In this document: positions 1 to 64,000 of the stretch, piece by piece | Numbering within the stretch: position 1 is the stretch's first letter | Layout: each line of letters begins with the position of its first letter | Origin: Macrostomum lignano | Taxonomy: Eukaryota | Length of the DNA stretch: 64,000 nucleotides | Assembly (NCBI GenBank): GCA_002269645.1 | Contig: NIVC01002054.1 | Span: forward strand, 144,879-208,878 | Direction: 5' to 3' | Notes under the pieces: model-generated | Seen by the model: only the letters and a program-made list of their open reading frames with translations | Databases searched by the model: none | What the model was told of the DNA's origin: nothing | Made by a program: the position numbers and the translations under genes

Positions 1-535
1 GGGATATCAGTTTTACAGATCCTCAGTTGCTGGGCCAGCCTCCCAGATCCTCAGTTGCTGGGCCAGCCTCCCAGATCCTCAGTTGCTGGGCCAGCCTCCC
101 AGATCGTCAGTTGCTGGGCCAGCCTCCCAGATCCTCAGTTGCTGGGCCAGCCTCCCAGATCGTCAGTTGCTGGGCCAGCCTCCCAGATCCTCAGTTGCTG
201 GGCCAGCCTCCCAGATCGTCAGTTGCTGGGCCAGCCTCCCAGATCCACAGTTGCTGGGCCAGCCTCCCAGATCCTCAGTTGCTGGGCCAGCCTCCCAGAT
301 CGTCAGTTGCTGGGCCAGCCTCCCAGATCGTCAGTTGCTGGGCCAGCCTCCCAGATCCTCAGTTGCTGGGCCAGCCTCCCAGATCGTCAGTTGCTGGGCC
401 AGCCTCCCAGATCCTCAGTTGCTGGGCCAGCCTCCCAGATCGTCAGTTGCTGGGCCAGCCTCCCAGATCCACAGTTACCGGGCCAGCCTTCCAGTTCTTC
501 AGTTGCTTGGCACTAGCCTCCAAGATCCTCAGCTG
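1..535. repeat. 28-bp tandem minisatellite (cagttgctgggccagcctcccagatcct)n, cut by window edge
   Basis: About 19 near-identical 28-bp units with no spacers. It generates the repetitive ORFs at 27-697. Confidence 0.97.
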
Positions 536-771
536 ACTGATGCCGGAGAGCGCCTCAGTCATGGCAGACTCCCGCATTTCCATTTTAGGCAACGGAAAGT
601 TTCGACAGCAGACGGAGCAAGAGATGTCCTTGCAACATTCAGCCCTTCAGGGGAATTAAGTTCACCATTTTCTGCTTGGCTGGAGGAACTGAGCTAAAAG
701 AACGGATTTTACACTCGGAATTCAACACTTTGAGTTCTAAATGGCCATTTCATATTTAGCGACGCCCCATC

Positions 772-1258
772 GATATTGTGTCTGTGCCCCAGCAGTATAA
801 ACACATTGATATGTCTGTGCCCCAGCAGTATAAACACATTGATATCCTTGATATTGTGTCTGTGCCCCAGCAGTATAAACACATTGATATCCTTGATATT
901 GTGTCTGTGCCCCAGCAGTATAAACACATTGATATCCTTGATATTGTGTCTGTGCCCCAGCAGTATAAACACATTGATATCCTTGATATTGTGTCTGTGC
1001 CCCAGCAGTATAAACACATTGATATCCTTGATATTGTGTCTGTGCCCCAGCAGTATAAACACATTGATATCCTTGATATTGTGTCTGTGCCCCAGCAGTA
1101 TAAACACATTGATATCCTTGATATTGTGTCTGTGCCCCAGCAGTATAAACACATTGATATCCTTGATATGTGTCTGTGCCCCAGCAGTATAAACACATTG
1201 ATATCCTTGATATGTGTCTGTGCCCCAGCAGTATAAACACATTGATATCCTTGATATT
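772..1258. repeat. 45-bp tandem minisatellite (attgtgtctgtgccccagcagtataaacacattgatatccttgat)n
   Basis: About 11 near-perfect copies, giving 15-aa periodic ORFs on both strands. Confidence 0.97.
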
Positions 1259-1327
1259 GTGCACTAACTTGGCAATTAATGATGTATTAAACAAATAAGC
1301 TGAAGATTTAATTCTTCTTAGATTTTC

Positions 1328-1580
1328 TGTTGCTGGGCTAGCCTCCCAGATCATCTTCAGTTGCTCGACCAGTCTCCCAGATCCCCAGTTGCTGGGCCAG
1401 CCTCCCAGATCCTCAGTTGCTGGGCCAGCCTCCCAGATCCTCAGTTAATGGGCCAGCCTCCCAGATCCTCAGTTATTGGGCCAGCCTCCCAGAGTATCAG
1501 CTGCTGGGCCAGCCTCCTAAATTATCAGTTGCTGGGCCAGCTTCTTAGATCCTCAGTTGCTGGGCCATCATTTTAGATCC
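1328..1580. repeat. Degenerate copies of the 28-bp satellite found at 1-535
   Basis: Units such as cctcagttgctgggccagcctcccagat, with substitutions. Confidence 0.9.
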
Positions 1581-2140
1581 TTCTAATTGCATTACTAGTT
1601 CCATGTTAATCCTTAGTTTGCTGCTGTCTTTAATTCCCATTCTGAGAACTGCGATCTTGGATGTGTTGTCAAACCCTTTAATCAGCGTCAGTTACAGCAC
1701 AGCACAGCAACCCGCATCAAGTGATCCAGCCAGATGCTGCCGAGCACTATATCCCGCATATTTCATGTCACTGCTTCAATTTTTCCAGGCAAAGACATGC
1801 CTGTAAGTTCAGATACAGCCGAGGGAAGATGCAGGCAAGCCAGACAAAGGCGAAGGCAACTCACGTGCTTTTTTCTTGTTGAGTAGCTGTTTAGTTAGAA
1901 GATTTCTGCTTGGCTATAAAGATCATAATGTTGTCACATAAGGATCGGCCTCAAATGCCGTTAATCTTAAAACAGAGAAACTGTCGATCAAGACACGTGA
2001 AAATGAGATCCATCCGATCCAAAAATGTAAACAGAAACAAGGTGTCAGTCAGCTTATTACTTAATGATTGCCTTCCAATACAAGTGATCTATCATGATGA
2101 AAGTGACTGGTTTTTGTTAGTCTCTTTTGAACGGACCAAA

Positions 2141-3170
2141 TGACTGAGTGAGCGGAGAGGCAGATTCCCAATGACTGAGTGAGTGGAGAGGCAGATTCTC
2201 AATGACTGAGTGAGCGGAGAAGCAGATTCTCAGTGACTGAGTGAGCGGAGAGACAGATTCTCAGTGACTGAGTGAGCGGAGAGGCAGATTCTCAATGACT
2301 GAGTGAGCAGAGAGGCAGATTCTCAATGACTGAGTGAGCAGAGAGGCAGATTCTCAGTGACTGAGTGAGCGGAGAGGCAGATTCTCAATGACTGAGTGAG
2401 CAGAGAGGCAGATTCTCAATGACTGAGTGAGCGGAGAGGCAGATTCTCAATGACTGAGTGAGCGGAGAGGCAGATTCTCAATGACTGAGTGAGTGGAGAG
2501 GCAGATTCTCAATGACTGAGTGAGCGGAGAGGCAGATTCTCAATGACTGAGTGAGCGGAGAGGCAGATTCTCAGTGACTGAGTTAGCGAAGAGGCAGATT
2601 CTCACTGACTGAGTGAGCGGAGAGGCAGATTCTCAATGACTGAGTGAGCGGAGAGGCAGATTCTCAGTGACTGAGTGAGCGGAGAGGCAGATTCTCAATG
2701 ACTGAGTGAGCGGAGAGGCAGATTCTCAATGGCTGAGTGAGCGGAGAGGCAGATTCTCAATGACTGAGTGAGCGGAGAGGCAGACTCTCAGTGACTGAGT
2801 GAGCGGAGAGGCAGATTCTCACTGACTGAGTGAGTGGAGAGGCAGATTCTCAATGACTGAGTGAGCGGAGAGGCAGATTCTCAATGACTGAGTGAGCGGA
2901 GAGGCAGATTCTCAGTGACTGAGTTAGCGAAGAGGCAGATTCTCAGTGACTGAGTTAGCGAAGAGGCAGATTCTCAATGACTGAGTGAGCGGAGGGGCAG
3001 ATTCTCAATGACTGAGTGAGCGGAGAGGCAGATTCTCAGTGACTGAGTTAGCGAAGAGGCAGATTATCAATGACTGAGTGAGCGGAGGGGCAGATTCTCA
3101 ATGACTGAGTGAGCGGAGAGGCAGATTCTCAGTGACTGAGTAAGCGGGGGAGAGGCAGATTCCCAGAGGC
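2141..3170. repeat. 31-bp tandem minisatellite (tgactgagtgagcggagaggcagattctcaa)n
   Basis: About 33 copies. Period of 31 confirmed from successive cagattc positions (2161, 2192). Confidence 0.97.
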
Positions 3171-3769
3171 GGCTTCAAAACGGTAAAATTCTTAAACAAA
3201 AGTAAAAACTCTGCCCTTCTGTTATTTCCCGTCGGGTTTCCTGCTAGCAACGCTAATTAGCCCAATAACGTGCAAAGGAATAATTAAAAACTGCAATCAG
3301 ATCTAAGTAGGAAAGTAGGAAAAGTTTGAAAAGATAACCTTGTCTTCTGAGGTATTTTTACGAGTTGTCGAAATTCATTTCAACGAGACTAAGGATGAGC
3401 TTTAATGAGCAGGTATGAAGGTATGTAGAAGTATATATTACTAAGTAGGCATTATAGCGAGCCTAATGTCGGGACACGGACACACAGAAGATCATTTGAT
3501 GATAACAGCAAGACTTTATATCCCAGAAAATGAGCGGCTATTAGAGAACGCTATTTGACAGGAAGGAGCGACAATATTTCGAGCAGGTTAATAATATATT
3601 CATTAAATTCATAATTTGTGTGGCAGTTTTGTTCGCTAGAGAAAGTAATTAATTGATGTCATAAAAAATTTGACCGCAACAGGTTAAGGCGCGAACTTCA
3701 ATAGATTTACTATGATAGTTTCTTTAATCTGCAACTTTTGTAGCTTGCACTCGATTCTCATGATGGTTT

Positions 3770-4128
3770 GCAGGCGATTCTCATGATGGTTTACAGGCGA
3801 TTCTCATGACGGTTTACAGGCGATTCTCGTGGTTTACAGGCGATTCTCATGATGGTTTACAGGCGATTCTCATGATGGTTTACAGGCGATTCTCATGGTG
3901 GTTTACAGGCGATTCTCATGATGGTTTACAGGCGATTCTCATGGTGGTTTACAGGCGATTCTCATGATGGTTTACAGGCGATTCTCATGGTGGTTTACAG
4001 ACGATTCTCATGATGGTTTACAGGCGATTCTCATGATGGTTTACAGGCGATTCTCATGATGGTTTACAGGCGATTCTCATGGTGGTTTACAGACGATTCT
4101 CATGACGGTTTATAGGCGATTCTCATGA
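3770..4128. repeat. 23-bp tandem minisatellite (gcgattctcatgatggtttacag)n
   Basis: About 15 copies, directly abutting the retrotransposon remnant. Confidence 0.96.
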
Positions 4129-4129
4129 T

Positions 4130-5500
4130 GGACAGATTTAATCCACGCCTCTTTGCGTACGTCCTGCATGTTCTTGCCCTCTTTCAAGTTGCTTCAGAGG
4201 AGGTTCGTGTTTGTTGCTCCAAAAGTATCGGTAACAATTGTCGATCAAGCTTTGTAGTTCGCGTGTTTCCTTTACAGAACATGGTCTTGTGCTGCAGTAG
4301 AACAGCAGAACGCACTCTACGCAAGCTTCCACGATTTTTGCTGTTTTTTGCTTGTTTTCTTACCTATGCGGCTTTTCGTGTAGCTGAGACCCCTGACCCG
4401 TCCTCAAATGCCACCTGCGCGGCGTTTGCGGTTTTTCAAATCCGCTTGTTTTGTTCCGATCCAGCAGCCGTGGAAGTGGGTCGCCTTGTTGATCTGTCCT
4501 TCCAAAGACTGTGTACTTTTCTATTTGTCGTCGTTGGTGTGTTCTTCGAAGGTGTTCATTTTGGAGTTCACAGTTAAAACGTTCTGGGTACTGCAGCTCT
4601 CTGCATAATCTCCCTCCTTTCCGCGTATGCGATAGCTCGTTGTCACATGCAGGTGGATGTTGGTTTGTAAGAAGCTTCTCTTGAGTCCTAGGCGGTTAAG
4701 CATCCTCCATAGCTCAAGTTTATTCACGCCTTCTTTAGATCAAGTAGATCTGCTATTTCGGAAGCAGCTTTGGTTTTCACTGAGTATGCTCTCTCTCCGC
4801 CAATGTTTTTTGGAAATGTTATGCAATAGACTATTTCTTTCTGGGTTTTTTAATCTGCTTCGTTGATCAGGGGCGTCGCCATGGATTTTATGGTGGCGGT
4901 GGCGGGCACAAAGCCAATTGAGTTCAACATGTACATGACTAAATTGCTAAATGTCAATTACTTTGAGAATCTGTGTTTTTAGCGCGCTCATTTTGACGCC
5001 TCAGGCACTCATTTTAGCGTCGAAGGCGCTGTATTTTGGCGCCCTGTTATTGATTTCCACAAGGGGCACACGGGGGGGACAAAGCATTGACACGTCCCCC
5101 CATTAGCTTTTACTGGGGGGGGGACATGTCTCCCCTGTCGTTGATGTTCGTAGCACATCCTTGACTCAATCCTTCTTTGTTGCTGATTCTTTCATCGCTT
5201 GCCGAATTTCCTACTCGGTTGGTCTTGTGTTGATGTTTTGGTTTGCCTCTATTGCTTCCTTGTTTTGTATTATAGGTCATGCATTCTGCCCACTTCGCTG
5301 AAGATTTTCTCTCGTTGTATTTGGAATCGGACTTTCGAAGTGTTCAATGAAGTGCTCTGATCTTTGAGTCCCTGCGTGTGGTTTGCTCGTTCTTTGTGAG
5401 TCTCTTTTTGTATGCTTTGTAAATTCTGCGGATCTCCCTCGGGCTGCTCGCTTCGACGCTCTCCTATCATTTCTTCCCTTCCCTTTTGTCATCATTAGAT
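4130..5500 (-). mobile_element. Decayed non-LTR retrotransposon (LINE, RTE-like) reverse transcriptase remnant
   Basis: Minus-strand frames joined across stops and frameshifts read NTRPTE*EIRQAMKESA..KD*V, then LLDLKKA/VNKLELWRMLNRLGLKRSFLQT..LHVTTSYRIRG, then AKIVEACVECVLLFYCSTRP..KETRELQSLIDNCYRYFWSNK..PPLKQ/KNMQDVRKE..IKSV. These match, in order, LINE RT segments (P..EI..A..SAPG.DG; DL.KA..V....LW..L...G) and the post-RT region. The central RT appears deleted. Interrupted by a MITE. Confidence 0.75.
4868..5137 (+). mobile_element. hAT-type non-autonomous element (MITE) inserted in the LINE remnant
   Basis: Starts caggggcgtcgcca and ends cccctg. Flanked by a perfect 8-bp target-site duplication, tcgttgat (4860-4867 and 5138-5145). 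The body (ccatggattttatggtgg, ttttagcgc repeats) matches 52307-52646. Confidence 0.85.
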
Positions 5501-5862
5501 TTATGCTTCATTCGTTTACTTGCGTCCGCCTTTTGCAAAAAATCTCTACTCTTAATTGGTGATCACGTTTGCTCATTTTCGGCGGCCACTAATTTTGAAT
5601 TTTTGGAACAGCCATGGACCTTAATTTACTGAGGTGCATTCTGTTGCGCATAGATTCGAATGATGGTTTCTTGGCGATTTTTTATGAAAATTGTTTAAAG
5701 ATCAAGAAGAGCTTTGTAATTAGCAAACAAGACCATCAAAGAGATAAAAAGTAAAATAATTTGTGCTTGAGCGTGCGTGCTGCCTCAGTCGCATTAAAAG
5801 TCAAAGCAAACGCATGCCCTGTGCACGCCACAGAACAAGGCAGAGAAGGTCGCTGAGGGTAA

Positions 5863-5972
5863 CAGACAGACAGCTTTACTTGTGAAACATACCGACAGAC
5901 AGGCAGACAGACAGACAGACAGACAGACAGGCAGGCAGACAGATAGACAGACAGACAGACAGGCAGGCAGAC

Positions 5973-6009
<37 letters not shown>

Positions 6010-6048
6010 GGCAGACATACAGACAGGCAGGCAGACAGGCAGGCAGGC

Positions 6049-6085
<37 letters not shown>

Positions 6086-6492
6086 GGCAGACAGACAGAC
6101 AGGCAGGCAGGCAGGCAGACAGACAGACAGACAGACAGGCAGACATACAGACAGACAGACAGACAGGCAGGCAGGCAGACAGACAGACAGACAGACAGAC
6201 AGGCAGACAGACAGGCAGACAGACAGACAGGCAGGCAGGCAGGCAGGCAGACAGACAGACAGACAGACAGACAGACAGGCAGGCAGGAAGACAGACAGGC
6301 AGACAGACAGACAGACAGACAGACAGACAGGCAGACAGACAGACAGACAGACAGACAGACAGGCAGACAGACAGGCAGACAGACAGACAGGCAGGCAGGC
6401 AGGCAGACAGACAGACAGACAGGCAGACAGACAGACAGACAGACAGGCAGACAGACAGGCAGACAGACAGACAGACAGACAGACAGACAGGC

Positions 6493-6525
<33 letters not shown>

Positions 6526-6978
6526 GGCAGGCAGGCAGGCAGACAGACAGACAGACAGACAGGCGGACATACAGACAGACAGACATACAGGCAGGCAGGC
6601 AGGCAGACAGACAGACAGACAGACAGACAGACAGGCAGACAGACAGGCAGACAGACAGACAGACAGACAGACAGGCAGACAGACAGGCAGACAGACAGAC
6701 AGGCAGGCAGGCAGGCAGGCAGACAGACAGACAGACAGACAGGCAGGCAGGCAGACAGACAGACAGACAGGCAGGCAGACAGACAGACAGGCAGACAGAC
6801 AGACAGACAGACAGACAGACAGGCAGACAGACAGGCAGACAGACAGACAGGCAGGCAGGCAGGCAGACAGACAGACAGACATACAGATAGACAGACAGAC
6901 AGGCAGACAGACAGACTGACAGGCAGACAGGCAGACAGACAGATAGACAGACAGACAGGCAGACAGACACAGACAAGC

Positions 6979-7011
<33 letters not shown>

Positions 7012-7226
7012 GGCAGGCAGGCAGGCAGACAGACAGACAGACAGACAGGCAGACATACAGACAGACAGACAGACAGGCAGGCAGACAGACAGACAGACAG
7101 ACAGGCAGACAGACAGGCAGACAGACAGACAGGCAGGCAGGCAGGCAGGCAGACAGACAGACAGACAGGCAGACAGACAGACAGACAGACAGGCAGGCAG
7201 GCAGACAGACAGACAGACAGACAGGC

Positions 7227-7259
<33 letters not shown>

Positions 7260-7346
7260 GGCAGACAGACAGACAGGCAGGCAGGCAGGCAGACAGACAG
7301 ACAGACAGACAGGCAGACAGACAGACAGACAGGCAGACAGACAGGC

Positions 7347-7387
<41 letters not shown>

Positions 7388-7502
7388 GGCAGGCAGGCAG
7401 GCAGACAGACAGACAGACAGACAGGCAGACATACAGACAGACAGACATACAGGCAGGCAGGCAGGCAGACAGACAGACAGACAGACAGGCAGACAGACAG
7501 GC

Positions 7503-7535
<33 letters not shown>

Positions 7536-7704
7536 GGCAGACAGACAGGCAGACAGACAGACAGACAGGCAGGCAGGCAGGCAGGCAGACAGACAGACAG
7601 ACAGACATACAGATAGACAGACAGACAGGCAGACAGACAGACTGACAGGCAGACAGGCAGACAGACAGATAGACAGACAGACAGGCAGACAGACACAGAC
7701 AAGC

Positions 7705-7757
<53 letters not shown>

Positions 7758-7760
7758 GGC

Positions 7761-7791
<31 letters not shown>

Positions 7792-7866
7792 TAGACAGAC
7801 AGACTGACAGGCAGACAGGCAGACAGACAGATAGACAGACAGACAGGCAGACAGACACAGACAAGC

Positions 7867-7923
<57 letters not shown>

Positions 7924-7933
7924 GGCAGACAGA
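5863..7933. repeat. About 2-kb (CAGA/CAGG)n compound microsatellite
   Basis: Continuous cagacaga/caggcagg. Source of the SVCL/DRQT pseudo-ORFs. Confidence 0.98.
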
Positions 7934-8349
7934 CTTGTTTTCAACAGCAATAAGGCCACAGTTGAGAAAGCAGTGTTTAAAAATTCATTACAGAATAGCA
8001 ATCAATCACAGTTTCAATACTGGGTGGAAATGTAGGAATATTTTATTTTCTTAATAACCTCACAATATTGGTAGCAGGTTACCATCGCATGATTTTAAGC
8101 AACTAAAATGACGAAGAATACCATTACAATTTAATCATTATAAGAATCAACATAAGAATAGAATAGAATAGAAATATAATTGATAATTATTTTAGAAAAC
8201 AAAAAGTCATTTGTCTTTCAAGTGACCTTTGATTGTGGAATTGAGCAACAGAGGAAATGTAAAGTTGATATGAACTTATAACTTACAAAAATAGTAATCA
8301 TAATCAAATATTCAGCAAAGATGTTACGAATGAAGAATGAAAAAAAACT

Positions 8350-9140
8350 TCTTCACGAAATGTAGGGGGAATTCCCCACTGGCTATAAGGGGAATTCTTC
8401 ACGAAATGTAGGGGGAATTCCCCACTGGCTATAAGGGGAATTCTCCACTTAATTTAGAGGGTATTCCTTACTTGATGTATGGGGAATTCTTCACTAAATG
8501 CGGGAGGAATTCCTCGCTGGCTGCAAGGGGAATTCTTCGCTTAACTTAGAGGGTATTCCTCACTAAATGTAGGGGGAATTCTTCACTAACTTAGAGGGTA
8601 TTCCTCACTAAATGTAGGGGGAATTCTTCACTTAACTTAGAGGGTATTCCTCACTAAATGTAGGGGGAATTCTTCACTTAACTTAGAGGGTATTCCTCAC
8701 TAAATGTAGGGGGAATTCTTCACTAACTTAGAGGGTATTCCTCACTAAATGTAGGGGGAATTCTTCACTTAACTTGGAGGGTATTCCTCACTAAATGTAG
8801 GGGGAATTCTTCACTAACTTAGAGGGTATTCCTCACTAAATGTAGGGGGAATTCTTCACTAACTTAGAGGGTATTCCTCACTAAATGTAGGGGGAATTCT
8901 TCACTAACTTAGAGGGTATTCCTCACTAAATGTAGGGGGAATTCTTCACTAACTTAGAGGGTATTCCTCACTAAATGTAGGGGGAATTCTTCACTAACTT
9001 AGAGGGTATTCCTCACTAAATGTAGGGGGAATTCTTCACTAACTTAGAGGGTATTCCTCACTAAATGTAGGGGGAATTCTTCACTGGCTTTAGGAGTACT
9101 TCTAACTAGCGGTAGGGGGAATTTCTCAGGGCTGAGGAGG
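8350..9140. repeat. 45-bp minisatellite (ttcttcactaacttagagggtattcctcactaaatgtagggggaa)n made of two related ~22-bp halves
   Basis: About 11 homogeneous central copies with degenerate edges. Confidence 0.95.
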
Positions 9141-9210
9141 GAATTGTTGCTAATGAATCTAAGCAAATGACTCAACTAATGATTTAAAGCATCTGGAGCT
9201 GTGAAAAATC

Positions 9211-12200
9211 TCACGAGCAGCACACAGAACACGAACTGGTCCGCCGTGAGCCGACAAGGCAGCCGCCGTGAAACACGTGACCGCAACGAAAAGCTACAAA
9301 GTAACGTTCCGACTCGGCTTCAATTGACTCCGATTGAGTTGCCTCGTTAAACAGACAGCCAACGGTTAATGGTAAGCGACACCAGGCGCAATTAGTCTCG
9401 TCTGAGTCCATAGCAACGCCCCAGCAAAGATTAGCTGAAGCAATAGCTCGCGATTCAGCAGGCGTCACAGATTCGTGTTGCCTGGCGGTGGAATTTTCAG
9501 CTGCAACTCGAATGCAATCGGCTACAAAGCCAGGGATCCGGTGCTCGTTAGCGTCACCAAGCAGACTGAGCACATGGGCTGGTGACAGGCCAATTTTAAT
9601 TAGGGCCTGAGCGAGTCCATCCACAGTGACAGTGGGGCATGAGCGGCTGTCAGGCAGGACTGGATATTCAGTACCGCATTTGCCGCACCGCCGCTGCTGC
9701 TGGTGATGCGGCTGAGCAAGCCTGGAGGCCAGCATGGTGCGCAGGGCCGCCTCAGAGTTGGAGCCGCTGTCTGCGAACGGAGAGAACAGCGAGAAGGGAT
9801 GGAGCTTTTTTGAGAAGTTTGCATGCTTAGTTGCTAGGCAGTGCAATCACTGAGGTGAAATAGCAGTGAAATTTTTTTGAAATCCATTTTGCAGTGACAG
9901 GTCAGTGACTCGACAGTCAGTGATATTCCAATCAGTGACATCTCAGTCAGTGACATCTCAGTCAGTGACATTTCAATCAGTGACATCTCATTCAGTGACA
10001 TCTCATTCAGTGACATTTCAATCAGTGACAACTCAGTCAGTGACATTTCATTCAGTGACATCTCATTCAGTGACATTTCAATCAGTGACATCTCATTCAG
10101 TGAAATTTCAATCAGTGACATCTCATTCAGTGAAATTTCAATCAGTGACATCTCATTTAGTGACATTTCAATCAGTGACATCTCATTCAGTGACATTTCA
10201 ATCAGTGACATCTCATTCAGTGACATCTCATTCAGTGACATTTCAATCTGTGACCTCTCATTCAGTGACATTTCAATCAGTGACATCTCAGTTAGTGACA
10301 CGACAATCAGTGACATCTCAGTCAGTGACATCTCATTTTTGCAGCAAAATTGTAGTCTAATTCTTAGACTTCTAAAATGATGTTATAATAAAGATATCTA
10401 TAAGTGCCCAGTCACAGGCGGTCTCACGTAGCCTCAAAACTAATTGAAGTCAAACGCACATGCTTTCGAATTCTAACATCACAGAGAAATGTTAATACAC
10501 AGTTGGTTGAGCATCATCAAAACTTGTTGAAATACTGAAGTCATATATAGGCAAAAATATTTCCATCTAATTAAGGCAAAAGTTTTCTGACCAAGGAAAA
10601 GTCACGTTTGACTGCTAAGAAAAAAAATTACATAATTAGGAGCAGCAAAAGTCCAGAAAAAATCACGTGCATATTTTAATAACGCAGAAAGCAACGCAGC
10701 TCACCAACAATGTAATCCAATAGCTGGCCATTGTCCAACTGCAGGCACCAGAATGCCAAATGAGAGGTCCAACACAGCCGCTTCAATAGATGAATGGCTG
10801 GGGATAGCTGACTGGAGAGAGTGTGGGATAGGCAAGAGAAACACGCATTATTTATTTTAAGTCGGGGCTCAGCAAACTTTTTTATCTCAAGGGCCAGGTA
10901 GAAAACCTAGCGCATGACTGCGGGACAAATGGGGGAGAGGAGAGGGAATAGAGATGAGAGAAGAGAGGAGAGGAGAGAAGAGGAGAAGAGAGGAGAGGAG
11001 AGGGGGGAGGAGAGGAGAGGAGAGAGGAGAGGAGAGAGAAGAGGAGAGGAGGGGAGAGAGAAGAGGAGAGGGGAGGAGAGAGGAGAGGAGAGGAGAGGAG
11101 AGGGGGGAGGAGAGAAGAGGAGAGGAGAGGAGAGAGGAGAGGAGAGGAGAGAGGAGAGGGGAGGGGAGAAAAGGAGAGAAGAGGAGAGGAGAGGAGAGAG
11201 GAGAGGAGAGGAGAGAGGAGAGGGGAGGGGAGAAAAGGAGAGAAGAGGAGAGGAGAGAAGAGGAGAGGAGAGAGAAGAGGAGAGGAGAGGAGAGGAGAGA
11301 AGAGGAGAGGAGAGGAGAGAAGAGGAGAGAAGAGAAGAGGAAAGGAGAGAAGAGAGCTGAGAAGAGACACAAGCCTTGAGCTGGCCAGATTGCTATTGTG
11401 AAGTTTCAAATGACCCGAGGGCCGGAGGCTTCGCTAACCGGAGTTTGCCGACCCCTGCTCTAAGTAGAGTAAACTAATATTAGGCGCGTAATAAATTACT
11501 AAAAAAACTCACTGCCGTTTAACAAGGTAGCTATAAAGCTGCTGCATATCAATTTTAGGATTAGGACCCTCGCTTCGAGAACAGATTTCGTCCAGAGTGA
11601 CTTGCTGGCTAACATCCGTTAGATCGATACTGAAAGAATACCGAAAAACGCTAATTTTACTACTGGCTTAAGTTAGTAGTAAGAAAAGGCGAGAATAAAA
11701 TAGAATAGCGAAAAACGCTAATTCTATTACTTGTAACAACTATACATAAGTAGTGTAATCAGAACAATACCTTGTTGTTAAAGGAAATCGGCAGTAGTCG
11801 CAGCCTTTTTCATCGTTCATCATCGGAAAGGATTCTGAGTTGCCGTTGCACCAGCCAAAACGTTGCCCGCCAAATGCTAGAAGGCCGCGAGCGCCAAGCT
11901 GGCGCAGAGTGGCGCTCAGATCGGCGCTTGATGGCGCCGAACTGAAAAATGTACAGTAATTATTCTATATTGTTACACACTGTGACACTGGGTGTGACAT
12001 TTGGTGTGACACTGGGTGTGACATTGGATGTGGCACTGAGTGTGACACTTGGTGTGACACAGAGTGTGACACTTTATGCGACACTAAATGTGACAATGGG
12101 TGTGACACTTTATGTGACACTAGGTGTGACACTTTATGTGACACTGGGTGTGACACTTTATGTGACACTGGGTGTGACACTTTATGTGACACTTTATGTG

Positions 12201-15200
12201 ACATTGGGTGTGACACTGGGTGTGACACTTTATGTGACACTGGGTGTGACACTTTATGTGACAGTGGGTGTGACACTTTATGTGACAGTGGGTGTGACAA
12301 TGCTTGTGACACTGTATGTGACACTAGGTGTGACACTTTATGTGACACTGGGTGTGACACTTTATGTGACACTGGGTGTGACACTTTATGTGACACTGGG
12401 TGTGACACTGGGTGTGACACTTTATGTGACACTTTATGTGACACTGGGTGTGACACTTTATGTGACAGTGGGTGTGACAGTGGGTGTGACACTTTATGTG
12501 ACACTTTATGTGACAGTGGGTGTGACATTGGGTGTGACACTTTATGTGACACTGGGTGTGACACTTTATGTGACAGTGGGTGTGACACTTTATGTGACAC
12601 TGGGTGTGACACTTTATGTGACAGTGGGTGTGACACTGGGTGTGACACTTTATGTGACACTGGGTGTGACACTTTATGTGACACTGGGTGTGACACTTTA
12701 TGTGACACTTTATGTGACAGTGGGTGTGACACTGGGTGTGACACTTTATGTGACACTGGGTGTGACACTTTATGTGACAGTGGGTGTGACAGTGGGTGTG
12801 ACACTTTATGTGACACTGGGTGTGACACTAAATGTGACACTGGGTGTGACACTAAATGTGACACTGGGTGTGACACTAAATGTGACACTGGGTGTGACAC
12901 TAAATGTGACACTGGGTGTGACACTAAATGTGACACTGGGTGTGACACTTTATGTGACAGTGGGTGTGACAGTGGGTGTGACACTTTATGTGACACTGGG
13001 TGTGACACTAAATGTGACACTGGGTGTGACACTAAATGTGACACTGGGTGTGACACTAAATGTGACACTGGGTGTGACACTTTAGGTGACACTGGGTGTG
13101 TCACTTTATGTGACACTGGGTGTGACACATTATGTGACACTGGGTGTGACACATTATGTGACACTGGGTGTGACACATTATGTGACACTGGGTGTGACAC
13201 TTTATGTGACACTGGGTGTGACACTTTATGTGACACTGGGTGTGACACTTTATGTGACACTGGGTGTGACACTTTATGTGACACTGGGTGTGACACTTTA
13301 TGTGACACTGGGTGTGACACTTTATGTGACACTGGGTGTGACACATTATGTGACACTGGGTGTGACACATTTTGTGACACTACAAGCGTAACAGTTAATG
13401 TTAAGGGCTACGAAAAAGCAGACAACATCCCTAATATCTTACTTGTCAGTAGGCAGTAGAGCATTTGCCTTCTCATTAATCATGCTATCCACAAAGGAGG
13501 CAAACTCCGCTGCATTGCCGGTCAACCGGTACAACAGGAACAGCTCATCGCGTTTAAAATAATACAAATGATTTAGCAGAAAATTCTTAATGTCCGACTT
13601 GTGACTATTAAAATTTCTGAAAATAAATATAGGTCGTATGTATATATTTATCACAAAAAACTATAGTCAAAGGACTCGTTAAGTCTTACTTAATCAGTAG
13701 TAGCATAGTCTCCATAGAGGCCAAGGCGGATGGCGACCTGCCCAGACTTGACAGCAATGATTTACAGCTGGCGTCCACCAGTTTCGGCAGTTCAGAGCTC
13801 TCGCATTGCCACAGTTTGTCTGCGGTTTAACAGCGAAATAAGCTACGTTACACACTACTTTAAGTAAACAAAAAATTTAGTTTAAGATTACTATAAAACG
13901 CTATTTAGACTACTTCTAACGAAGTCGAGCATATTTCTAGCGGGATTATAGCCTAGTGGTTAGAGCGTCGGTCTCACGACGGAAAGGTCGGGGGTTCGAT
14001 TCTTAATTCACTCGGAACAATTGTTTGTCCTTGAGCACTTAACTGAGCATTGCTTCAGTTCATCCAGCTGTAAAATGGGTACCAGCATTAGCTGGGGTAA
14101 TTGAGGTTGCAATTGTTTAAAGAATAAAAAATGCTTCTAACACTACTTCAAGTAGCAAATATTCTACTTGAAATTTTCGGAAAAAATCCTTTTTACACTA
14201 CTTGCAAGTAGACAGTCAAGGATAATATTATCAAATAGCAGTTTAATCGGTAGGAAAAGTCAGATTTACTCACTCCAACAGAAACTGAGCACTTGAACAG
14301 TATCAGAAGCTTCCAGACTCAATGCTTCATCTGCTCCGCAAGCCAACCGACGAACTGTAGCCCAATCAACTTGTTGAACAAATCCGTCAGCTTCCAGATC
14401 CAGATTAGACATCAGTTCAGACTGAGGCTTGGCCGTTATAATGACAACTTTCAACAGTTCATCAATCGGTGAAGATGCTGCATTGCTGTCAATCTGACAG
14501 GCTCTGACAGGTCTGACTGTCAACCAATCAGCGTCAGTCTGCACTGATTTATCCCTAGCCGAGCCAACAGCATCGGCAACAGAAGAACCCGACAATATCG
14601 AGGCCGATGACTTATCGACAGTCAGTCTCAGAGCGACAATCCAGCCTAACAGGCAGCTTAATTCCGATTTCAATTTTTCCGCTATTGGAAACGATCTTGT
14701 TGACATTGGCAACCAGGCTGTTTGAGTCTGGGCAGTGCTAACAGGTGCACTACTACTACTAGCAGTAGTTTGACAGAATGCGCCGTTAGTAGCCAGATAA
14801 CTCAGACGCTTTCTAGATAACTCAGCCAACAGATTAGCTAAATCCAACAAGCGATTAACGCAGTCCACAGGTGCCGCCTCGGCGCTTACAAGTCTCTGAT
14901 GAAGCGTCAGGGATTCTGCTTCCAGCTTAACCAGGTCGGCCGGCTCCAGGCCGGCAAACTGGTCAGCGCCGGTCAGTTCCGACGGCGAGCCGGGCCTGCC
15001 AGCCAGAGCCCGCTTCTTCAATGACTGCGCCTTGCCGCGGAAGCCGCCGAAATTGATCGGCACCCGGAAGTCGGTCATGATCATGCCGGCCGAGACGGCG
15101 GTGACGTCGGTGCCAACGAGCTCGTCGCTAGGCGGTATGCCCGCAGCTGTAGCGGCATCGTCAGGCTTTGGCCAGTTGATGTACTGGATTAGGCGGCCAA

Positions 15201-18200
15201 CCCCGGCTGATGCGGCAGCCAGCTTCTCAGAGACAGCAACCGCGGCGGTGGCGTGGGCGGGCGCAGCGGCGGCGGGCAGCGCACTGGCGAGAGAGAGAAG
15301 GCACAGATATGTAACTGCAGCATATATATAGAACATCTAAATAGAAATTAAGGCATATTATTTATAGTTGCCTATGTTTCTACTGCAAGTAGGCCAATGA
15401 GAGAACGCATTGGATGAACAACTTTGCAAAATTGGTAGTAGCATCCTAAAAGTGGAAATATCCCGAAACTGGAAATATCCCCACAATTGGAAATATCTCC
15501 ACAACTGGAAAATCCCACAACTGGAAAATCCCAAAACTGGAAATACCCCCAAACTGGAAATATCCAAAAAACTGGAAATATCCCAAAACTGAAAATATCC
15601 CCAAACTGGAAGTATCCCTACAGCTGGAAATATCCCACAACTAGAAATATCCCCAAAACTGGAAATATACCTAAAACTGGAAATATCCGCAAAACTGGAA
15701 ATATCCCTGAAAACTGGAAATATCTCCAAAACTGGAAATATCCCCAAACTGGAAATATCGTTAATAGGATAAAATATCCATACAAAAAGCCTAAGCGGAG
15801 AATTTCCCTCCCTCGCCGGTCACTACCTATCGCTAGCCGACGCGCGCAGGCTGTTGGACGCGGCGGCACCAACAGCATAGATACCAGAGTCCGTACGTCT
15901 GATTCTACACGATTCATCAGCCGCAACGGAAGTTGCCCTGCGATACTCTTCACTTTCCAGCAACCAGCCGAATCCCGAATCCACATCAATGCCCGCAGCT
16001 GAGCAGCATCGACTCAGACAGTCGGTTGTCAACGTCAACAATAGCTTTTGATCGCCTAGCAACCGATCTCTGGGCTGATCAAGCAGCCACTTGGTCAGGC
16101 CTACGGGATACGCGCCGCTGAGTGTTGATACAACACTGGCTGGATTAGGGCAGACTCGGATTAGCACCAGGTGGCGATCGTTTATTAATAGGGCCAGGTG
16201 CGCTGCAGCCGCTGAGCTTGATGCAGCCGCTTGGCAACTGCTTCTGGTGACCGCGATGCTGCTGATGCCTGAGGGAGGCAATTATACAATATTAATGATA
16301 GTCTTTTTTATAGTTTTATAAGAGGTTATTACACGTGGAGTAGAGTCTCTCAGTGGACAGCGATACAACATGGAACCCCTGAGTTCTTTGAGCACCCTTC
16401 AACCCCAGATCCCTTCAAACCTTTAATTCCAGATCCCTTCAAACCTTTAACTCCAGATCCATTCAACCCTTCAATCTTAGAACCCTTCAAACCAGACCTT
16501 TTTGACCCAGATTCACCCAGATTTGATCCGTTCACCCCGTGAACCCTTCACCCCTTCAAGCCTTCACCTCTTCAAACCTTCACCTCTTCAAACCTTCACC
16601 CCTTCAAACCTTCACCTCTTCAAACCTTCACCCCTTCAAACCTTCACCTCTTCAAACCATCACCCCTTCAAACCTTCACCTCTTCAAACCTTCACCCCTT
16701 CAAACCTTCACCTCTTCAAACCTTCACCCCTTCAAACCTTCACCTCTTTAAACCTTTACCCCTTCAAACCTTCACCTCTTCAAACCTTCACCCCTTCAAA
16801 CCTTCACCTCTTCAAACCTTCACCTCTTCAAAACTTCACCTCTTCAAAACTTCACCTCTTCAAAACTTCACCTCTTCAAAACTTCACCTCTTCAAACCTT
16901 CAACCCTTCACCCCTTCATCCCTTCAACCCTTCATCCCTTCAACCCTTCACCCCTTCAACCCTTCACCCCTTCAACCCTTCAACCCTTCACCCCTTCAAC
17001 CCTTCACCCCTTCAACCCTTCACCCTTTCACCCCCGCAACTCACAGGAACAGCCGGCCAGCCAGCAGACCACCCGAGGTCCGGCTGCCGTGTCAAAGAAA
17101 AGTACATCGTGCAACTCGGTGACCACAATCAGCAGGTTGGGCCCGGCTTGAACCAGCTGACGATAGGTGCCGTTGCACTGAGCGTTGGCTACGCAAGATG
17201 ACGAATGGAGGCTGTGAGAGCCGGGGTTTATTCTGTGGGCAGCGGGTATGAGTGTGGCATTTCAAGTGACCAGTATGCTTCAAAGAGATAATGATCTAAG
17301 GCTACTAGTCAATATCAACTGATCGGGGTCAAACTCGCGATTTCGTTATTTTTCCATCGCCCGACAAAGAGTCTTGGAGACCATATTTGAGGGTCATAGC
17401 TAATTTACTTAGGTGTCATAGAAGTCATACTCGAGGGTTATAGCAACTCTTAGGGCTCATAGGAGTCATATTTGAGGGTCATGAGTTATACTTAAGTGTC
17501 ATAACTACGAGCTAATTTAATTAGGAGTCATACTCGAGGGTCATATTAACTTAGGGGTTATAGGAGTCATACTTAAGGTTGATAGAAACTTACGGTCATA
17601 GGAGTCATATTTGAGGGTCATGAGTCATAGGAGTCATGCTCGAGGTTCATTAAAACTTAGGGGTCATATGAGTCATACCTGAAGGTAATAGCAAATAAGG
17701 AGTCATAGGAGTCATATTTAAGGGTCATGAGTCATACTTAAGTGTCACAACTAATTTACTTAGGAATCATAGGAGTTATACTCGAGGGTCATAGCAACTG
17801 AGGGGTCATAGGAGTCATATTTGAGGGTCATGGGTCGTACTTAGGGTCATAGCTAATTTACTTATGGGTCTTGAGTCATAGGAGTCATGCTCGGAGGTCA
17901 TGGCAACTTAGGGGTCATAGGAGTCATACCTGAAGGTTATAGCAAATAGGATTGCTGATACCTGAAGGCCATGCTACTCAAAAGTCAGGGTTTTTACTTT
18001 ATTAGGGTCATAGCCAATAAGAGTCGTACTCAATGGTCATAGCTACCTAACTATACTCATAGCTGCTAAGAAAACGTATACAAGCAAGTCTTACAAAATG
18101 TCACTCAAGGCCAGCCTCTCAGCTGCATCGGCCAGCCTGCTGCCAAACACAAACGTGTTAAGAACTCGTTTTGAATCGGTGCGCAGCAGCCACATCCGGT

Positions 18201-21200
18201 GCTTGGGCCGGGCGGCGTAAACTTTAGCCGCCACCGCCGCCGCCGGAGCCGGGCCGGTCTCGGCGAACAGGCAGGCCCCAAACGGGCCGTTTCTTGGCTT
18301 GTCCGAGCCGAGTTGAAAAAATGTCCGACTGTCTGCGTTGCACAGCACCGCCCGGCACCTGGTGGAGACCAACAGCAGGTGCTGCTGACTGCCCCAGTCT
18401 GAGTCCAGCTGCACTATGGGACCCTCCTGCGGCAGCGTCAGCACCTGCTCGCATGTGGCGTCCAGCGCGAACAGCTCCCGGGGCTGGGCGCGGGTTTCGG
18501 CGCGGGCGGGTGTTGCAACTTTTTTTAATACTTCATTCTCGATTTAGTCTAACAGCTACTCAACATTCAGATGGGCATGGCTGCCAACCTCCCATCTCCC
18601 CCTCAGGACCCCTCCTCTCACTCTCCTCATTCCCACTTTCCTTCTCAACCCCGCTCTTAATCTCCCTCAATCTCCCTCAATCTCTCTCAATCTCCCCTCA
18701 ATCTCCCTCAATCTCCCTCAATCTCTCTCAATCTCCCCTCAATCTCTCTCAATCTTCCTCAATCTCCCTCAATCTCTCTCAATCTCCCTCAATCTCTCTC
18801 AATCTCCCCTCAATCTCCCTCAATCTCTCTCAATCTCCCCTCAATCTCCCTCAATCTCTCTCAATCTCCCTCAATCTCTCTCAATCTCCCTCAATCTCTC
18901 TCAATCTCCCCTCAATCTCCCTCAATCTCTCTCAATCTCCCTCAATCTCTCTCAATCTCCCTCAATCTCTCTCAATCTCCCTCAATCTCCCTCAATCTCC
19001 TTCAATCTCCCCTCAATCTCCCTCAATCTCCCTCAATCTCCCTCAATCTCTTTCAATCTCCCTCAATCTCTCTCAATCTCCCTCAATCTCCCTCAATCTC
19101 TCTCAATCTCCCTCAATCTCCCTCAATCTCCCTCAATCTCCTTCAATCTCCCCTCAATCTCCCTCAATCTCTCTCAATCTCCCTCAATCTCTCTCAATCT
19201 CCCTCAATCTCTCTCAATCTCCCTCAATCTCTCTCAATCTCTCTCAATCTCCCCTCAATTTCTCTCAATCTCTCTCAATCTCTCTCAATCTCCCTCAATC
19301 TCCCCTCAATCTCCCTCAATCTCTCTCAATCTCTCTCAATCTCTCTCAATCTCCCTCAATCTCCTTCAATCTCTCTCAATCTCCCTCAATCTCCTTCAAT
19401 CTCTCTCAATCTCCCTCAATCTCTCTCAATCTCCTTCAATCTCTCTCAATTTCCCTCAATCTCTCTCAATCTCCTTCAATCTCTCTCAATCTCCCTCAAT
19501 CTCCCTCAATCTCCCTCAATCTCTCTCAATCTCCCTCAATCTCCCTCAATCTCTCTCAATCTCCTTCAATCTCCCCTCAATCTCTCTCAATCTCCCTCAA
19601 TCTCTCTCAATCTCCCCTCAATCTCCCTCAATCTCTCTCTATCTCTCTCAATCTCCCCTCAATCTCCCTCAATCTCTCTCAATCTCTCTCAATCTCCCTC
19701 AATCTCCCTCAATCTCCCTCAATCTCTCTCAATCTCCCTCAATCTCTCTCAATCTCCCTCAATCTCTCTCAATCTCCCTCAATCTCTCTCAATCTCCCTC
19801 AATTTCTCTCAATCTCTCTCAATCTCCCTCAATCTCCCTCAATCTCTCAATCTCCCCTCAATCTCCCTCAATCTCTCTCAATCTCTCTCAATCTCTCTCA
19901 ATCTCCCCTCAATCTCCCTCAATCTCTCTCAATCTCCCTCAATCTCTCTCAATCTCCCTCAATCTCTCTCAATCTTCCTCAATCTCCCTCAATCTCTCTC
20001 AATCTCCCTCAATCTCTCTCAATCTTCCTCAATCTCCCTCAATCTCTCTCAATCTCCCTCAATCTCTCTCAATCTCCCTCAATCTCTCTCAATCTCTCTC
20101 AATCTCCCTCAATCTCTCTCAATCTCCTACAATCTCTCTCAATCTCCCTCAATCTCCCTCAATGTCCCTCAATCTCTCTCAATCTCCCCTCAATCTCCCT
20201 CAATCTCTCTCAATCTCCCTCAATCTCTCTCAATCTCCCTCAATCTCTCTCAATCTCCCACTGAATCCCCGCAACCCCAGCAGCACCGCCTACCGAGTCG
20301 GCCATAGAAGTAGACGACACCATTCCATCGGAGTCGCCAGAGAACAGACAGCCGGCAGTCCAGGCCACACAGGTGATTACTCTACCGGTGTGCATCCGAT
20401 TAATCCTGACCCGATCTGCCCAGCACCTGCGCTGGGTGCTGTGCAATTCGTACACCTCAACGTGGCCGTTGCTAAGGGCGCAGGCTAGATAGCGATCGTT
20501 AGGAGACAGAGCCAACAGGCGGGCCACGCCGTTATTATTGAGACTGAAGTGCAGTCGCAGCTGCAGACTGGCGGAACCAAACGGGGCGGTGAGAATTCGA
20601 ACTACTCCGGAATTTGAGCACAGGGCCAGCGAGCCGCCGCTGGTCAGAGATATCGCTGTGGTCTGCGGAGGGTGGAGTGCCGCGTTCTGTCAGACACATC
20701 GCTGTTGCGAGGTCAGTAAAGCGAGTAAAAAAAGGAAGAAAAATGGAGACAAGGGAGAGGAAGACAGTCGTGGGGGAGACAAAGGTGAGGGAGACGGAGG
20801 AGAGGGAGACAGGGGTGAGGGAGACAGGGTGAGGGAGACAGGGGTGAGGGAGACAGGGTGAGGGAGACAGGGGTGAGGGAGGCAGGGATGAGGGAGACAG
20901 GGGTGAGGGAGACAGGGGTGAGGGAGACAGGGTGAGGGAGACAGGGGTGAGGGAGGCAGGGATGAGGGAGACAGGGGTGAGGGAGGCAGGGAGAGGGAGA
21001 CAGGGGAGAGGGAGACGGGGAGAGGGAGACGGGGGAGAGGAAGACAGGGGAGAGGGTGACAGGGGAGGGGAGACAGGGGAGAGGAAGACAGGGGAGAGGA
21101 AGACAGGGGAGAGGAAGACAGGAAAGAGGAAGACAGGGGAGGGGAGACAGGGGAGAGGAAGACAGGGGAGAGGAAGACAGGAAAGAGGGAGACAGGGGAG

Positions 21201-22489
21201 GGGAGACAGGGGAGAGGAAGACAGGGGAGAGGAAGACAGGGGAGAGGTGGTGAAAGAGGTAGACAGGAGAGGGAGACAGGGGAGAGGAAGACAGGGGAGA
21301 GGAAGACAGGAAAGAGGGAGACAGGGGAGGGGAGACAGGGGAGAGGAAGACAGGAAAGAGGGAGACAGGGGAGGGGAGACAGGGGAGAGGAGACAGGGGA
21401 GAGGAGACAGGGGAGAGGGAGACAGGAAAGAGGGAGACAGGGGAGGGGAGACAGGGGAGAGGAAGACAGGAAAGAGGGAGACAGGGGAGGGGAGACAGGG
21501 GAGAGGAGACAGGGGAGAGGAGACAGGGGAGAGGGAGACAGGGGAGAGGGAGACAGGAAAGAGGGAGACAGGGGAGGGGAGACAGAGGAAAGGAGACAGG
21601 GGAGAGGAGACAGGGGAGAGGGAGACAGGGGAGAGGAAGACAGGAAAGAGGGAGACAGGAAAGAGGGAGACAGGGGAGGGGAGACAGGGGAGAGGAAGAC
21701 AGGGGAGGGGAGACAGGGGAGAGGAAGACAGGGGAGAGGAAGACAGGAAAGAGGGAGACAGGGGAGGGGAGACAGGGAGAGGAAGACAGGGGAGAGGTGG
21801 TGAAAGAGGTAGACAGGAGAGGGAGACAGGGGAGAGGAAGACAGGGGAGAGGAAGACAGGAAAGAGGGAGACAGGGGAGGGGAGACAGGGGAGAGGAAGA
21901 CAGGAAAGAGGGAGACAGGGGAGGGGAGACAGGGGAGAGGAAGACAGGGGAGGGGAGACAGGGGAGAGGAAGACAGGGGAGAGGAAGACAGGAAAGAGGG
22001 AGACAGGGGAGGGGAGACAGGGGAGAGGAAGACAGGGGAGAGGTGGTGAAAGAGGTAGACAGGAGAGGGAGACAGGGGAGAGGAAGACAGGGGAGAGGAA
22101 GACAGGAAAGAGGGAGACAGGAGAGGGGAGACAGGGGAGAGGAAGACAGGAAAGAGGGAGACAGGGGAGGGGAGACAGGGGAGAGGGAGACAGGGGAGAG
22201 GGAGACAGGGGAGAGGGAGATCAATTCAGATTATACCTAGGAAGAAGCTGCCTAATCATGTACAAGTATACCGAAAAAAGCAATAATTCCACAATAAAAA
22301 GCAAACTACGAGTAATTCAGCTCAACTCACCGTATTCCGCTGCGACAGCTTGGCAACGCTTTGAATTTTCTCATCGATTTGTTCGGCAAAGACCTGGCAG
22401 ACGGCGGATGAGGTGGCCGCTTCTGGTGGAGCAGAGGCGGTGCCATCAGCCGCAGACAGCTGCCCTGATGCAGAGGCCTCCGAGGCCAT
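9211..22489 (-). CDS. HPS5: HPS5-like (BLOC-2 subunit/pink; HPS5-TECPR2 WD40 family) protein with C-terminal RING-H2, ~1279 aa, 12 exons
   Basis: Exons (-): 22489-22331, 20686-20294, 18483-18095, 17232-17045, 16268-15827, 15283-14274, 13819-13690, 13616-13443, 11941-11771, 11629-11513, 10811-10705, 9770-9211. All introns are GT-AG, phases are consistent, total 3840 nt. HPS5-family WD40 motifs: LSPNDRYLACALSNGHVEVYEL, H.GRVITCVAW..LFSGD, IVQLD..LLVST..FFQLG..RNGPFGAC..VYAARP..RMW, and DSGIY. No TECPR repeats seen. The exon-3 acceptor is the least certain boundary. Confidence 0.85.
9890..10335. repeat. 15-bp minisatellite (tcagtgacatctcat / tcagtgacatttcaa)n in HPS5 intron 11
   Basis: About 29 copies of two alternating variants. 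Confidence 0.95.
10863..11457 (+). mobile_element. hAT (Charlie/MER58-like) MITE carrying an internal GA-rich microsatellite, HPS5 intron 10
   Basis: Left end cggggctcagcaaactttttt..aagggccag; right end ggcc..gagtttgccgacccctg. Imperfect 15-bp TIR (12/15). Flanks ttttaagt and ctctaagt (6/8, central TA) fit an 8-bp hAT TSD. Confidence 0.7.
10930..11372. repeat. (GAGAG/GAGGA)n purine microsatellite
   Basis: Pure GA tract inside the MITE. Confidence 0.95.
11975..13380. repeat. 12-bp minisatellite tgtgacac+(tggg|ttta|taaa|atta) in HPS5 intron 8
   Basis: About 115 units with a constant core tgtgacac and a variable 4-nt linker. Confidence 0.97.
13942..14102 (+). mobile_element. tRNA-derived SINE with CORE-like domain, HPS5 intron 6
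   Basis: Pol III A-box tagcctagtgg and B-box ggttcgattc. These are followed by tgtccttgagca..cttaac..cagttcatccagctgtaaaatggg, resembling the MIR/CORE consensus. A second copy lies at 57729-57892. Confidence 0.85.
15450..15760. repeat. ~16-18-bp minisatellite (aactggaaatatcccca)n, HPS5 intron 5
   Basis: About 18 imperfect copies. Confidence 0.92.
16400..17035. repeat. (ccttcaaa/ccttcacc)n low-complexity array, HPS5 intron 4
   Basis: 8/9-bp subunits forming ~17-bp and ~33-bp periods. Confidence 0.93.
17380..18060. repeat. Degenerate gggtcatag/gagtcatac repeat array, HPS5 intron 3
   Basis: Recurrent ggtcata and gagtcata motifs in an old, diverged array. Confidence 0.8.
18655..20258. repeat. 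(ctcaatctc[c/t])n 10-bp array, HPS5 intron 2
   Basis: About 1.6 kb of caatctccct/caatctctct. Confidence 0.97.
20745..22220. repeat. GA-rich (gagacagggga)n array, HPS5 intron 1
   Basis: 11-12-bp units with higher-order blocks containing ggagaggtggtgaaagaggtagacagg. Confidence 0.95.
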
Positions 22490-22654
22490 TCGCAGTAATC
22501 TTATTTAAACTGACTAGCTGGACTCAGTGCCAGTGAGTTGGACTCTGCAAATCGCGATTTCAAAGAGCAGTAAACAGAGAAATCACTCCCCTCACTCTAG
22601 TAAGGGAGTCATGCATCAAGTTTTTTTCCACAGGGTTTGTCAATGTGTAGTGAG

Positions 22655-23340
22655 TCAGTAGGTCAGCAGCAGTTGTCAGTCAGTTCGTCAGTAGTTCAGT
22701 GGTTCGGTAGGTCAGTGGGTCAGGTCAGTAGCTCAGTGGTTCAGTGGGTCAGTATAGGTCAGTGGGGCAGTAGGTCAGTGGGGCAGTAGGTCAGTGGGCC
22801 AAGTCAGTGGGTCAATGCTACAGTAGATCAGTGGGTCAGGTCAGTAGGTCAGTAGTTAGGTGGGTCAGGTCAGTGGGTCGGTGGGTAAGTAGGTCAGTGG
22901 GTCAGGTCAGTAGTTCAGTGGTTCGGTGGGTCAGTGGTTTAGTGGGTCAGTAGGCCATTGGGTCAGTATAGGTCAGTGGGCCAGTAGGTCAGTGGGTCAG
23001 AATGTCAGTGGGCCAAGTCAGTGGGTCAATGCTACAGTAGATCAGTGGGTCAGGTCAGTAGGTCAGTAGTTAGGTGGGTCAGGTCAGTGGGTCGGTGGGT
23101 AAGTAGGTCAGTGGGTCAGGTCAGTGGATAAATGGGTTAGTAGATCAGTAAGTCAGGTTAGTGGGTCGGTGAGTCAATAGGGCAGTAGATCAGTAGTTCA
23201 GTGGGTCAGTAATTTAGTGGGCCAATAATTTAGTGGGTCAGGGGGTCAGTAATTCAGTAGGTCGATAGTTTAGTCGGTCAGTGAGTCAGTGGAACAGAGA
23301 GTCAGTCAATAGGTTACAGAGTAGTGAGTCAACCGGTCAG
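22655..23340. repeat. Degenerate (gtcagtggg/gtcagtagg)n array upstream of HPS5
   Basis: ~9-10-bp units. A ~110-bp block containing ggtcaatgctacagtagatc is duplicated (~22797 and ~23011). Confidence 0.85.
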
Positions 23341-23729
23341 TCATTGAGTTTATCAATTATTTATTACAATTAAAATAAAAAAAATAAAAAAACTTTCAAT
23401 AAAGTTGATTTCAGTACACCAAAGCTAATTATGCAATTATCGAAGAAGTAACAGGTTAATCGATGCAGTTAAACCCCCTGGTGTACTTTTCCATAGCAAA
23501 GCAATGTATTTTGCACTTGAATAATTCCATTAAAATTGACAAAAAATACACGACTACACAGCAGGCCCCAACAAACGAATGAGGGAGAAGGTTATTAAAT
23601 GTGCAACGAACTACTCGTACAAAAGTCTTTTTAATTGCATAGCGAAAGAATTTAACACACGCTGCTCATATACGAGCTGGTTCCGTTCGAAGTCCCCACC
23701 TCATTCTTTAAGCTCTTTTTACTCGCCTC

Positions 23730-25862
23730 TATCTCTCACTCTACTCTCACTTATCTCTCACTCTACCCTCACTATCTCTCACTCTACCCCTCTCATCTCT
23801 CACTCTACCCCTCTCATCTCTCACTCTACCCCTCTCATCTCTCACTCTACCCCTCTCATCTCTCACTCTACCCTCACTATCTCTCATTCTACCCCTCTCA
23901 TCTCTCACTCTACCCTCACTATCTCTCATTCTACCCCTCTCATCTCTCACTCTACCCCTCTCATCTCTCACTCTACCCTCACTATCTCTCATTCTACCCC
24001 TCTCATCTCTCACTCTACCCTCACTTATCTCTCACTCTACCCTCACTTATCTCTCACTCTACCCCTCTCATCTCTCACTCTACCCCTCTCATCTCTCACT
24101 CTACCCCTCTCATCTCTCACTCTACCCCTCTCATCTCTCACTCTACCCCTCTCATCTCTCACTCTACCCTCACTTATCTCTCACTCTACCCTCACTATCT
24201 CTCATTCTACACCTCTCATCTCTCACTCTACCCTCACTATCTCTCACTCTACCCTCTATCTCTCACTCTACCCTCACTATCTCTCATTCTACCCCTCTCA
24301 TCTCTCACTCTACCCTCACTATCTCTCATTCTACCCCTCTCATCTCTCACTCTACCCTCACTATCTCTCATTCTACCCCTCTCATCTCTCACTCTACCCT
24401 CACTATCTCTCATTCTACCCCTCTCATCTCTCACTCTACCCCTCTCATCTCTCACTCTACCCTCACTATCTCTCATTCTACCCCTCTCATCTCTCACTCT
24501 ACCCTCACTTATCTCTCACTCTACCCTCACTTATCTCTCACTCTACCCCTCTCATCTCTCACTCTACCCTCACTTATCTCTCACTCTACCCCTCTCATCT
24601 CTCACTCTACCCTCACTATCTCTCACTCTACCCTCACTATCTCTCCCTCTACCCTCACTATCTCTCACTCTACCCTCACTTATCTCTCACTCTACCCTCA
24701 CTATCTCTCACTCTACCCTCACTTATCTCTCACTCTACCCTCACTATCTCTCACTCTACCCTCACTATCTCTCACTCTACCCTCACTATCTCTCACTCTA
24801 CCCTCACTTATCTCTAACTCTACCCTCACTATCTCTCACTCTACCCCTCTCATCTCTCACTCTACCCTCACTATCTCTCACTCTACCCCTCTCATCTCTC
24901 ACTCTACCCTCACTATCTCTCACTCTACCCTCACTATCTCTCACTCTACCCTCACTTATCTCTCACTCTACCCTCACTATCTCTCACTCTACCCCTCTCA
25001 TCTCTCACTCTACCCTCACTATCTCTCATTCTACCCCTCTCATCTCTCACTCTACCCTCACTATCTCTCATTCTACCCCTCTCATCTCTCACTCTACCCT
25101 CACTATCTCTCATTCTACCCCTCTCATCTCTCACTCTACCCTCACTATCTCTCATTCTACCCCTCTCATCTCTCACTCTACCCTCACTATCTCTCATTCT
25201 ACCCTCCCTATCTCTCACTCTACCCTCACTATCTCTCATTCTACCCCTCTCATCTCTCACTCTACCCTCACTATCTCTCATTCTACCCCTCTCATCTCTC
25301 ACTCTACCCTCACTATCTCTCATTCTACCCCTCTCATCTCTCACTCTACCCTCACTTATCTCTCACTCTACCCTCACTATCTCTCACTCTACCCTCACTA
25401 TCTCTCACTCTACCCTCACTATCTCTCATTCTACCCCTCTCATCTCTCACTCTACCCTCACTATCTCTCACTCTACCCTCACTATCTCTCACTCTACCCT
25501 CACTTATCTCTCACTCTACTCTCACTCTACCCTCACTTATCTCTCACTCTACCCTCACTTATCTCTCACTCTACTCTCACTCTACCCTCACTTATCTCTC
25601 ACTCTACTCTCACTCTACCCTCACTTATCTCTCACTCTACCCCTCTCATCTCTCACTCTACCCCTCTCATCTCTCACTCTACCCCTCTCATCTCTCGCTC
25701 TACCCCTCTCATCTCTCACTCTACCCCTCTCATCTCTCGCTCTATCCCTCTCATCTCTCACTCTACCCCTCTCATCTCTCGCTCTATCCCTCTCATCTCT
25801 CACTCTACCCCTCTCATCTCTCACTCTACCCTCACTTATCTCTCACTCTACCCTCACTTATC
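23730..25862. repeat. 21-22-bp CT-rich minisatellite (ctctcactctacccctctcat / ctctcactctaccctcactat)n between UBA3 and HPS5
   Basis: About 2.1 kb of two interleaved variants. Confidence 0.97.
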
Positions 25863-26031
25863 AAATTTCTGAATTAACCAAACTACAAAACTGAATAGCG
25901 ATGGAATTGGAATCAGACGGGATAATATATATATGATGCTGTGTTATATAGGGAAAAGTACAAAAAGTACTTCTAGAACTTTAATAGAAATTAAAAATAG
26001 AAGACCACCAATGCTTACACGGCGACATAAA

Positions 26032-29000
26032 TTAAGTCTCCATACCGTCTTCAAGATTGAGCACAAAAGTGACGGGTTTCATGCCACTCTGAGCACTGTC
26101 AGTAACATTTAGCACTGTATTAGAAAGCAGGCCTAATTCTGCCAGAGATTTGTCTAAATTGTCAGCTAATTGATCGCGCAGAAATGACAAGTCCATGTAT
26201 AGGGTGACATCGCGACCTTCAACGCAAGCGGTGAGGCTCGGCCGTGTCATACCGTGCTCCGACTTCAATTGGTTGATGACGGTCTGCAGCGAGTCCCGAC
26301 TATTGAACGTCAGAGGCTTGGGCGGAGGCTGGCCGCACACGTCGCACTGGGGATTCCGCTCCAACGGCACAACATTCACGGCTACGCCTTCGATGTCGCT
26401 GAAGTTAGCGAAGTTGTTCAACAGCGGGTAGCAGCCGGTGATGGCTTTGAATACTTCGGTGACGCACTGGGCGCTGATGACAGCGTTGGTGGATGCCACG
26501 GCTGGAATGATGTGCTTCACTACGCCCTGAGTCAGCCGGAAATCCGGTTCCCGGATGCCGAATTGTCTGGCACGTTTGCAGGCCTCCGTGCGAATCCAGT
26601 CCACGTGGTGTGGGTCGTCTCCGTCTACGGGCACCTGGGGGTGGGCAATTTAGTGATCAGTGGGGTGGGGAATTTAGTGATCAGTGGGGTGGGCAATTTA
26701 GTGATCAGTGGGGTGGGGAATTTAGTGATCAGTGGGGTGGGCCAATTTGGTGATCAGTGGGGTGGGGAATTTAGTGATCAGTGGGGTGGGGAATTTAGTG
26801 ATCAGTGGTGTGGGGAATTTAGTGATCAGTGGGGTGGGCAATTTAGTGATCAGTGGTGTGGGGAATTTAGTGATCAGTGGTGTGGGGAATTTAGTGATCA
26901 GTGGTGTGGGGAATTTAGTGATCAGTGGTGTGGGGAATTTAGTGATCAGTGGTGTGGGGAATTTAGTGATCAGTGGTGTGGGGAATTTAGTGATCAGTGG
27001 TGTGGGGAATTTAGTGATCAGTGGTGTGGGGAATTTAGTGATCAGTGGGGTGGGCAATTTAGTGATCAGTGGTGTGGGGAATTTAGTGATCAGTGGTGTG
27101 GGGAATTTAGTGATCAGTGGTGTGGGGAATTTAGTGATCAGTGGGGTGGGCAATTTAGTGATCAGTGGGGTGGGGAATTTAGTGATCAGGTAGAGTGGGG
27201 GAATTTAGTGATCAGTGGGGTGGGCAATTTAGTGATCAGTGGTGTGGGGAATTTAGTGATCAGTGGTGTGGGGAATTTAGTGATCAGTGGTGTGGGGAAT
27301 TTAGTGATCAGTGGTGTGGGGAATTTAGTGATCAGTGGTGTAGGGAATTTAGTGATCAGTGGTGTGGGGAATTTAGTGATCAGTGGGGTGGGCAATTTAG
27401 TGATCAGTGGTGTGGGGAATTTAGTGATCAGTGGTGTGGGGAATTTAGTGATCAGTGGTGTGGGGAATTTAGTGATCAGTGGGGTGGGCAATTTAGTGAT
27501 CAGTGGGGTGGGGAATTTAGTGATCAGGTAGAGTGGGGGAATTTAGTGATCAGGTTGAGTGGGGAATTTAGTGATCAGGTTGAGTGGGGAATTTAGTTAT
27601 CAGGTTGAGTGGGGAATTTAGTGATCAGATAGAGTGGGGAATTTAGAGTGATCGGTGAAGTGGGGAATTTAGAGTGATCAGGTTGAGTGGGGAATTTAGT
27701 TATCAGGTTGAGTGGGGAATTTAGTTATCAGATAGAGTGGGGAATTTAGAGTGATCGGTGAAGTGGGGAATTTAGAGTGATCGGTGAAGTGGGGAATTTA
27801 GAGTGATCGGTGAAGTGGGGAATTTAGAGTGATCGGTGAAGTGGGGAATTTAGAGTGATCGGTGAAGTGGGGAATTTAGTGATCACATAGATTGAGGAGT
27901 TTGTTGAAAAAGAGTCGGGAATCTAGAGAAACATAGTGGGGAAATTTAATGAGTTGATGAAGGGGTAATTTAGAGAGGTAAAGTGTGGAAATTCAGTGAA
28001 GTAGAGTAGGAAATGTAGTAAGTAAGCTACAGAGAAATTGAAGAGAGTTGAAATAGCTTAGTAATTTCATAATTGGAACGGGGTATTTAGAGTGCTGAAA
28101 ATGCAGAGCTATTGTATTTAATTTAATTTTCATTCCGTTTTCATTACCTCTTCGCCGAACGGCCACTCCTGGGGCCACTGCATAATCCTGGCGAACTCGA
28201 TGCAGTGCTCTGGCAGCCGGGGAGTGTGGGCCAGAGTGCACAGAGGGAACCCCTGCTGGGTGCTGCTATAGAGGTCGGCTGTGCACTCCAGACACGGGGT
28301 GGCGTGGGCTCGAACCACCCGGCAGTGGCCCTGAAATCCTTGGGTGCCGCCGTCGATCAGGGGGATGACGCTGGTCGGAATGGGCTGATCAGACTCGTCA
28401 AATTGAACCAGGGAGCAGACTATCTGGTTGAGGCGGCGCCTGCGGGGATTGAGATTCGGCTACTCTTGTACCTGGATACAGACAGACGGACAGGCAGACA
28501 GATAGACAGACAGACAGAAAGACAGACAGACAGACAGAAGGACAGACACTCAAACAGACAGACACTCAGACAGACAGACAGACAGACAGACAGACAGGCA
28601 GGCAGACAGATAGACAGACAGACAGAAGGACAGACAGACAGACAGTCCCGCTCGCACCTGGCCTGCACGCTGTCCAGGCCGCACACGATGCACATGAACT
28701 GCCTGTAGAACTCCAACGGTTTGTCCTCCAGTTTGCCAAAGTGCGGCGTCACCCGGCAGCCGGAGACGCGGCGTTCAACAAATTCGGCAGCAACGACGGC
28801 CTTCGGCCTGCCGATGTCTTTGGGGCGGAACAGAAACTGGCGATTCAGATTGGACAGATCGATGGTGTCCATGTCGATCAGATGCAGATTGACAAAGCCG
28901 CTCAGGGCGAGGTCTTTCAGCATCTCGCAGCCGAGACCGCCAGCCCCGACAACCAATATCTGGACAAGATCTGAGCGAATCGCTGAGAATAGCTCAGGAT

Positions 29001-29091
29001 CGGGTTCGAACTCAGGACCGCCCAAGGGCCCGGCCCGCTCTAATAGCCGACGCACGTGGCGCCAACGATTGTCTGTGCCCGGCGAGCTCTG
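26032..29091 (-). CDS. UBA3: NEDD8-activating enzyme E1 catalytic subunit UBA3, ~443 aa, 3 exons; no genomic ATG found
   Basis: Exons (-): 29091-28658, 28439-28148, 26634-26032 (phases 2 and 0; 1329 nt). Motifs: [69 protein letters not shown], catalytic [37 protein letters not shown], and C-terminal ubiquitin-fold domain. Confidence 0.96.
26636..27885. repeat. 24-bp minisatellite (aatttagtgatcagtggtgtgggg)n, UBA3 intron 2
   Basis: About 50 copies, with variants drifting toward the 3' end. Confidence 0.97.
28478..28645. repeat. (CAGA)n microsatellite, UBA3 intron 1
   Basis: Tetranucleotide tract. Confidence 0.92.
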
Positions 29092-29457
29092 CTGTTGGAA
29101 TAAATTCGTTTAGCGATTTTCAAAACTACTGCTACTAAAGATACTACTACCTTAATAATTGGGTAAAACTATTGGAAAACTACACGAGAAAACCACCGCA
29201 TTGATTAAAAATCCAGGGCCTAAGCAAACTAGCACTAGAGTGTGTAGTATATGCTGCACAAGTATCGCACAATTCATCGATAAGAGCCAAGAATATAAGA
29301 TAAGAATAAGTTTGCTGTCATGCCGTTGCAGCATTTGACCGATTTATATCCAAGCACCTGCGAAGTACTGCACTTGCTTTGCGTTTAACCAACTCTTCCA
29401 GAAACCCTAAGCAAGAAATCAATTCTTTTTTTCTGAAAAAAAAAGCAATCCGAAACA

Positions 29458-30964
29458 ATGCGAGGCCTAATATTTCTAACCGCTGACAATTCTTTGAAGT
29501 TGAAGAACGATCTGCAAGATCCAAAGCCGAACAGCGAAGAGGTCGTAGTACGGGTTAGCCATTGCGGAGTATGCGGTACAGACCTGCACATCATGCAAGG
29601 TCACTTTCCCGTGGCTGTGGAGACTCAACTAGTCCTGGGCCACGAGTTCACCGGCTGGCTGCAGGAAGCGAATACCGATAGCAAGAAAAATCAAGACGGA
29701 AACTTCGGCACTCCCGTGTTTGTCAATCCGAATGGTCGGTGCGGCTACTGCATCGGTTGCCAAGAGGTTTGTTTCACTTAGCAACACAGTGAAATAATAA
29801 ATATTCGGACAAAAGCTGCGGGCACCCTGACGCAAGGTCTTCGGAGACATCGTCTCACAACCAGAGTTGACGGCAATTTTGTCCATTTCGCTGACTCCTA
29901 AGCACAAACAAGCGCACCAATACTGTACGCAAGCACGCACTCACACACGCTCACACAGGGGTGGACAGCGGCCCTCTGACTTTCGAATCGTCAGGCACGA
30001 CACCCACGGTGCGTTAAAAGCTGGCCCTCACTGGTGTGAATCGCACGACAACCACTCAACCAACTTGGTTGCACACGGAATCAAACCAGGGGTCGTTTTG
30101 CTAGAGTCAGACGGGTTTACCGCTGAGCTGCTCTGCCCCTAGCAACAGGCATTGCATAAACCAGCCTTAATGAATTTTTCCGTGAAAAAACACTCGATCA
30201 AAACACCCTATTAGGGCCGAGTGCACTTCTGCGGCTACCGAGCTATGGGTGCCGCTTCAGTGGGCGTCGGTCGAGACGGCGGCTGGGCGGAGTTCGTGGC
30301 GGTGCCAGCCAATCAGGTTCACCGAATGCCTAAAGATCTGCCGATGTCAACTGGAATTCTGGTTGAGCCAATCAGCTGCGTGCTTCACGGCTACGATCGG
30401 CTGTTCACCGCTGGAGCAGCCAAGCAGCTGGACCCAACTGACTCTGTGCTCATTCTGGGTGCTGGCATCATCGGTCTGCTTTGGGCCTGCCTGCTGCACC
30501 AGCGTGGCTACCGGACCATTCACATCAGCGACATTTCTCCGGAGCGACGCCAGGTCGTTACTAACATGAAATTAAACGGCATGTCGCCTAAACAACCAAC
30601 CGAGCTGCTTAGCAACACCTACCAGCTGATCGTGGACTGCACCGGAGTGCCAAAGGCGCTCGAGTCGGCCTATAAAAGCCTGTCTAGCGGTGGCATCCTG
30701 TGCGTGTTCGGATGCGCACCAGAGGGAGTCAAGCTGAACCTGCCGTATTATGACCTGGTCAACCGAGAGATCACCGTTGTGTTTTGTCGCGTTAATCCGT
30801 TCACAAGCGACCGAGCTATCGACCTGACGCGTCGTTTACATCTGGACGGCTACCTGGACTTGGACCGGCTGGGCATTAAGGTATTCGGACTCGACCAGCA
30901 TCAGCAAGCCTTTGAAATGCTGAACAATCGTCAGGCACCTAAGGTTGCCTTCCGGCTAAACTGA
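29458..30964 (+). CDS. Zn-dependent medium-chain dehydrogenase (threonine/sorbitol/arabitol-DH-like), copy 1, ~352 aa
   Basis: Exons 29458-29766 and 30215-30964 (phase 0). Motifs: CGVCGTDLH (catalytic Zn), VLGHEFTG, structural Zn CGYCIGCQEGRVHFC, DGGWAEF, EPISC..HG and Rossmann ILGAGIIG. Confidence 0.93.
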
Positions 30965-31632
30965 GCGAGGGCACAACAGAAGTGACAGTGTTCTTAGTTT
31001 AATTTTTTAAAACGGTTGCATGCTAACTATTGATGACAATATTCAGACGAAAGCCGTTTAAGAATACAAAGTTCGAGTTGGAGAAGGAAACTCGGATATT
31101 TTTTTGATTCTTGGGAGGTATGGATAATTACGAGCGTAGTTTCGTTTTTATCGTTCTGTAGCTATCTCATTGTCAAAGATCAAGCACAATTGTGATCTAT
31201 TAGGAACAAGATAATACGTACATCGTCGAAACAGGCAATGCTAAAAGTGGCCGTAAAAGCTCGCGTAACGTGGAAATTCAAGACTAGCATCAAAGCAGCA
31301 AGATTTACTGTGAGGCAAAAGTAAAACATGTTGACGGAATTTCAGCTGACCCAAGCACAGTACATGAAAGGTAGATAGCATTACCTGCAAGCATTACCTA
31401 ACGAATTCGATACAACTCTAGAATAGCCATGAAGCGTTTAAAAAAGAGCGCAGCGTAACCTTGTTACCAAATCAAACCACTGATAAGAGACGCAAACAGA
31501 TAAGAAGGTAACCATTTCTTGTTTCGTAGGCTGTATTTAATCGCACAGAAGACACGCCTCTCTAAGCAGAATTTATTTTGCTAGTTTCAATGCTAAGACA
31601 ATAAGAATCAAGTTTAGCAACTATTTGCAGCT

Positions 31633-32766
31633 ATGCGCGGCCTAGTGTTTGTAACTAGCGACAGCTCACTACAGCTGCAGGATGATATTCAAGTGCCTAA
31701 GCCGACTTCTGAAGAGCTACTAGTACGGGTTAGCCACTGCGGTGTATGCGGAACAGACCTGCACATCATGCAGGGCCATTTCCCGGTGGCTGCTCGATCT
31801 ACTCTCGTACTCGGACACGAGTTCACTGGCTGGCTAATTGATGGCGATGGAAGCCAGCCAAGTAAAGGCAAATCCAACACGCCTGTTTTTGTCAATCCGA
31901 ACGGACAATGCGGCTACTGCAACGAGTGCCAACGGGTAAAACTTTCATGGAAGCATTTAATTGACATTTGAAATGCACTACTGGATAGAAAGACAAGTTT
32001 TTGCATATCATTGCAGGGTCTGGTGCACTTCTGCCCCCAGCGTACCTTAGGCGCTGGAGCTGTAGGTCTGGCAAGAGACGGCGGCTGGGCGGAGTTCGTG
32101 GCGGTGCCAGCCAATCAGGTTCACCGAATGCCTAAAGATCTGCCGGTGTCAACTGGAATTCTCGTTGAGCCAATCAGCTGCGTACTACACGGCTACGATC
32201 GGCTGTTCACCGCTGGAGCAGCCAAGCAGCTGGACCCAACTGACTCTGTGCTCATTCTGGGTGCTGGCATCATCGGCCTGCTCTGGGCCTGCCTGCTGCA
32301 CCAGCGGGGCTACCGGACCATCCACATCAGCGACATCTCTCCGGAGCGACGCCAGGCTGTTGAAAACTTGAAACTTGACGGCGTGTTGCCTAGGCAACCA
32401 ACCGAGCTGCTTAGCAACACCTACCAGCTGATTGTGGATTGCACCGGAGTGCCAAAGGCGCTCGAGTCGGCCTATAAAAGCCTGTCTAGCGGTGGCATCC
32501 TGTGCGTGTTCGGATGCGCCCCGGAGGGAGTCAAGCTGAACCTGCCGTATTATGACCTGGTCAACCGAGAGATCACCGTTGTGTTTTGTCGCGTTAATCA
32601 GTTTGCTAGCGATCGAGCCATCGACCTGACGTACCAGCTGCACCGACAGGGTTACCTGGACTTCAACCGGTTGGGCATTCAAGTCTACCCACTCGATCAG
32701 CACCAAAAAGCATTCGAAACGTTAGGCAAGCGTCAGGCACCGAAGGTGGCCTTCCAACTGGGCTGA
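31633..32766 (+). CDS. Zn-dependent medium-chain dehydrogenase, tandem copy 2, ~350 aa
   Basis: Exons 31633-31935 and 32017-32766 (81-nt GT-AG intron at the same position as copy 1). Same motifs as copy 1. Confidence 0.93.
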
Positions 32767-33462
32767 ACGGACATTTTCATGACAAATTTGACGTTTTGAA
32801 AACTTGGTTTCTAACCGTGAACTGATAAATTGTTAATGGCCAAAAGAAAGTGGGAAATTTTTTTTCGACCTAGCTCGTATATGTAACGAGATCTATGCCT
32901 AGAAACGTCTTCTAGAATTCTAGAAACGCTATGTTTTCTCTCGGTGAGTAGTATGTTTAATATAGCAATCCTAAAACAACCATTAAATATAAAAAATAAA
33001 AAACACAAATTCGACTTCACAGCATTACAACATCCCTTGTATTTTTATGCAACAGATAGACAGAAAACAACTGACAATTACTAACGTGCCAATTAGTTAT
33101 TCAGCCAGAGTAGTCAAAAATGCATATCAACATATCAACAGAATAGAGGCGAGTTTCCGAACTTATGAGATGTTCTGCAGAATCGAACAGCTTTAAGTAG
33201 AAACCATCGTACAGAAACGTGTCCAAAAATATTTCGCTTCGTTAACTTTAAATGACGAGTTTTTTATCCAACTCTGAAGTAATCTTAAAGGTGGATTGTT
33301 AAGATAAATTACCTGTTATCAGTGACTACAGTATTTTTCGTTTCCTACTCTTCAAGATCGCTAAAGTTTATAAGTAATGCGTGATCAACATCAAAAAGCG
33401 TAAAAGGCGTCACATCCTTGAGCTAAGACAATGCAAGACGAGATAGTCAACTCAAGTATTGC

Positions 33463-35298
33463 TCAATCGAAAGCGGCTCTTTTACGCTTAGCTCCAACAA
33501 TTAATTTTTGCACTTCAACAGCTTTGCTCGCCTCCGAATGAGTTGGATCCACGTGATAATTTGGATCGGTGAACAGCGCGCCAAATCGTTCGTCGGCTGC
33601 CACATCGGCTGCTGTCACTGCCGAGTGAGCACCTGCGACCCGGTCGGCAACTAGCATTGCCAACTCCTGCTCACTAGCCGGCATTTCTCCTTCGCCTTCG
33701 CCACTGTCACCTTCGTCACTATCGCCGCTGCCGCCGGCTCCGTCAGCCTTAGAAGGCAGCAGGCCAGCTTTAGCCAGTTTAGCCCGTTTCGCTTGCTCCT
33801 TTAATCGGCGACGCCTCGTGCGCTTGCGAGATTCTTTCGGCTCCGATTGCTCCTGCTGCTTCTGGCCCTTGGCACTTGACTTGGCCTTAGCATCGACGTC
33901 CTGCATGGCTAAAGCGATATCGTCGGGCAGCTCGTCGTCTGAGAAGGTGGCCGGCAACTCGCTGCCATTGTCGGCGTTATCTTCGGCTTTGTCGGCTCCG
34001 ACATCGTCTCCTAACAGCGCCCGACGAAGCTTCACCGTTCTGGCTTTGATGGCGTCACTGTCCTCTTCATCATTGTCGGATTCATCGCTACTCAAATTGA
34101 GAAACTCCGACAGTCTATTAAGATCCGGATCGTCTTCGTTGAAATCGGTCTTGTTGAACAGGCCCTGCAGGTAGCGAGTTCGCTCAGTCGGTGTCTCGTC
34201 CCAGGTTAGGCCGACTTTTGTACGGTTTAATAGACCAGCGGTTAGTTTGCGCGGCTTATAAGCAGCCGGGTCCAGACCCGTGCACCGCGTTACAAGATGA
34301 CGCCACTCGTCTGGCACATCGTCCGGACCGCCGAACTCCATACCCGCCGGCACGTAGCTCAATCTAAGACACCCGCCGGTGCTTTCCACCTCTAGACCGG
34401 AGCACTGCTCATAGACACTGGTTGCGGCTGGAGTGCAATCAAACTCCGCTACAGCGTAATAGTACCACAATCGTTTTAGCTGGTAGCGTCGAAGACTTCG
34501 ACGATAAGAGCCAGACGAAGTTGACGACTTCTTAGCCGGATCGGACGACGCTTTTCGGCGCAACTCCAACGGTCCCGCTTTGGCCTCTTCGGCCATTCGA
34601 CGTTGACCGAATTTCGAGGGATAAACTGTGACACTTAGCAAGCGACCAACAGACGATGGACAGTGACTGGAGAGCAGCATAAACAGATCGGTAGCTTTGA
34701 TCTGCTCCCAGTCTTGCTGAGTAACAGCTAGTCGATTTGTTGGAACAACCGACTGGTCGTTTTCTTCATCAATCGCTGCGCTGGACGAGCGTTCGAGATT
34801 GCGAAACTCCTCGTCGCTGCTGCTTCTCGCTTCGCTGTCGCTGCCTTCTTCATCATTGTCTGCCTCATTTTGCTCATCATCATCATCATCCTCTTCATCT
34901 GAGTCGGATTCTTCCTCAGCTACTTCTTCATCTTCTTCGTCTTCATCCTTATCCACAGCATCCTCACTCTCTTGATCTTCTTGGTTGTCAGAACTAGCTT
35001 CGACCTCATCATTATCATCCTCATCCTCACCGTGACGACCCTGTTTCAATCCGTAGAACCTGCTCAGATCCTGTCGCGAGCTCATGGCCACTGGCCTGCC
35101 CCTCTTATCGCTGCGTACGCTGGTGGAGAACTCAGGATCTGTAAACATGGCGCCAAATCGATCGTCAATTTCAACGCGAGTTGCTTTGCGAGCCGAAGCC
35201 GATCGATAGCGCGGATCGGTGGTCACGTGACCGAAGCGCGGATCCGAGCGCCATTCTTCGTCGCGGTTGCCTGCTGCGTTGCGACGCTTCTTAACCAT
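33463..35298 (-). CDS. ESF1: ESF1 (pre-rRNA processing nucleolar protein, NUC153 domain), 611 aa, intronless
   Basis: N-terminal DPRF...IDDRFGAMFTDPEF..DKRGRP, then an acidic tract. Core motifs: TNRLAVTQQDWEQIKATDLF, VTVYPSKFG..RMAEE..GP, LRRYQL.RLWYYYAV, Y..C.GLE.E, LTWDETP..R. C-terminal DERFGALF.DPNYHVDPT (NUC153). Confidence 0.93.
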   Translation of the reverse strand: MVKKRRNAAGNRDEEWRSDPRFGHVTTDPRYRSASARKATRVEIDDRFGAMFTDPEFSTSVRSDKRGRPVAMSSRQDLSRFYGLKQGRHGEDEDDNDEVEASSDNQEDQESEDAVDKDEDEEDEEVAEEESDSDEEDDDDDEQNEADNDEEGSDSEARSSSDEEFRNLERSSSAAIDEENDQSVVPTNRLAVTQQDWEQIKATDLFMLLSSHCPSSVGRLLSVTVYPSKFGQRRMAEEAKAGPLELRRKASSDPAKKSSTSSGSYRRSLRRYQLKRLWYYYAVAEFDCTPAATSVYEQCSGLEVESTGGCLRLSYVPAGMEFGGPDDVPDEWRHLVTRCTGLDPAAYKPRKLTAGLLNRTKVGLTWDETPTERTRYLQGLFNKTDFNEDDPDLNRLSEFLNLSSDESDNDEEDSDAIKARTVKLRRALLGDDVGADKAEDNADNGSELPATFSDDELPDDIALAMQDVDAKAKSSAKGQKQQEQSEPKESRKRTRRRRLKEQAKRAKLAKAGLLPSKADGAGGSGDSDEGDSGEGEGEMPASEQELAMLVADRVAGAHSAVTAADVAADERFGALFTDPNYHVDPTHSEASKAVEVQKLIVGAKRKRAAFD

Positions 35299-35524
35299 TG
35301 TGTAGGTCTAGGGCTGCTGTGAGTAGCATAAACGATGATAATGATATATGGTCAAGGGAATCCATAGAATAATATACTGGCTAATTAAATGTAGCCTACA
35401 TCTACCTGCCTGTCTGCGTGCACGATTAAGCCTGTCATTCTCTCTGCCTGCTCGTCTTAGTGTCCTAGTGTCTGTCTGTTTTCGTCTGTATGTACGTCTT
35501 TCTTTCTGTCGTAGTGTCTTAGTG

Positions 35525-35527
35525 CCC

Positions 35528-35579
<52 letters not shown>

Positions 35580-35750
35580 GTCTGTCTGTCTATCTGACTA
35601 TCTGTCTATCTGTCTATCTGTATATCTATCTGTCGATCTGTATATCTGTCTATCTGTCTGTTTGTCGGTCTGTCTGTCTGTCCGTCTGTCTGTCTGTCTT
35701 AGTGCCTTAGTGTTTGTCTGTCTGTCTGTCTACCTGCCTCTCGCAAGCTA
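35525..35750. repeat. (TCTG)n/(TCTA)n microsatellite upstream of ESF1
   Basis: Tetranucleotide tract. Confidence 0.9.
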
Positions 35751-36908
35751 AGCAGACTTTCAAGTGTCCAGTACACCAAGCACAATTAACAACAGGCAGC
35801 AAAGCTACCAAGTGTGCCATAAGAGAACCAATCAAATTAGAATATATTTCATTGCTTTCAGATTTAACACAATAAACAACAGTGTATAAAGTATTCAAAG
35901 CAAGCAATGAGATTATTGCAGTACAATAAAAGCCGGACTAGATAACGCAGACACTGCTACACAATCACGGTAATCTATAGGCCATGCATTAGCGACTACA
36001 TAGTACATGCTGAAGCAGTCACAGCCGAAAAAAGCAAACCCACTCTTAACAACAAAACAAACAGCAATAACGAATAAAACTGTCACAAGAATTGTAAAGA
36101 ATTAAACCAAGAAAAAATCTCGACTGTGTAAAAAAATTTAAGCTGCGTAAGCGATATTATAAAATCTGAGTATTACATGACGAGAAAAAAAACTTAATAA
36201 AAAGTTGTGCGCAAAACAGTGACAGTCTACAAGCAAGTAAACTATTATCAGGCAATCTAAAATACTAATTAAAATATTTAGTATTTTAATAGCAAGAGAT
36301 TGTGCTCAATAGTTGTAACCTAAAACGCTAAAAGATTATTTGATACGTTTAAATTTGCAAAATACAAAGAATAAAAAATAATTTTAAACACATACGATTA
36401 CTAAAAGTAGCGAAATCGAATTTTAAATTTTCTATCGGCACCGCCGATTTTAAAAAATTACTATTTATTAAGTAGTTGACAGACGAATCCAACAGATCAC
36501 ATAAAAACACAATAAGAGACAATTATTAAAATATTCAATTTTCTTAAAAACAAATACTGCACGATAGTAAACAAACAAACAAACAAACAAACAAGAATAC
36601 GAACGAAATTCTTTGTAAGCCATCGTAAATTTAAACTTTGTCAAAAAACTGAGTATAATATATGAATCACTCTGTGAATCTCTTAATAAAATGAAAGAAT
36701 ACTGTTGTTGTGCAAAAACTCTTAGATTGTTTCACACGCTTACTATACTATTAATCGGTATTGAATAAAAATTATAAAATAACTTGATATATAGAATTTG
36801 AAAAAAAAACGGAAAAGCGCAAATTTCTACTGCAATAAAAATTGGCAGTAGTATAAGTCCGACTTAAAACACAAAATTGTTTGAACTGACGCAGTCAAAT
36901 CTGGCATA

Positions 36909-46320
<9,412 letters not shown>

Positions 46321-47356
46321 AAAGCACCCAATGGTGGCTGCCTGGTAGCTGGTTAATGCTTTAATAAAGACAGCGTCACCCTGCTTTGTAAATATGCTGT
46401 CATAAATAATAAAAATTAATGATCGATTTAAAGAGTCTTGCACTAAAATAGTTATCAATTTTTTTATGTTTAAATAGTTACATTTGTGTATGACATAAAT
46501 TACCATATAAGTTAATTTTTATCCTAAATTTACTCAAAAAAGGGAACTATATTCTGCTATAGACATTCAAGACTTAAAAGATTTTAAAGGCTAATAAATA
46601 TACAAAAAATCTGACATAGCAAGCTGGTTTATTATAGATTTTTTCTTAATTGATTTCTAAGCTTATCATTTCAACTTACAGATGATGTAATAATTATGAG
46701 ACAATATATAGATAATATAATAAAGATGCCTAAGTTTATCATACAAAGCATAAAATTTTTCTAGGAAGTACTGGCCTCTAGGTGATATAATCTATCTCAA
46801 TATGATTTATATGGCCCAATTTTTCTATCTTAGTGGTCTAGTGTCTAATAGTTATAAGGATTTACAATATTGCTATAGACTTGTCTAGGCTGCCTTTTAA
46901 TTTGTAAGGGCTGTCCTAGTCTAAGGCCTTGCTTGACTGCCAGTGGATGACACTATTCTAGTGATTAAGACTGTCCTATTATATAATGTCAAGACCTATA
47001 TGCTAATATGAGGTGTGTCCCAAAAGTTCCTAAAATTTCTATCATTACTCGACAATTATTGAGCATATCTTCACATCCTTGGTGTTAAATGAAAGATGAA
47101 TTTCTCATTAAAATATAGCTATTTGAATCACGTCAATATGTCTAACCATCTCTTTGCTACACATAAAAATGTTTGCAAAGGTTGGTACTAGGGTCACACA
47201 TCCTTAAGAGCCTTTTGAAAAAAAACAATGATATTCATAAAACAGTGAAGAAAAGAAATATGGGATAATTTAAACAGCAACATTGATTAAATCTCAAGTT
47301 AGTCAGCAGTAGGAAAAGTTCAAATGTATATTTACTCATCCAACTCAGCCTGTGGC

Positions 47357-47647
47357 TTTTCAATTGTAGTTGCCATCCAAATGCATACATTTCTGCCACC
47401 TGGATCACATGGCATTGATGGCCTTGGCAAATGTAGAGCAAGGCATTTCATAGAGGATGACATGGCAAATGAGGCTTTCAAGTTCACTTCAGTTTTTAAA
47501 AACTGGGCCACAAAGAAGTCTTTTCATTTGGGGTAATATTGCAAAATTGGCAGGCACCATATCTGGCAAGTATGGCAGATGAGACAGCAACTCAAAGTTG
47601 AACTGCTCAATCTTCTCCATCGTCTTTCCTGCTATATGGGGTCTATC
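47357..47647 (-). mobile_element. Mariner (Tc1/mariner) transposase C-terminal remnant
   Basis: Minus frame reads DRPHIAGKTMEKIEQFNFELLSHLPYLPDMVPANFAILPQMKRLLCGPVFKN*SELE....INAM*SRWQKCMHLDGNY. This matches the mariner consensus ARPH...E.L.HPPYSPDLAP.DF.LF..K..L.G..F...RW.KC....G.Y and contains in-frame stops. A possible TIR (tatgaggtgtgtcccaaaagtt) lies near 47007. Confidence 0.85.
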
Positions 47648-48008
47648 AGTAAGGGTAATACTTTTCTATGGTGCACTAAGGCTCTTAGTTTTAGTGTTTT
47701 AGTTTTAGTGTAGTTTTAGGATAAATAGCAAGAGTAACCATGAGTGTCTTATTAAGGCTAAATTCCTTGTTATCTAATTAGTACTATATCTATATTCAGT
47801 GCAAAAGTTAACATGATCTGTTGCATCATACAGAGCTATAATTTTAGATCTCATGTTATATAGTCACAAATTTTCAATAGGGCACATCGTAAACCACAGT
47901 AATATTTTGTCTAGGCCCTATTGTCATTATATTCTCTTATAACTAACTAGCTTAACTGATTAATATTATACATTTTATTGTATTTAGGGATAGAATGATA
48001 TAAAAAAT

Positions 48009-49223
48009 GGGTCTATGAAATTTGCTAGCGAGAAATTTGCTTGCCAAAATCTGCTAGCTGAAATCTGCTAGCCGAAATTTGCTAGCAGGAATTTTGCTGG
48101 CCAAAAGTTGCTAGCAGGAATTTTGCTAGCAAGGATTTAGCTAGCCAAAATCTGCTAGCAGGAATTTGCTGACCAAACTTCTTGCAACCGGCGTCAAAAG
48201 ATTGCTTGTTTTCTGGCAATGGCAATGTATTGTTTTACCTAAAAAAATCCACAGAAGTGGGTAAAAATCCCAAATATTTTATAACTAAAAGCATCAGCAT
48301 CAGTTCAAGTGTTTGGAAAGTCAGTTTGTCATTGTGGGGGACAGAATACTCTCAAGTCGCAATCAGATAGCTTGTAGTTAGGACAGTAGTTGAATTCCTT
48401 ATTGAACTGTCATGGCTAAATGTTAGTAGAGAAGGCTATAAAAAGTTTTTCCAGAACACTGTATATTTGCTATGTACATTGAGCCCTATCACCTGATCGT
48501 TGGTCTAGGGTAATGAGTGAGTGAGTAGCACAAACAACAGAAAAAGCTGACAAACTTCACATGCCTACAGTTTATGTTCTAACTGGGGTACAAAGTTGAG
48601 ACTTTATATTTAGACAGAGAATGAGTCAATGAAGAATTTTATCAAGTTTAAAGTCAATCGCTGTATGTGGAGCAAACTTATGGCAGCTGAAAGTTAGTTA
48701 ATTTTAAACCCCCTTCACACATCTCTCCAGTGGTCAAGAAGGAGAGAGGCGGAGGTTGGGGTGGCTGTCTTGCTGACGAAAAGCAGACTAACTTTAAAAG
48801 TACACAGTGTTGTTAGGAATTAACTTCGAGACTCAAAAATTTCTACACGATTGTCAAAATAGTTGAAAATTGGATTGTGTCCAATTTGAAGAGGATTGGT
48901 AAAGCTGTAAAGGTAAAAGTGGAATGACGCTATAGAGGATTTATTGAAATTCTTGCAAAACTGGACAAGCAAATTGTCTCTAGCTAATTACAACTTCCTG
49001 AGTTTGGCCAGCCAAATTGCTGCTTGCCGGTTTTGGTTGGATTCCTGCTAGCAGATTTTGGCTAGCAAAATCCTCCTAGCAAAATTCCTGCTAGCAAGCT
49101 TCGGCTAGCAAATTTTGGCTAGCAGATTTTGCTAGCAAACTTTGGCTAGCAGATTTTGGCAAGCAAATTTCTTGCTAGCAAACTTTGGCTAGCAGATTTC
49201 CTGCTAGCAAATCTCGTACTCCC
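48009..49223. mobile_element. Foldback-like element with long modular inverted repeats (gctagc subrepeats)
   Basis: 48009-48192 and 49026-49223 are reverse complements over ~170 bp (e.g. ttcctgctagcagattttggctagc..aaatcct..ctagcaaaattcctgctagcaa). Both termini read GGG inward. The ~830-bp interior has no recognisable ORF. Confidence 0.75.
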
Positions 49224-50929
49224 AAAAAAATCCTTTAAAGGAAGGCCAAGCTATATTAAGCATTATAACCCAATGGCCAATATTGAAAAATGGACCATGT
49301 ATATCTATAAGTCAAAAACATATGGCCCAAATCTTTTTGGCCATGCCTAAGAAAAATGGCCATGGCTCCCTTGGCTACCCCTTTAGATCTACTATTAGAC
49401 ATGGTTATAAAAGTTTATTCATTTTTAATTAAAAATGTTTTACACTACACTTAATAAAACTAAAACATGCAATATTGTAGGCCTAATTAAAAAACATTAG
49501 GCTTATATAACATAAGGACATTTAGTTTTATTCAATAAATATTATTTTGTAGTATATTGGATATTGATGATTTTTCATAAGACTGTATATAAAATAATAA
49601 ATAAATTATAAAATTTTTATTCTATAACAAAATGTATCATACTCATAGCCATAGGCCCTATTTTAAACCTAAAAATAAAACTTCAAATAAATTATTAACA
49701 TATCTTAGGCCTAGTTAGACTTAGGCCTAGGCCATACTTCAGAAGATATACTGCAATAGTAATGTATATTACTATTAGAAATTCAAATGCTAGGTCTACT
49801 ATATTAGCTATTTTAGATGAGTAATTTATGACTACAAAAAGTTATAAATGATACTGACATCAAGGTTTTTACATAAAAATAGGGCCTAATATAGAGCCCT
49901 AGGGTCCTAAGCCTAAGGACCTAAGCACTTAGCACTATAGATAGATAGGCCTATGGTGGTTATTTAAGAATAAGAGCACATGTTTGTTATATTTAATAGT
50001 ATTGACAAATAAAATTATATTTTAGGAACTAGCAATAAATTATATTATTGAACTACCTCTCTTGACTCTCGTCTCGACTTAACTGAAAGACCAAAAAGCT
50101 AAAAAACCAAAGGCCAAAGCCGAAAGGGTTTAGGCCTAAACATTTTTAAAATTGCAAAATCGCTACGAGTCTAGGAAAAATGATGGATTTTGAATTGCAG
50201 CGCCTTTCTATGAAACAACTTTCTTGTCGTTATCGATATCCAACCTTTAAACAACGGATAAAGCAGCTGTAAGCAGCTATAAGCTGCTATAAGCAGCTGT
50301 CAAATCCTTCCAAATCAATGCTCAGCTCGGCCGGAAAAGCTAAAAATCAGCGTGCAATAAAAGTAATTTTTAAACTGTCTAACAATGGGCGTCGACGGTT
50401 GGCACTTTGGCACAGTTAGACGCCTCAATGCTAAGACCTCAGCCAAGGGACACTTAGAACTTTGGTGTTGCACAGCCAATTTCTTTCAGCTGTGCATCCT
50501 AGAGTCTTGTTGTTATCTATTCAATGATCAAACTTTCTTTGTACATGTACTATACTATTCTCATATTTTTTCTTTATTCTAGGTCTACTTAAGCTATAGC
50601 CTATACTAGGCTTTACTCATTTTGGTATTTTAATTGGGTTGATATAATTGTACTATGCCTATTATTATCTTATTTGTGTCTTGTTTTTCTAAGTGTCAAT
50701 TAGGCCTAGGTCTATTAGCCTATAAGCTTGTTTCCTATAATAATACCCATTTTCATCTTCACTTATAATATAGGCCTTAATTATAAATAATGTAGAATTG
50801 TGTCTGCATTATTTATAGATCATACCAAGTATACCTAGGCCTAGTCCTACCTAAGCCTAAGTAAGGAAACTAAAAAATAATAAAAAAATATAAAAAAATT
50901 ATATCTAAAAGGAAAAGTAATATATATTC

Positions 50930-51490
50930 TTAGATCCTTAGTTGCTAGGTTGCCTCACCTTCCTAGATGCTTAGTTGCTAAGCCACCTTCAAATCCTCAG
51001 TTGCTAAGCCATCTTAGTTGCTAGGCTGTCTACAACTCTTCTAGATCCTGGGTTGCTAGGCCATCCCACTTTCCTAGATCCTAAATTGCTAGGCTAGGCC
51101 CCCCTACTTTCCTAGATCCTGAGTTGCTAGGCCATCCTAACCCCACCTTCCTAGATCCTGAGTTGCTAGGCCACCCTAATTGCATCTTCCTAGATCCTAA
51201 ATTGCTAGGCCCCCCATCCTACTAGATCCTTGGTTGCTAGGCCACCCTCAGGAGGCACCCTCCCAGATCCTCAGTCGCTGGGCCACCCTCCCAGACCCAG
51301 ATCCTCAGTTGCTAGGCCATCCTCCCATATTCCTCAGTTGCTAAGCCAGCCTCCTAGATCCTCAGTTGTTGGGCCAGCCTCCTAGATCTTCAGTTGCTAG
51401 GCTACCCTCCCAGATCCTTAATTGCTGGGCCAGTCTCCCAGATCCTCAGTTGCTAGGCCACTCTACCAGATCATTAGTTGCTAGGCCATA
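50930..51490. repeat. Degenerate member of the 28-bp cagttgctgggccagcctcccagatcct satellite family
   Basis: Units such as cctcagttgctaggccatcctccca and cctcagttgttgggccagcctcctagat. Confidence 0.85.
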
Positions 51491-51822
51491 GAGGTTTAAG
51501 TGGGTTCATAAAAATTCTTTAAAAAATCATAAAAATTCTTACAGCAAACACTTAAACAGAAGTTACAATATATGTACCTGCGCCATTTTATAAAGTGATG
51601 GCTTCCTCAGACCTCAGTGTCATGTAAGATTCTTCTATTCTAACTTAGTTGTCTACAAATCATTTGAATATAGACTACTATTATCAGTAGTAGATAAAGC
51701 GTCATTCCACTCTACTCTTAATTCGATTCATGAGTCTGTCTTTCTGTCTTAGTGTTTGTCTTTCCGTCTGTCTGTCTGCTGACTACTGTACAATAAAATC
51801 AAAAAACTTTCCAGCGCACCAT

Positions 51823-53906
51823 ATGGCAGCCGCCAAGCCAAAAGTCTCCAACCCGCTGAGCCTGAGCCTGCCAGACCGGGCACTCAGCGGCATCCTGCGC
51901 TGCCTGGACCTGCGCAGCCTGGCCGCCTGTCGTCTCGTCTGCCGCGCCTGGCTGTCTCGCATCGACGCTTTTTGCAGCGGCGGCGCCTGCATTGGTGGTG
52001 GCTTGTTGACCGCTGGTCGCGCCGTCCGTCAGCTGTGCGGCGGCGGCAGCAGTGCAAAATCGCCGACCGCCTGGCAGGCGCTGCAGCTGTCTAGACGGTG
52101 CAGCTTGGTGTGCTCCACGCTGAAAGAGACGGACGTGCAGTGCGAGGAGGAGCTGCTGCCGAGCCTGCCGGACCTGCAGCTGCTGCCCATGGTGAGTGCT
52201 CGGCGCTCGCTCACAAATCAATGCTGCAATATTGTGTGGCTATAAGAAACGAACCAGAAAATGCGCAGCTGGAAATTTAAACTACTTATAGTAGGTTTCA
52301 GTCTACCATGGGGGCCATGGATTTTATGGTGGGGGGGGGCAAAGTAAGGAATTCTACATGACTAAGTTCCTACATAATTTTGAGAATCGGTGTTGTTAGC
52401 ACTCGTTTTGGCGCCGCAGGCACTTATTTTAGCGCCACAGACATTCATTTTAGCGCCTCAGGCACTCATTTTAGCGCCGGAGACACTGAGACACTCATTT
52501 TAGCGCCGGAGACACTGAGACACTTATTTTGGCGCCCCAAAGCAAAATTATTGATTTCCATAGCATTTAAATGTCCCTCCTATAGCTTTCACTCGGTGGG
52601 GAGTCGGGGACATGCCCCCCCTGTCCCCCCGGTGGCGACGCCCCTGCGTGAAAGTGAATGACTCTTGTACTTGAGGTCCCAAGTTCGAGCCCCTATGCTC
52701 GTCGCAAAGTTTCCTACGTAACACCGTTTGCAGTCGGACAAGGGCGGCCGCGGCCGCCTGATGCTGCGAACTCGGATGCTGGACCGTGGCCGCTGCCGCC
52801 TTATCAATCGGCTACTGAAAGTGCCCCAAATACCCGAGGATGCCGAGTGCAGCTTGAAGTTCTGCGCCACCTCCTGGATCGGTCTGGTCATCTGCCGCTT
52901 CAACGATGGCACATGCGTGGTGACGCTGCCGCTGAGGCCTGGCGACGGCGGACTGGGCGGAGACGAAGTGCTGACCCAGGCGGTGATCAGCCCGCCTATA
53001 TCCGGCATTTTCCCTGTTGTCATGGCAACGCACAAGTGCGCCAAGTGCGGCCAAGACCAGCTGCTGGTCTACAGTATGAGCTTGGCTGCGCCCCAGCTCA
53101 GCCTGTGGTCGCTGCCGCCCGCCGCCGACTCGTTCGGCAGGTCGCCGCAAGTCATCGGCAAGCCGCACAGCGTCCTGCAAAGTGGTGTCGTGGGCAGCGA
53201 TGAAGAGGCCCTGCGGATGCTGCAGGTGGCGTCGCCTGTCGAGTCGGAGTTTGCCGTGTTCGCCGTGATGAACAGCAACGATGAGGACACTCTGACCACC
53301 GTCAGCTTCGTCCGCGCCGGGTGCCGCCAGCTCAGCCTCCTCCGCAGCCGCATCAGCCTGGGCGGAGACGAGTGCGGCTTCATCACGGACTCCAGCGACG
53401 GCGTCCTCGTCACCATGGTGATCGACGGCCTTCGCCGACGTCGTGGACAGGCTCGCTGTCAGCTGAGACTCCGAGTGACTCGTCACGTGCTGGCCGGACC
53501 GAAGTGCACTGTGTGTCCAGAGACCTTCCTGTACAACTGCCCGATGCCGTCTGCTGAGGTGCCCGAATCCCAGCCTAAGCTAATTGGCCACGGCAGGCAG
53601 CTGCTGTGCGTGACCTTCATGGTGCCGCACTGCCTGGCTCTGTATCGGCCGAGCTGTCCGCAGCCTCCGGTCGTCATCGACCTGCCCAACGACCAGCCGT
53701 TGCACTTTCTGTGGCCGGTCGGCAACTGGCTGAACTGCGGCATCGACCCGGAGCGGCAGAGCTGCCCGCTGCTGGTGTCAGCTGGCATGGAGCGAGATGA
53801 AGCAAACAAACAGAGCCACCTGCTGAGCTTGAGCTTCTCTAAGGATGCTCCGCAGTCAGCTGTGTGGCAGCGGACTGTGCAGTTTGGCAGCTCGGTTTCT
53901 GAGTAA
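51823..53906 (+). CDS. F-box protein with uncharacterised C-terminal domain, ~513 aa, 2 exons
   Basis: Exons 51823-52191 and 52734-53906 (phase 0, GT-AG). N-terminal F-box LSLPDRALSGILRCLDLRSLAACRLVCRAW. The C-terminal region is beta-rich and not recognised. Confidence 0.85.
52307..52646 (+). mobile_element. Second copy of the hAT-type MITE family, in the F-box intron
   Basis: Body matches 4868-5137. The 3' end tggcgacgcccctg is the exact reverse complement of the 5' end (caggggcgtcgcca) of the other copy. The left end is degenerate. Confidence 0.8.
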
Positions 53907-54244
53907 CAGCTTTGATTTATTTGTTGACATTTGGTTTCAGACTTTGTGCCCAGTTTACTAATTCATCTGCAAGCATTTGACAGGTCTGTTTGATCTATTT
54001 TTAGCATTAATTATATCCAATCTGCCCTGCATTTTATCAAGTACAATAATTTTTTAGACAATTTGTTTGTCACTTGAGTCTCGACTTTTTTTACTATAAT
54101 TTTTCGCTGTCGCTTTGTTGCTTTGGCTTAATTTTAACTCGTTCGTTATTAAATATATAAAAAATAGGCGAATTCTTCGCTTTCTCAAAAATCGTTCTGA
54201 GTTTTATACTCTTATTCAATTTTTAGACGTTGCTCTTCATACCT

Positions 54245-54680
54245 TCTCCATCCCCACAGTCACAAATCATTTAGTTCCCCATCCCCACAGTCACAGATCA
54301 TTCAGTTCCCCATCCCCACAGTCACAAATCATTTAGTTCCCCATCCCCACAGTCACAGATCATTCAGTTCCCCATCCCCACAGTCACAAATCATTTAGTT
54401 CCCCATCCCACAGTCACAAATCATTTAGTTCCCCATCCCCACAGTCACAAATCATTTAGTTCCCCATCCCCATCCCCACAGTCACAAATCATTTAGTTCC
54501 CCATCCCCACAGTCACAAATCATTTAGTTCCCCATCCCCACAGTCACAAATCATTTAGTTCCCCATCCCCACAGTCACAAATCATTTAGTTCCCCATCCC
54601 CACAGTCACAAATCATTTAGTTCCTCATCCCCACAGCCACAAATCATTTAGTTCCCCATCCCCACAGTCACAAATCCCTA
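54245..54680. repeat. 31-bp minisatellite (cccatccccacagtcacaaatcatttagttc)n
   Basis: About 14 copies. Confidence 0.95.
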
Positions 54681-54819
54681 TCCTTCAAATCCCCATCCTG
54701 CAAATCCCGATCCTGCAAATCTCCTTCCTGCGGATCCCCATCCTGCAGATCTCTATTGTGCAGATTCAGGAAGAACCTGTTTCTCAGTTCACGGGACTGT
54801 CAGTACTGGAGGCGGAAAT

Positions 54820-55197
54820 GGGATAGCAACGTTTGCCAGCCGACGTTTGCCAACGGGACATTTGCAGGCGGTAATTGGTTTTATAGAATTATGCCGCGTT
54901 CTAGTGGGCAGTTGTTTGTTAGTAACCTGTACTAGTGAGCAGTTTTTTGTTATGAATAGTAACCTGTATATTTAGTAGCAGTAGTAGGGAGCGAGGTGGG
55001 GTTAGATTAGTGCTATGTCCGCAGTTTTCAAATTGAAGTACATGTAAGCCTAGAGAGGGCAGAATTCTTTAACCGATTACTGTCTGTAAATGTCCGGCTG
55101 TCAAACGTCAGCTGGCGAACGTCGGAAACGTCCCGCTGGCAAACGTCGGCTGGAAACGTCGGCTGGCAAACGTCCCGGCTGGAAACGTCGTAGACCC
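54820..55197. mobile_element. Small Mutator/foldback-like MITE with modular TIRs (acgtttgccagccg subrepeats)
   Basis: The left arm (54820-54872) is inverted relative to the right arm (55083-55197). Termini are GGG...CCC. Flanks ggcggaaat and ggtggaaat give a 9-bp TSD (8/9). Confidence 0.75.
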
Positions 55198-55883
55198 GGT
55201 GGAAATGATTGATACTTTTCTGGAAGAAGCGTCCACATATACAGCTTTGACTGACCAAGATCTGGATGAAATTGCCAAGATGGAGGACACGGGAAGCCAT
55301 CACTTATCTGCCGTACGAGTTCCTCAGTCGATAGCGCTTTACCCACTGGTCTCAAAGCAGTAGAAGATCCGGCTTGCGCATCAGGGATGTCAACTTCTTC
55401 CAGTTTCTACCCGAAAAACTCATCCATCAGGCCAAATTCCAACTCTTGATCCATTGTCTGAGCCTTCTTATTAGGCAAATAAAAAAGTCGTTTTATTGGG
55501 AGTGAAGATTCTGCGGGGCGTTCTAGACACCCATACTCTACAGCGAGGACGATGATAATTGAATGTCCATTGCATGAAGTAGGGATTCTTGCGTAGTCTA
55601 AGATTAAATTAATGTAATGTATTCCTCAGAATACACTGTCTGTGGCAGAAAGCGTATTCTGAAGAGTGTTGATCTTTTACTGACGTACACAAAAACATCG
55701 GCGTCCTGAAAAGCCAAAATGAAATCGTCTAGGGCAATAGTCGAATATAGTCGTGGTACAATTGTCTTGGGTCGCTATCGCAAGTAGCAATAAGGAGAAA
55801 TCAAAGAACTGAACAACAAGCAATAACGTTCTTCAACAAGTATATTGCACCCGTAGACAAAGAGATTCTTCCAACCTTGAGCG

Positions 55884-57604
55884 ATGCAGCAGGACTTCTT
55901 GCATCAGCGCATGCCGGACCACGCGCTCAGCTGCATTCTGCACCGCCTGGACCTGCGCAGCTTTGCCGCCTGTCGCCTTGTCTGCCGGAGCTGGCACTGT
56001 CGAATCGACGACAGCCGCGTTCTGGAAGCGGCCCGGACCTCCTGGCACCTGTGCGCGATGTTAACCGGCGGTCAGGCTTGGAAGGTGGCCACACAGAGAG
56101 GCTTGGTGTGCTCGGAGCTGGAGGAGAGGGTCGTGACCTCCGAGGACGAGCTGGTGCCCATTCTAGAGGACCTGGAGCTGCTGGCATGGTGAGTTCCTGA
56201 AGCCATGCAGGAAGTATTTATTTACCTAGTTTAAACTAGCACTATACTACAGTATAGCTAGTTTCGTCATTGCAACGACAGAGGTCATAGAGAAGTCATG
56301 CATAGCTGGAATCCAGGGCCGTCATAGCATAGTATCGATCGGGGTTCATAGCTGGTCCCCGAAATCCACTTGCAGCATGATCAAACGGGTAACGGAGGCC
56401 TGCAGATGTACACCAGGATGCTGGACTGCCGCATGCTGCATCGAACTTTCCGAGTGCCCCAGGTGTTCGCTGATGTCAGCTACATGACGCGATACTGCTC
56501 CACCTCTTGGGTGGGCCTGGCACGGTGCGAGCGAAATGGAGTCTATGGAGGCGTGCTGGCGGTGCCTTTGAAGCCGGGCAGAAGCGGCCTGGGGAGAGAT
56601 AAGCTCTAATTCAGGCTGACATTAGAGTAATGATTACAACCTCCATGGCTTATGACGTTGTCATGGCAACACACAAGTGCCCCACCTGCGGGGACACACA
56701 GCTGCTGCTACTGAACAGTTTCTTGGTGGACCAGCTGAAGCTGTGGTCGCTGCCGCCCGCTGGCGTCTTCGTGCCACCGCCTGTGCTGACGCAGCCGCAC
56801 AGCGTCCTGCACGACGTCACAAATGACGCCGGCAACGAAGAGGGGCTTCGGCTGCTGCAGGTTGCGTCGCCCGTCGAGTCGGAGTTTGCCGTGATGAACA
56901 GCAACGAGTGCGACACTCGGACCACCGTCAGCTTCGTCCGCGCCTTTTGCCGCCAGCTCAGCCTCATCCGAAGCCGCATCAGCCTGGGCGGAGACGAGTG
57001 CGGCTTCATTGCGGACTCCAGCGACCGCGTTCTCGTCACCATGGTGATTGACAGCCTTCGCCGACGTCGTGGGCAGACTCGGCGCTAGCGGAGACTTCGA
57101 GTGACTCGTCACGTGCTGACTGGGCCGAGCTGCCAAGTGCAGGCTGAGACCTTCTTGTACAACTGCCCGATGCCGTCGCTGAGGTGCCGACTCCCGTCCC
57201 GAGCTGCTTGGCCACGGCAGGAAGCTGCTGTGCGTGACCTTCGTTGAACTGGAGCGCCTGGCTCTGTACCGGCCGAGTTTCCGCAGCCTCTGGTCGTCAT
57301 CAACTTTTCCCACCCACTCGATAATTCATATTTCTCGTGGCCAGTTGGAGACTGGCTTGACCGCGGCATGGACCCTGAGAGGCAGAGCTGCCCGCTGCTG
57401 CTGGTTTTGGGGTTTCAGCCTTTTTCTCCAGGCACCGACCAGCTGGTCTCCGTGCCCAGCCACCTGCTGAGCTGGACCTGCGCCAAGGAGATCCCGGAGA
57501 CCGCCGCTGTGTGGCAACAGGCCGTGCGGCTTGGCAGCTTCGGGTCGAGTGACGGACTGCTGCATCTGAGTCTCCATTTACCAATTAAAGTTGTTTTTTG
57601 TTAA
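55884..57604 (+). pseudogene. F-box pseudogene, tandem paralogue of 51823-53906
   Basis: F-box RMPDHALSCILHRLDLRSFAACRLVCRSW, same intron position and clear paralogy (VVMATHKC, SPVESEFAV, RISLGGDECGF, DPERQSCPLL). However, the donor is out of phase by 1 nt, there are frameshifts near 56610, 57190 and 57275, and an in-frame TAG at 57086-57088 where copy 1 has CAG. Confidence 0.82.
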
Positions 57605-57728
57605 TAATAATAGCAATAGATTATTACACCTACCCCAGTTGGACCAGATGTGCAACCGACAGCTCAGCCACAGTTATTGCGCGGCGCATTTGAAGGCTGC
57701 TTTTGGCTGTGTCAGTTCGCACACTCTC

Positions 57729-57892
57729 AATTACCCCAGCTAATGCCAGTACAGCTGGGTGAACTGCAGCAATGCAGAGTTAAGCAAGTGTCTTGCTTGC
57801 TTAAGGACACAAACTGTTTCAGTGGGATCGAGAATCGAACCCCCAACCTTCAAGTCGCGAGTCCGACGCTCTAACCACTAGGCTACAATCCC
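57729..57892 (-). mobile_element. tRNA-derived CORE-like SINE, second copy
   Basis: Reverse complement reads gggattgtagcctagtggttagagcgtcgg..gggttcgattc..tgtgtccttaagcaa..cagttcacccagctgta..attagctggggtaatt, homologous to 13942-14102. Confidence 0.85.
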
Positions 57893-60800
57893 TTTTTTGT
57901 TTGTTGAATAGGGATTTAACCCCAGTGATACATTTTTGTGACCCTGCTTTTTTTAGCTACGTCAGCCACGCGGTTTACCGTACTCTCTCCTCAACCCGTC
58001 AGCTTTTTTTCTGCAGCAGCCAAACTGACATGTTTGTAGCCGCGCCTTCTAGCCGCACCAAAAAGTAAAACCTATGCCCTAATGATAATTTTTATCAGAA
58101 ACTATACTTCTAGATGATCTAGAAGTAGATTATGATCCTAAATGAATGCCCCAAAACTTTTTTTGATGTTCGAGAAAAATTAGGAGTAAAAGTTTGTTTT
58201 AGGGCGGCTGAAGGGCCGCAGGCTGGAAGGGGGCTAGAGAATTTCATATGCATTTCAGATGTTAAATTACATATTTTACTCGTAATGGATGGCCCAACCG
58301 ATTACAGAAAGCAAATAAGTGAATAACCCCCAAATAGGATAACGACCGAAGTGACACCGTCACATGTTTCTATGGCGACCTAGCGTGTCTGATATTTAAT
58401 TTAAGGCACGCAAATATTTAATTAACTATTTTTTGGAACGCACTACACACATGTGCATGGCTCTAATGAAGTGAACTGAATTATTTAACCCTGATCTACT
58501 GAAAAGATCAGAAAAAAATACTTCTGTCAGTACCTCTTAAATGACAAGCAAGTACACAAGTTAGGATATGCTACAAATGAAAAAAAAGAGTCAGAAAAGA
58601 GCTCACTGGTGTAGCTAAAATATATGAAGTCATGAATAGCTAAAACAGTTATGCAAACTGAAACAGACATATCAGCAGTGTAATAAATCCGCTTTTCTTT
58701 TCTTTTGTTTATTCATTTACTGTCTTTTTAATTTCCTATTTAATTAGCATTTAATTAATATTTAATTAGTTTCCTATCTAATACCTATTTAAATCGTCGC
58801 TATTCGTTTAACGTAAATTTCTTTCGAAGTTCGTTTTTGTTCATTTTTCGTTCGTTTTTCACGCTTTGAAATATTGCGCGCTTGCAAAATACTATATCTT
58901 TTTACAAAAAACGCTCTTTCAAATACCTTAATAATTTTACAAATATCGTAACTCACATCGTAACTCGTGTAAAAATTTAACCTTTTGAACAAATTTAACC
59001 TTTTGAACTTAATCGTAATTAAACAACTAATGCTAAAATAACTTAAATACACAGAAATATACTGGCCAAACAGGCTTCTTGCCTGAGCCAACTTACTACT
59101 ACTACTACTACAATGATGTCAATTTTAAATTTTTTGTATGTCACTTTTAAGCCTACATATGAAGGTACAATATTAATTAAAAAAATGTCAGCCTACTGCT
59201 AGTGTTAAATTTAATACGATATTAACCTTACCATCTAGCTTTGTCTGTGCGTCAGTCAATCTTCGTTTATATCACTAGACCTACAGAATCAGATAGGCTC
59301 GGCTGGGCCTGGGTCTATAAATTTGAATATTATGTTTCGATTGAATTGTTGTCAAATTTTACTGGTGCTCATAAATACGTCTACTCAATAAATTGTTTGG
59401 TTTTCAGTTTTCATTAATAATTCAGTTTTCTGTAAAAGTTGACATCATTGTGTAGGTTTAAAAACTAAATCATAAAAATTCTAAAGATTCCTAGGCCTAT
59501 AATAAGCAGCATGTCATGCTAGTGTTTGCCCTTGCCTTTTTGTACATTGTGTATGTTCTCTTGTTTATTATGTGCATTTCCCACGATTTTTATGCAGTAA
59601 TTGTGTGTAACTTGTATTAATTATTATTTGCTTCCAGTTCTTTACTTTATTCTGGTTAACTTTACATGAATTTTTGCCTATTACAATTAATGTCTTCAGC
59701 TTTTTCTTAACAGCTGCAGTAATCTTTGTAAATTGAATTTGTTTTGTATTAGTTGCTTTTTGGTATTTTTCTCTAGCACTGCACTTTATTGATTATTAGT
59801 CTTTTAGTGATCGCTGTAGTGTTTTTGTGCAGCATTCTTTGTGCTTTAATATCAATTTGAATTCATTTCTGTCTTTATATTAAAATACTTTTCAAAATGA
59901 AGCTTTAAATTATGCGTGAAGTGATTTTAATAGGCAAGCTATATAAATTTAAATTAGCTATCTGAATGACTTGAAATAATTTTTATTCATTCTTTAAACT
60001 TCAAGGACTTTTCTAGAGACAAGTTTAGTTGTTTAGCTAATTTATGTTTTAGCCTATCAGGACTCAGCACAGAAGCAGCCATTCAGAAGCAGTTGTGGCA
60101 TGCAGGAGACAATTTGTGCAGTCTATCTTAAGAAACACTTGTGAAATCTTATAAGATCCTTAAAACTTTCTTGCGAAATCTTGTCAGATCTTATCAGATC
60201 TGCAAAAAAACTTCAAGTCAGATCTTATATTCTCTTAGCAAAAATCATAGGAAATTTTAAGTAAGATCTGTCAAGTTTGCTCAAGTCATTGTCAACTAGG
60301 GATTGTTGTTGAGCCACAAATGTCTGGGTAGGTTATTTGGTTGTTCTCAAGTTTAAATACACTTATCAATAAGATATGTGCTACCGGTTTTGAACTTAGA
60401 GTTGATTTTGTGTCCTTAACTCGGGTTGTATTTAACAGTAGAAAGATCACACTGTTTTTCCCCATGGGGAAAGACCACGGGGTGTATTACAAATGCACAC
60501 GACCCATTTCACGATAGCTCGCAAACCGAATTACTGATTTTCGTAAAATTCCACGATATGGATCAAAATTTTCGGCCTTTTCCGACGAACTAACTTTCAA
60601 AGTCATCCAACGTCACATCCGTCGAGATATTCAACGATTCTTGTCGAAGACACTGGTGGCAAGGACAACCAACACTACACTGTATAAACCTTTATTGTGA
60701 ATCCATATTGGCTCAATAATCTGGGTTCATCTGTCTTAGAGCGTAGAGGCCTTTGTTCTCAGCATACCAGGCACCAGGGCCCCCTTCATCTCCATCTGGA

Positions 60801-61574
60801 GCATCGGCGGCGACCGTCGGGACCTTCAACAAAAGCACCCGATTGGCATCTCAGAGACGGCTGCGTTCCCAAAACTGAAATGGAAGAATCCTCTTCTGCA
60901 TGCAGCATTCAGTCAGTAGACATAATCAGTGAATGAAATGGACGATGGTGACCCTCTAGGCTGACCTGTAGACATACAGGCGACCTTCGGGACCTTCAAC
61001 AGTGCCACCACGCGGCCCCGACGAGCTGACACCGCCAGCATGGTGATTTTTATATCAAGGCATGTCATGTCTGCACATTATGCAATGGTCCTGCACCATG
61101 TTCAGCACTGGTACACTGGACGACCTTCGGGACATTCAACGGAGTGCCACCAAGAGGGCCAGACAAGCTGGCACCCCCACCATGCTGAACATAGTGCAGG
61201 ACCATTCTTCTAGTCTTTCTATTGTTAACTGTCTTGATAAACTTTCTTACTATCCCTGTGTGCTCTTTTGAATAATGTAGTCATTAGAGTTGTTCTAGTT
61301 GTCAGTTAATTTCCTTTTTATTTTTTTAATCAAACGTTTCCAAACACATAAGCATTTATTGTTATTGGTTACATCTCTTGGTTTAGTTGACTTGGCTTTA
61401 TCATTTCTTTGATTTATTATTTATTCCGAAAGATTTTGCTTGTAGGCTGTCAATGACGGTGGCTCCCAGTTTCTAAGATTTTTTAACGACGTTAAGGATT
61501 CTGTGTTGTAATTAACTAACGCGAGTTCATTTTTAAAGACTGATAACAGCTCCCTCAAAGAGTAGCTTGAATCC

Positions 61575-62720
61575 GCCGTCTGCAGATCCCCATTAACCCA
61601 TCTGCAGATCCCCATCATTCCATCTGCAGATCCCCACCATTCGATCTGCAGATCCCCACCATTCCATCTGCAGATCCCCACCACCATCTGCAGATCCCCA
61701 CAAACCCATCTGCAGATCCCCATTAACCCATCTGCAGATCCCCACCAACCCATCTGCAGATCCCCATTCATCTGCAGATCCCCACCATTCCATCTGCAGA
61801 TCCCCATTAACCCATCTGCAGATCCCACCAAACCCACCTGCAGATCCCACCAACCCATCTGCAGATCCCACCAACCCACCTGCAGATCCCCACCCATCTG
61901 CAGATCCCCACCATTCCATCTGCAGATCCCCACCAACCCATCTGCAGATCCCACCATTCCATCTGCAGATCCCCACCAACCCATCTGCAGATGCCCACCA
62001 TTCCATCTGCGGATCCCCACTAACCCATCTGCAGATCCCCACCAACCCATCTGCAGATCCCCACTAACCCATCTGCAGATCCCCACCATTCCATCTGCAG
62101 ATGCCCACCATCCCATCTGCAGATCCCCACCATTCCATCTGCAGATCCCCATTAACCCATCTGCAGATCCCCACCATTCCATCTGCAGATCCCCACCATT
62201 CCATCTGCAGATCCCCACAAACCCACCTGCAGATCCCCACCAACCCATCTGCAGATCCCCACCATTCCATCTGCAGATCCCCACCAACCCATCTGCAGAT
62301 GCCCACCATCCCATCTGCAGATCCCCACCATTCCATCTGCAGATCCCCATTAACCCATCTGCAGATCCCCACCATTCCATCTGCAGATCCCCACCATTCC
62401 ATCTGCAGATCCCCACAAACCCACCTGCAGATCCCCACCAACCCATCTGCAGATCCCCACCATTCCATCTGCAGATCCCCACCAACCATCTGCAGATGCC
62501 CACCATCCATCTGCAGATCCCCACCATTCCATCTGCAGATCCCCATTAACCCATCTGCAGATCCCCACCATTCCATCTGCAGATCCCCACCATTCCATCT
62601 GCAGATCCCCATTAACCCATCTGCAGATCGCCATTAAACCATCTGCAGATCCCCACATCCCATCTGCAGATCCCACCATCCTATCTTCAGATCCCCACCA
62701 TCCCGTCTGCAAATCCCCAA
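61575..62720. repeat. ~19-21-bp minisatellite (ccatctgcagatccccacca[tt/ac])n
   Basis: About 55 copies. Source of the GICRW/SADG pseudo-ORFs. Confidence 0.97.
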
Positions 62721-63091
62721 TTCCCCGACAAGGACAACTGAAGTTACGTTATTTAAGTTGTCGTTGTTCCCCGACCCTATCCATTCCATCTTTTATGAAA
62801 AAAACCTACATAGTGACTGAAATAGTTTATAAACACATATACCCATGACTGCTAATATAGTTAGTGAATATGTAATTATGTAAACTATTTTATATTGTCA
62901 TTAAGTTGACTTTAAAAGCATTACGATCTGATTTAGATATGATGCTCCCTCCTTTTTGACCACCTGGTAATTAAAAGCATTACCTTATTGCTTATAGTCT
63001 ACATATTAAATACGCATGAAAAAGTTTGTACTTTTTTATTTCCAGCATCAATAGCTGCAAATATTTTCATTCCTTCGATAATTTCAGAAAA

Positions 63092-63829
63092 ATGGCGGCT
63101 GCTGCAGCTTCTGAATCGTCTACCGGTACACCTGAACAAATAAAAGAACTGCGTAACTGGCATGGCAGTCAGAACAAAATGTTCGTGAACACCTCCGACG
63201 GGTGCATATACAATGTACAACATTTCGGATTCGAATTGGGAAAGAACTTACGCTATCGATTGGTTGGAAGCAATTTTGAAATTGAAAGAGAAGGCCATTT
63301 CTACATTGACTCATTTAAATGGGTAGACGTGCTAAAAGTATACCACTTCGATACAGAAGACCGAAACAAGCCAGCAGATCCAGCAAGACGAATAGCAGAG
63401 CATGATGAAAGTTTCGAAAAACTTAAAAACCGGGTTGCTAATCAGGAAGAAATCCCTCCTGTTAAACTATATCCTTCTACTGGCGAGCATTCGGACCAGT
63501 ATAGTCTAATTGATGGAAGGCACCGGATTGCTGCCGTTCACCATCACGGATATCAATTCATTTTAGCTCTAGTGGAGGACATTCCATCGACGGATATATC
63601 AGAGTATGATGACACTGTGTTGACTAAACAATATCAATTTTGGCTCGATTACTCATACGTGTGCTCAGTGGCGCTTACGATTGGTGAGGAAATTCTTAGA
63701 AAATGTAGGATATTAGGAAGGGATGTCGGAATTTTACCAAATGAAACAGAAGTAACTGTTAATGTGTGCAGTCGTAACTGCGAGAATAAGTTTCGCATTA
63801 AGTTGGCTCAAGCTGTGGATAATTTATGA
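63092..63829 (+). CDS. Intronless ParB/sulfiredoxin-fold (ParB N-terminal-like) domain protein, ~245 aa
   Basis: Non-repetitive open frame; the likely ATG is at 63092, just after a tttcag acceptor. FEKLKNRVANQEEIPPVKLY...YSLIDGRHRIAAVHHHGYQFILALV fits the ParB-N pattern (helix, PI.V, Y.LIDG.HR..A...G...I.A.V). Confidence 0.75.
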   Translation: MAAAAASESSTGTPEQIKELRNWHGSQNKMFVNTSDGCIYNVQHFGFELGKNLRYRLVGSNFEIEREGHFYIDSFKWVDVLKVYHFDTEDRNKPADPARRIAEHDESFEKLKNRVANQEEIPPVKLYPSTGEHSDQYSLIDGRHRIAAVHHHGYQFILALVEDIPSTDISEYDDTVLTKQYQFWLDYSYVCSVALTIGEEILRKCRILGRDVGILPNETEVTVNVCSRNCENKFRIKLAQAVDNL

Positions 63830-64000
63830 CCCGAAGAAAGCCGAAAAAATTCAAGTCTTCTTTGCGACGTGCAAAGGGTCTGCCTGGAAATTCAGCTGTG
63901 ATTCTGTTGAAGGAGTGGCTAATAATCTGGCTTACAATATATGCAAAAAAGTTTAACTTAAGGTTGTGTGGCAGGTGTAGCTGTGCTTAATGTTCTACCC

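What the first reader, a model, noticed from the sequence alone, without database searches (positions are those of the whole stretch)
28658..29460. UBA3 lacks a start codon: candidate for an initiator AUG donated by a spliced leader
Seen: the conserved UBA3 N-terminus ([19 protein letters not shown]) is open back to an in-frame TAA at 29112-29110 with no ATG. A phase-0 acceptor (ttccaacag|cag) sits immediately upstream. I found no convincing ATG-bearing exon in the ~350 bp before the divergent dehydrogenase start. Established: flatworm spliced leaders end in AUG, which can act as the initiator Met. Inference: this essential gene may depend on trans-splicing to be translated.
Basis: partly seen in the sequence, partly recalled or inferred. 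Interest (0 to 1): 0.7.

Follow-up and report, generated by a model that had tools for sequence, protein, structure and literature searches.

The report
Flatworm UBA3 gene lacking its own ATG
In this Macrostomum lignano flatworm window the essential NEDD8-activating enzyme gene UBA3 has no start codon of its own. It most likely borrows the AUG at the end of the trans-spliced leader, a mechanism already known in flatworms, but the public annotation of this same locus offers a rival start in a small exon 2.7 kb upstream.

Summary
The window is Macrostomum lignano contig NIVC01002054.1 (assembly Mlig_3_7). UBA3 lies on the minus strand. Its first exon opens at a tandem acceptor, ttccaacAG|CAG|AGC (29091 / 29088). 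An in-frame TAA sits at 29112-29110. The first in-frame genomic ATG is at 28923-28921, after the GAGGLG nucleotide-binding motif.

The published M. lignano spliced leader ends in ATG. Joined at either AG it is in frame and gives M(Q)SSPGTDNRW, which lines up with the start Met of other flatworm UBA3 proteins.

Indirect support comes from two annotation sets. Two near-identical homeologous copies carry GenBank CDSs marked 5'-partial, and one of them starts exactly at AG#1. UniProt models start exactly at AG#2. Locus tags also place UBA3 as the next gene after ESF1 in one transcriptional unit, and the annotation pipeline cuts such units at leader sites.

GenBank's model for this locus (PAA61255.1) has a cis-spliced 21-nt ATG exon at 31779-31759. 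That exon is antisense to the distal dehydrogenase, has a weak GTCTGT donor, and is used in only one of three identical loci.

I could reach no RNA reads, so the choice between trans and cis stays inferred. The mechanism is known (Cheng 2006), so this is an ordinary new example.

The parts
28658..29091 (-). UBA3 coding exon 1. It can also start at 29088. It encodes (Q)[12 protein letters not shown]...GLDSVQA and has no in-frame ATG before 28923-28921.
29089..29100 (-). Tandem (NAGNAG-type) 3' splice acceptor ttccaacAG|CAG|. Both AGs are phase 0. It is the presumed spliced-leader acceptor, and AG#2 is the acceptor of the annotated cis intron.
   Evidence: identical in all three homeologous loci
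29110..29112 (-). In-frame TAA that closes the reading frame 6 codons upstream of acceptor #1.
28921..28923 (-). First in-frame genomic ATG (residue 57). It lies downstream of the GAGGLG motif, so starting here would truncate the adenylation domain.
29092..29457 (.). Divergent intergenic region between UBA3 and the proximal dehydrogenase, and the proximal part of the presumed outron. It holds no usable ATG exon.
28440..28657 (-). UBA3 intron 1 (GTGCGA...CGCAG), mostly a (TGTC)n microsatellite.
28148..28439 (-). UBA3 exon 2. It includes the catalytic-Cys region [16 protein letters not shown].
26635..28147 (-). UBA3 intron 2, filled by a 24-bp minisatellite of about 51 copies.
26032..26634 (-). 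UBA3 exon 3 through the TAA stop. It carries the E2-binding domain.
29458..30964 (+). Proximal Zn-type alcohol/glucose-dehydrogenase-like gene ADH-1 (exons 29458-29766 and 30215-30964, 352 aa). It has no GenBank gene on this contig and lies inside the annotated UBA3 'intron'.
29584..29604 (-). Proximal copy of the antisense 'exon': GTGACCTTGCATGATGTGCAG|GTCTGT. It has the same donor as the annotated exon, but it has no ATG and an in-frame TAG lies at 29631-29629.
31759..31779 (-). Cis coding exon of GenBank model PAA61255.1: ATGGCCCTGCATGATGTGCAG|GTCTGT (MALHDVQ). It is antisense inside coding exon 1 of ADH-2 and is spliced over 2,670 nt to 29088.
31633..32766 (+). Distal dehydrogenase paralog ADH-2 (PAA61254.1, BOX15_Mlig009135g1, 350 aa; intron 31936-32016).
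33463..35298 (-). ESF1/NUC153 homolog (611 aa, single exon) on the same strand as UBA3. In the homeologous loci its locus tag shares the transcriptional-unit prefix with UBA3, which takes the next gene number.

Best explanation
UBA3 of Macrostomum lignano is a trans-spliced gene. Its pre-mRNA probably begins far upstream, in the same transcriptional unit as ESF1, and runs antisense through the two dehydrogenase genes. It is cut at the tandem acceptor ttccaacAG|CAG| (29091 / 29088), and the 35-nt spliced leader is joined there. The leader ends in AUG and both acceptors sit on a codon boundary, so the leader's AUG becomes the first, in-frame start codon. The protein is then [11 protein letters not shown]... 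or [10 protein letters not shown]....

Shown here:
- The genomic reading frame has no ATG.
- The frame arithmetic works at both acceptors.
- The resulting N-terminus fits the orthologs.
- Independent gene models have 5' ends at the two AGs.

Inferred, not shown: that the leader is actually joined here, and that ribosomes start at its AUG.

A minor cis-spliced form from a cryptic donor at 31759 probably coexists with the trans-spliced form.
For: - No genomic start. TAA lies at 29112-29110 and the first in-frame ATG at 28923-28921, after the GAGGLG motif. All three homeologous loci are identical here.
- The M. lignano leader ends in ATG. About 30% of all genes and 45% of human-conserved genes are trans-spliced (PMC8629364).
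- PAA82304.1 (locus L002) is a 5'-partial CDS whose first base is the base after AG#1. UniProt A0A1I8HX37, A0A1I8GA94 and A0A1I8GWM5 start at the base after AG#2. If those transcripts ran further upstream, the open frame would have been extended toward the TAA.
- Locus tags link ESF1 and UBA3: ESF1 is Mlig006702g1 or Mlig002698g2, and UBA3 is Mlig006702g2 or Mlig002698g3. The TBONE pipeline splits transcriptional units into genes at leader-read peaks and poly(A) sites (PMC5730564).
- The leader-initiated N-terminus aligns Met-to-Met with trematode UBA3, for example MSSVTNTSRW and MTKVDWSKRW.
- There is precedent. In S. mansoni the leader AUG is in frame in 28% of trans-spliced transcripts and more than 40 cDNAs need it (Cheng 2006, as cited in PMC9851317). 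Macrostomum genome annotators note that the leader carries the start ATG (PMC10468722).
- No phase-0 ATG exon with a consensus GT[AG]AG donor exists in the 4,371 nt up to the ESF1 stop.
Against: - I saw no leader-containing read, cDNA or peptide. The protein collection holds no M+QSSPG... or M+SSPG... sequence and no M. lignano transcript-derived fragments.
- The acceptor does not match the enriched trans-splice motif [T/C]TNCAG, although only about 44% of known sites do.
- GenBank's model of this exact locus is a complete CDS with a cis ATG exon.
- The third copy's partial CDS (PAA55670.1) starts 12 nt inside the exon, not at an AG.
- An in-frame leader AUG has a 1-in-3 chance of occurring by accident.
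Confidence: 0.65

Rival explanations
1. The productive mRNA is cis-spliced. A short upstream exon at 31779-31759 supplies ATG GCC CTG CAT GAT GTG CAG. This exon is antisense within coding exon 1 of the distal dehydrogenase ADH-2. It is spliced across a 2,670-nt intron, which contains the whole proximal dehydrogenase, to acceptor #2 (29088). The protein is then MALHDVQ-SSPG..., as in GenBank PAA61255.1. Under this reading trans-splicing is not needed for translation.
For: - The transcript-derived GenBank model for this contig has exactly this structure.
- The ATG has a good context (gggaaATGG).
- GT-AG borders and phase are correct.
- Non-consensus donors such as GTTTGT and GTAAAA occur in neighbouring genes.
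- Flatworm leader acceptors are often also used in cis, at 66% of sites on average (PMC12582326).
Against: - The same exon and donor are present in all three homeologous loci, but only one model uses them.
- An identical donor, CAG|GTCTGT, lies much closer at 29584. It would give a transcript with no ATG and an in-frame TAG.
- The donor is one of 101 'any GT' phase-0 candidates, so sequence alone does not distinguish it.
- If the transcript starts after the ESF1 poly(A) site, up to 25 upstream ATGs would precede this ATG.
- Models in this tandem-duplicate region are visibly unstable. There is a chimeric ADH model in L002, and ADH-1 is unannotated in L001.
- MALHDVQ makes the N-terminus 5-6 residues longer than in the orthologs.
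Confidence: 0.2
2. Both routes are used to a real extent. Read-through transcripts from the ESF1 unit are either trans-spliced, giving the leader-AUG start, or cis-spliced from the cryptic 31759 donor. The result is two UBA3 N-termini from one shared acceptor.
For: - Both kinds of model exist in the public annotation of near-identical copies.
- Sharing of acceptors between cis- and trans-splicing is reported as common in flatworms.
Against: There are no quantitative data. Cis use at acceptors that resolve polycistrons is reported to be rare.
Confidence: 0.1
3. Translation starts without any donated or upstream AUG. It would use a near-cognate codon (for example ACG 29109-29107 in unspliced RNA, or GTG in RHVRR) or the internal ATG at 28923. 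Alternatively, this copy is a non-functional homeolog, or the assembly lacks the true first exon.
For: - The genome has three or more copies of the locus, so one could be decaying.
- Near-cognate starts exist in eukaryotes generally (general knowledge; not tested here).
Against: - All three copies share the same structure with intact reading frames and 98.4-98.7% DNA identity.
- Starting at the internal ATG would remove the GAGGLG motif.
- There is no sign of an assembly gap.
Confidence: 0.05

Closest known systems
[quoted passage not shown]
   Same: - The leader ends in AUG.
- The acceptor is on a codon boundary.
- The recipient reading frame has no AUG of its own before conserved protein sequence.
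- The predicted protein matches ortholog N-termini.
   Different: The precedent was shown experimentally in Schistosoma mansoni. Here the species is the free-living Macrostomum lignano, and both the leader join and the translation start are inferred, not observed. A cis-spliced alternative with its own ATG is annotated at the same acceptor.
Downstream genes of flatworm or nematode operons resolved by spliced-leader trans-splicing
   Same: UBA3 shares a transcriptional-unit name with the upstream same-strand gene ESF1 and takes the next gene number. Its model starts at a splice acceptor.
   Different: The spacer is 4.37 kb and contains two genes on the opposite strand. Published M. lignano operon criteria require less than 1 kb (after subtracting repeats) and no interruption by opposite-strand transcripts (PMC8629364). 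It is therefore not an operon by that definition.
Acceptor sites shared between cis- and trans-splicing (PMC12582326; Ciona, Matsumoto 2010 as cited there)
   Same: One acceptor (29088) is annotated with a cis donor in one copy, while sister copies start at the acceptor.
   Different: Relative usage is unknown here. The cis exon is unusual in lying antisense inside another gene's coding exon.

Membership tests
Genes translated from the spliced-leader AUG (Cheng 2006 class) | The organism's spliced leader ends in AUG | tested here: met
   The published M. lignano leader is CGGTCTCTTACTGCGAAGACTCAATTTATTGCATG (PMC8629364). The organism was identified by 100% protein and DNA identity to Mlig_3_7.
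Genes translated from the spliced-leader AUG (Cheng 2006 class) | The leader is physically joined to the acceptor in front of the reading frame | not testable with these tools
   No RNA reads or cDNAs were reachable. The evidence is only indirect: model 5' ends at AG#1 and AG#2, and transcriptional-unit naming together with the TBONE method.
Genes translated from the spliced-leader AUG (Cheng 2006 class) | The leader AUG is in frame with the conserved reading frame | tested here: met
   Both acceptors are phase 0. ATG|CAG AGC gives MQSS and ATG|AGC TCG gives MSS.
Genes translated from the spliced-leader AUG (Cheng 2006 class) | No genomic in-frame AUG between the acceptor and essential protein sequence | tested here: met
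   The first ATG is at residue 57, after GAGGLG. An upstream in-frame TAA closes the frame.
Genes translated from the spliced-leader AUG (Cheng 2006 class) | No alternative cis exon supplies the AUG | tested here: inconclusive
   There is none in the 367-nt intergenic region and none with a consensus donor in 4.37 kb. However, GenBank PAA61255.1 uses a cis ATG exon at 31779-31759.
Genes translated from the spliced-leader AUG (Cheng 2006 class) | Translation actually initiates at the leader AUG | not testable with these tools
   This needs ribosome profiling, N-terminal proteomics or a reporter assay.
UBA3 / NEDD8-activating enzyme E1 catalytic subunit | ThiF adenylation domain, C-terminal E2-binding domain and catalytic-Cys segment, with orthology to animal UBA3 | tested here: met
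   Pfam ThiF scores 179.9 bits and E2_bind 35.2 bits. Identity to trematode, lancelet and mollusc UBA3 is 53-55% over 95-100% of the length. The [16 protein letters not shown] segment is present.
Operon downstream gene (M. lignano criteria of PMC8629364) | Same-strand neighbour less than 1 kb away (repeat-adjusted), not interrupted by opposite-strand genes | tested here: not met
   The ESF1 stop at 33463 and the acceptor at 29091 are 4,371 nt apart, with ADH-1 and ADH-2 on the other strand between them.

The most novel reading that the evidence does not exclude
UBA3 protein in M. lignano would be made in two N-terminal forms from one shared acceptor. One form starts at the AUG donated by the spliced leader. 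The other starts in a 7-codon exon that lies antisense inside the coding exon of a dehydrogenase gene 2.7 kb away. The balance between them, or strict dependence on the leader, would couple neddylation capacity to trans-splicing activity in stem cells.
Probability: 0.15. Interest if true: 0.4.

Novelty: new member of a known kind. Interest (0 to 1): 0.22.

Why it matters
If confirmed, this is a clean example outside the parasitic flatworms of an essential, conserved enzyme whose only start codon comes from the spliced leader. That would be useful in three ways:
- It would help correct the '5'-partial' gene models in the M. lignano annotation.
- It would guide the design of transgenes from trans-spliced genes in this transgenic model.
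- It bears on why all flatworm leaders keep a terminal AUG.

It does not reveal a new mechanism.

Tried and rejected
- **Spliced-leader RNA gene in the window.** There is no match to the 35-nt leader with up to 3 mismatches. Rfam finds only a weak tRNA hit.
- **Transcript-derived proteins that would show the leader join.** A search with the N-terminal 74 residues found only distant fragments. Exact look-ups of M+QSSPG... and M+SSPG... found nothing. The collection appears to hold no M. lignano RNA-seq assemblies.
- **Supplementary tables.** I searched those of PMC5816591, eLife 20607 and PMC12582326 for the gene IDs or UBA3, with no hits. PMC8629364 has no supplement held. The Wasik 2015 paper is not held.
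- **Comparison of the three homeologous loci for informative divergence.** They are 98.4-98.7% identical overall and identical at the acceptor, so they say nothing about constraint.
- **A cis ATG exon in the 367-nt intergenic region.** This was rejected. No candidate has a consensus donor, and the only decent donor (AAG|GTAGTA) follows a stop codon.
- **The proximal antisense copy of the annotated exon (29604-29584).** It has no ATG and an in-frame TAG.
- **Scans of metagenome or prokaryotic genome collections for the leader-UBA3 junction.** I did not run these, because those collections cannot contain it.
Full report
**What the window is.** The assembled three-exon protein is 100% identical to Macrostomum lignano UniRef A0A1I8HX37, 'NEDD8-activating enzyme E1 catalytic subunit'. 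It is 53-55% identical to trematode and other animal UBA3. The DNA around the finding is 100% identical to GenBank contig NIVC01002054.1 of assembly GCA_002269645.1 (Mlig_3_7), and the window is that contig's last 64 kb. Two further loci, L002 (NIVC01000481.1) and L003 (NIVC01002721.1), are 98.4-98.7% identical. This fits the known hidden polyploidy of this strain (PMC8629364).

**Checking the observation.** UBA3 lies on the minus strand.
- Exon 1 runs from 29091 (or 29088) to 28658, exon 2 from 28439 to 28148, and exon 3 from 26634 to 26032.
- Upstream of exon 1 the frame reads TAA (29112-29110) ACG AAT TTA TTC CAA CAG | CAG | AGC. This is a tandem CAGCAG acceptor with both AGs on codon boundaries.
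- The first in-frame ATG is at 28923-28921, residue 57. That is after the GAGGLG nucleotide-binding motif, so it cannot give a functional enzyme.
- The divergent Zn-dehydrogenase-like gene ADH-1 starts at 29458 on the plus strand.
- The 367-nt spacer holds four ATGs. None forms a phase-0 exon with a credible donor.

**The leader.** The published M. lignano spliced leader is CGGTCTCTTACTGCGAAGACTCAATTTATTGCATG. About 30% of all genes and 45% of human-conserved genes receive it (PMC8629364). It is not encoded in the window. Joined at 29091 it gives ATG CAG AGC (MQSS...). Joined at 29088 it gives ATG AGC TCG (MSS...). Both are in frame. In an N-terminal alignment these forms align Met-to-Met with trematode orthologs, for example MSSVTNTSRW in Fasciolopsis and MTKVDWSKRW in Paragonimus.

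**Indirect evidence that the acceptor is a leader site.**
- The GenBank CDS of copy L002 (PAA82304.1) is flagged partial, and its first base is the base after AG#1.
- Three UniProt entries from an independent annotation begin at the base after AG#2.
- A third GenBank copy (PAA55670.1) is also partial but starts 12 nt further in.
- The frame is open for six more codons upstream. A transcript model reaching further 5' would therefore have produced a longer partial CDS. The model 5' ends must sit at the AGs.
- The Mlig_3_7 annotation was built by assembling 'transcriptional units' and cutting them into genes with the TBONE pipeline, at peaks of leader-containing reads and at poly(A) sites (PMC5730564).
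- Locus tags show that the same-strand upstream gene is Mlig006702g1 / Mlig002698g2, while UBA3 is Mlig006702g2 / Mlig002698g3. That gene is an ESF1/NUC153 homolog at 33463-35298. The two share a unit and have consecutive gene numbers.
- The dehydrogenases belong to another unit, Mlig009135, on the other strand.

This is what one expects if UBA3 is released from a longer precursor by trans-splicing. That conclusion is inferred, because I could not see the read tracks.

**The complication.** GenBank's model for this very locus (PAA61255.1, BOX15_Mlig029981g3) is a complete CDS starting MALHDVQ|SSPG.
- Its first coding exon is ATGGCCCTGCATGATGTGCAG|GTCTGT at window 31779-31759.
- It is spliced over 2,670 nt to acceptor #2.
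- The exon lies antisense inside coding exon 1 of the distal dehydrogenase paralog ADH-2 (31633-32766).
- The 'intron' contains the whole proximal paralog ADH-1. ADH-1 has no GenBank gene on this contig, and its exact protein is not in the collection.

Several points make me rate this model as a minor or precursor-derived form:
- The exon and donor are present in all three loci, but only one model uses them.
- An identical donor context, CAG|GTCTGT, lies at 29584, five times closer. Its exon reads GTGACC instead of ATGGCC, with an in-frame TAG at 29631-29629.
- The donor does not fit the GT[G/A]AG consensus. It is one of 101 phase-0 ATG-to-any-GT possibilities in the 4.37 kb, and none of those has a consensus donor.
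- Gene models here are unstable across the copies, with a chimeric ADH in L002.

Against dismissing it:
- Neighbouring genes do use weak donors such as GTTTGT and GTAAAA.
- In parasitic flatworms an average of 66% of leader acceptor sites also show cis-splicing (PMC12582326).

**How it most likely works.** A precursor that runs through or starts upstream of the ADH pair is trans-spliced at the CAGCAG acceptor. The leader's capped 35 nt form the whole 5' UTR, and its terminal AUG is the initiator. Some precursors are probably cis-spliced from 31759 and could yield a 6-residue-longer protein. I put 0.65 on the leader AUG being the main start, 0.2 on the cis exon being the main start, 0.1 on substantial dual use, and 0.05 on other explanations.

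**Comparison with what is known.** This is the mechanism demonstrated by Cheng et al. 2006 in Schistosoma mansoni. [quoted passage not shown] All reported flatworm leaders keep the terminal ATG (PMC12582326). Macrostomum annotators explicitly kept the ATG when trimming leaders because it is a start codon (PMC10468722). The locus is not an operon by the published M. lignano criteria, because the spacer is 4.37 kb with opposite-strand genes in it.

**Verdict.** The feature is real and correctly described. A transcript-based public model at the same locus contradicts it in part. The mechanism is already known, so this is a new member of a known kind and of low to moderate interest. Counting leader-joined against cis-junction reads in the existing RNA-seq data would settle it.

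Noticed in passing
window 29458-30964 (+) and 31633-32766 (+); L002 2322-5633; L003 2311-5749: There is a tandem pair of Zn-dehydrogenase-like paralogs. The public models differ among the three near-identical loci. ADH-1 has no gene on this contig, one L002 model spans both copies (chimeric), and L003 has one truncated and one 5'-partial model. This looks like annotation instability caused by multi-mapping reads.
   Followed up: partly
window 31759-31779 (-) versus 31633-31935 (+): The annotated UBA3 ATG exon overlaps the coding exon of ADH-2 on the opposite strand. The ATG GCC that creates the start differs from the proximal copy's GTG ACC only by changes that are synonymous in the dehydrogenase (GGC CAT versus GGT CAC, both Gly-His).
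   Followed up: partly
window 28440-28657 and 26635-28147 (-): Both UBA3 introns are almost entirely simple repeats. Intron 1 is a (TGTC)n microsatellite. Intron 2 is a 24-bp minisatellite of about 51 copies, and it creates long spurious reading frames on both strands.
   Followed up: no
whole window, e.g. 5894-7934 (GACA x512), 18659-20259 (10 bp x159), 23726-25858 (21/42 bp), 11981-13381, 20745-22220, 43628-45137: Roughly a third of the 64 kb (about 22 kb, from a hand sum of non-overlapping high-scoring arrays in the table) is tandem-repeat arrays. These explain the extreme GC/AT-skew blocks in the composition profile.
   Followed up: no
window 16-532, 1329-1567 and 51259-51488: The same 28-bp repeat unit (CAGATCCTCAGTTGCTGGGCCAGCCTCC) forms arrays at three separate places about 50 kb apart. 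It may belong to a dispersed element.
   Followed up: no
window 57823-57892 (-): A weak tRNA match in Rfam (32.6 bits against a gathering score of 29) that ARAGORN does not call. It may be a tRNA-derived repeat or a pseudogene.
   Followed up: no
window 29326-29331 (+): A TTGCAG that matches the published trans-splice acceptor motif lies 127 nt upstream of the ADH-1 ATG. It is near the 5' end of the L003 ADH-1 model, but that model starts 1 nt before the AG boundary, so it is not clear evidence of trans-splicing.
   Followed up: partly

What the first reader, a model, noticed from the sequence alone, without database searches (positions are those of the whole stretch)
63092..63829. Intronless ParB-like (DGRHR) gene in an animal genome: horizontal-transfer or viral candidate
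Seen: a 245-aa intronless ORF, visibly AT-richer than the neighbouring genes, with a ParB/Srx signature PPV..Y.LIDGRHR..A...G...I.A.V. Established: the animal member of this fold, sulfiredoxin, has a catalytic Cys in GGCHR, whereas DGxHR is typical of prokaryotic and phage ParB-type CTPase/nuclease domains. Inference: this may be a non-sulfiredoxin ParB-N protein acquired from bacteria, a virus or a mobile element and now host-expressed, since a splice acceptor lies 4 nt before the ATG. The flanking domains are unrecognised.
Basis: partly seen in the sequence, partly recalled or inferred. Interest (0 to 1): 0.78.

Follow-up and report, generated by a model that had tools for sequence, protein, structure and literature searches.

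The report
Orphan ParB-fold gene in a flatworm
A real, intact single-exon gene in a Macrostomum flatworm genome encodes a very divergent ParB/sulfiredoxin-type nucleotide-binding domain; its only detectable relative is one anonymous transcript-like contig, and no bacterial or viral donor was found.

Summary
Window 63092-63829 (+) is an uninterrupted 245-codon ORF, far longer than chance allows. It carries D-G-R-H-R at residues 141-145, is AT-richer than its neighbours (GC3 37% vs 53-70%), and has TTTCAG ending 4 nt before the ATG. The host is Macrostomum lignano or a very close relative: the neighbouring ESF1 protein is 98% identical and about 22 kb is collinear. Residues about 75-169 match ParB N-terminal (ParB-CTPase/Srx fold) profiles. 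Each match is below the curated cut-off, but ParB is the top hit in Pfam, NCBIfam, PHROGs and the PDB. The G-x-H-R aligns on the nucleotide-binding G-E-R-R of solved ParBs. It is not sulfiredoxin, because it has no cysteine at the catalytic position. It is not a partition ParB, because it has no HTH domain and scores below cut-off. An exhaustive search of 1.84 billion cluster representatives found one relative (27% identity), on an AT-rich, mRNA-like 1075-nt contig. Searches of prokaryotic genomes, metagenomes, IMG/VR, phages and plasmids found nothing. Horizontal or viral origin is therefore neither supported nor excluded. Being intronless is not informative here, because ESF1 is single-exon too. 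Expression is unproven. Structure prediction failed (pLDDT 32-37). Best reading: a lineage-restricted, non-Srx ParB-fold NTP-binding protein with family-specific flanking regions. Interest is moderate.

The parts
63082..63087 (+). Splice-acceptor-like hexamer TTTCAG. An exon would begin at 63088, 4 nt before the ATG.
   Evidence: Read directly. Fits the M. lignano SL trans-splice acceptor consensus [T/C]TNCAG (PMC8629364). The motif density in the window is 0.0027 per nt, so it is suggestive only. Usage was not shown.
63092..63829 (+). Complete single-exon coding sequence, 245 aa plus TGA stop: an orphan ParB-fold protein.
   Evidence: Open-frame length is far beyond the shuffles. One homologue, P0001, at E 1.3e-6 against 1.84 billion representatives, collinear over residues 18-230.
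63134..63313 (+). N-terminal family-specific region (about aa 15-74), with the conserved L-R-N-W at aa 20-23. No known domain.
   Evidence: Conserved with P0001. No Pfam, NCBIfam or PHROG family. Only weak hits to repetitive designed 'Cake' propellers in the PDB, with no stretch passing on its own.
63314..63598 (+). ParB N-terminal / ParB-CTPase / Srx-fold-like domain (about aa 75-169).
   Evidence: Pfam PF02195, aa 96-169, E 0.0045, 17.4 bits, below the 26.3 cut-off. NCBIfam TIGR00180, aa 92-168, E 3.7e-4. PHROG ParB-like, E 1.5e-4. The family profile hits solved ParB, Noc and Spo0J at E 0.009-0.1. P0001 alone also ranks ParB first.
63371..63394 (+). Box I-like stretch (aa 94-101). P97, R100 and I101 are invariant in the two members.
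   Evidence: Aligned with the proline/arginine stretch that precedes the first helix of Spo0J and ParB chains. Invariant columns are listed.
63512..63526 (+). D-G-R-H-R (aa 141-145): the Box II / P motif (G-x-x-R) of the fold. It reads D-G-I-H-R in the homologue.
   Evidence: Aligned on the G-E-R-R of 1vz0, 4umk, 7ol9 and 6t1f. D, G, H and R are invariant. G-x-x-R is named as the conserved P motif in PMC12704722.
63599..63826 (+). C-terminal family-specific region (aa 170-245), with a conserved Y-x-x-W-x-x-Y-S patch at aa 181-188. No HTH or other known domain.
   Evidence: for conservation. No family hit. No PDB sequence hit.
61579..62719 (.). Neighbour: a 22-bp minisatellite array (about 52 copies), 372 nt upstream of the ATG. 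It is the last repeat block before the gene.
   Evidence: The unit was found nowhere else in the window or in L015.

Best explanation
The feature is a genuine, intact, single-exon nuclear gene of a Macrostomum flatworm (M. lignano or a very close relative). It encodes a 245-aa soluble protein. The middle third (about aa 75-169) is a highly divergent ParB-CTPase/sulfiredoxin-fold nucleotide-binding domain, and two regions specific to its tiny family flank it.

Inferred mechanism. The conserved Box I-like P..R and the G-x-H-R P motif bind the phosphates of a nucleoside triphosphate. ATP is the more likely ligand, because the His-Arg version of the motif gave a local match to the SerK kinase profile rather than matching the G-E-R-R seen in the solved CTP clamps. 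The unrecognised N- and C-terminal regions would supply the substrate or partner specificity. On this reading the protein acts as a small NTP-dependent enzyme or switch. It is neither a DNA-partition clamp nor a peroxiredoxin repair enzyme.

Origin. The family is rare and lineage-restricted. Its origin, whether vertical with fast divergence or an old transfer, cannot be decided from present data.

Shown: the ORF, the host context, the domain-level similarity, motif conservation, and the absence of relatives. Inferred: nucleotide binding, the preference for ATP, the role of the flanks, and expression.
For: - ORF real and intact.
- Host context: the neighbouring ESF1 ORF is 98% identical to M. 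lignano BOX15_Mlig006702g1. Window 22.6-45.1 kb is collinear with M. lignano contig NIVC01002721.1 at 90-96% identity, with several minisatellite arrays at matching positions.
- ParB-N is the top match in four independent libraries, for each of the two family members separately: Pfam, NCBIfam TIGR00180 at E 3.7e-4 and 4.1e-4, PHROGs, and the PDB.
- All alignments place G142-x-x-R145 on the G-E-R-R of solved ParB, Noc and Spo0J. D, G, H and R are invariant between members at 27% overall identity.
- A local match to the SerK serine kinase profile covers aa 134-169 (E 0.006). SbnI appears among the weak PDB hits.
- The homologue is collinear over 213 residues, including both flanks, so the three-part architecture is a family trait.
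Against: - Every profile match is below the curated cut-off (17.4 vs 26.3 bits; 20.3 vs 58.45 bits).
- The 3D fold could not be confirmed. AlphaFold2 gave pLDDT 31.8 from the single sequence and 36.8 from the two-sequence alignment.
- No expression evidence exists. The protein is absent from the annotated M. lignano proteome and from all Logan-derived proteins in the collection.
- GC3 is 16-33 points below the neighbouring genes. That would also fit a foreign or very young gene.
- Nucleotide specificity cannot be read from sequence (PMC12704722).
- The window ends 171 nt after the stop codon, so the downstream context is unknown.
Confidence: 0.6

Rival explanations
1. Horizontal acquisition. 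The gene entered the flatworm lineage from a bacterium, phage or large DNA virus and was kept as a host gene.
For: The ParB-CTPase fold is overwhelmingly prokaryotic or phage-borne and often sits on mobile elements. In eukaryotes the usual representative is sulfiredoxin (PMC12704722). GC3 is 37% against 53-70% in neighbouring genes. Distribution is extremely patchy, with one relative among 1.84 billion representatives. D-G-x-H-R-I-A-A-V also occurs in two real phage proteins that gave sub-threshold GmrSD_N and ParBc_2 matches.
Against: No donor-side relative of the whole protein was found in prokaryotic genomes, metagenomes, IMG/VR, phages or plasmids. None appeared among 15 billion predicted proteins either. 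The one relative sits on an mRNA-like contig with an AATAAA near its 3' end. Intronlessness is shared with host ESF1. The AT-rich composition equals that of the local non-coding DNA. Any transfer would have to be old, or from an unsampled donor.
Confidence: 0.2
2. The ORF is cargo of a virus-like or transposable insertion that continues beyond the window end. It is the first visible gene of an integrated element.
For: The ORF lies at the extreme 3' edge of the window, after a 5.5-kb gene-free AT-rich stretch and an array. Its composition differs from the host genes. Its stop overlaps an ATG (A-T-G-A) that opens a 54-codon ORF. The fold is common on mobile elements.
Against: No terminal or inverted repeats, and no integrase, transposase or capsid-like ORFs, lie within 57.5-64.0 kb. 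The tail 62720-64000 is single-copy in the window. No paralogues exist in the window or in any protein collection, which argues against a multi-copy element. No IMG/VR relative was found. The 54-codon ORF is short and ends inside the window.
Confidence: 0.1
3. The ORF is silent or decaying: a recently born or recently inactivated gene that is not expressed. Its ParB likeness would then have no present function.
For: It is not represented in the M. lignano annotated proteome, which is in the collection searched, nor in any transcript-derived protein. Its GC3 is close to the non-coding background. No canonical AATAAA occurs in the 171 nt after the stop.
Against: The frame is intact over 245 codons, whereas the longest open frame in 2000 shuffles was 182. 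All motif residues shared with a 27%-identical homologue are kept, which indicates constraint at least until recently. An acceptor-consensus hexamer sits 4 nt before the ATG.
Confidence: 0.07
4. Assembly chimera or contaminant DNA (food organism, symbiont) joined to flatworm sequence through the minisatellite.
For: A 1.1-kb array lies between the last recognisable host sequence and the ORF. The composition is different. The protein was not found in the earlier M. lignano annotation.
Against: The 22-bp unit was found nowhere else in the available sequence, so there is no obvious repeat to mis-join through. The flanks of the ORF have the same AT-rich character as other unique intergenic DNA of the window. 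No bacterial relative exists.
Confidence: 0.03

Closest known systems
ParB/Spo0J/Noc N-terminal CTPase domain (Pfam PF02195, NCBIfam TIGR00180; solved chains 4umk, 1vz0, 7ol9, 6t1f)
   Same: It is the best hit in every library. The alignment runs from the first strand and the Box I-like proline/arginine stretch through the Box II G-x-x-R to the following strand. The spacing of these elements is the same.
   Different: Scores are below cut-off. The motif reads G-R-H-R rather than the G-E-R-R of the solved clamps. The segment that in 6t1f follows the domain is not conserved. No HTH or dimerisation domain was detected. There is no ParA or parS context, and the host is eukaryotic.
Sulfiredoxin (the usual eukaryotic ParB-fold protein)
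   Same: The fold superfamily is the same. Both are small soluble proteins without an HTH. The His-Arg pair at the end of the P motif is shared, as the finding states. Both are eukaryotic.
   Different: The catalytic cysteine position is Arg in the window protein and Ile in the homologue. The protein is more than twice the length of the roughly 100-aa single-domain proteins that PMC12704722 likens to sulfiredoxin, because of its conserved extra N- and C-terminal regions. No sulfiredoxin chain appeared among the PDB hits.
Free serine kinases SerK (archaea) and SbnI (Staphylococcus)
   Same: These are ParB-fold proteins that use ATP as enzymes rather than acting as DNA clamps (PMC12704722). A local profile match covers the motif region, aa 134-169 (NF053625, E 0.006). 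SbnI is among the weak PDB hits.
   Different: The score is 15.7 bits against an equivalog cut-off of 380. The match covers 36 residues only. There is no evidence for the rest of the kinase architecture.
D-G-x-H/Q-R branch of the superfamily (GmrSD_N/DUF262 and ParBc_2-type phage proteins)
   Same: The nonapeptide D-G-x-H-R-I-A-A-V is identical in two IMG/VR phage ORFs. hhalign gives 87% probability over 56 columns to one of them.
   Different: Those ORFs were picked by the motif itself, so the comparison is biased. The window protein has no direct GmrSD_N or ParBc_2 Pfam hit. There is no similarity outside the motif region.

Membership tests
ParB/Srx (ParB-CTPase) fold superfamily | Significant match to a curated ParB N-terminal domain profile | tested here: inconclusive
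   PF02195 gives E 0.0045 at 17.4 bits, below the 26.3 cut-off. TIGR00180 gives E 3.7e-4 (window) and 4.1e-4 (P0001), both below the 58.45 cut-off. PHROG ParB-like gives 1.5e-4. The PDB profile hit to 4umk gives 0.009. ParB is consistently the top hit for both members, but always below threshold.
ParB/Srx (ParB-CTPase) fold superfamily | Conserved P motif G-x-x-R (Box II) at the homologous position | tested here: met
   G142-R-H-R145 aligns on the G-E-R-R of 1vz0, 4umk, 7ol9 and 6t1f. It is invariant between the two members. The motif definition comes from PMC12704722.
ParB/Srx (ParB-CTPase) fold superfamily | Three-dimensional fold | tested here: inconclusive
   AlphaFold2 models have pLDDT 31.8 (single sequence) and 36.8 (two-sequence alignment). 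That is too low for a fold search, so none was run.
Canonical partition ParB (ParABS) | Whole-protein score above the TIGR00180 cut-off | tested here: not met
   20.3 bits against a 58.45 cut-off. Only profile positions 13-88 of 186 are matched.
Canonical partition ParB (ParABS) | HTH DNA-binding domain and C-terminal dimerisation domain after the N domain | tested here: not met
   No family hit lies outside aa 92-169. The C-terminal 81 aa have no PDB sequence hit. The segment after the domain is not conserved with 6t1f.
Canonical partition ParB (ParABS) | Adjacent ParA partner | tested here: inconclusive
   No ORF of 40 aa or more in 57.4-61.5 kb was recognisable as a gene by eye. These ORFs were not scanned against profile libraries. 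The window ends 171 nt downstream.
Sulfiredoxin | Catalytic cysteine inside the P motif, immediately before the His-Arg | tested here: not met
   That position is R143 in the window protein and Ile in P0001.
SerK / SbnI free serine kinases | Equivalog-level full-length match | tested here: not met
   NF053625 gives 15.7 bits against a 380 cut-off, over aa 134-169 only. SbnI 5uje gives E 1.5.
Horizontally transferred gene | Closest relatives lie in a non-host lineage (an identifiable donor clade) | tested here: not met
   No prokaryotic, phage, plasmid or viral-contig relative was found. The only relative is on an mRNA-like contig of unknown organism.
Horizontally transferred gene | Composition unlike resident genes | tested here: met
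   GC3 is 37% against 53-70% in four neighbouring genes. The value is close to the local non-coding DNA.
Integrated virus-like or transposable element | Element genes, terminal repeats or multiple copies around the ORF | tested here: inconclusive
   None was seen in 57.5-64.0 kb. There are no paralogues in the window. The downstream side lies outside the window.
Anti-phage defence proteins (PADLOC) | Match to any defence-system model | tested here: not met
   No hit for either member at E up to 1.

The most novel reading that the evidence does not exclude
The ORF represents a previously undescribed animal family of ParB-CTPase-fold proteins, unrelated to sulfiredoxin in function. It would have been acquired long ago from a prokaryotic, phage or giant-virus source, and domesticated in macrostomid flatworms as an NTP-dependent enzyme or switch built with two new flanking domains.
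Probability: 0.15. Interest if true: 0.65.

Novelty: new variant of a known kind. Interest (0 to 1): 0.4.

Why it matters
The ParB-CTPase fold has recently been recognised as a general NTP-binding module with many lineage-specific fusions. A 2025 survey (PMC12704722) found that its most common eukaryotic representative is sulfiredoxin. An intact flatworm gene would extend the eukaryotic repertoire of the fold if it keeps the phosphate-binding motif, lacks the Srx cysteine, lacks the ParB DNA-binding parts, and carries two conserved unknown regions. It would also offer a small, tractable protein in a transgenic model organism. The family has only two detectable members among about 15 billion proteins, which makes it a clean case for asking how such orphans arise. 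If it proves unexpressed or species-private, it is just one more orphan ORF in a repeat-rich genome.

Tried and rejected
1. Structure route. AlphaFold2 on the single sequence and on the two-sequence alignment gave pLDDT 31.8 and 36.8. No fold search was run, because a low-confidence model gives meaningless matches.

2. More family members. None was found beyond P0001.
   - Word-indexed searches with the protein and with the two-member profile.
   - One exhaustive phmmer over 1.84 billion representatives.
   - Pattern plus tblastn scans of IMG/VR, JGI metagenomes and GTDB genomes.
   - My own back-translated patterns for the motif.
   - tblastn against phages and plasmids.
   - The short pattern found 13 IMG/VR stretches, of which only two are real proteins. 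These gave sub-threshold GmrSD_N and ParBc_2 matches.

3. Origin of the homologue. The run accession and its prefixes occur in no held paper. The 5' end of its contig does not match the M. lignano spliced leader above chance: 29% of shuffles score as well.

4. Reaching the orthologous position in the public M. lignano contig. The gene would lie about 28 kb from ESF1, beyond the 10-kb flank that could be fetched. Exact-sequence look-ups of window proteins failed.

5. Flanking domains. N- and C-terminal pieces searched alone gave only spurious hits to repetitive designed propellers, or nothing. The USP7_C2 (E 0.12) and thioredoxin (E 1.5) hits were treated as noise.

6. Defence-system reading. 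No PADLOC hit.

7. Mobile-element reading. No inverted or long direct repeats other than the minisatellite.

8. Rfam. Only a tRNA-like hit elsewhere in the window, and no SL RNA gene.

Full report
**1. What is in the sequence**

Window 63092-63829 on the + strand is an ATG-to-TGA reading frame of 245 codons. The open frame around it is 269 codons. In 2000 shuffles of the local 1.3 kb, the longest open frame averaged 82 codons and never exceeded 182, so the ORF is not a chance product.

- Residues 141-145 read D-G-R-H-R (nt 63512-63526).
- The hexamer TTTCAG ends at 63087, four bases before the ATG.
- The ORF has 41.5% GC and 37% GC3. The recognisable genes nearby are much richer: ESF1 54%/53%, an F-box gene 61%/70%, and two zinc-dehydrogenase-like ORFs 57-58%/65-67%.
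- The ORF's own flanks (31% and 42% GC) and the unique DNA upstream (37%) are AT-rich as well.

**2. Whose genome it is**

The 610-aa ORF at 33463-35298 (-) has ESF1 RRM and NUC153 domains. It is 98% identical over its full length to Macrostomum lignano protein BOX15_Mlig006702g1.

The 22-kb piece of M. lignano contig NIVC01002721.1 (assembly GCA_002269645.1) around that gene is collinear with window 22.6-45.1 kb at 90-96% nucleotide identity. Several of the minisatellite arrays sit at matching positions. The window is thus M. lignano (another genome copy or another assembly) or a sibling species. Exact-sequence look-ups of window proteins fail, so it is not that same contig.

About 35% of the window is minisatellite arrays.

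In the public annotation ESF1 spans exactly 611 codons, i.e. it is a single exon. An intronless gene is therefore unremarkable in this genome and cannot count as evidence of foreign origin.

**3. The domain**

The protein's best Pfam match is the ParB N-terminal domain (PF02195, residues 96-169, E 0.0045, 17.4 bits against a cut-off of 26.3). The other libraries agree:

| Library | Best match | Residues | E-value |
|---|---|---|---|
| NCBIfam | TIGR00180 ParB/RepB/Spo0J | 92-168 | 3.7e-4 |
| NCBIfam | SerK serine kinase model (local) | 134-169 | 0.006 |
| PHROGs | ParB-like partition protein | 133-172 | 1.5e-4 |
| PDB, single sequence | T. thermophilus Spo0J | 91-169 | 1.1 |
| PDB, two-member profile | H. 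pylori ParB, B. subtilis Noc, Caulobacter ParB | — | 0.009, 0.041, 0.1 |

The homologue P0001, only 27% identical, independently ranks ParB_N first in Pfam, TIGR00180 at E 4.1e-4 and 4umk first in the PDB (E 0.016).

All alignments agree on the register:

- A strand (W-V-D-V...).
- A proline/arginine stretch (P97, R100).
- A helix (S-F-E-K-L-K...).
- A strand, then Y-S-L-I-D-G-R-H-R on the ...-G-E-R-R of the solved proteins.
- Then F-I-L-A-L-V on the next strand.

G-x-x-R is the conserved P motif (Box II) of the fold according to the 2025 survey PMC12704722. Each score alone is below its curated threshold. The agreement across four libraries, two sequences and one register still makes homology of residues about 75-169 to the ParB-CTPase/Srx fold the best reading. 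I put that at about 0.8.

A structural test failed for lack of relatives. AlphaFold2 gave pLDDT 31.8 and 36.8, and I ran no fold search on such models.

**4. What it is not**

It is not sulfiredoxin. The position where the finding places the catalytic cysteine is Arg here and Ile in the homologue, so it is not even conserved.

It is not a partition ParB:

- It scores well below the equivalent cut-offs.
- No HTH or dimerisation domain was detected.
- The segment that follows the domain in Caulobacter ParB is not conserved.
- No ParA-like ORF was seen upstream.

It is not a recognisable SerK/SbnI kinase (15.7 bits against 380) and not a known defence protein.

The solved CTP clamps aligned here carry G-E-R-R. 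The His-Arg form is the one the finding attributes to Srx, and it is the region that gave the local SerK match. PMC12704722 describes SerK, SbnI and Srx as ATP-using members of the fold without an HTH. D-G-x-H-R also occurs in two phage ORFs that gave sub-threshold GmrSD_N and ParBc_2 matches. This is why I favour an ATP-dependent enzyme or switch over a CTP clamp. The same survey found that nucleotide specificity cannot be predicted from sequence, so that step is inference.

**5. The family**

An exhaustive phmmer search of 1.84 billion cluster representatives (standing for about 15 billion proteins) returned one hit: P0001, 281 aa, E 1.3e-6, collinear with residues 18-230. Word-indexed searches with the protein and with the two-member profile added nothing.

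The two proteins share more than the ParB-like core:

- An N-terminal L-R-N-W motif.
- A W-V-x-V strand.
- A C-terminal Y-x-x-W-x-x-Y-S patch.

The three-part architecture is therefore a family trait. Neither flank matches any family or solved structure.

P0001 lies on a 1075-nt Logan contig from run SRR12274743. The contig has 65 nt before the ATG, 164 nt after the stop and an AATAAA near its end. The ORF has 29% GC and the untranslated ends 24%. It looks like a polyadenylated eukaryotic-type mRNA, but that is an inference. The organism is unknown: the accession appears in no held paper, and the contig's 5' end does not match the M. lignano spliced leader above chance.

**6. Origin**

No relative of the family turned up in any of these:

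- GTDB genomes.
- JGI metagenomes.
- IMG/VR.
- GenBank phages.
- Plasmids.

The 5.5 kb upstream of the ORF holds no ORF recognisable as a gene by eye, no inverted or long terminal repeats, and only a 22-bp minisatellite found nowhere else in the available sequence. The last 1.3 kb is single-copy in the window.

The case for horizontal or viral acquisition therefore rests on two things: the general prokaryotic and phage bias of the fold, and the AT-rich composition. The case against rests on the lack of any donor and on the mRNA-like relative. I regard the question as open and lean towards a lineage-restricted, fast-evolving eukaryotic gene. A transfer, if there was one, is old or comes from an unsampled source.

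Because the window stops 171 nt after the stop codon, an element extending downstream cannot be excluded.

**7. Expression**

TTTCAG fits the M. lignano trans-splice acceptor consensus [T/C]TNCAG. About 30% of that species' genes are trans-spliced (PMC8629364). The motif occurs every 370 nt or so, so its position is only suggestive.

If the published leader, which ends in ATG, were joined at 63088, that ATG would open a 9-codon out-of-frame upstream ORF overlapping the start codon.

On the negative side, annotated M. lignano proteins are present in the collection (P0002 is one). Even so, neither they nor any run-derived protein includes this ORF. The gene is either unannotated and weakly expressed, or absent from the earlier assembly. 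I could not reach the orthologous position, about 28 kb from ESF1 on a 146-kb contig, with the tools.

**8. Verdict**

- The gene is a real host-linked ORF with a divergent ParB-fold core. It is clearly neither sulfiredoxin nor a partition protein, and it is one of two known members of an orphan family.
- Its horizontal or viral origin and its expression remain untested claims.
- I rate it a new variant of a known kind, of moderate interest (0.4).
- The most novel reading still open is an anciently acquired, domesticated non-Srx ParB-fold family in animals. I give it about 15%.

Noticed in passing
window 1-64000 (arrays listed): About 22.6 kb, or 35% of the window, consists of some 30 minisatellite or microsatellite arrays with units of 4-45 bp, each 0.2-2.1 kb long. 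Many are strongly strand-asymmetric (GC skew up to -1 or +0.8). Several of the arrays sit at matching positions in the M. lignano contig L015, so they are conserved between the two genome copies.
   Followed up: partly
window 16-532, 1329-1567 and 51259-51488: The same 28-bp unit forms arrays at three separate places up to 50 kb apart. It is a dispersed minisatellite family rather than a local expansion.
   Followed up: no
window 5894-7934: A 2-kb (GACA)n microsatellite of about 512 copies. It produces long spurious ORFs on both strands.
   Followed up: no
window 51730-53906 and 55884-57313 (+): Two tandem paralogous genes. Each has an F-box ORF followed by a related C-terminal ORF with no Pfam family. 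The translations are visibly similar.
   Followed up: partly
window 30221-30964 and 32011-32766 (+): Two tandem zinc-dehydrogenase-like ORFs (Glu_dehyd_C / ADH_zinc_N), about 90% identical at the DNA level. Both are also present and annotated in the M. lignano contig.
   Followed up: partly
window 57823-57892 (-): Rfam tRNA match just above the gathering score (32.6 bits against 29) that ARAGORN does not call. It may be a degenerate tRNA or a tRNA-derived repeat.
   Followed up: no
window 63826-63990 (+): The stop codon of the ParB-like ORF overlaps an ATG (A-T-G-A) that opens a 54-codon, lysine/arginine-rich ORF. It is probably chance, but it is the only visible feature downstream before the window ends.
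   Followed up: no
window 63147-63160 and L001 88-101: At the conserved L-R-N-W motif the flatworm gene and the 27%-identical homologue share 14 identical nucleotides, including the synonymous positions, although the homologue's GC3 is only 26%. A second DNA-level match (69 nt, 77%) covers the D-G-x-H-R region. This is unexplained and may be chance.
   Followed up: no
window 33463-35298 (-) / L015 10001-11833: The ESF1 homologue is encoded by a single exon of 610 codons in both copies.
   Followed up: yes
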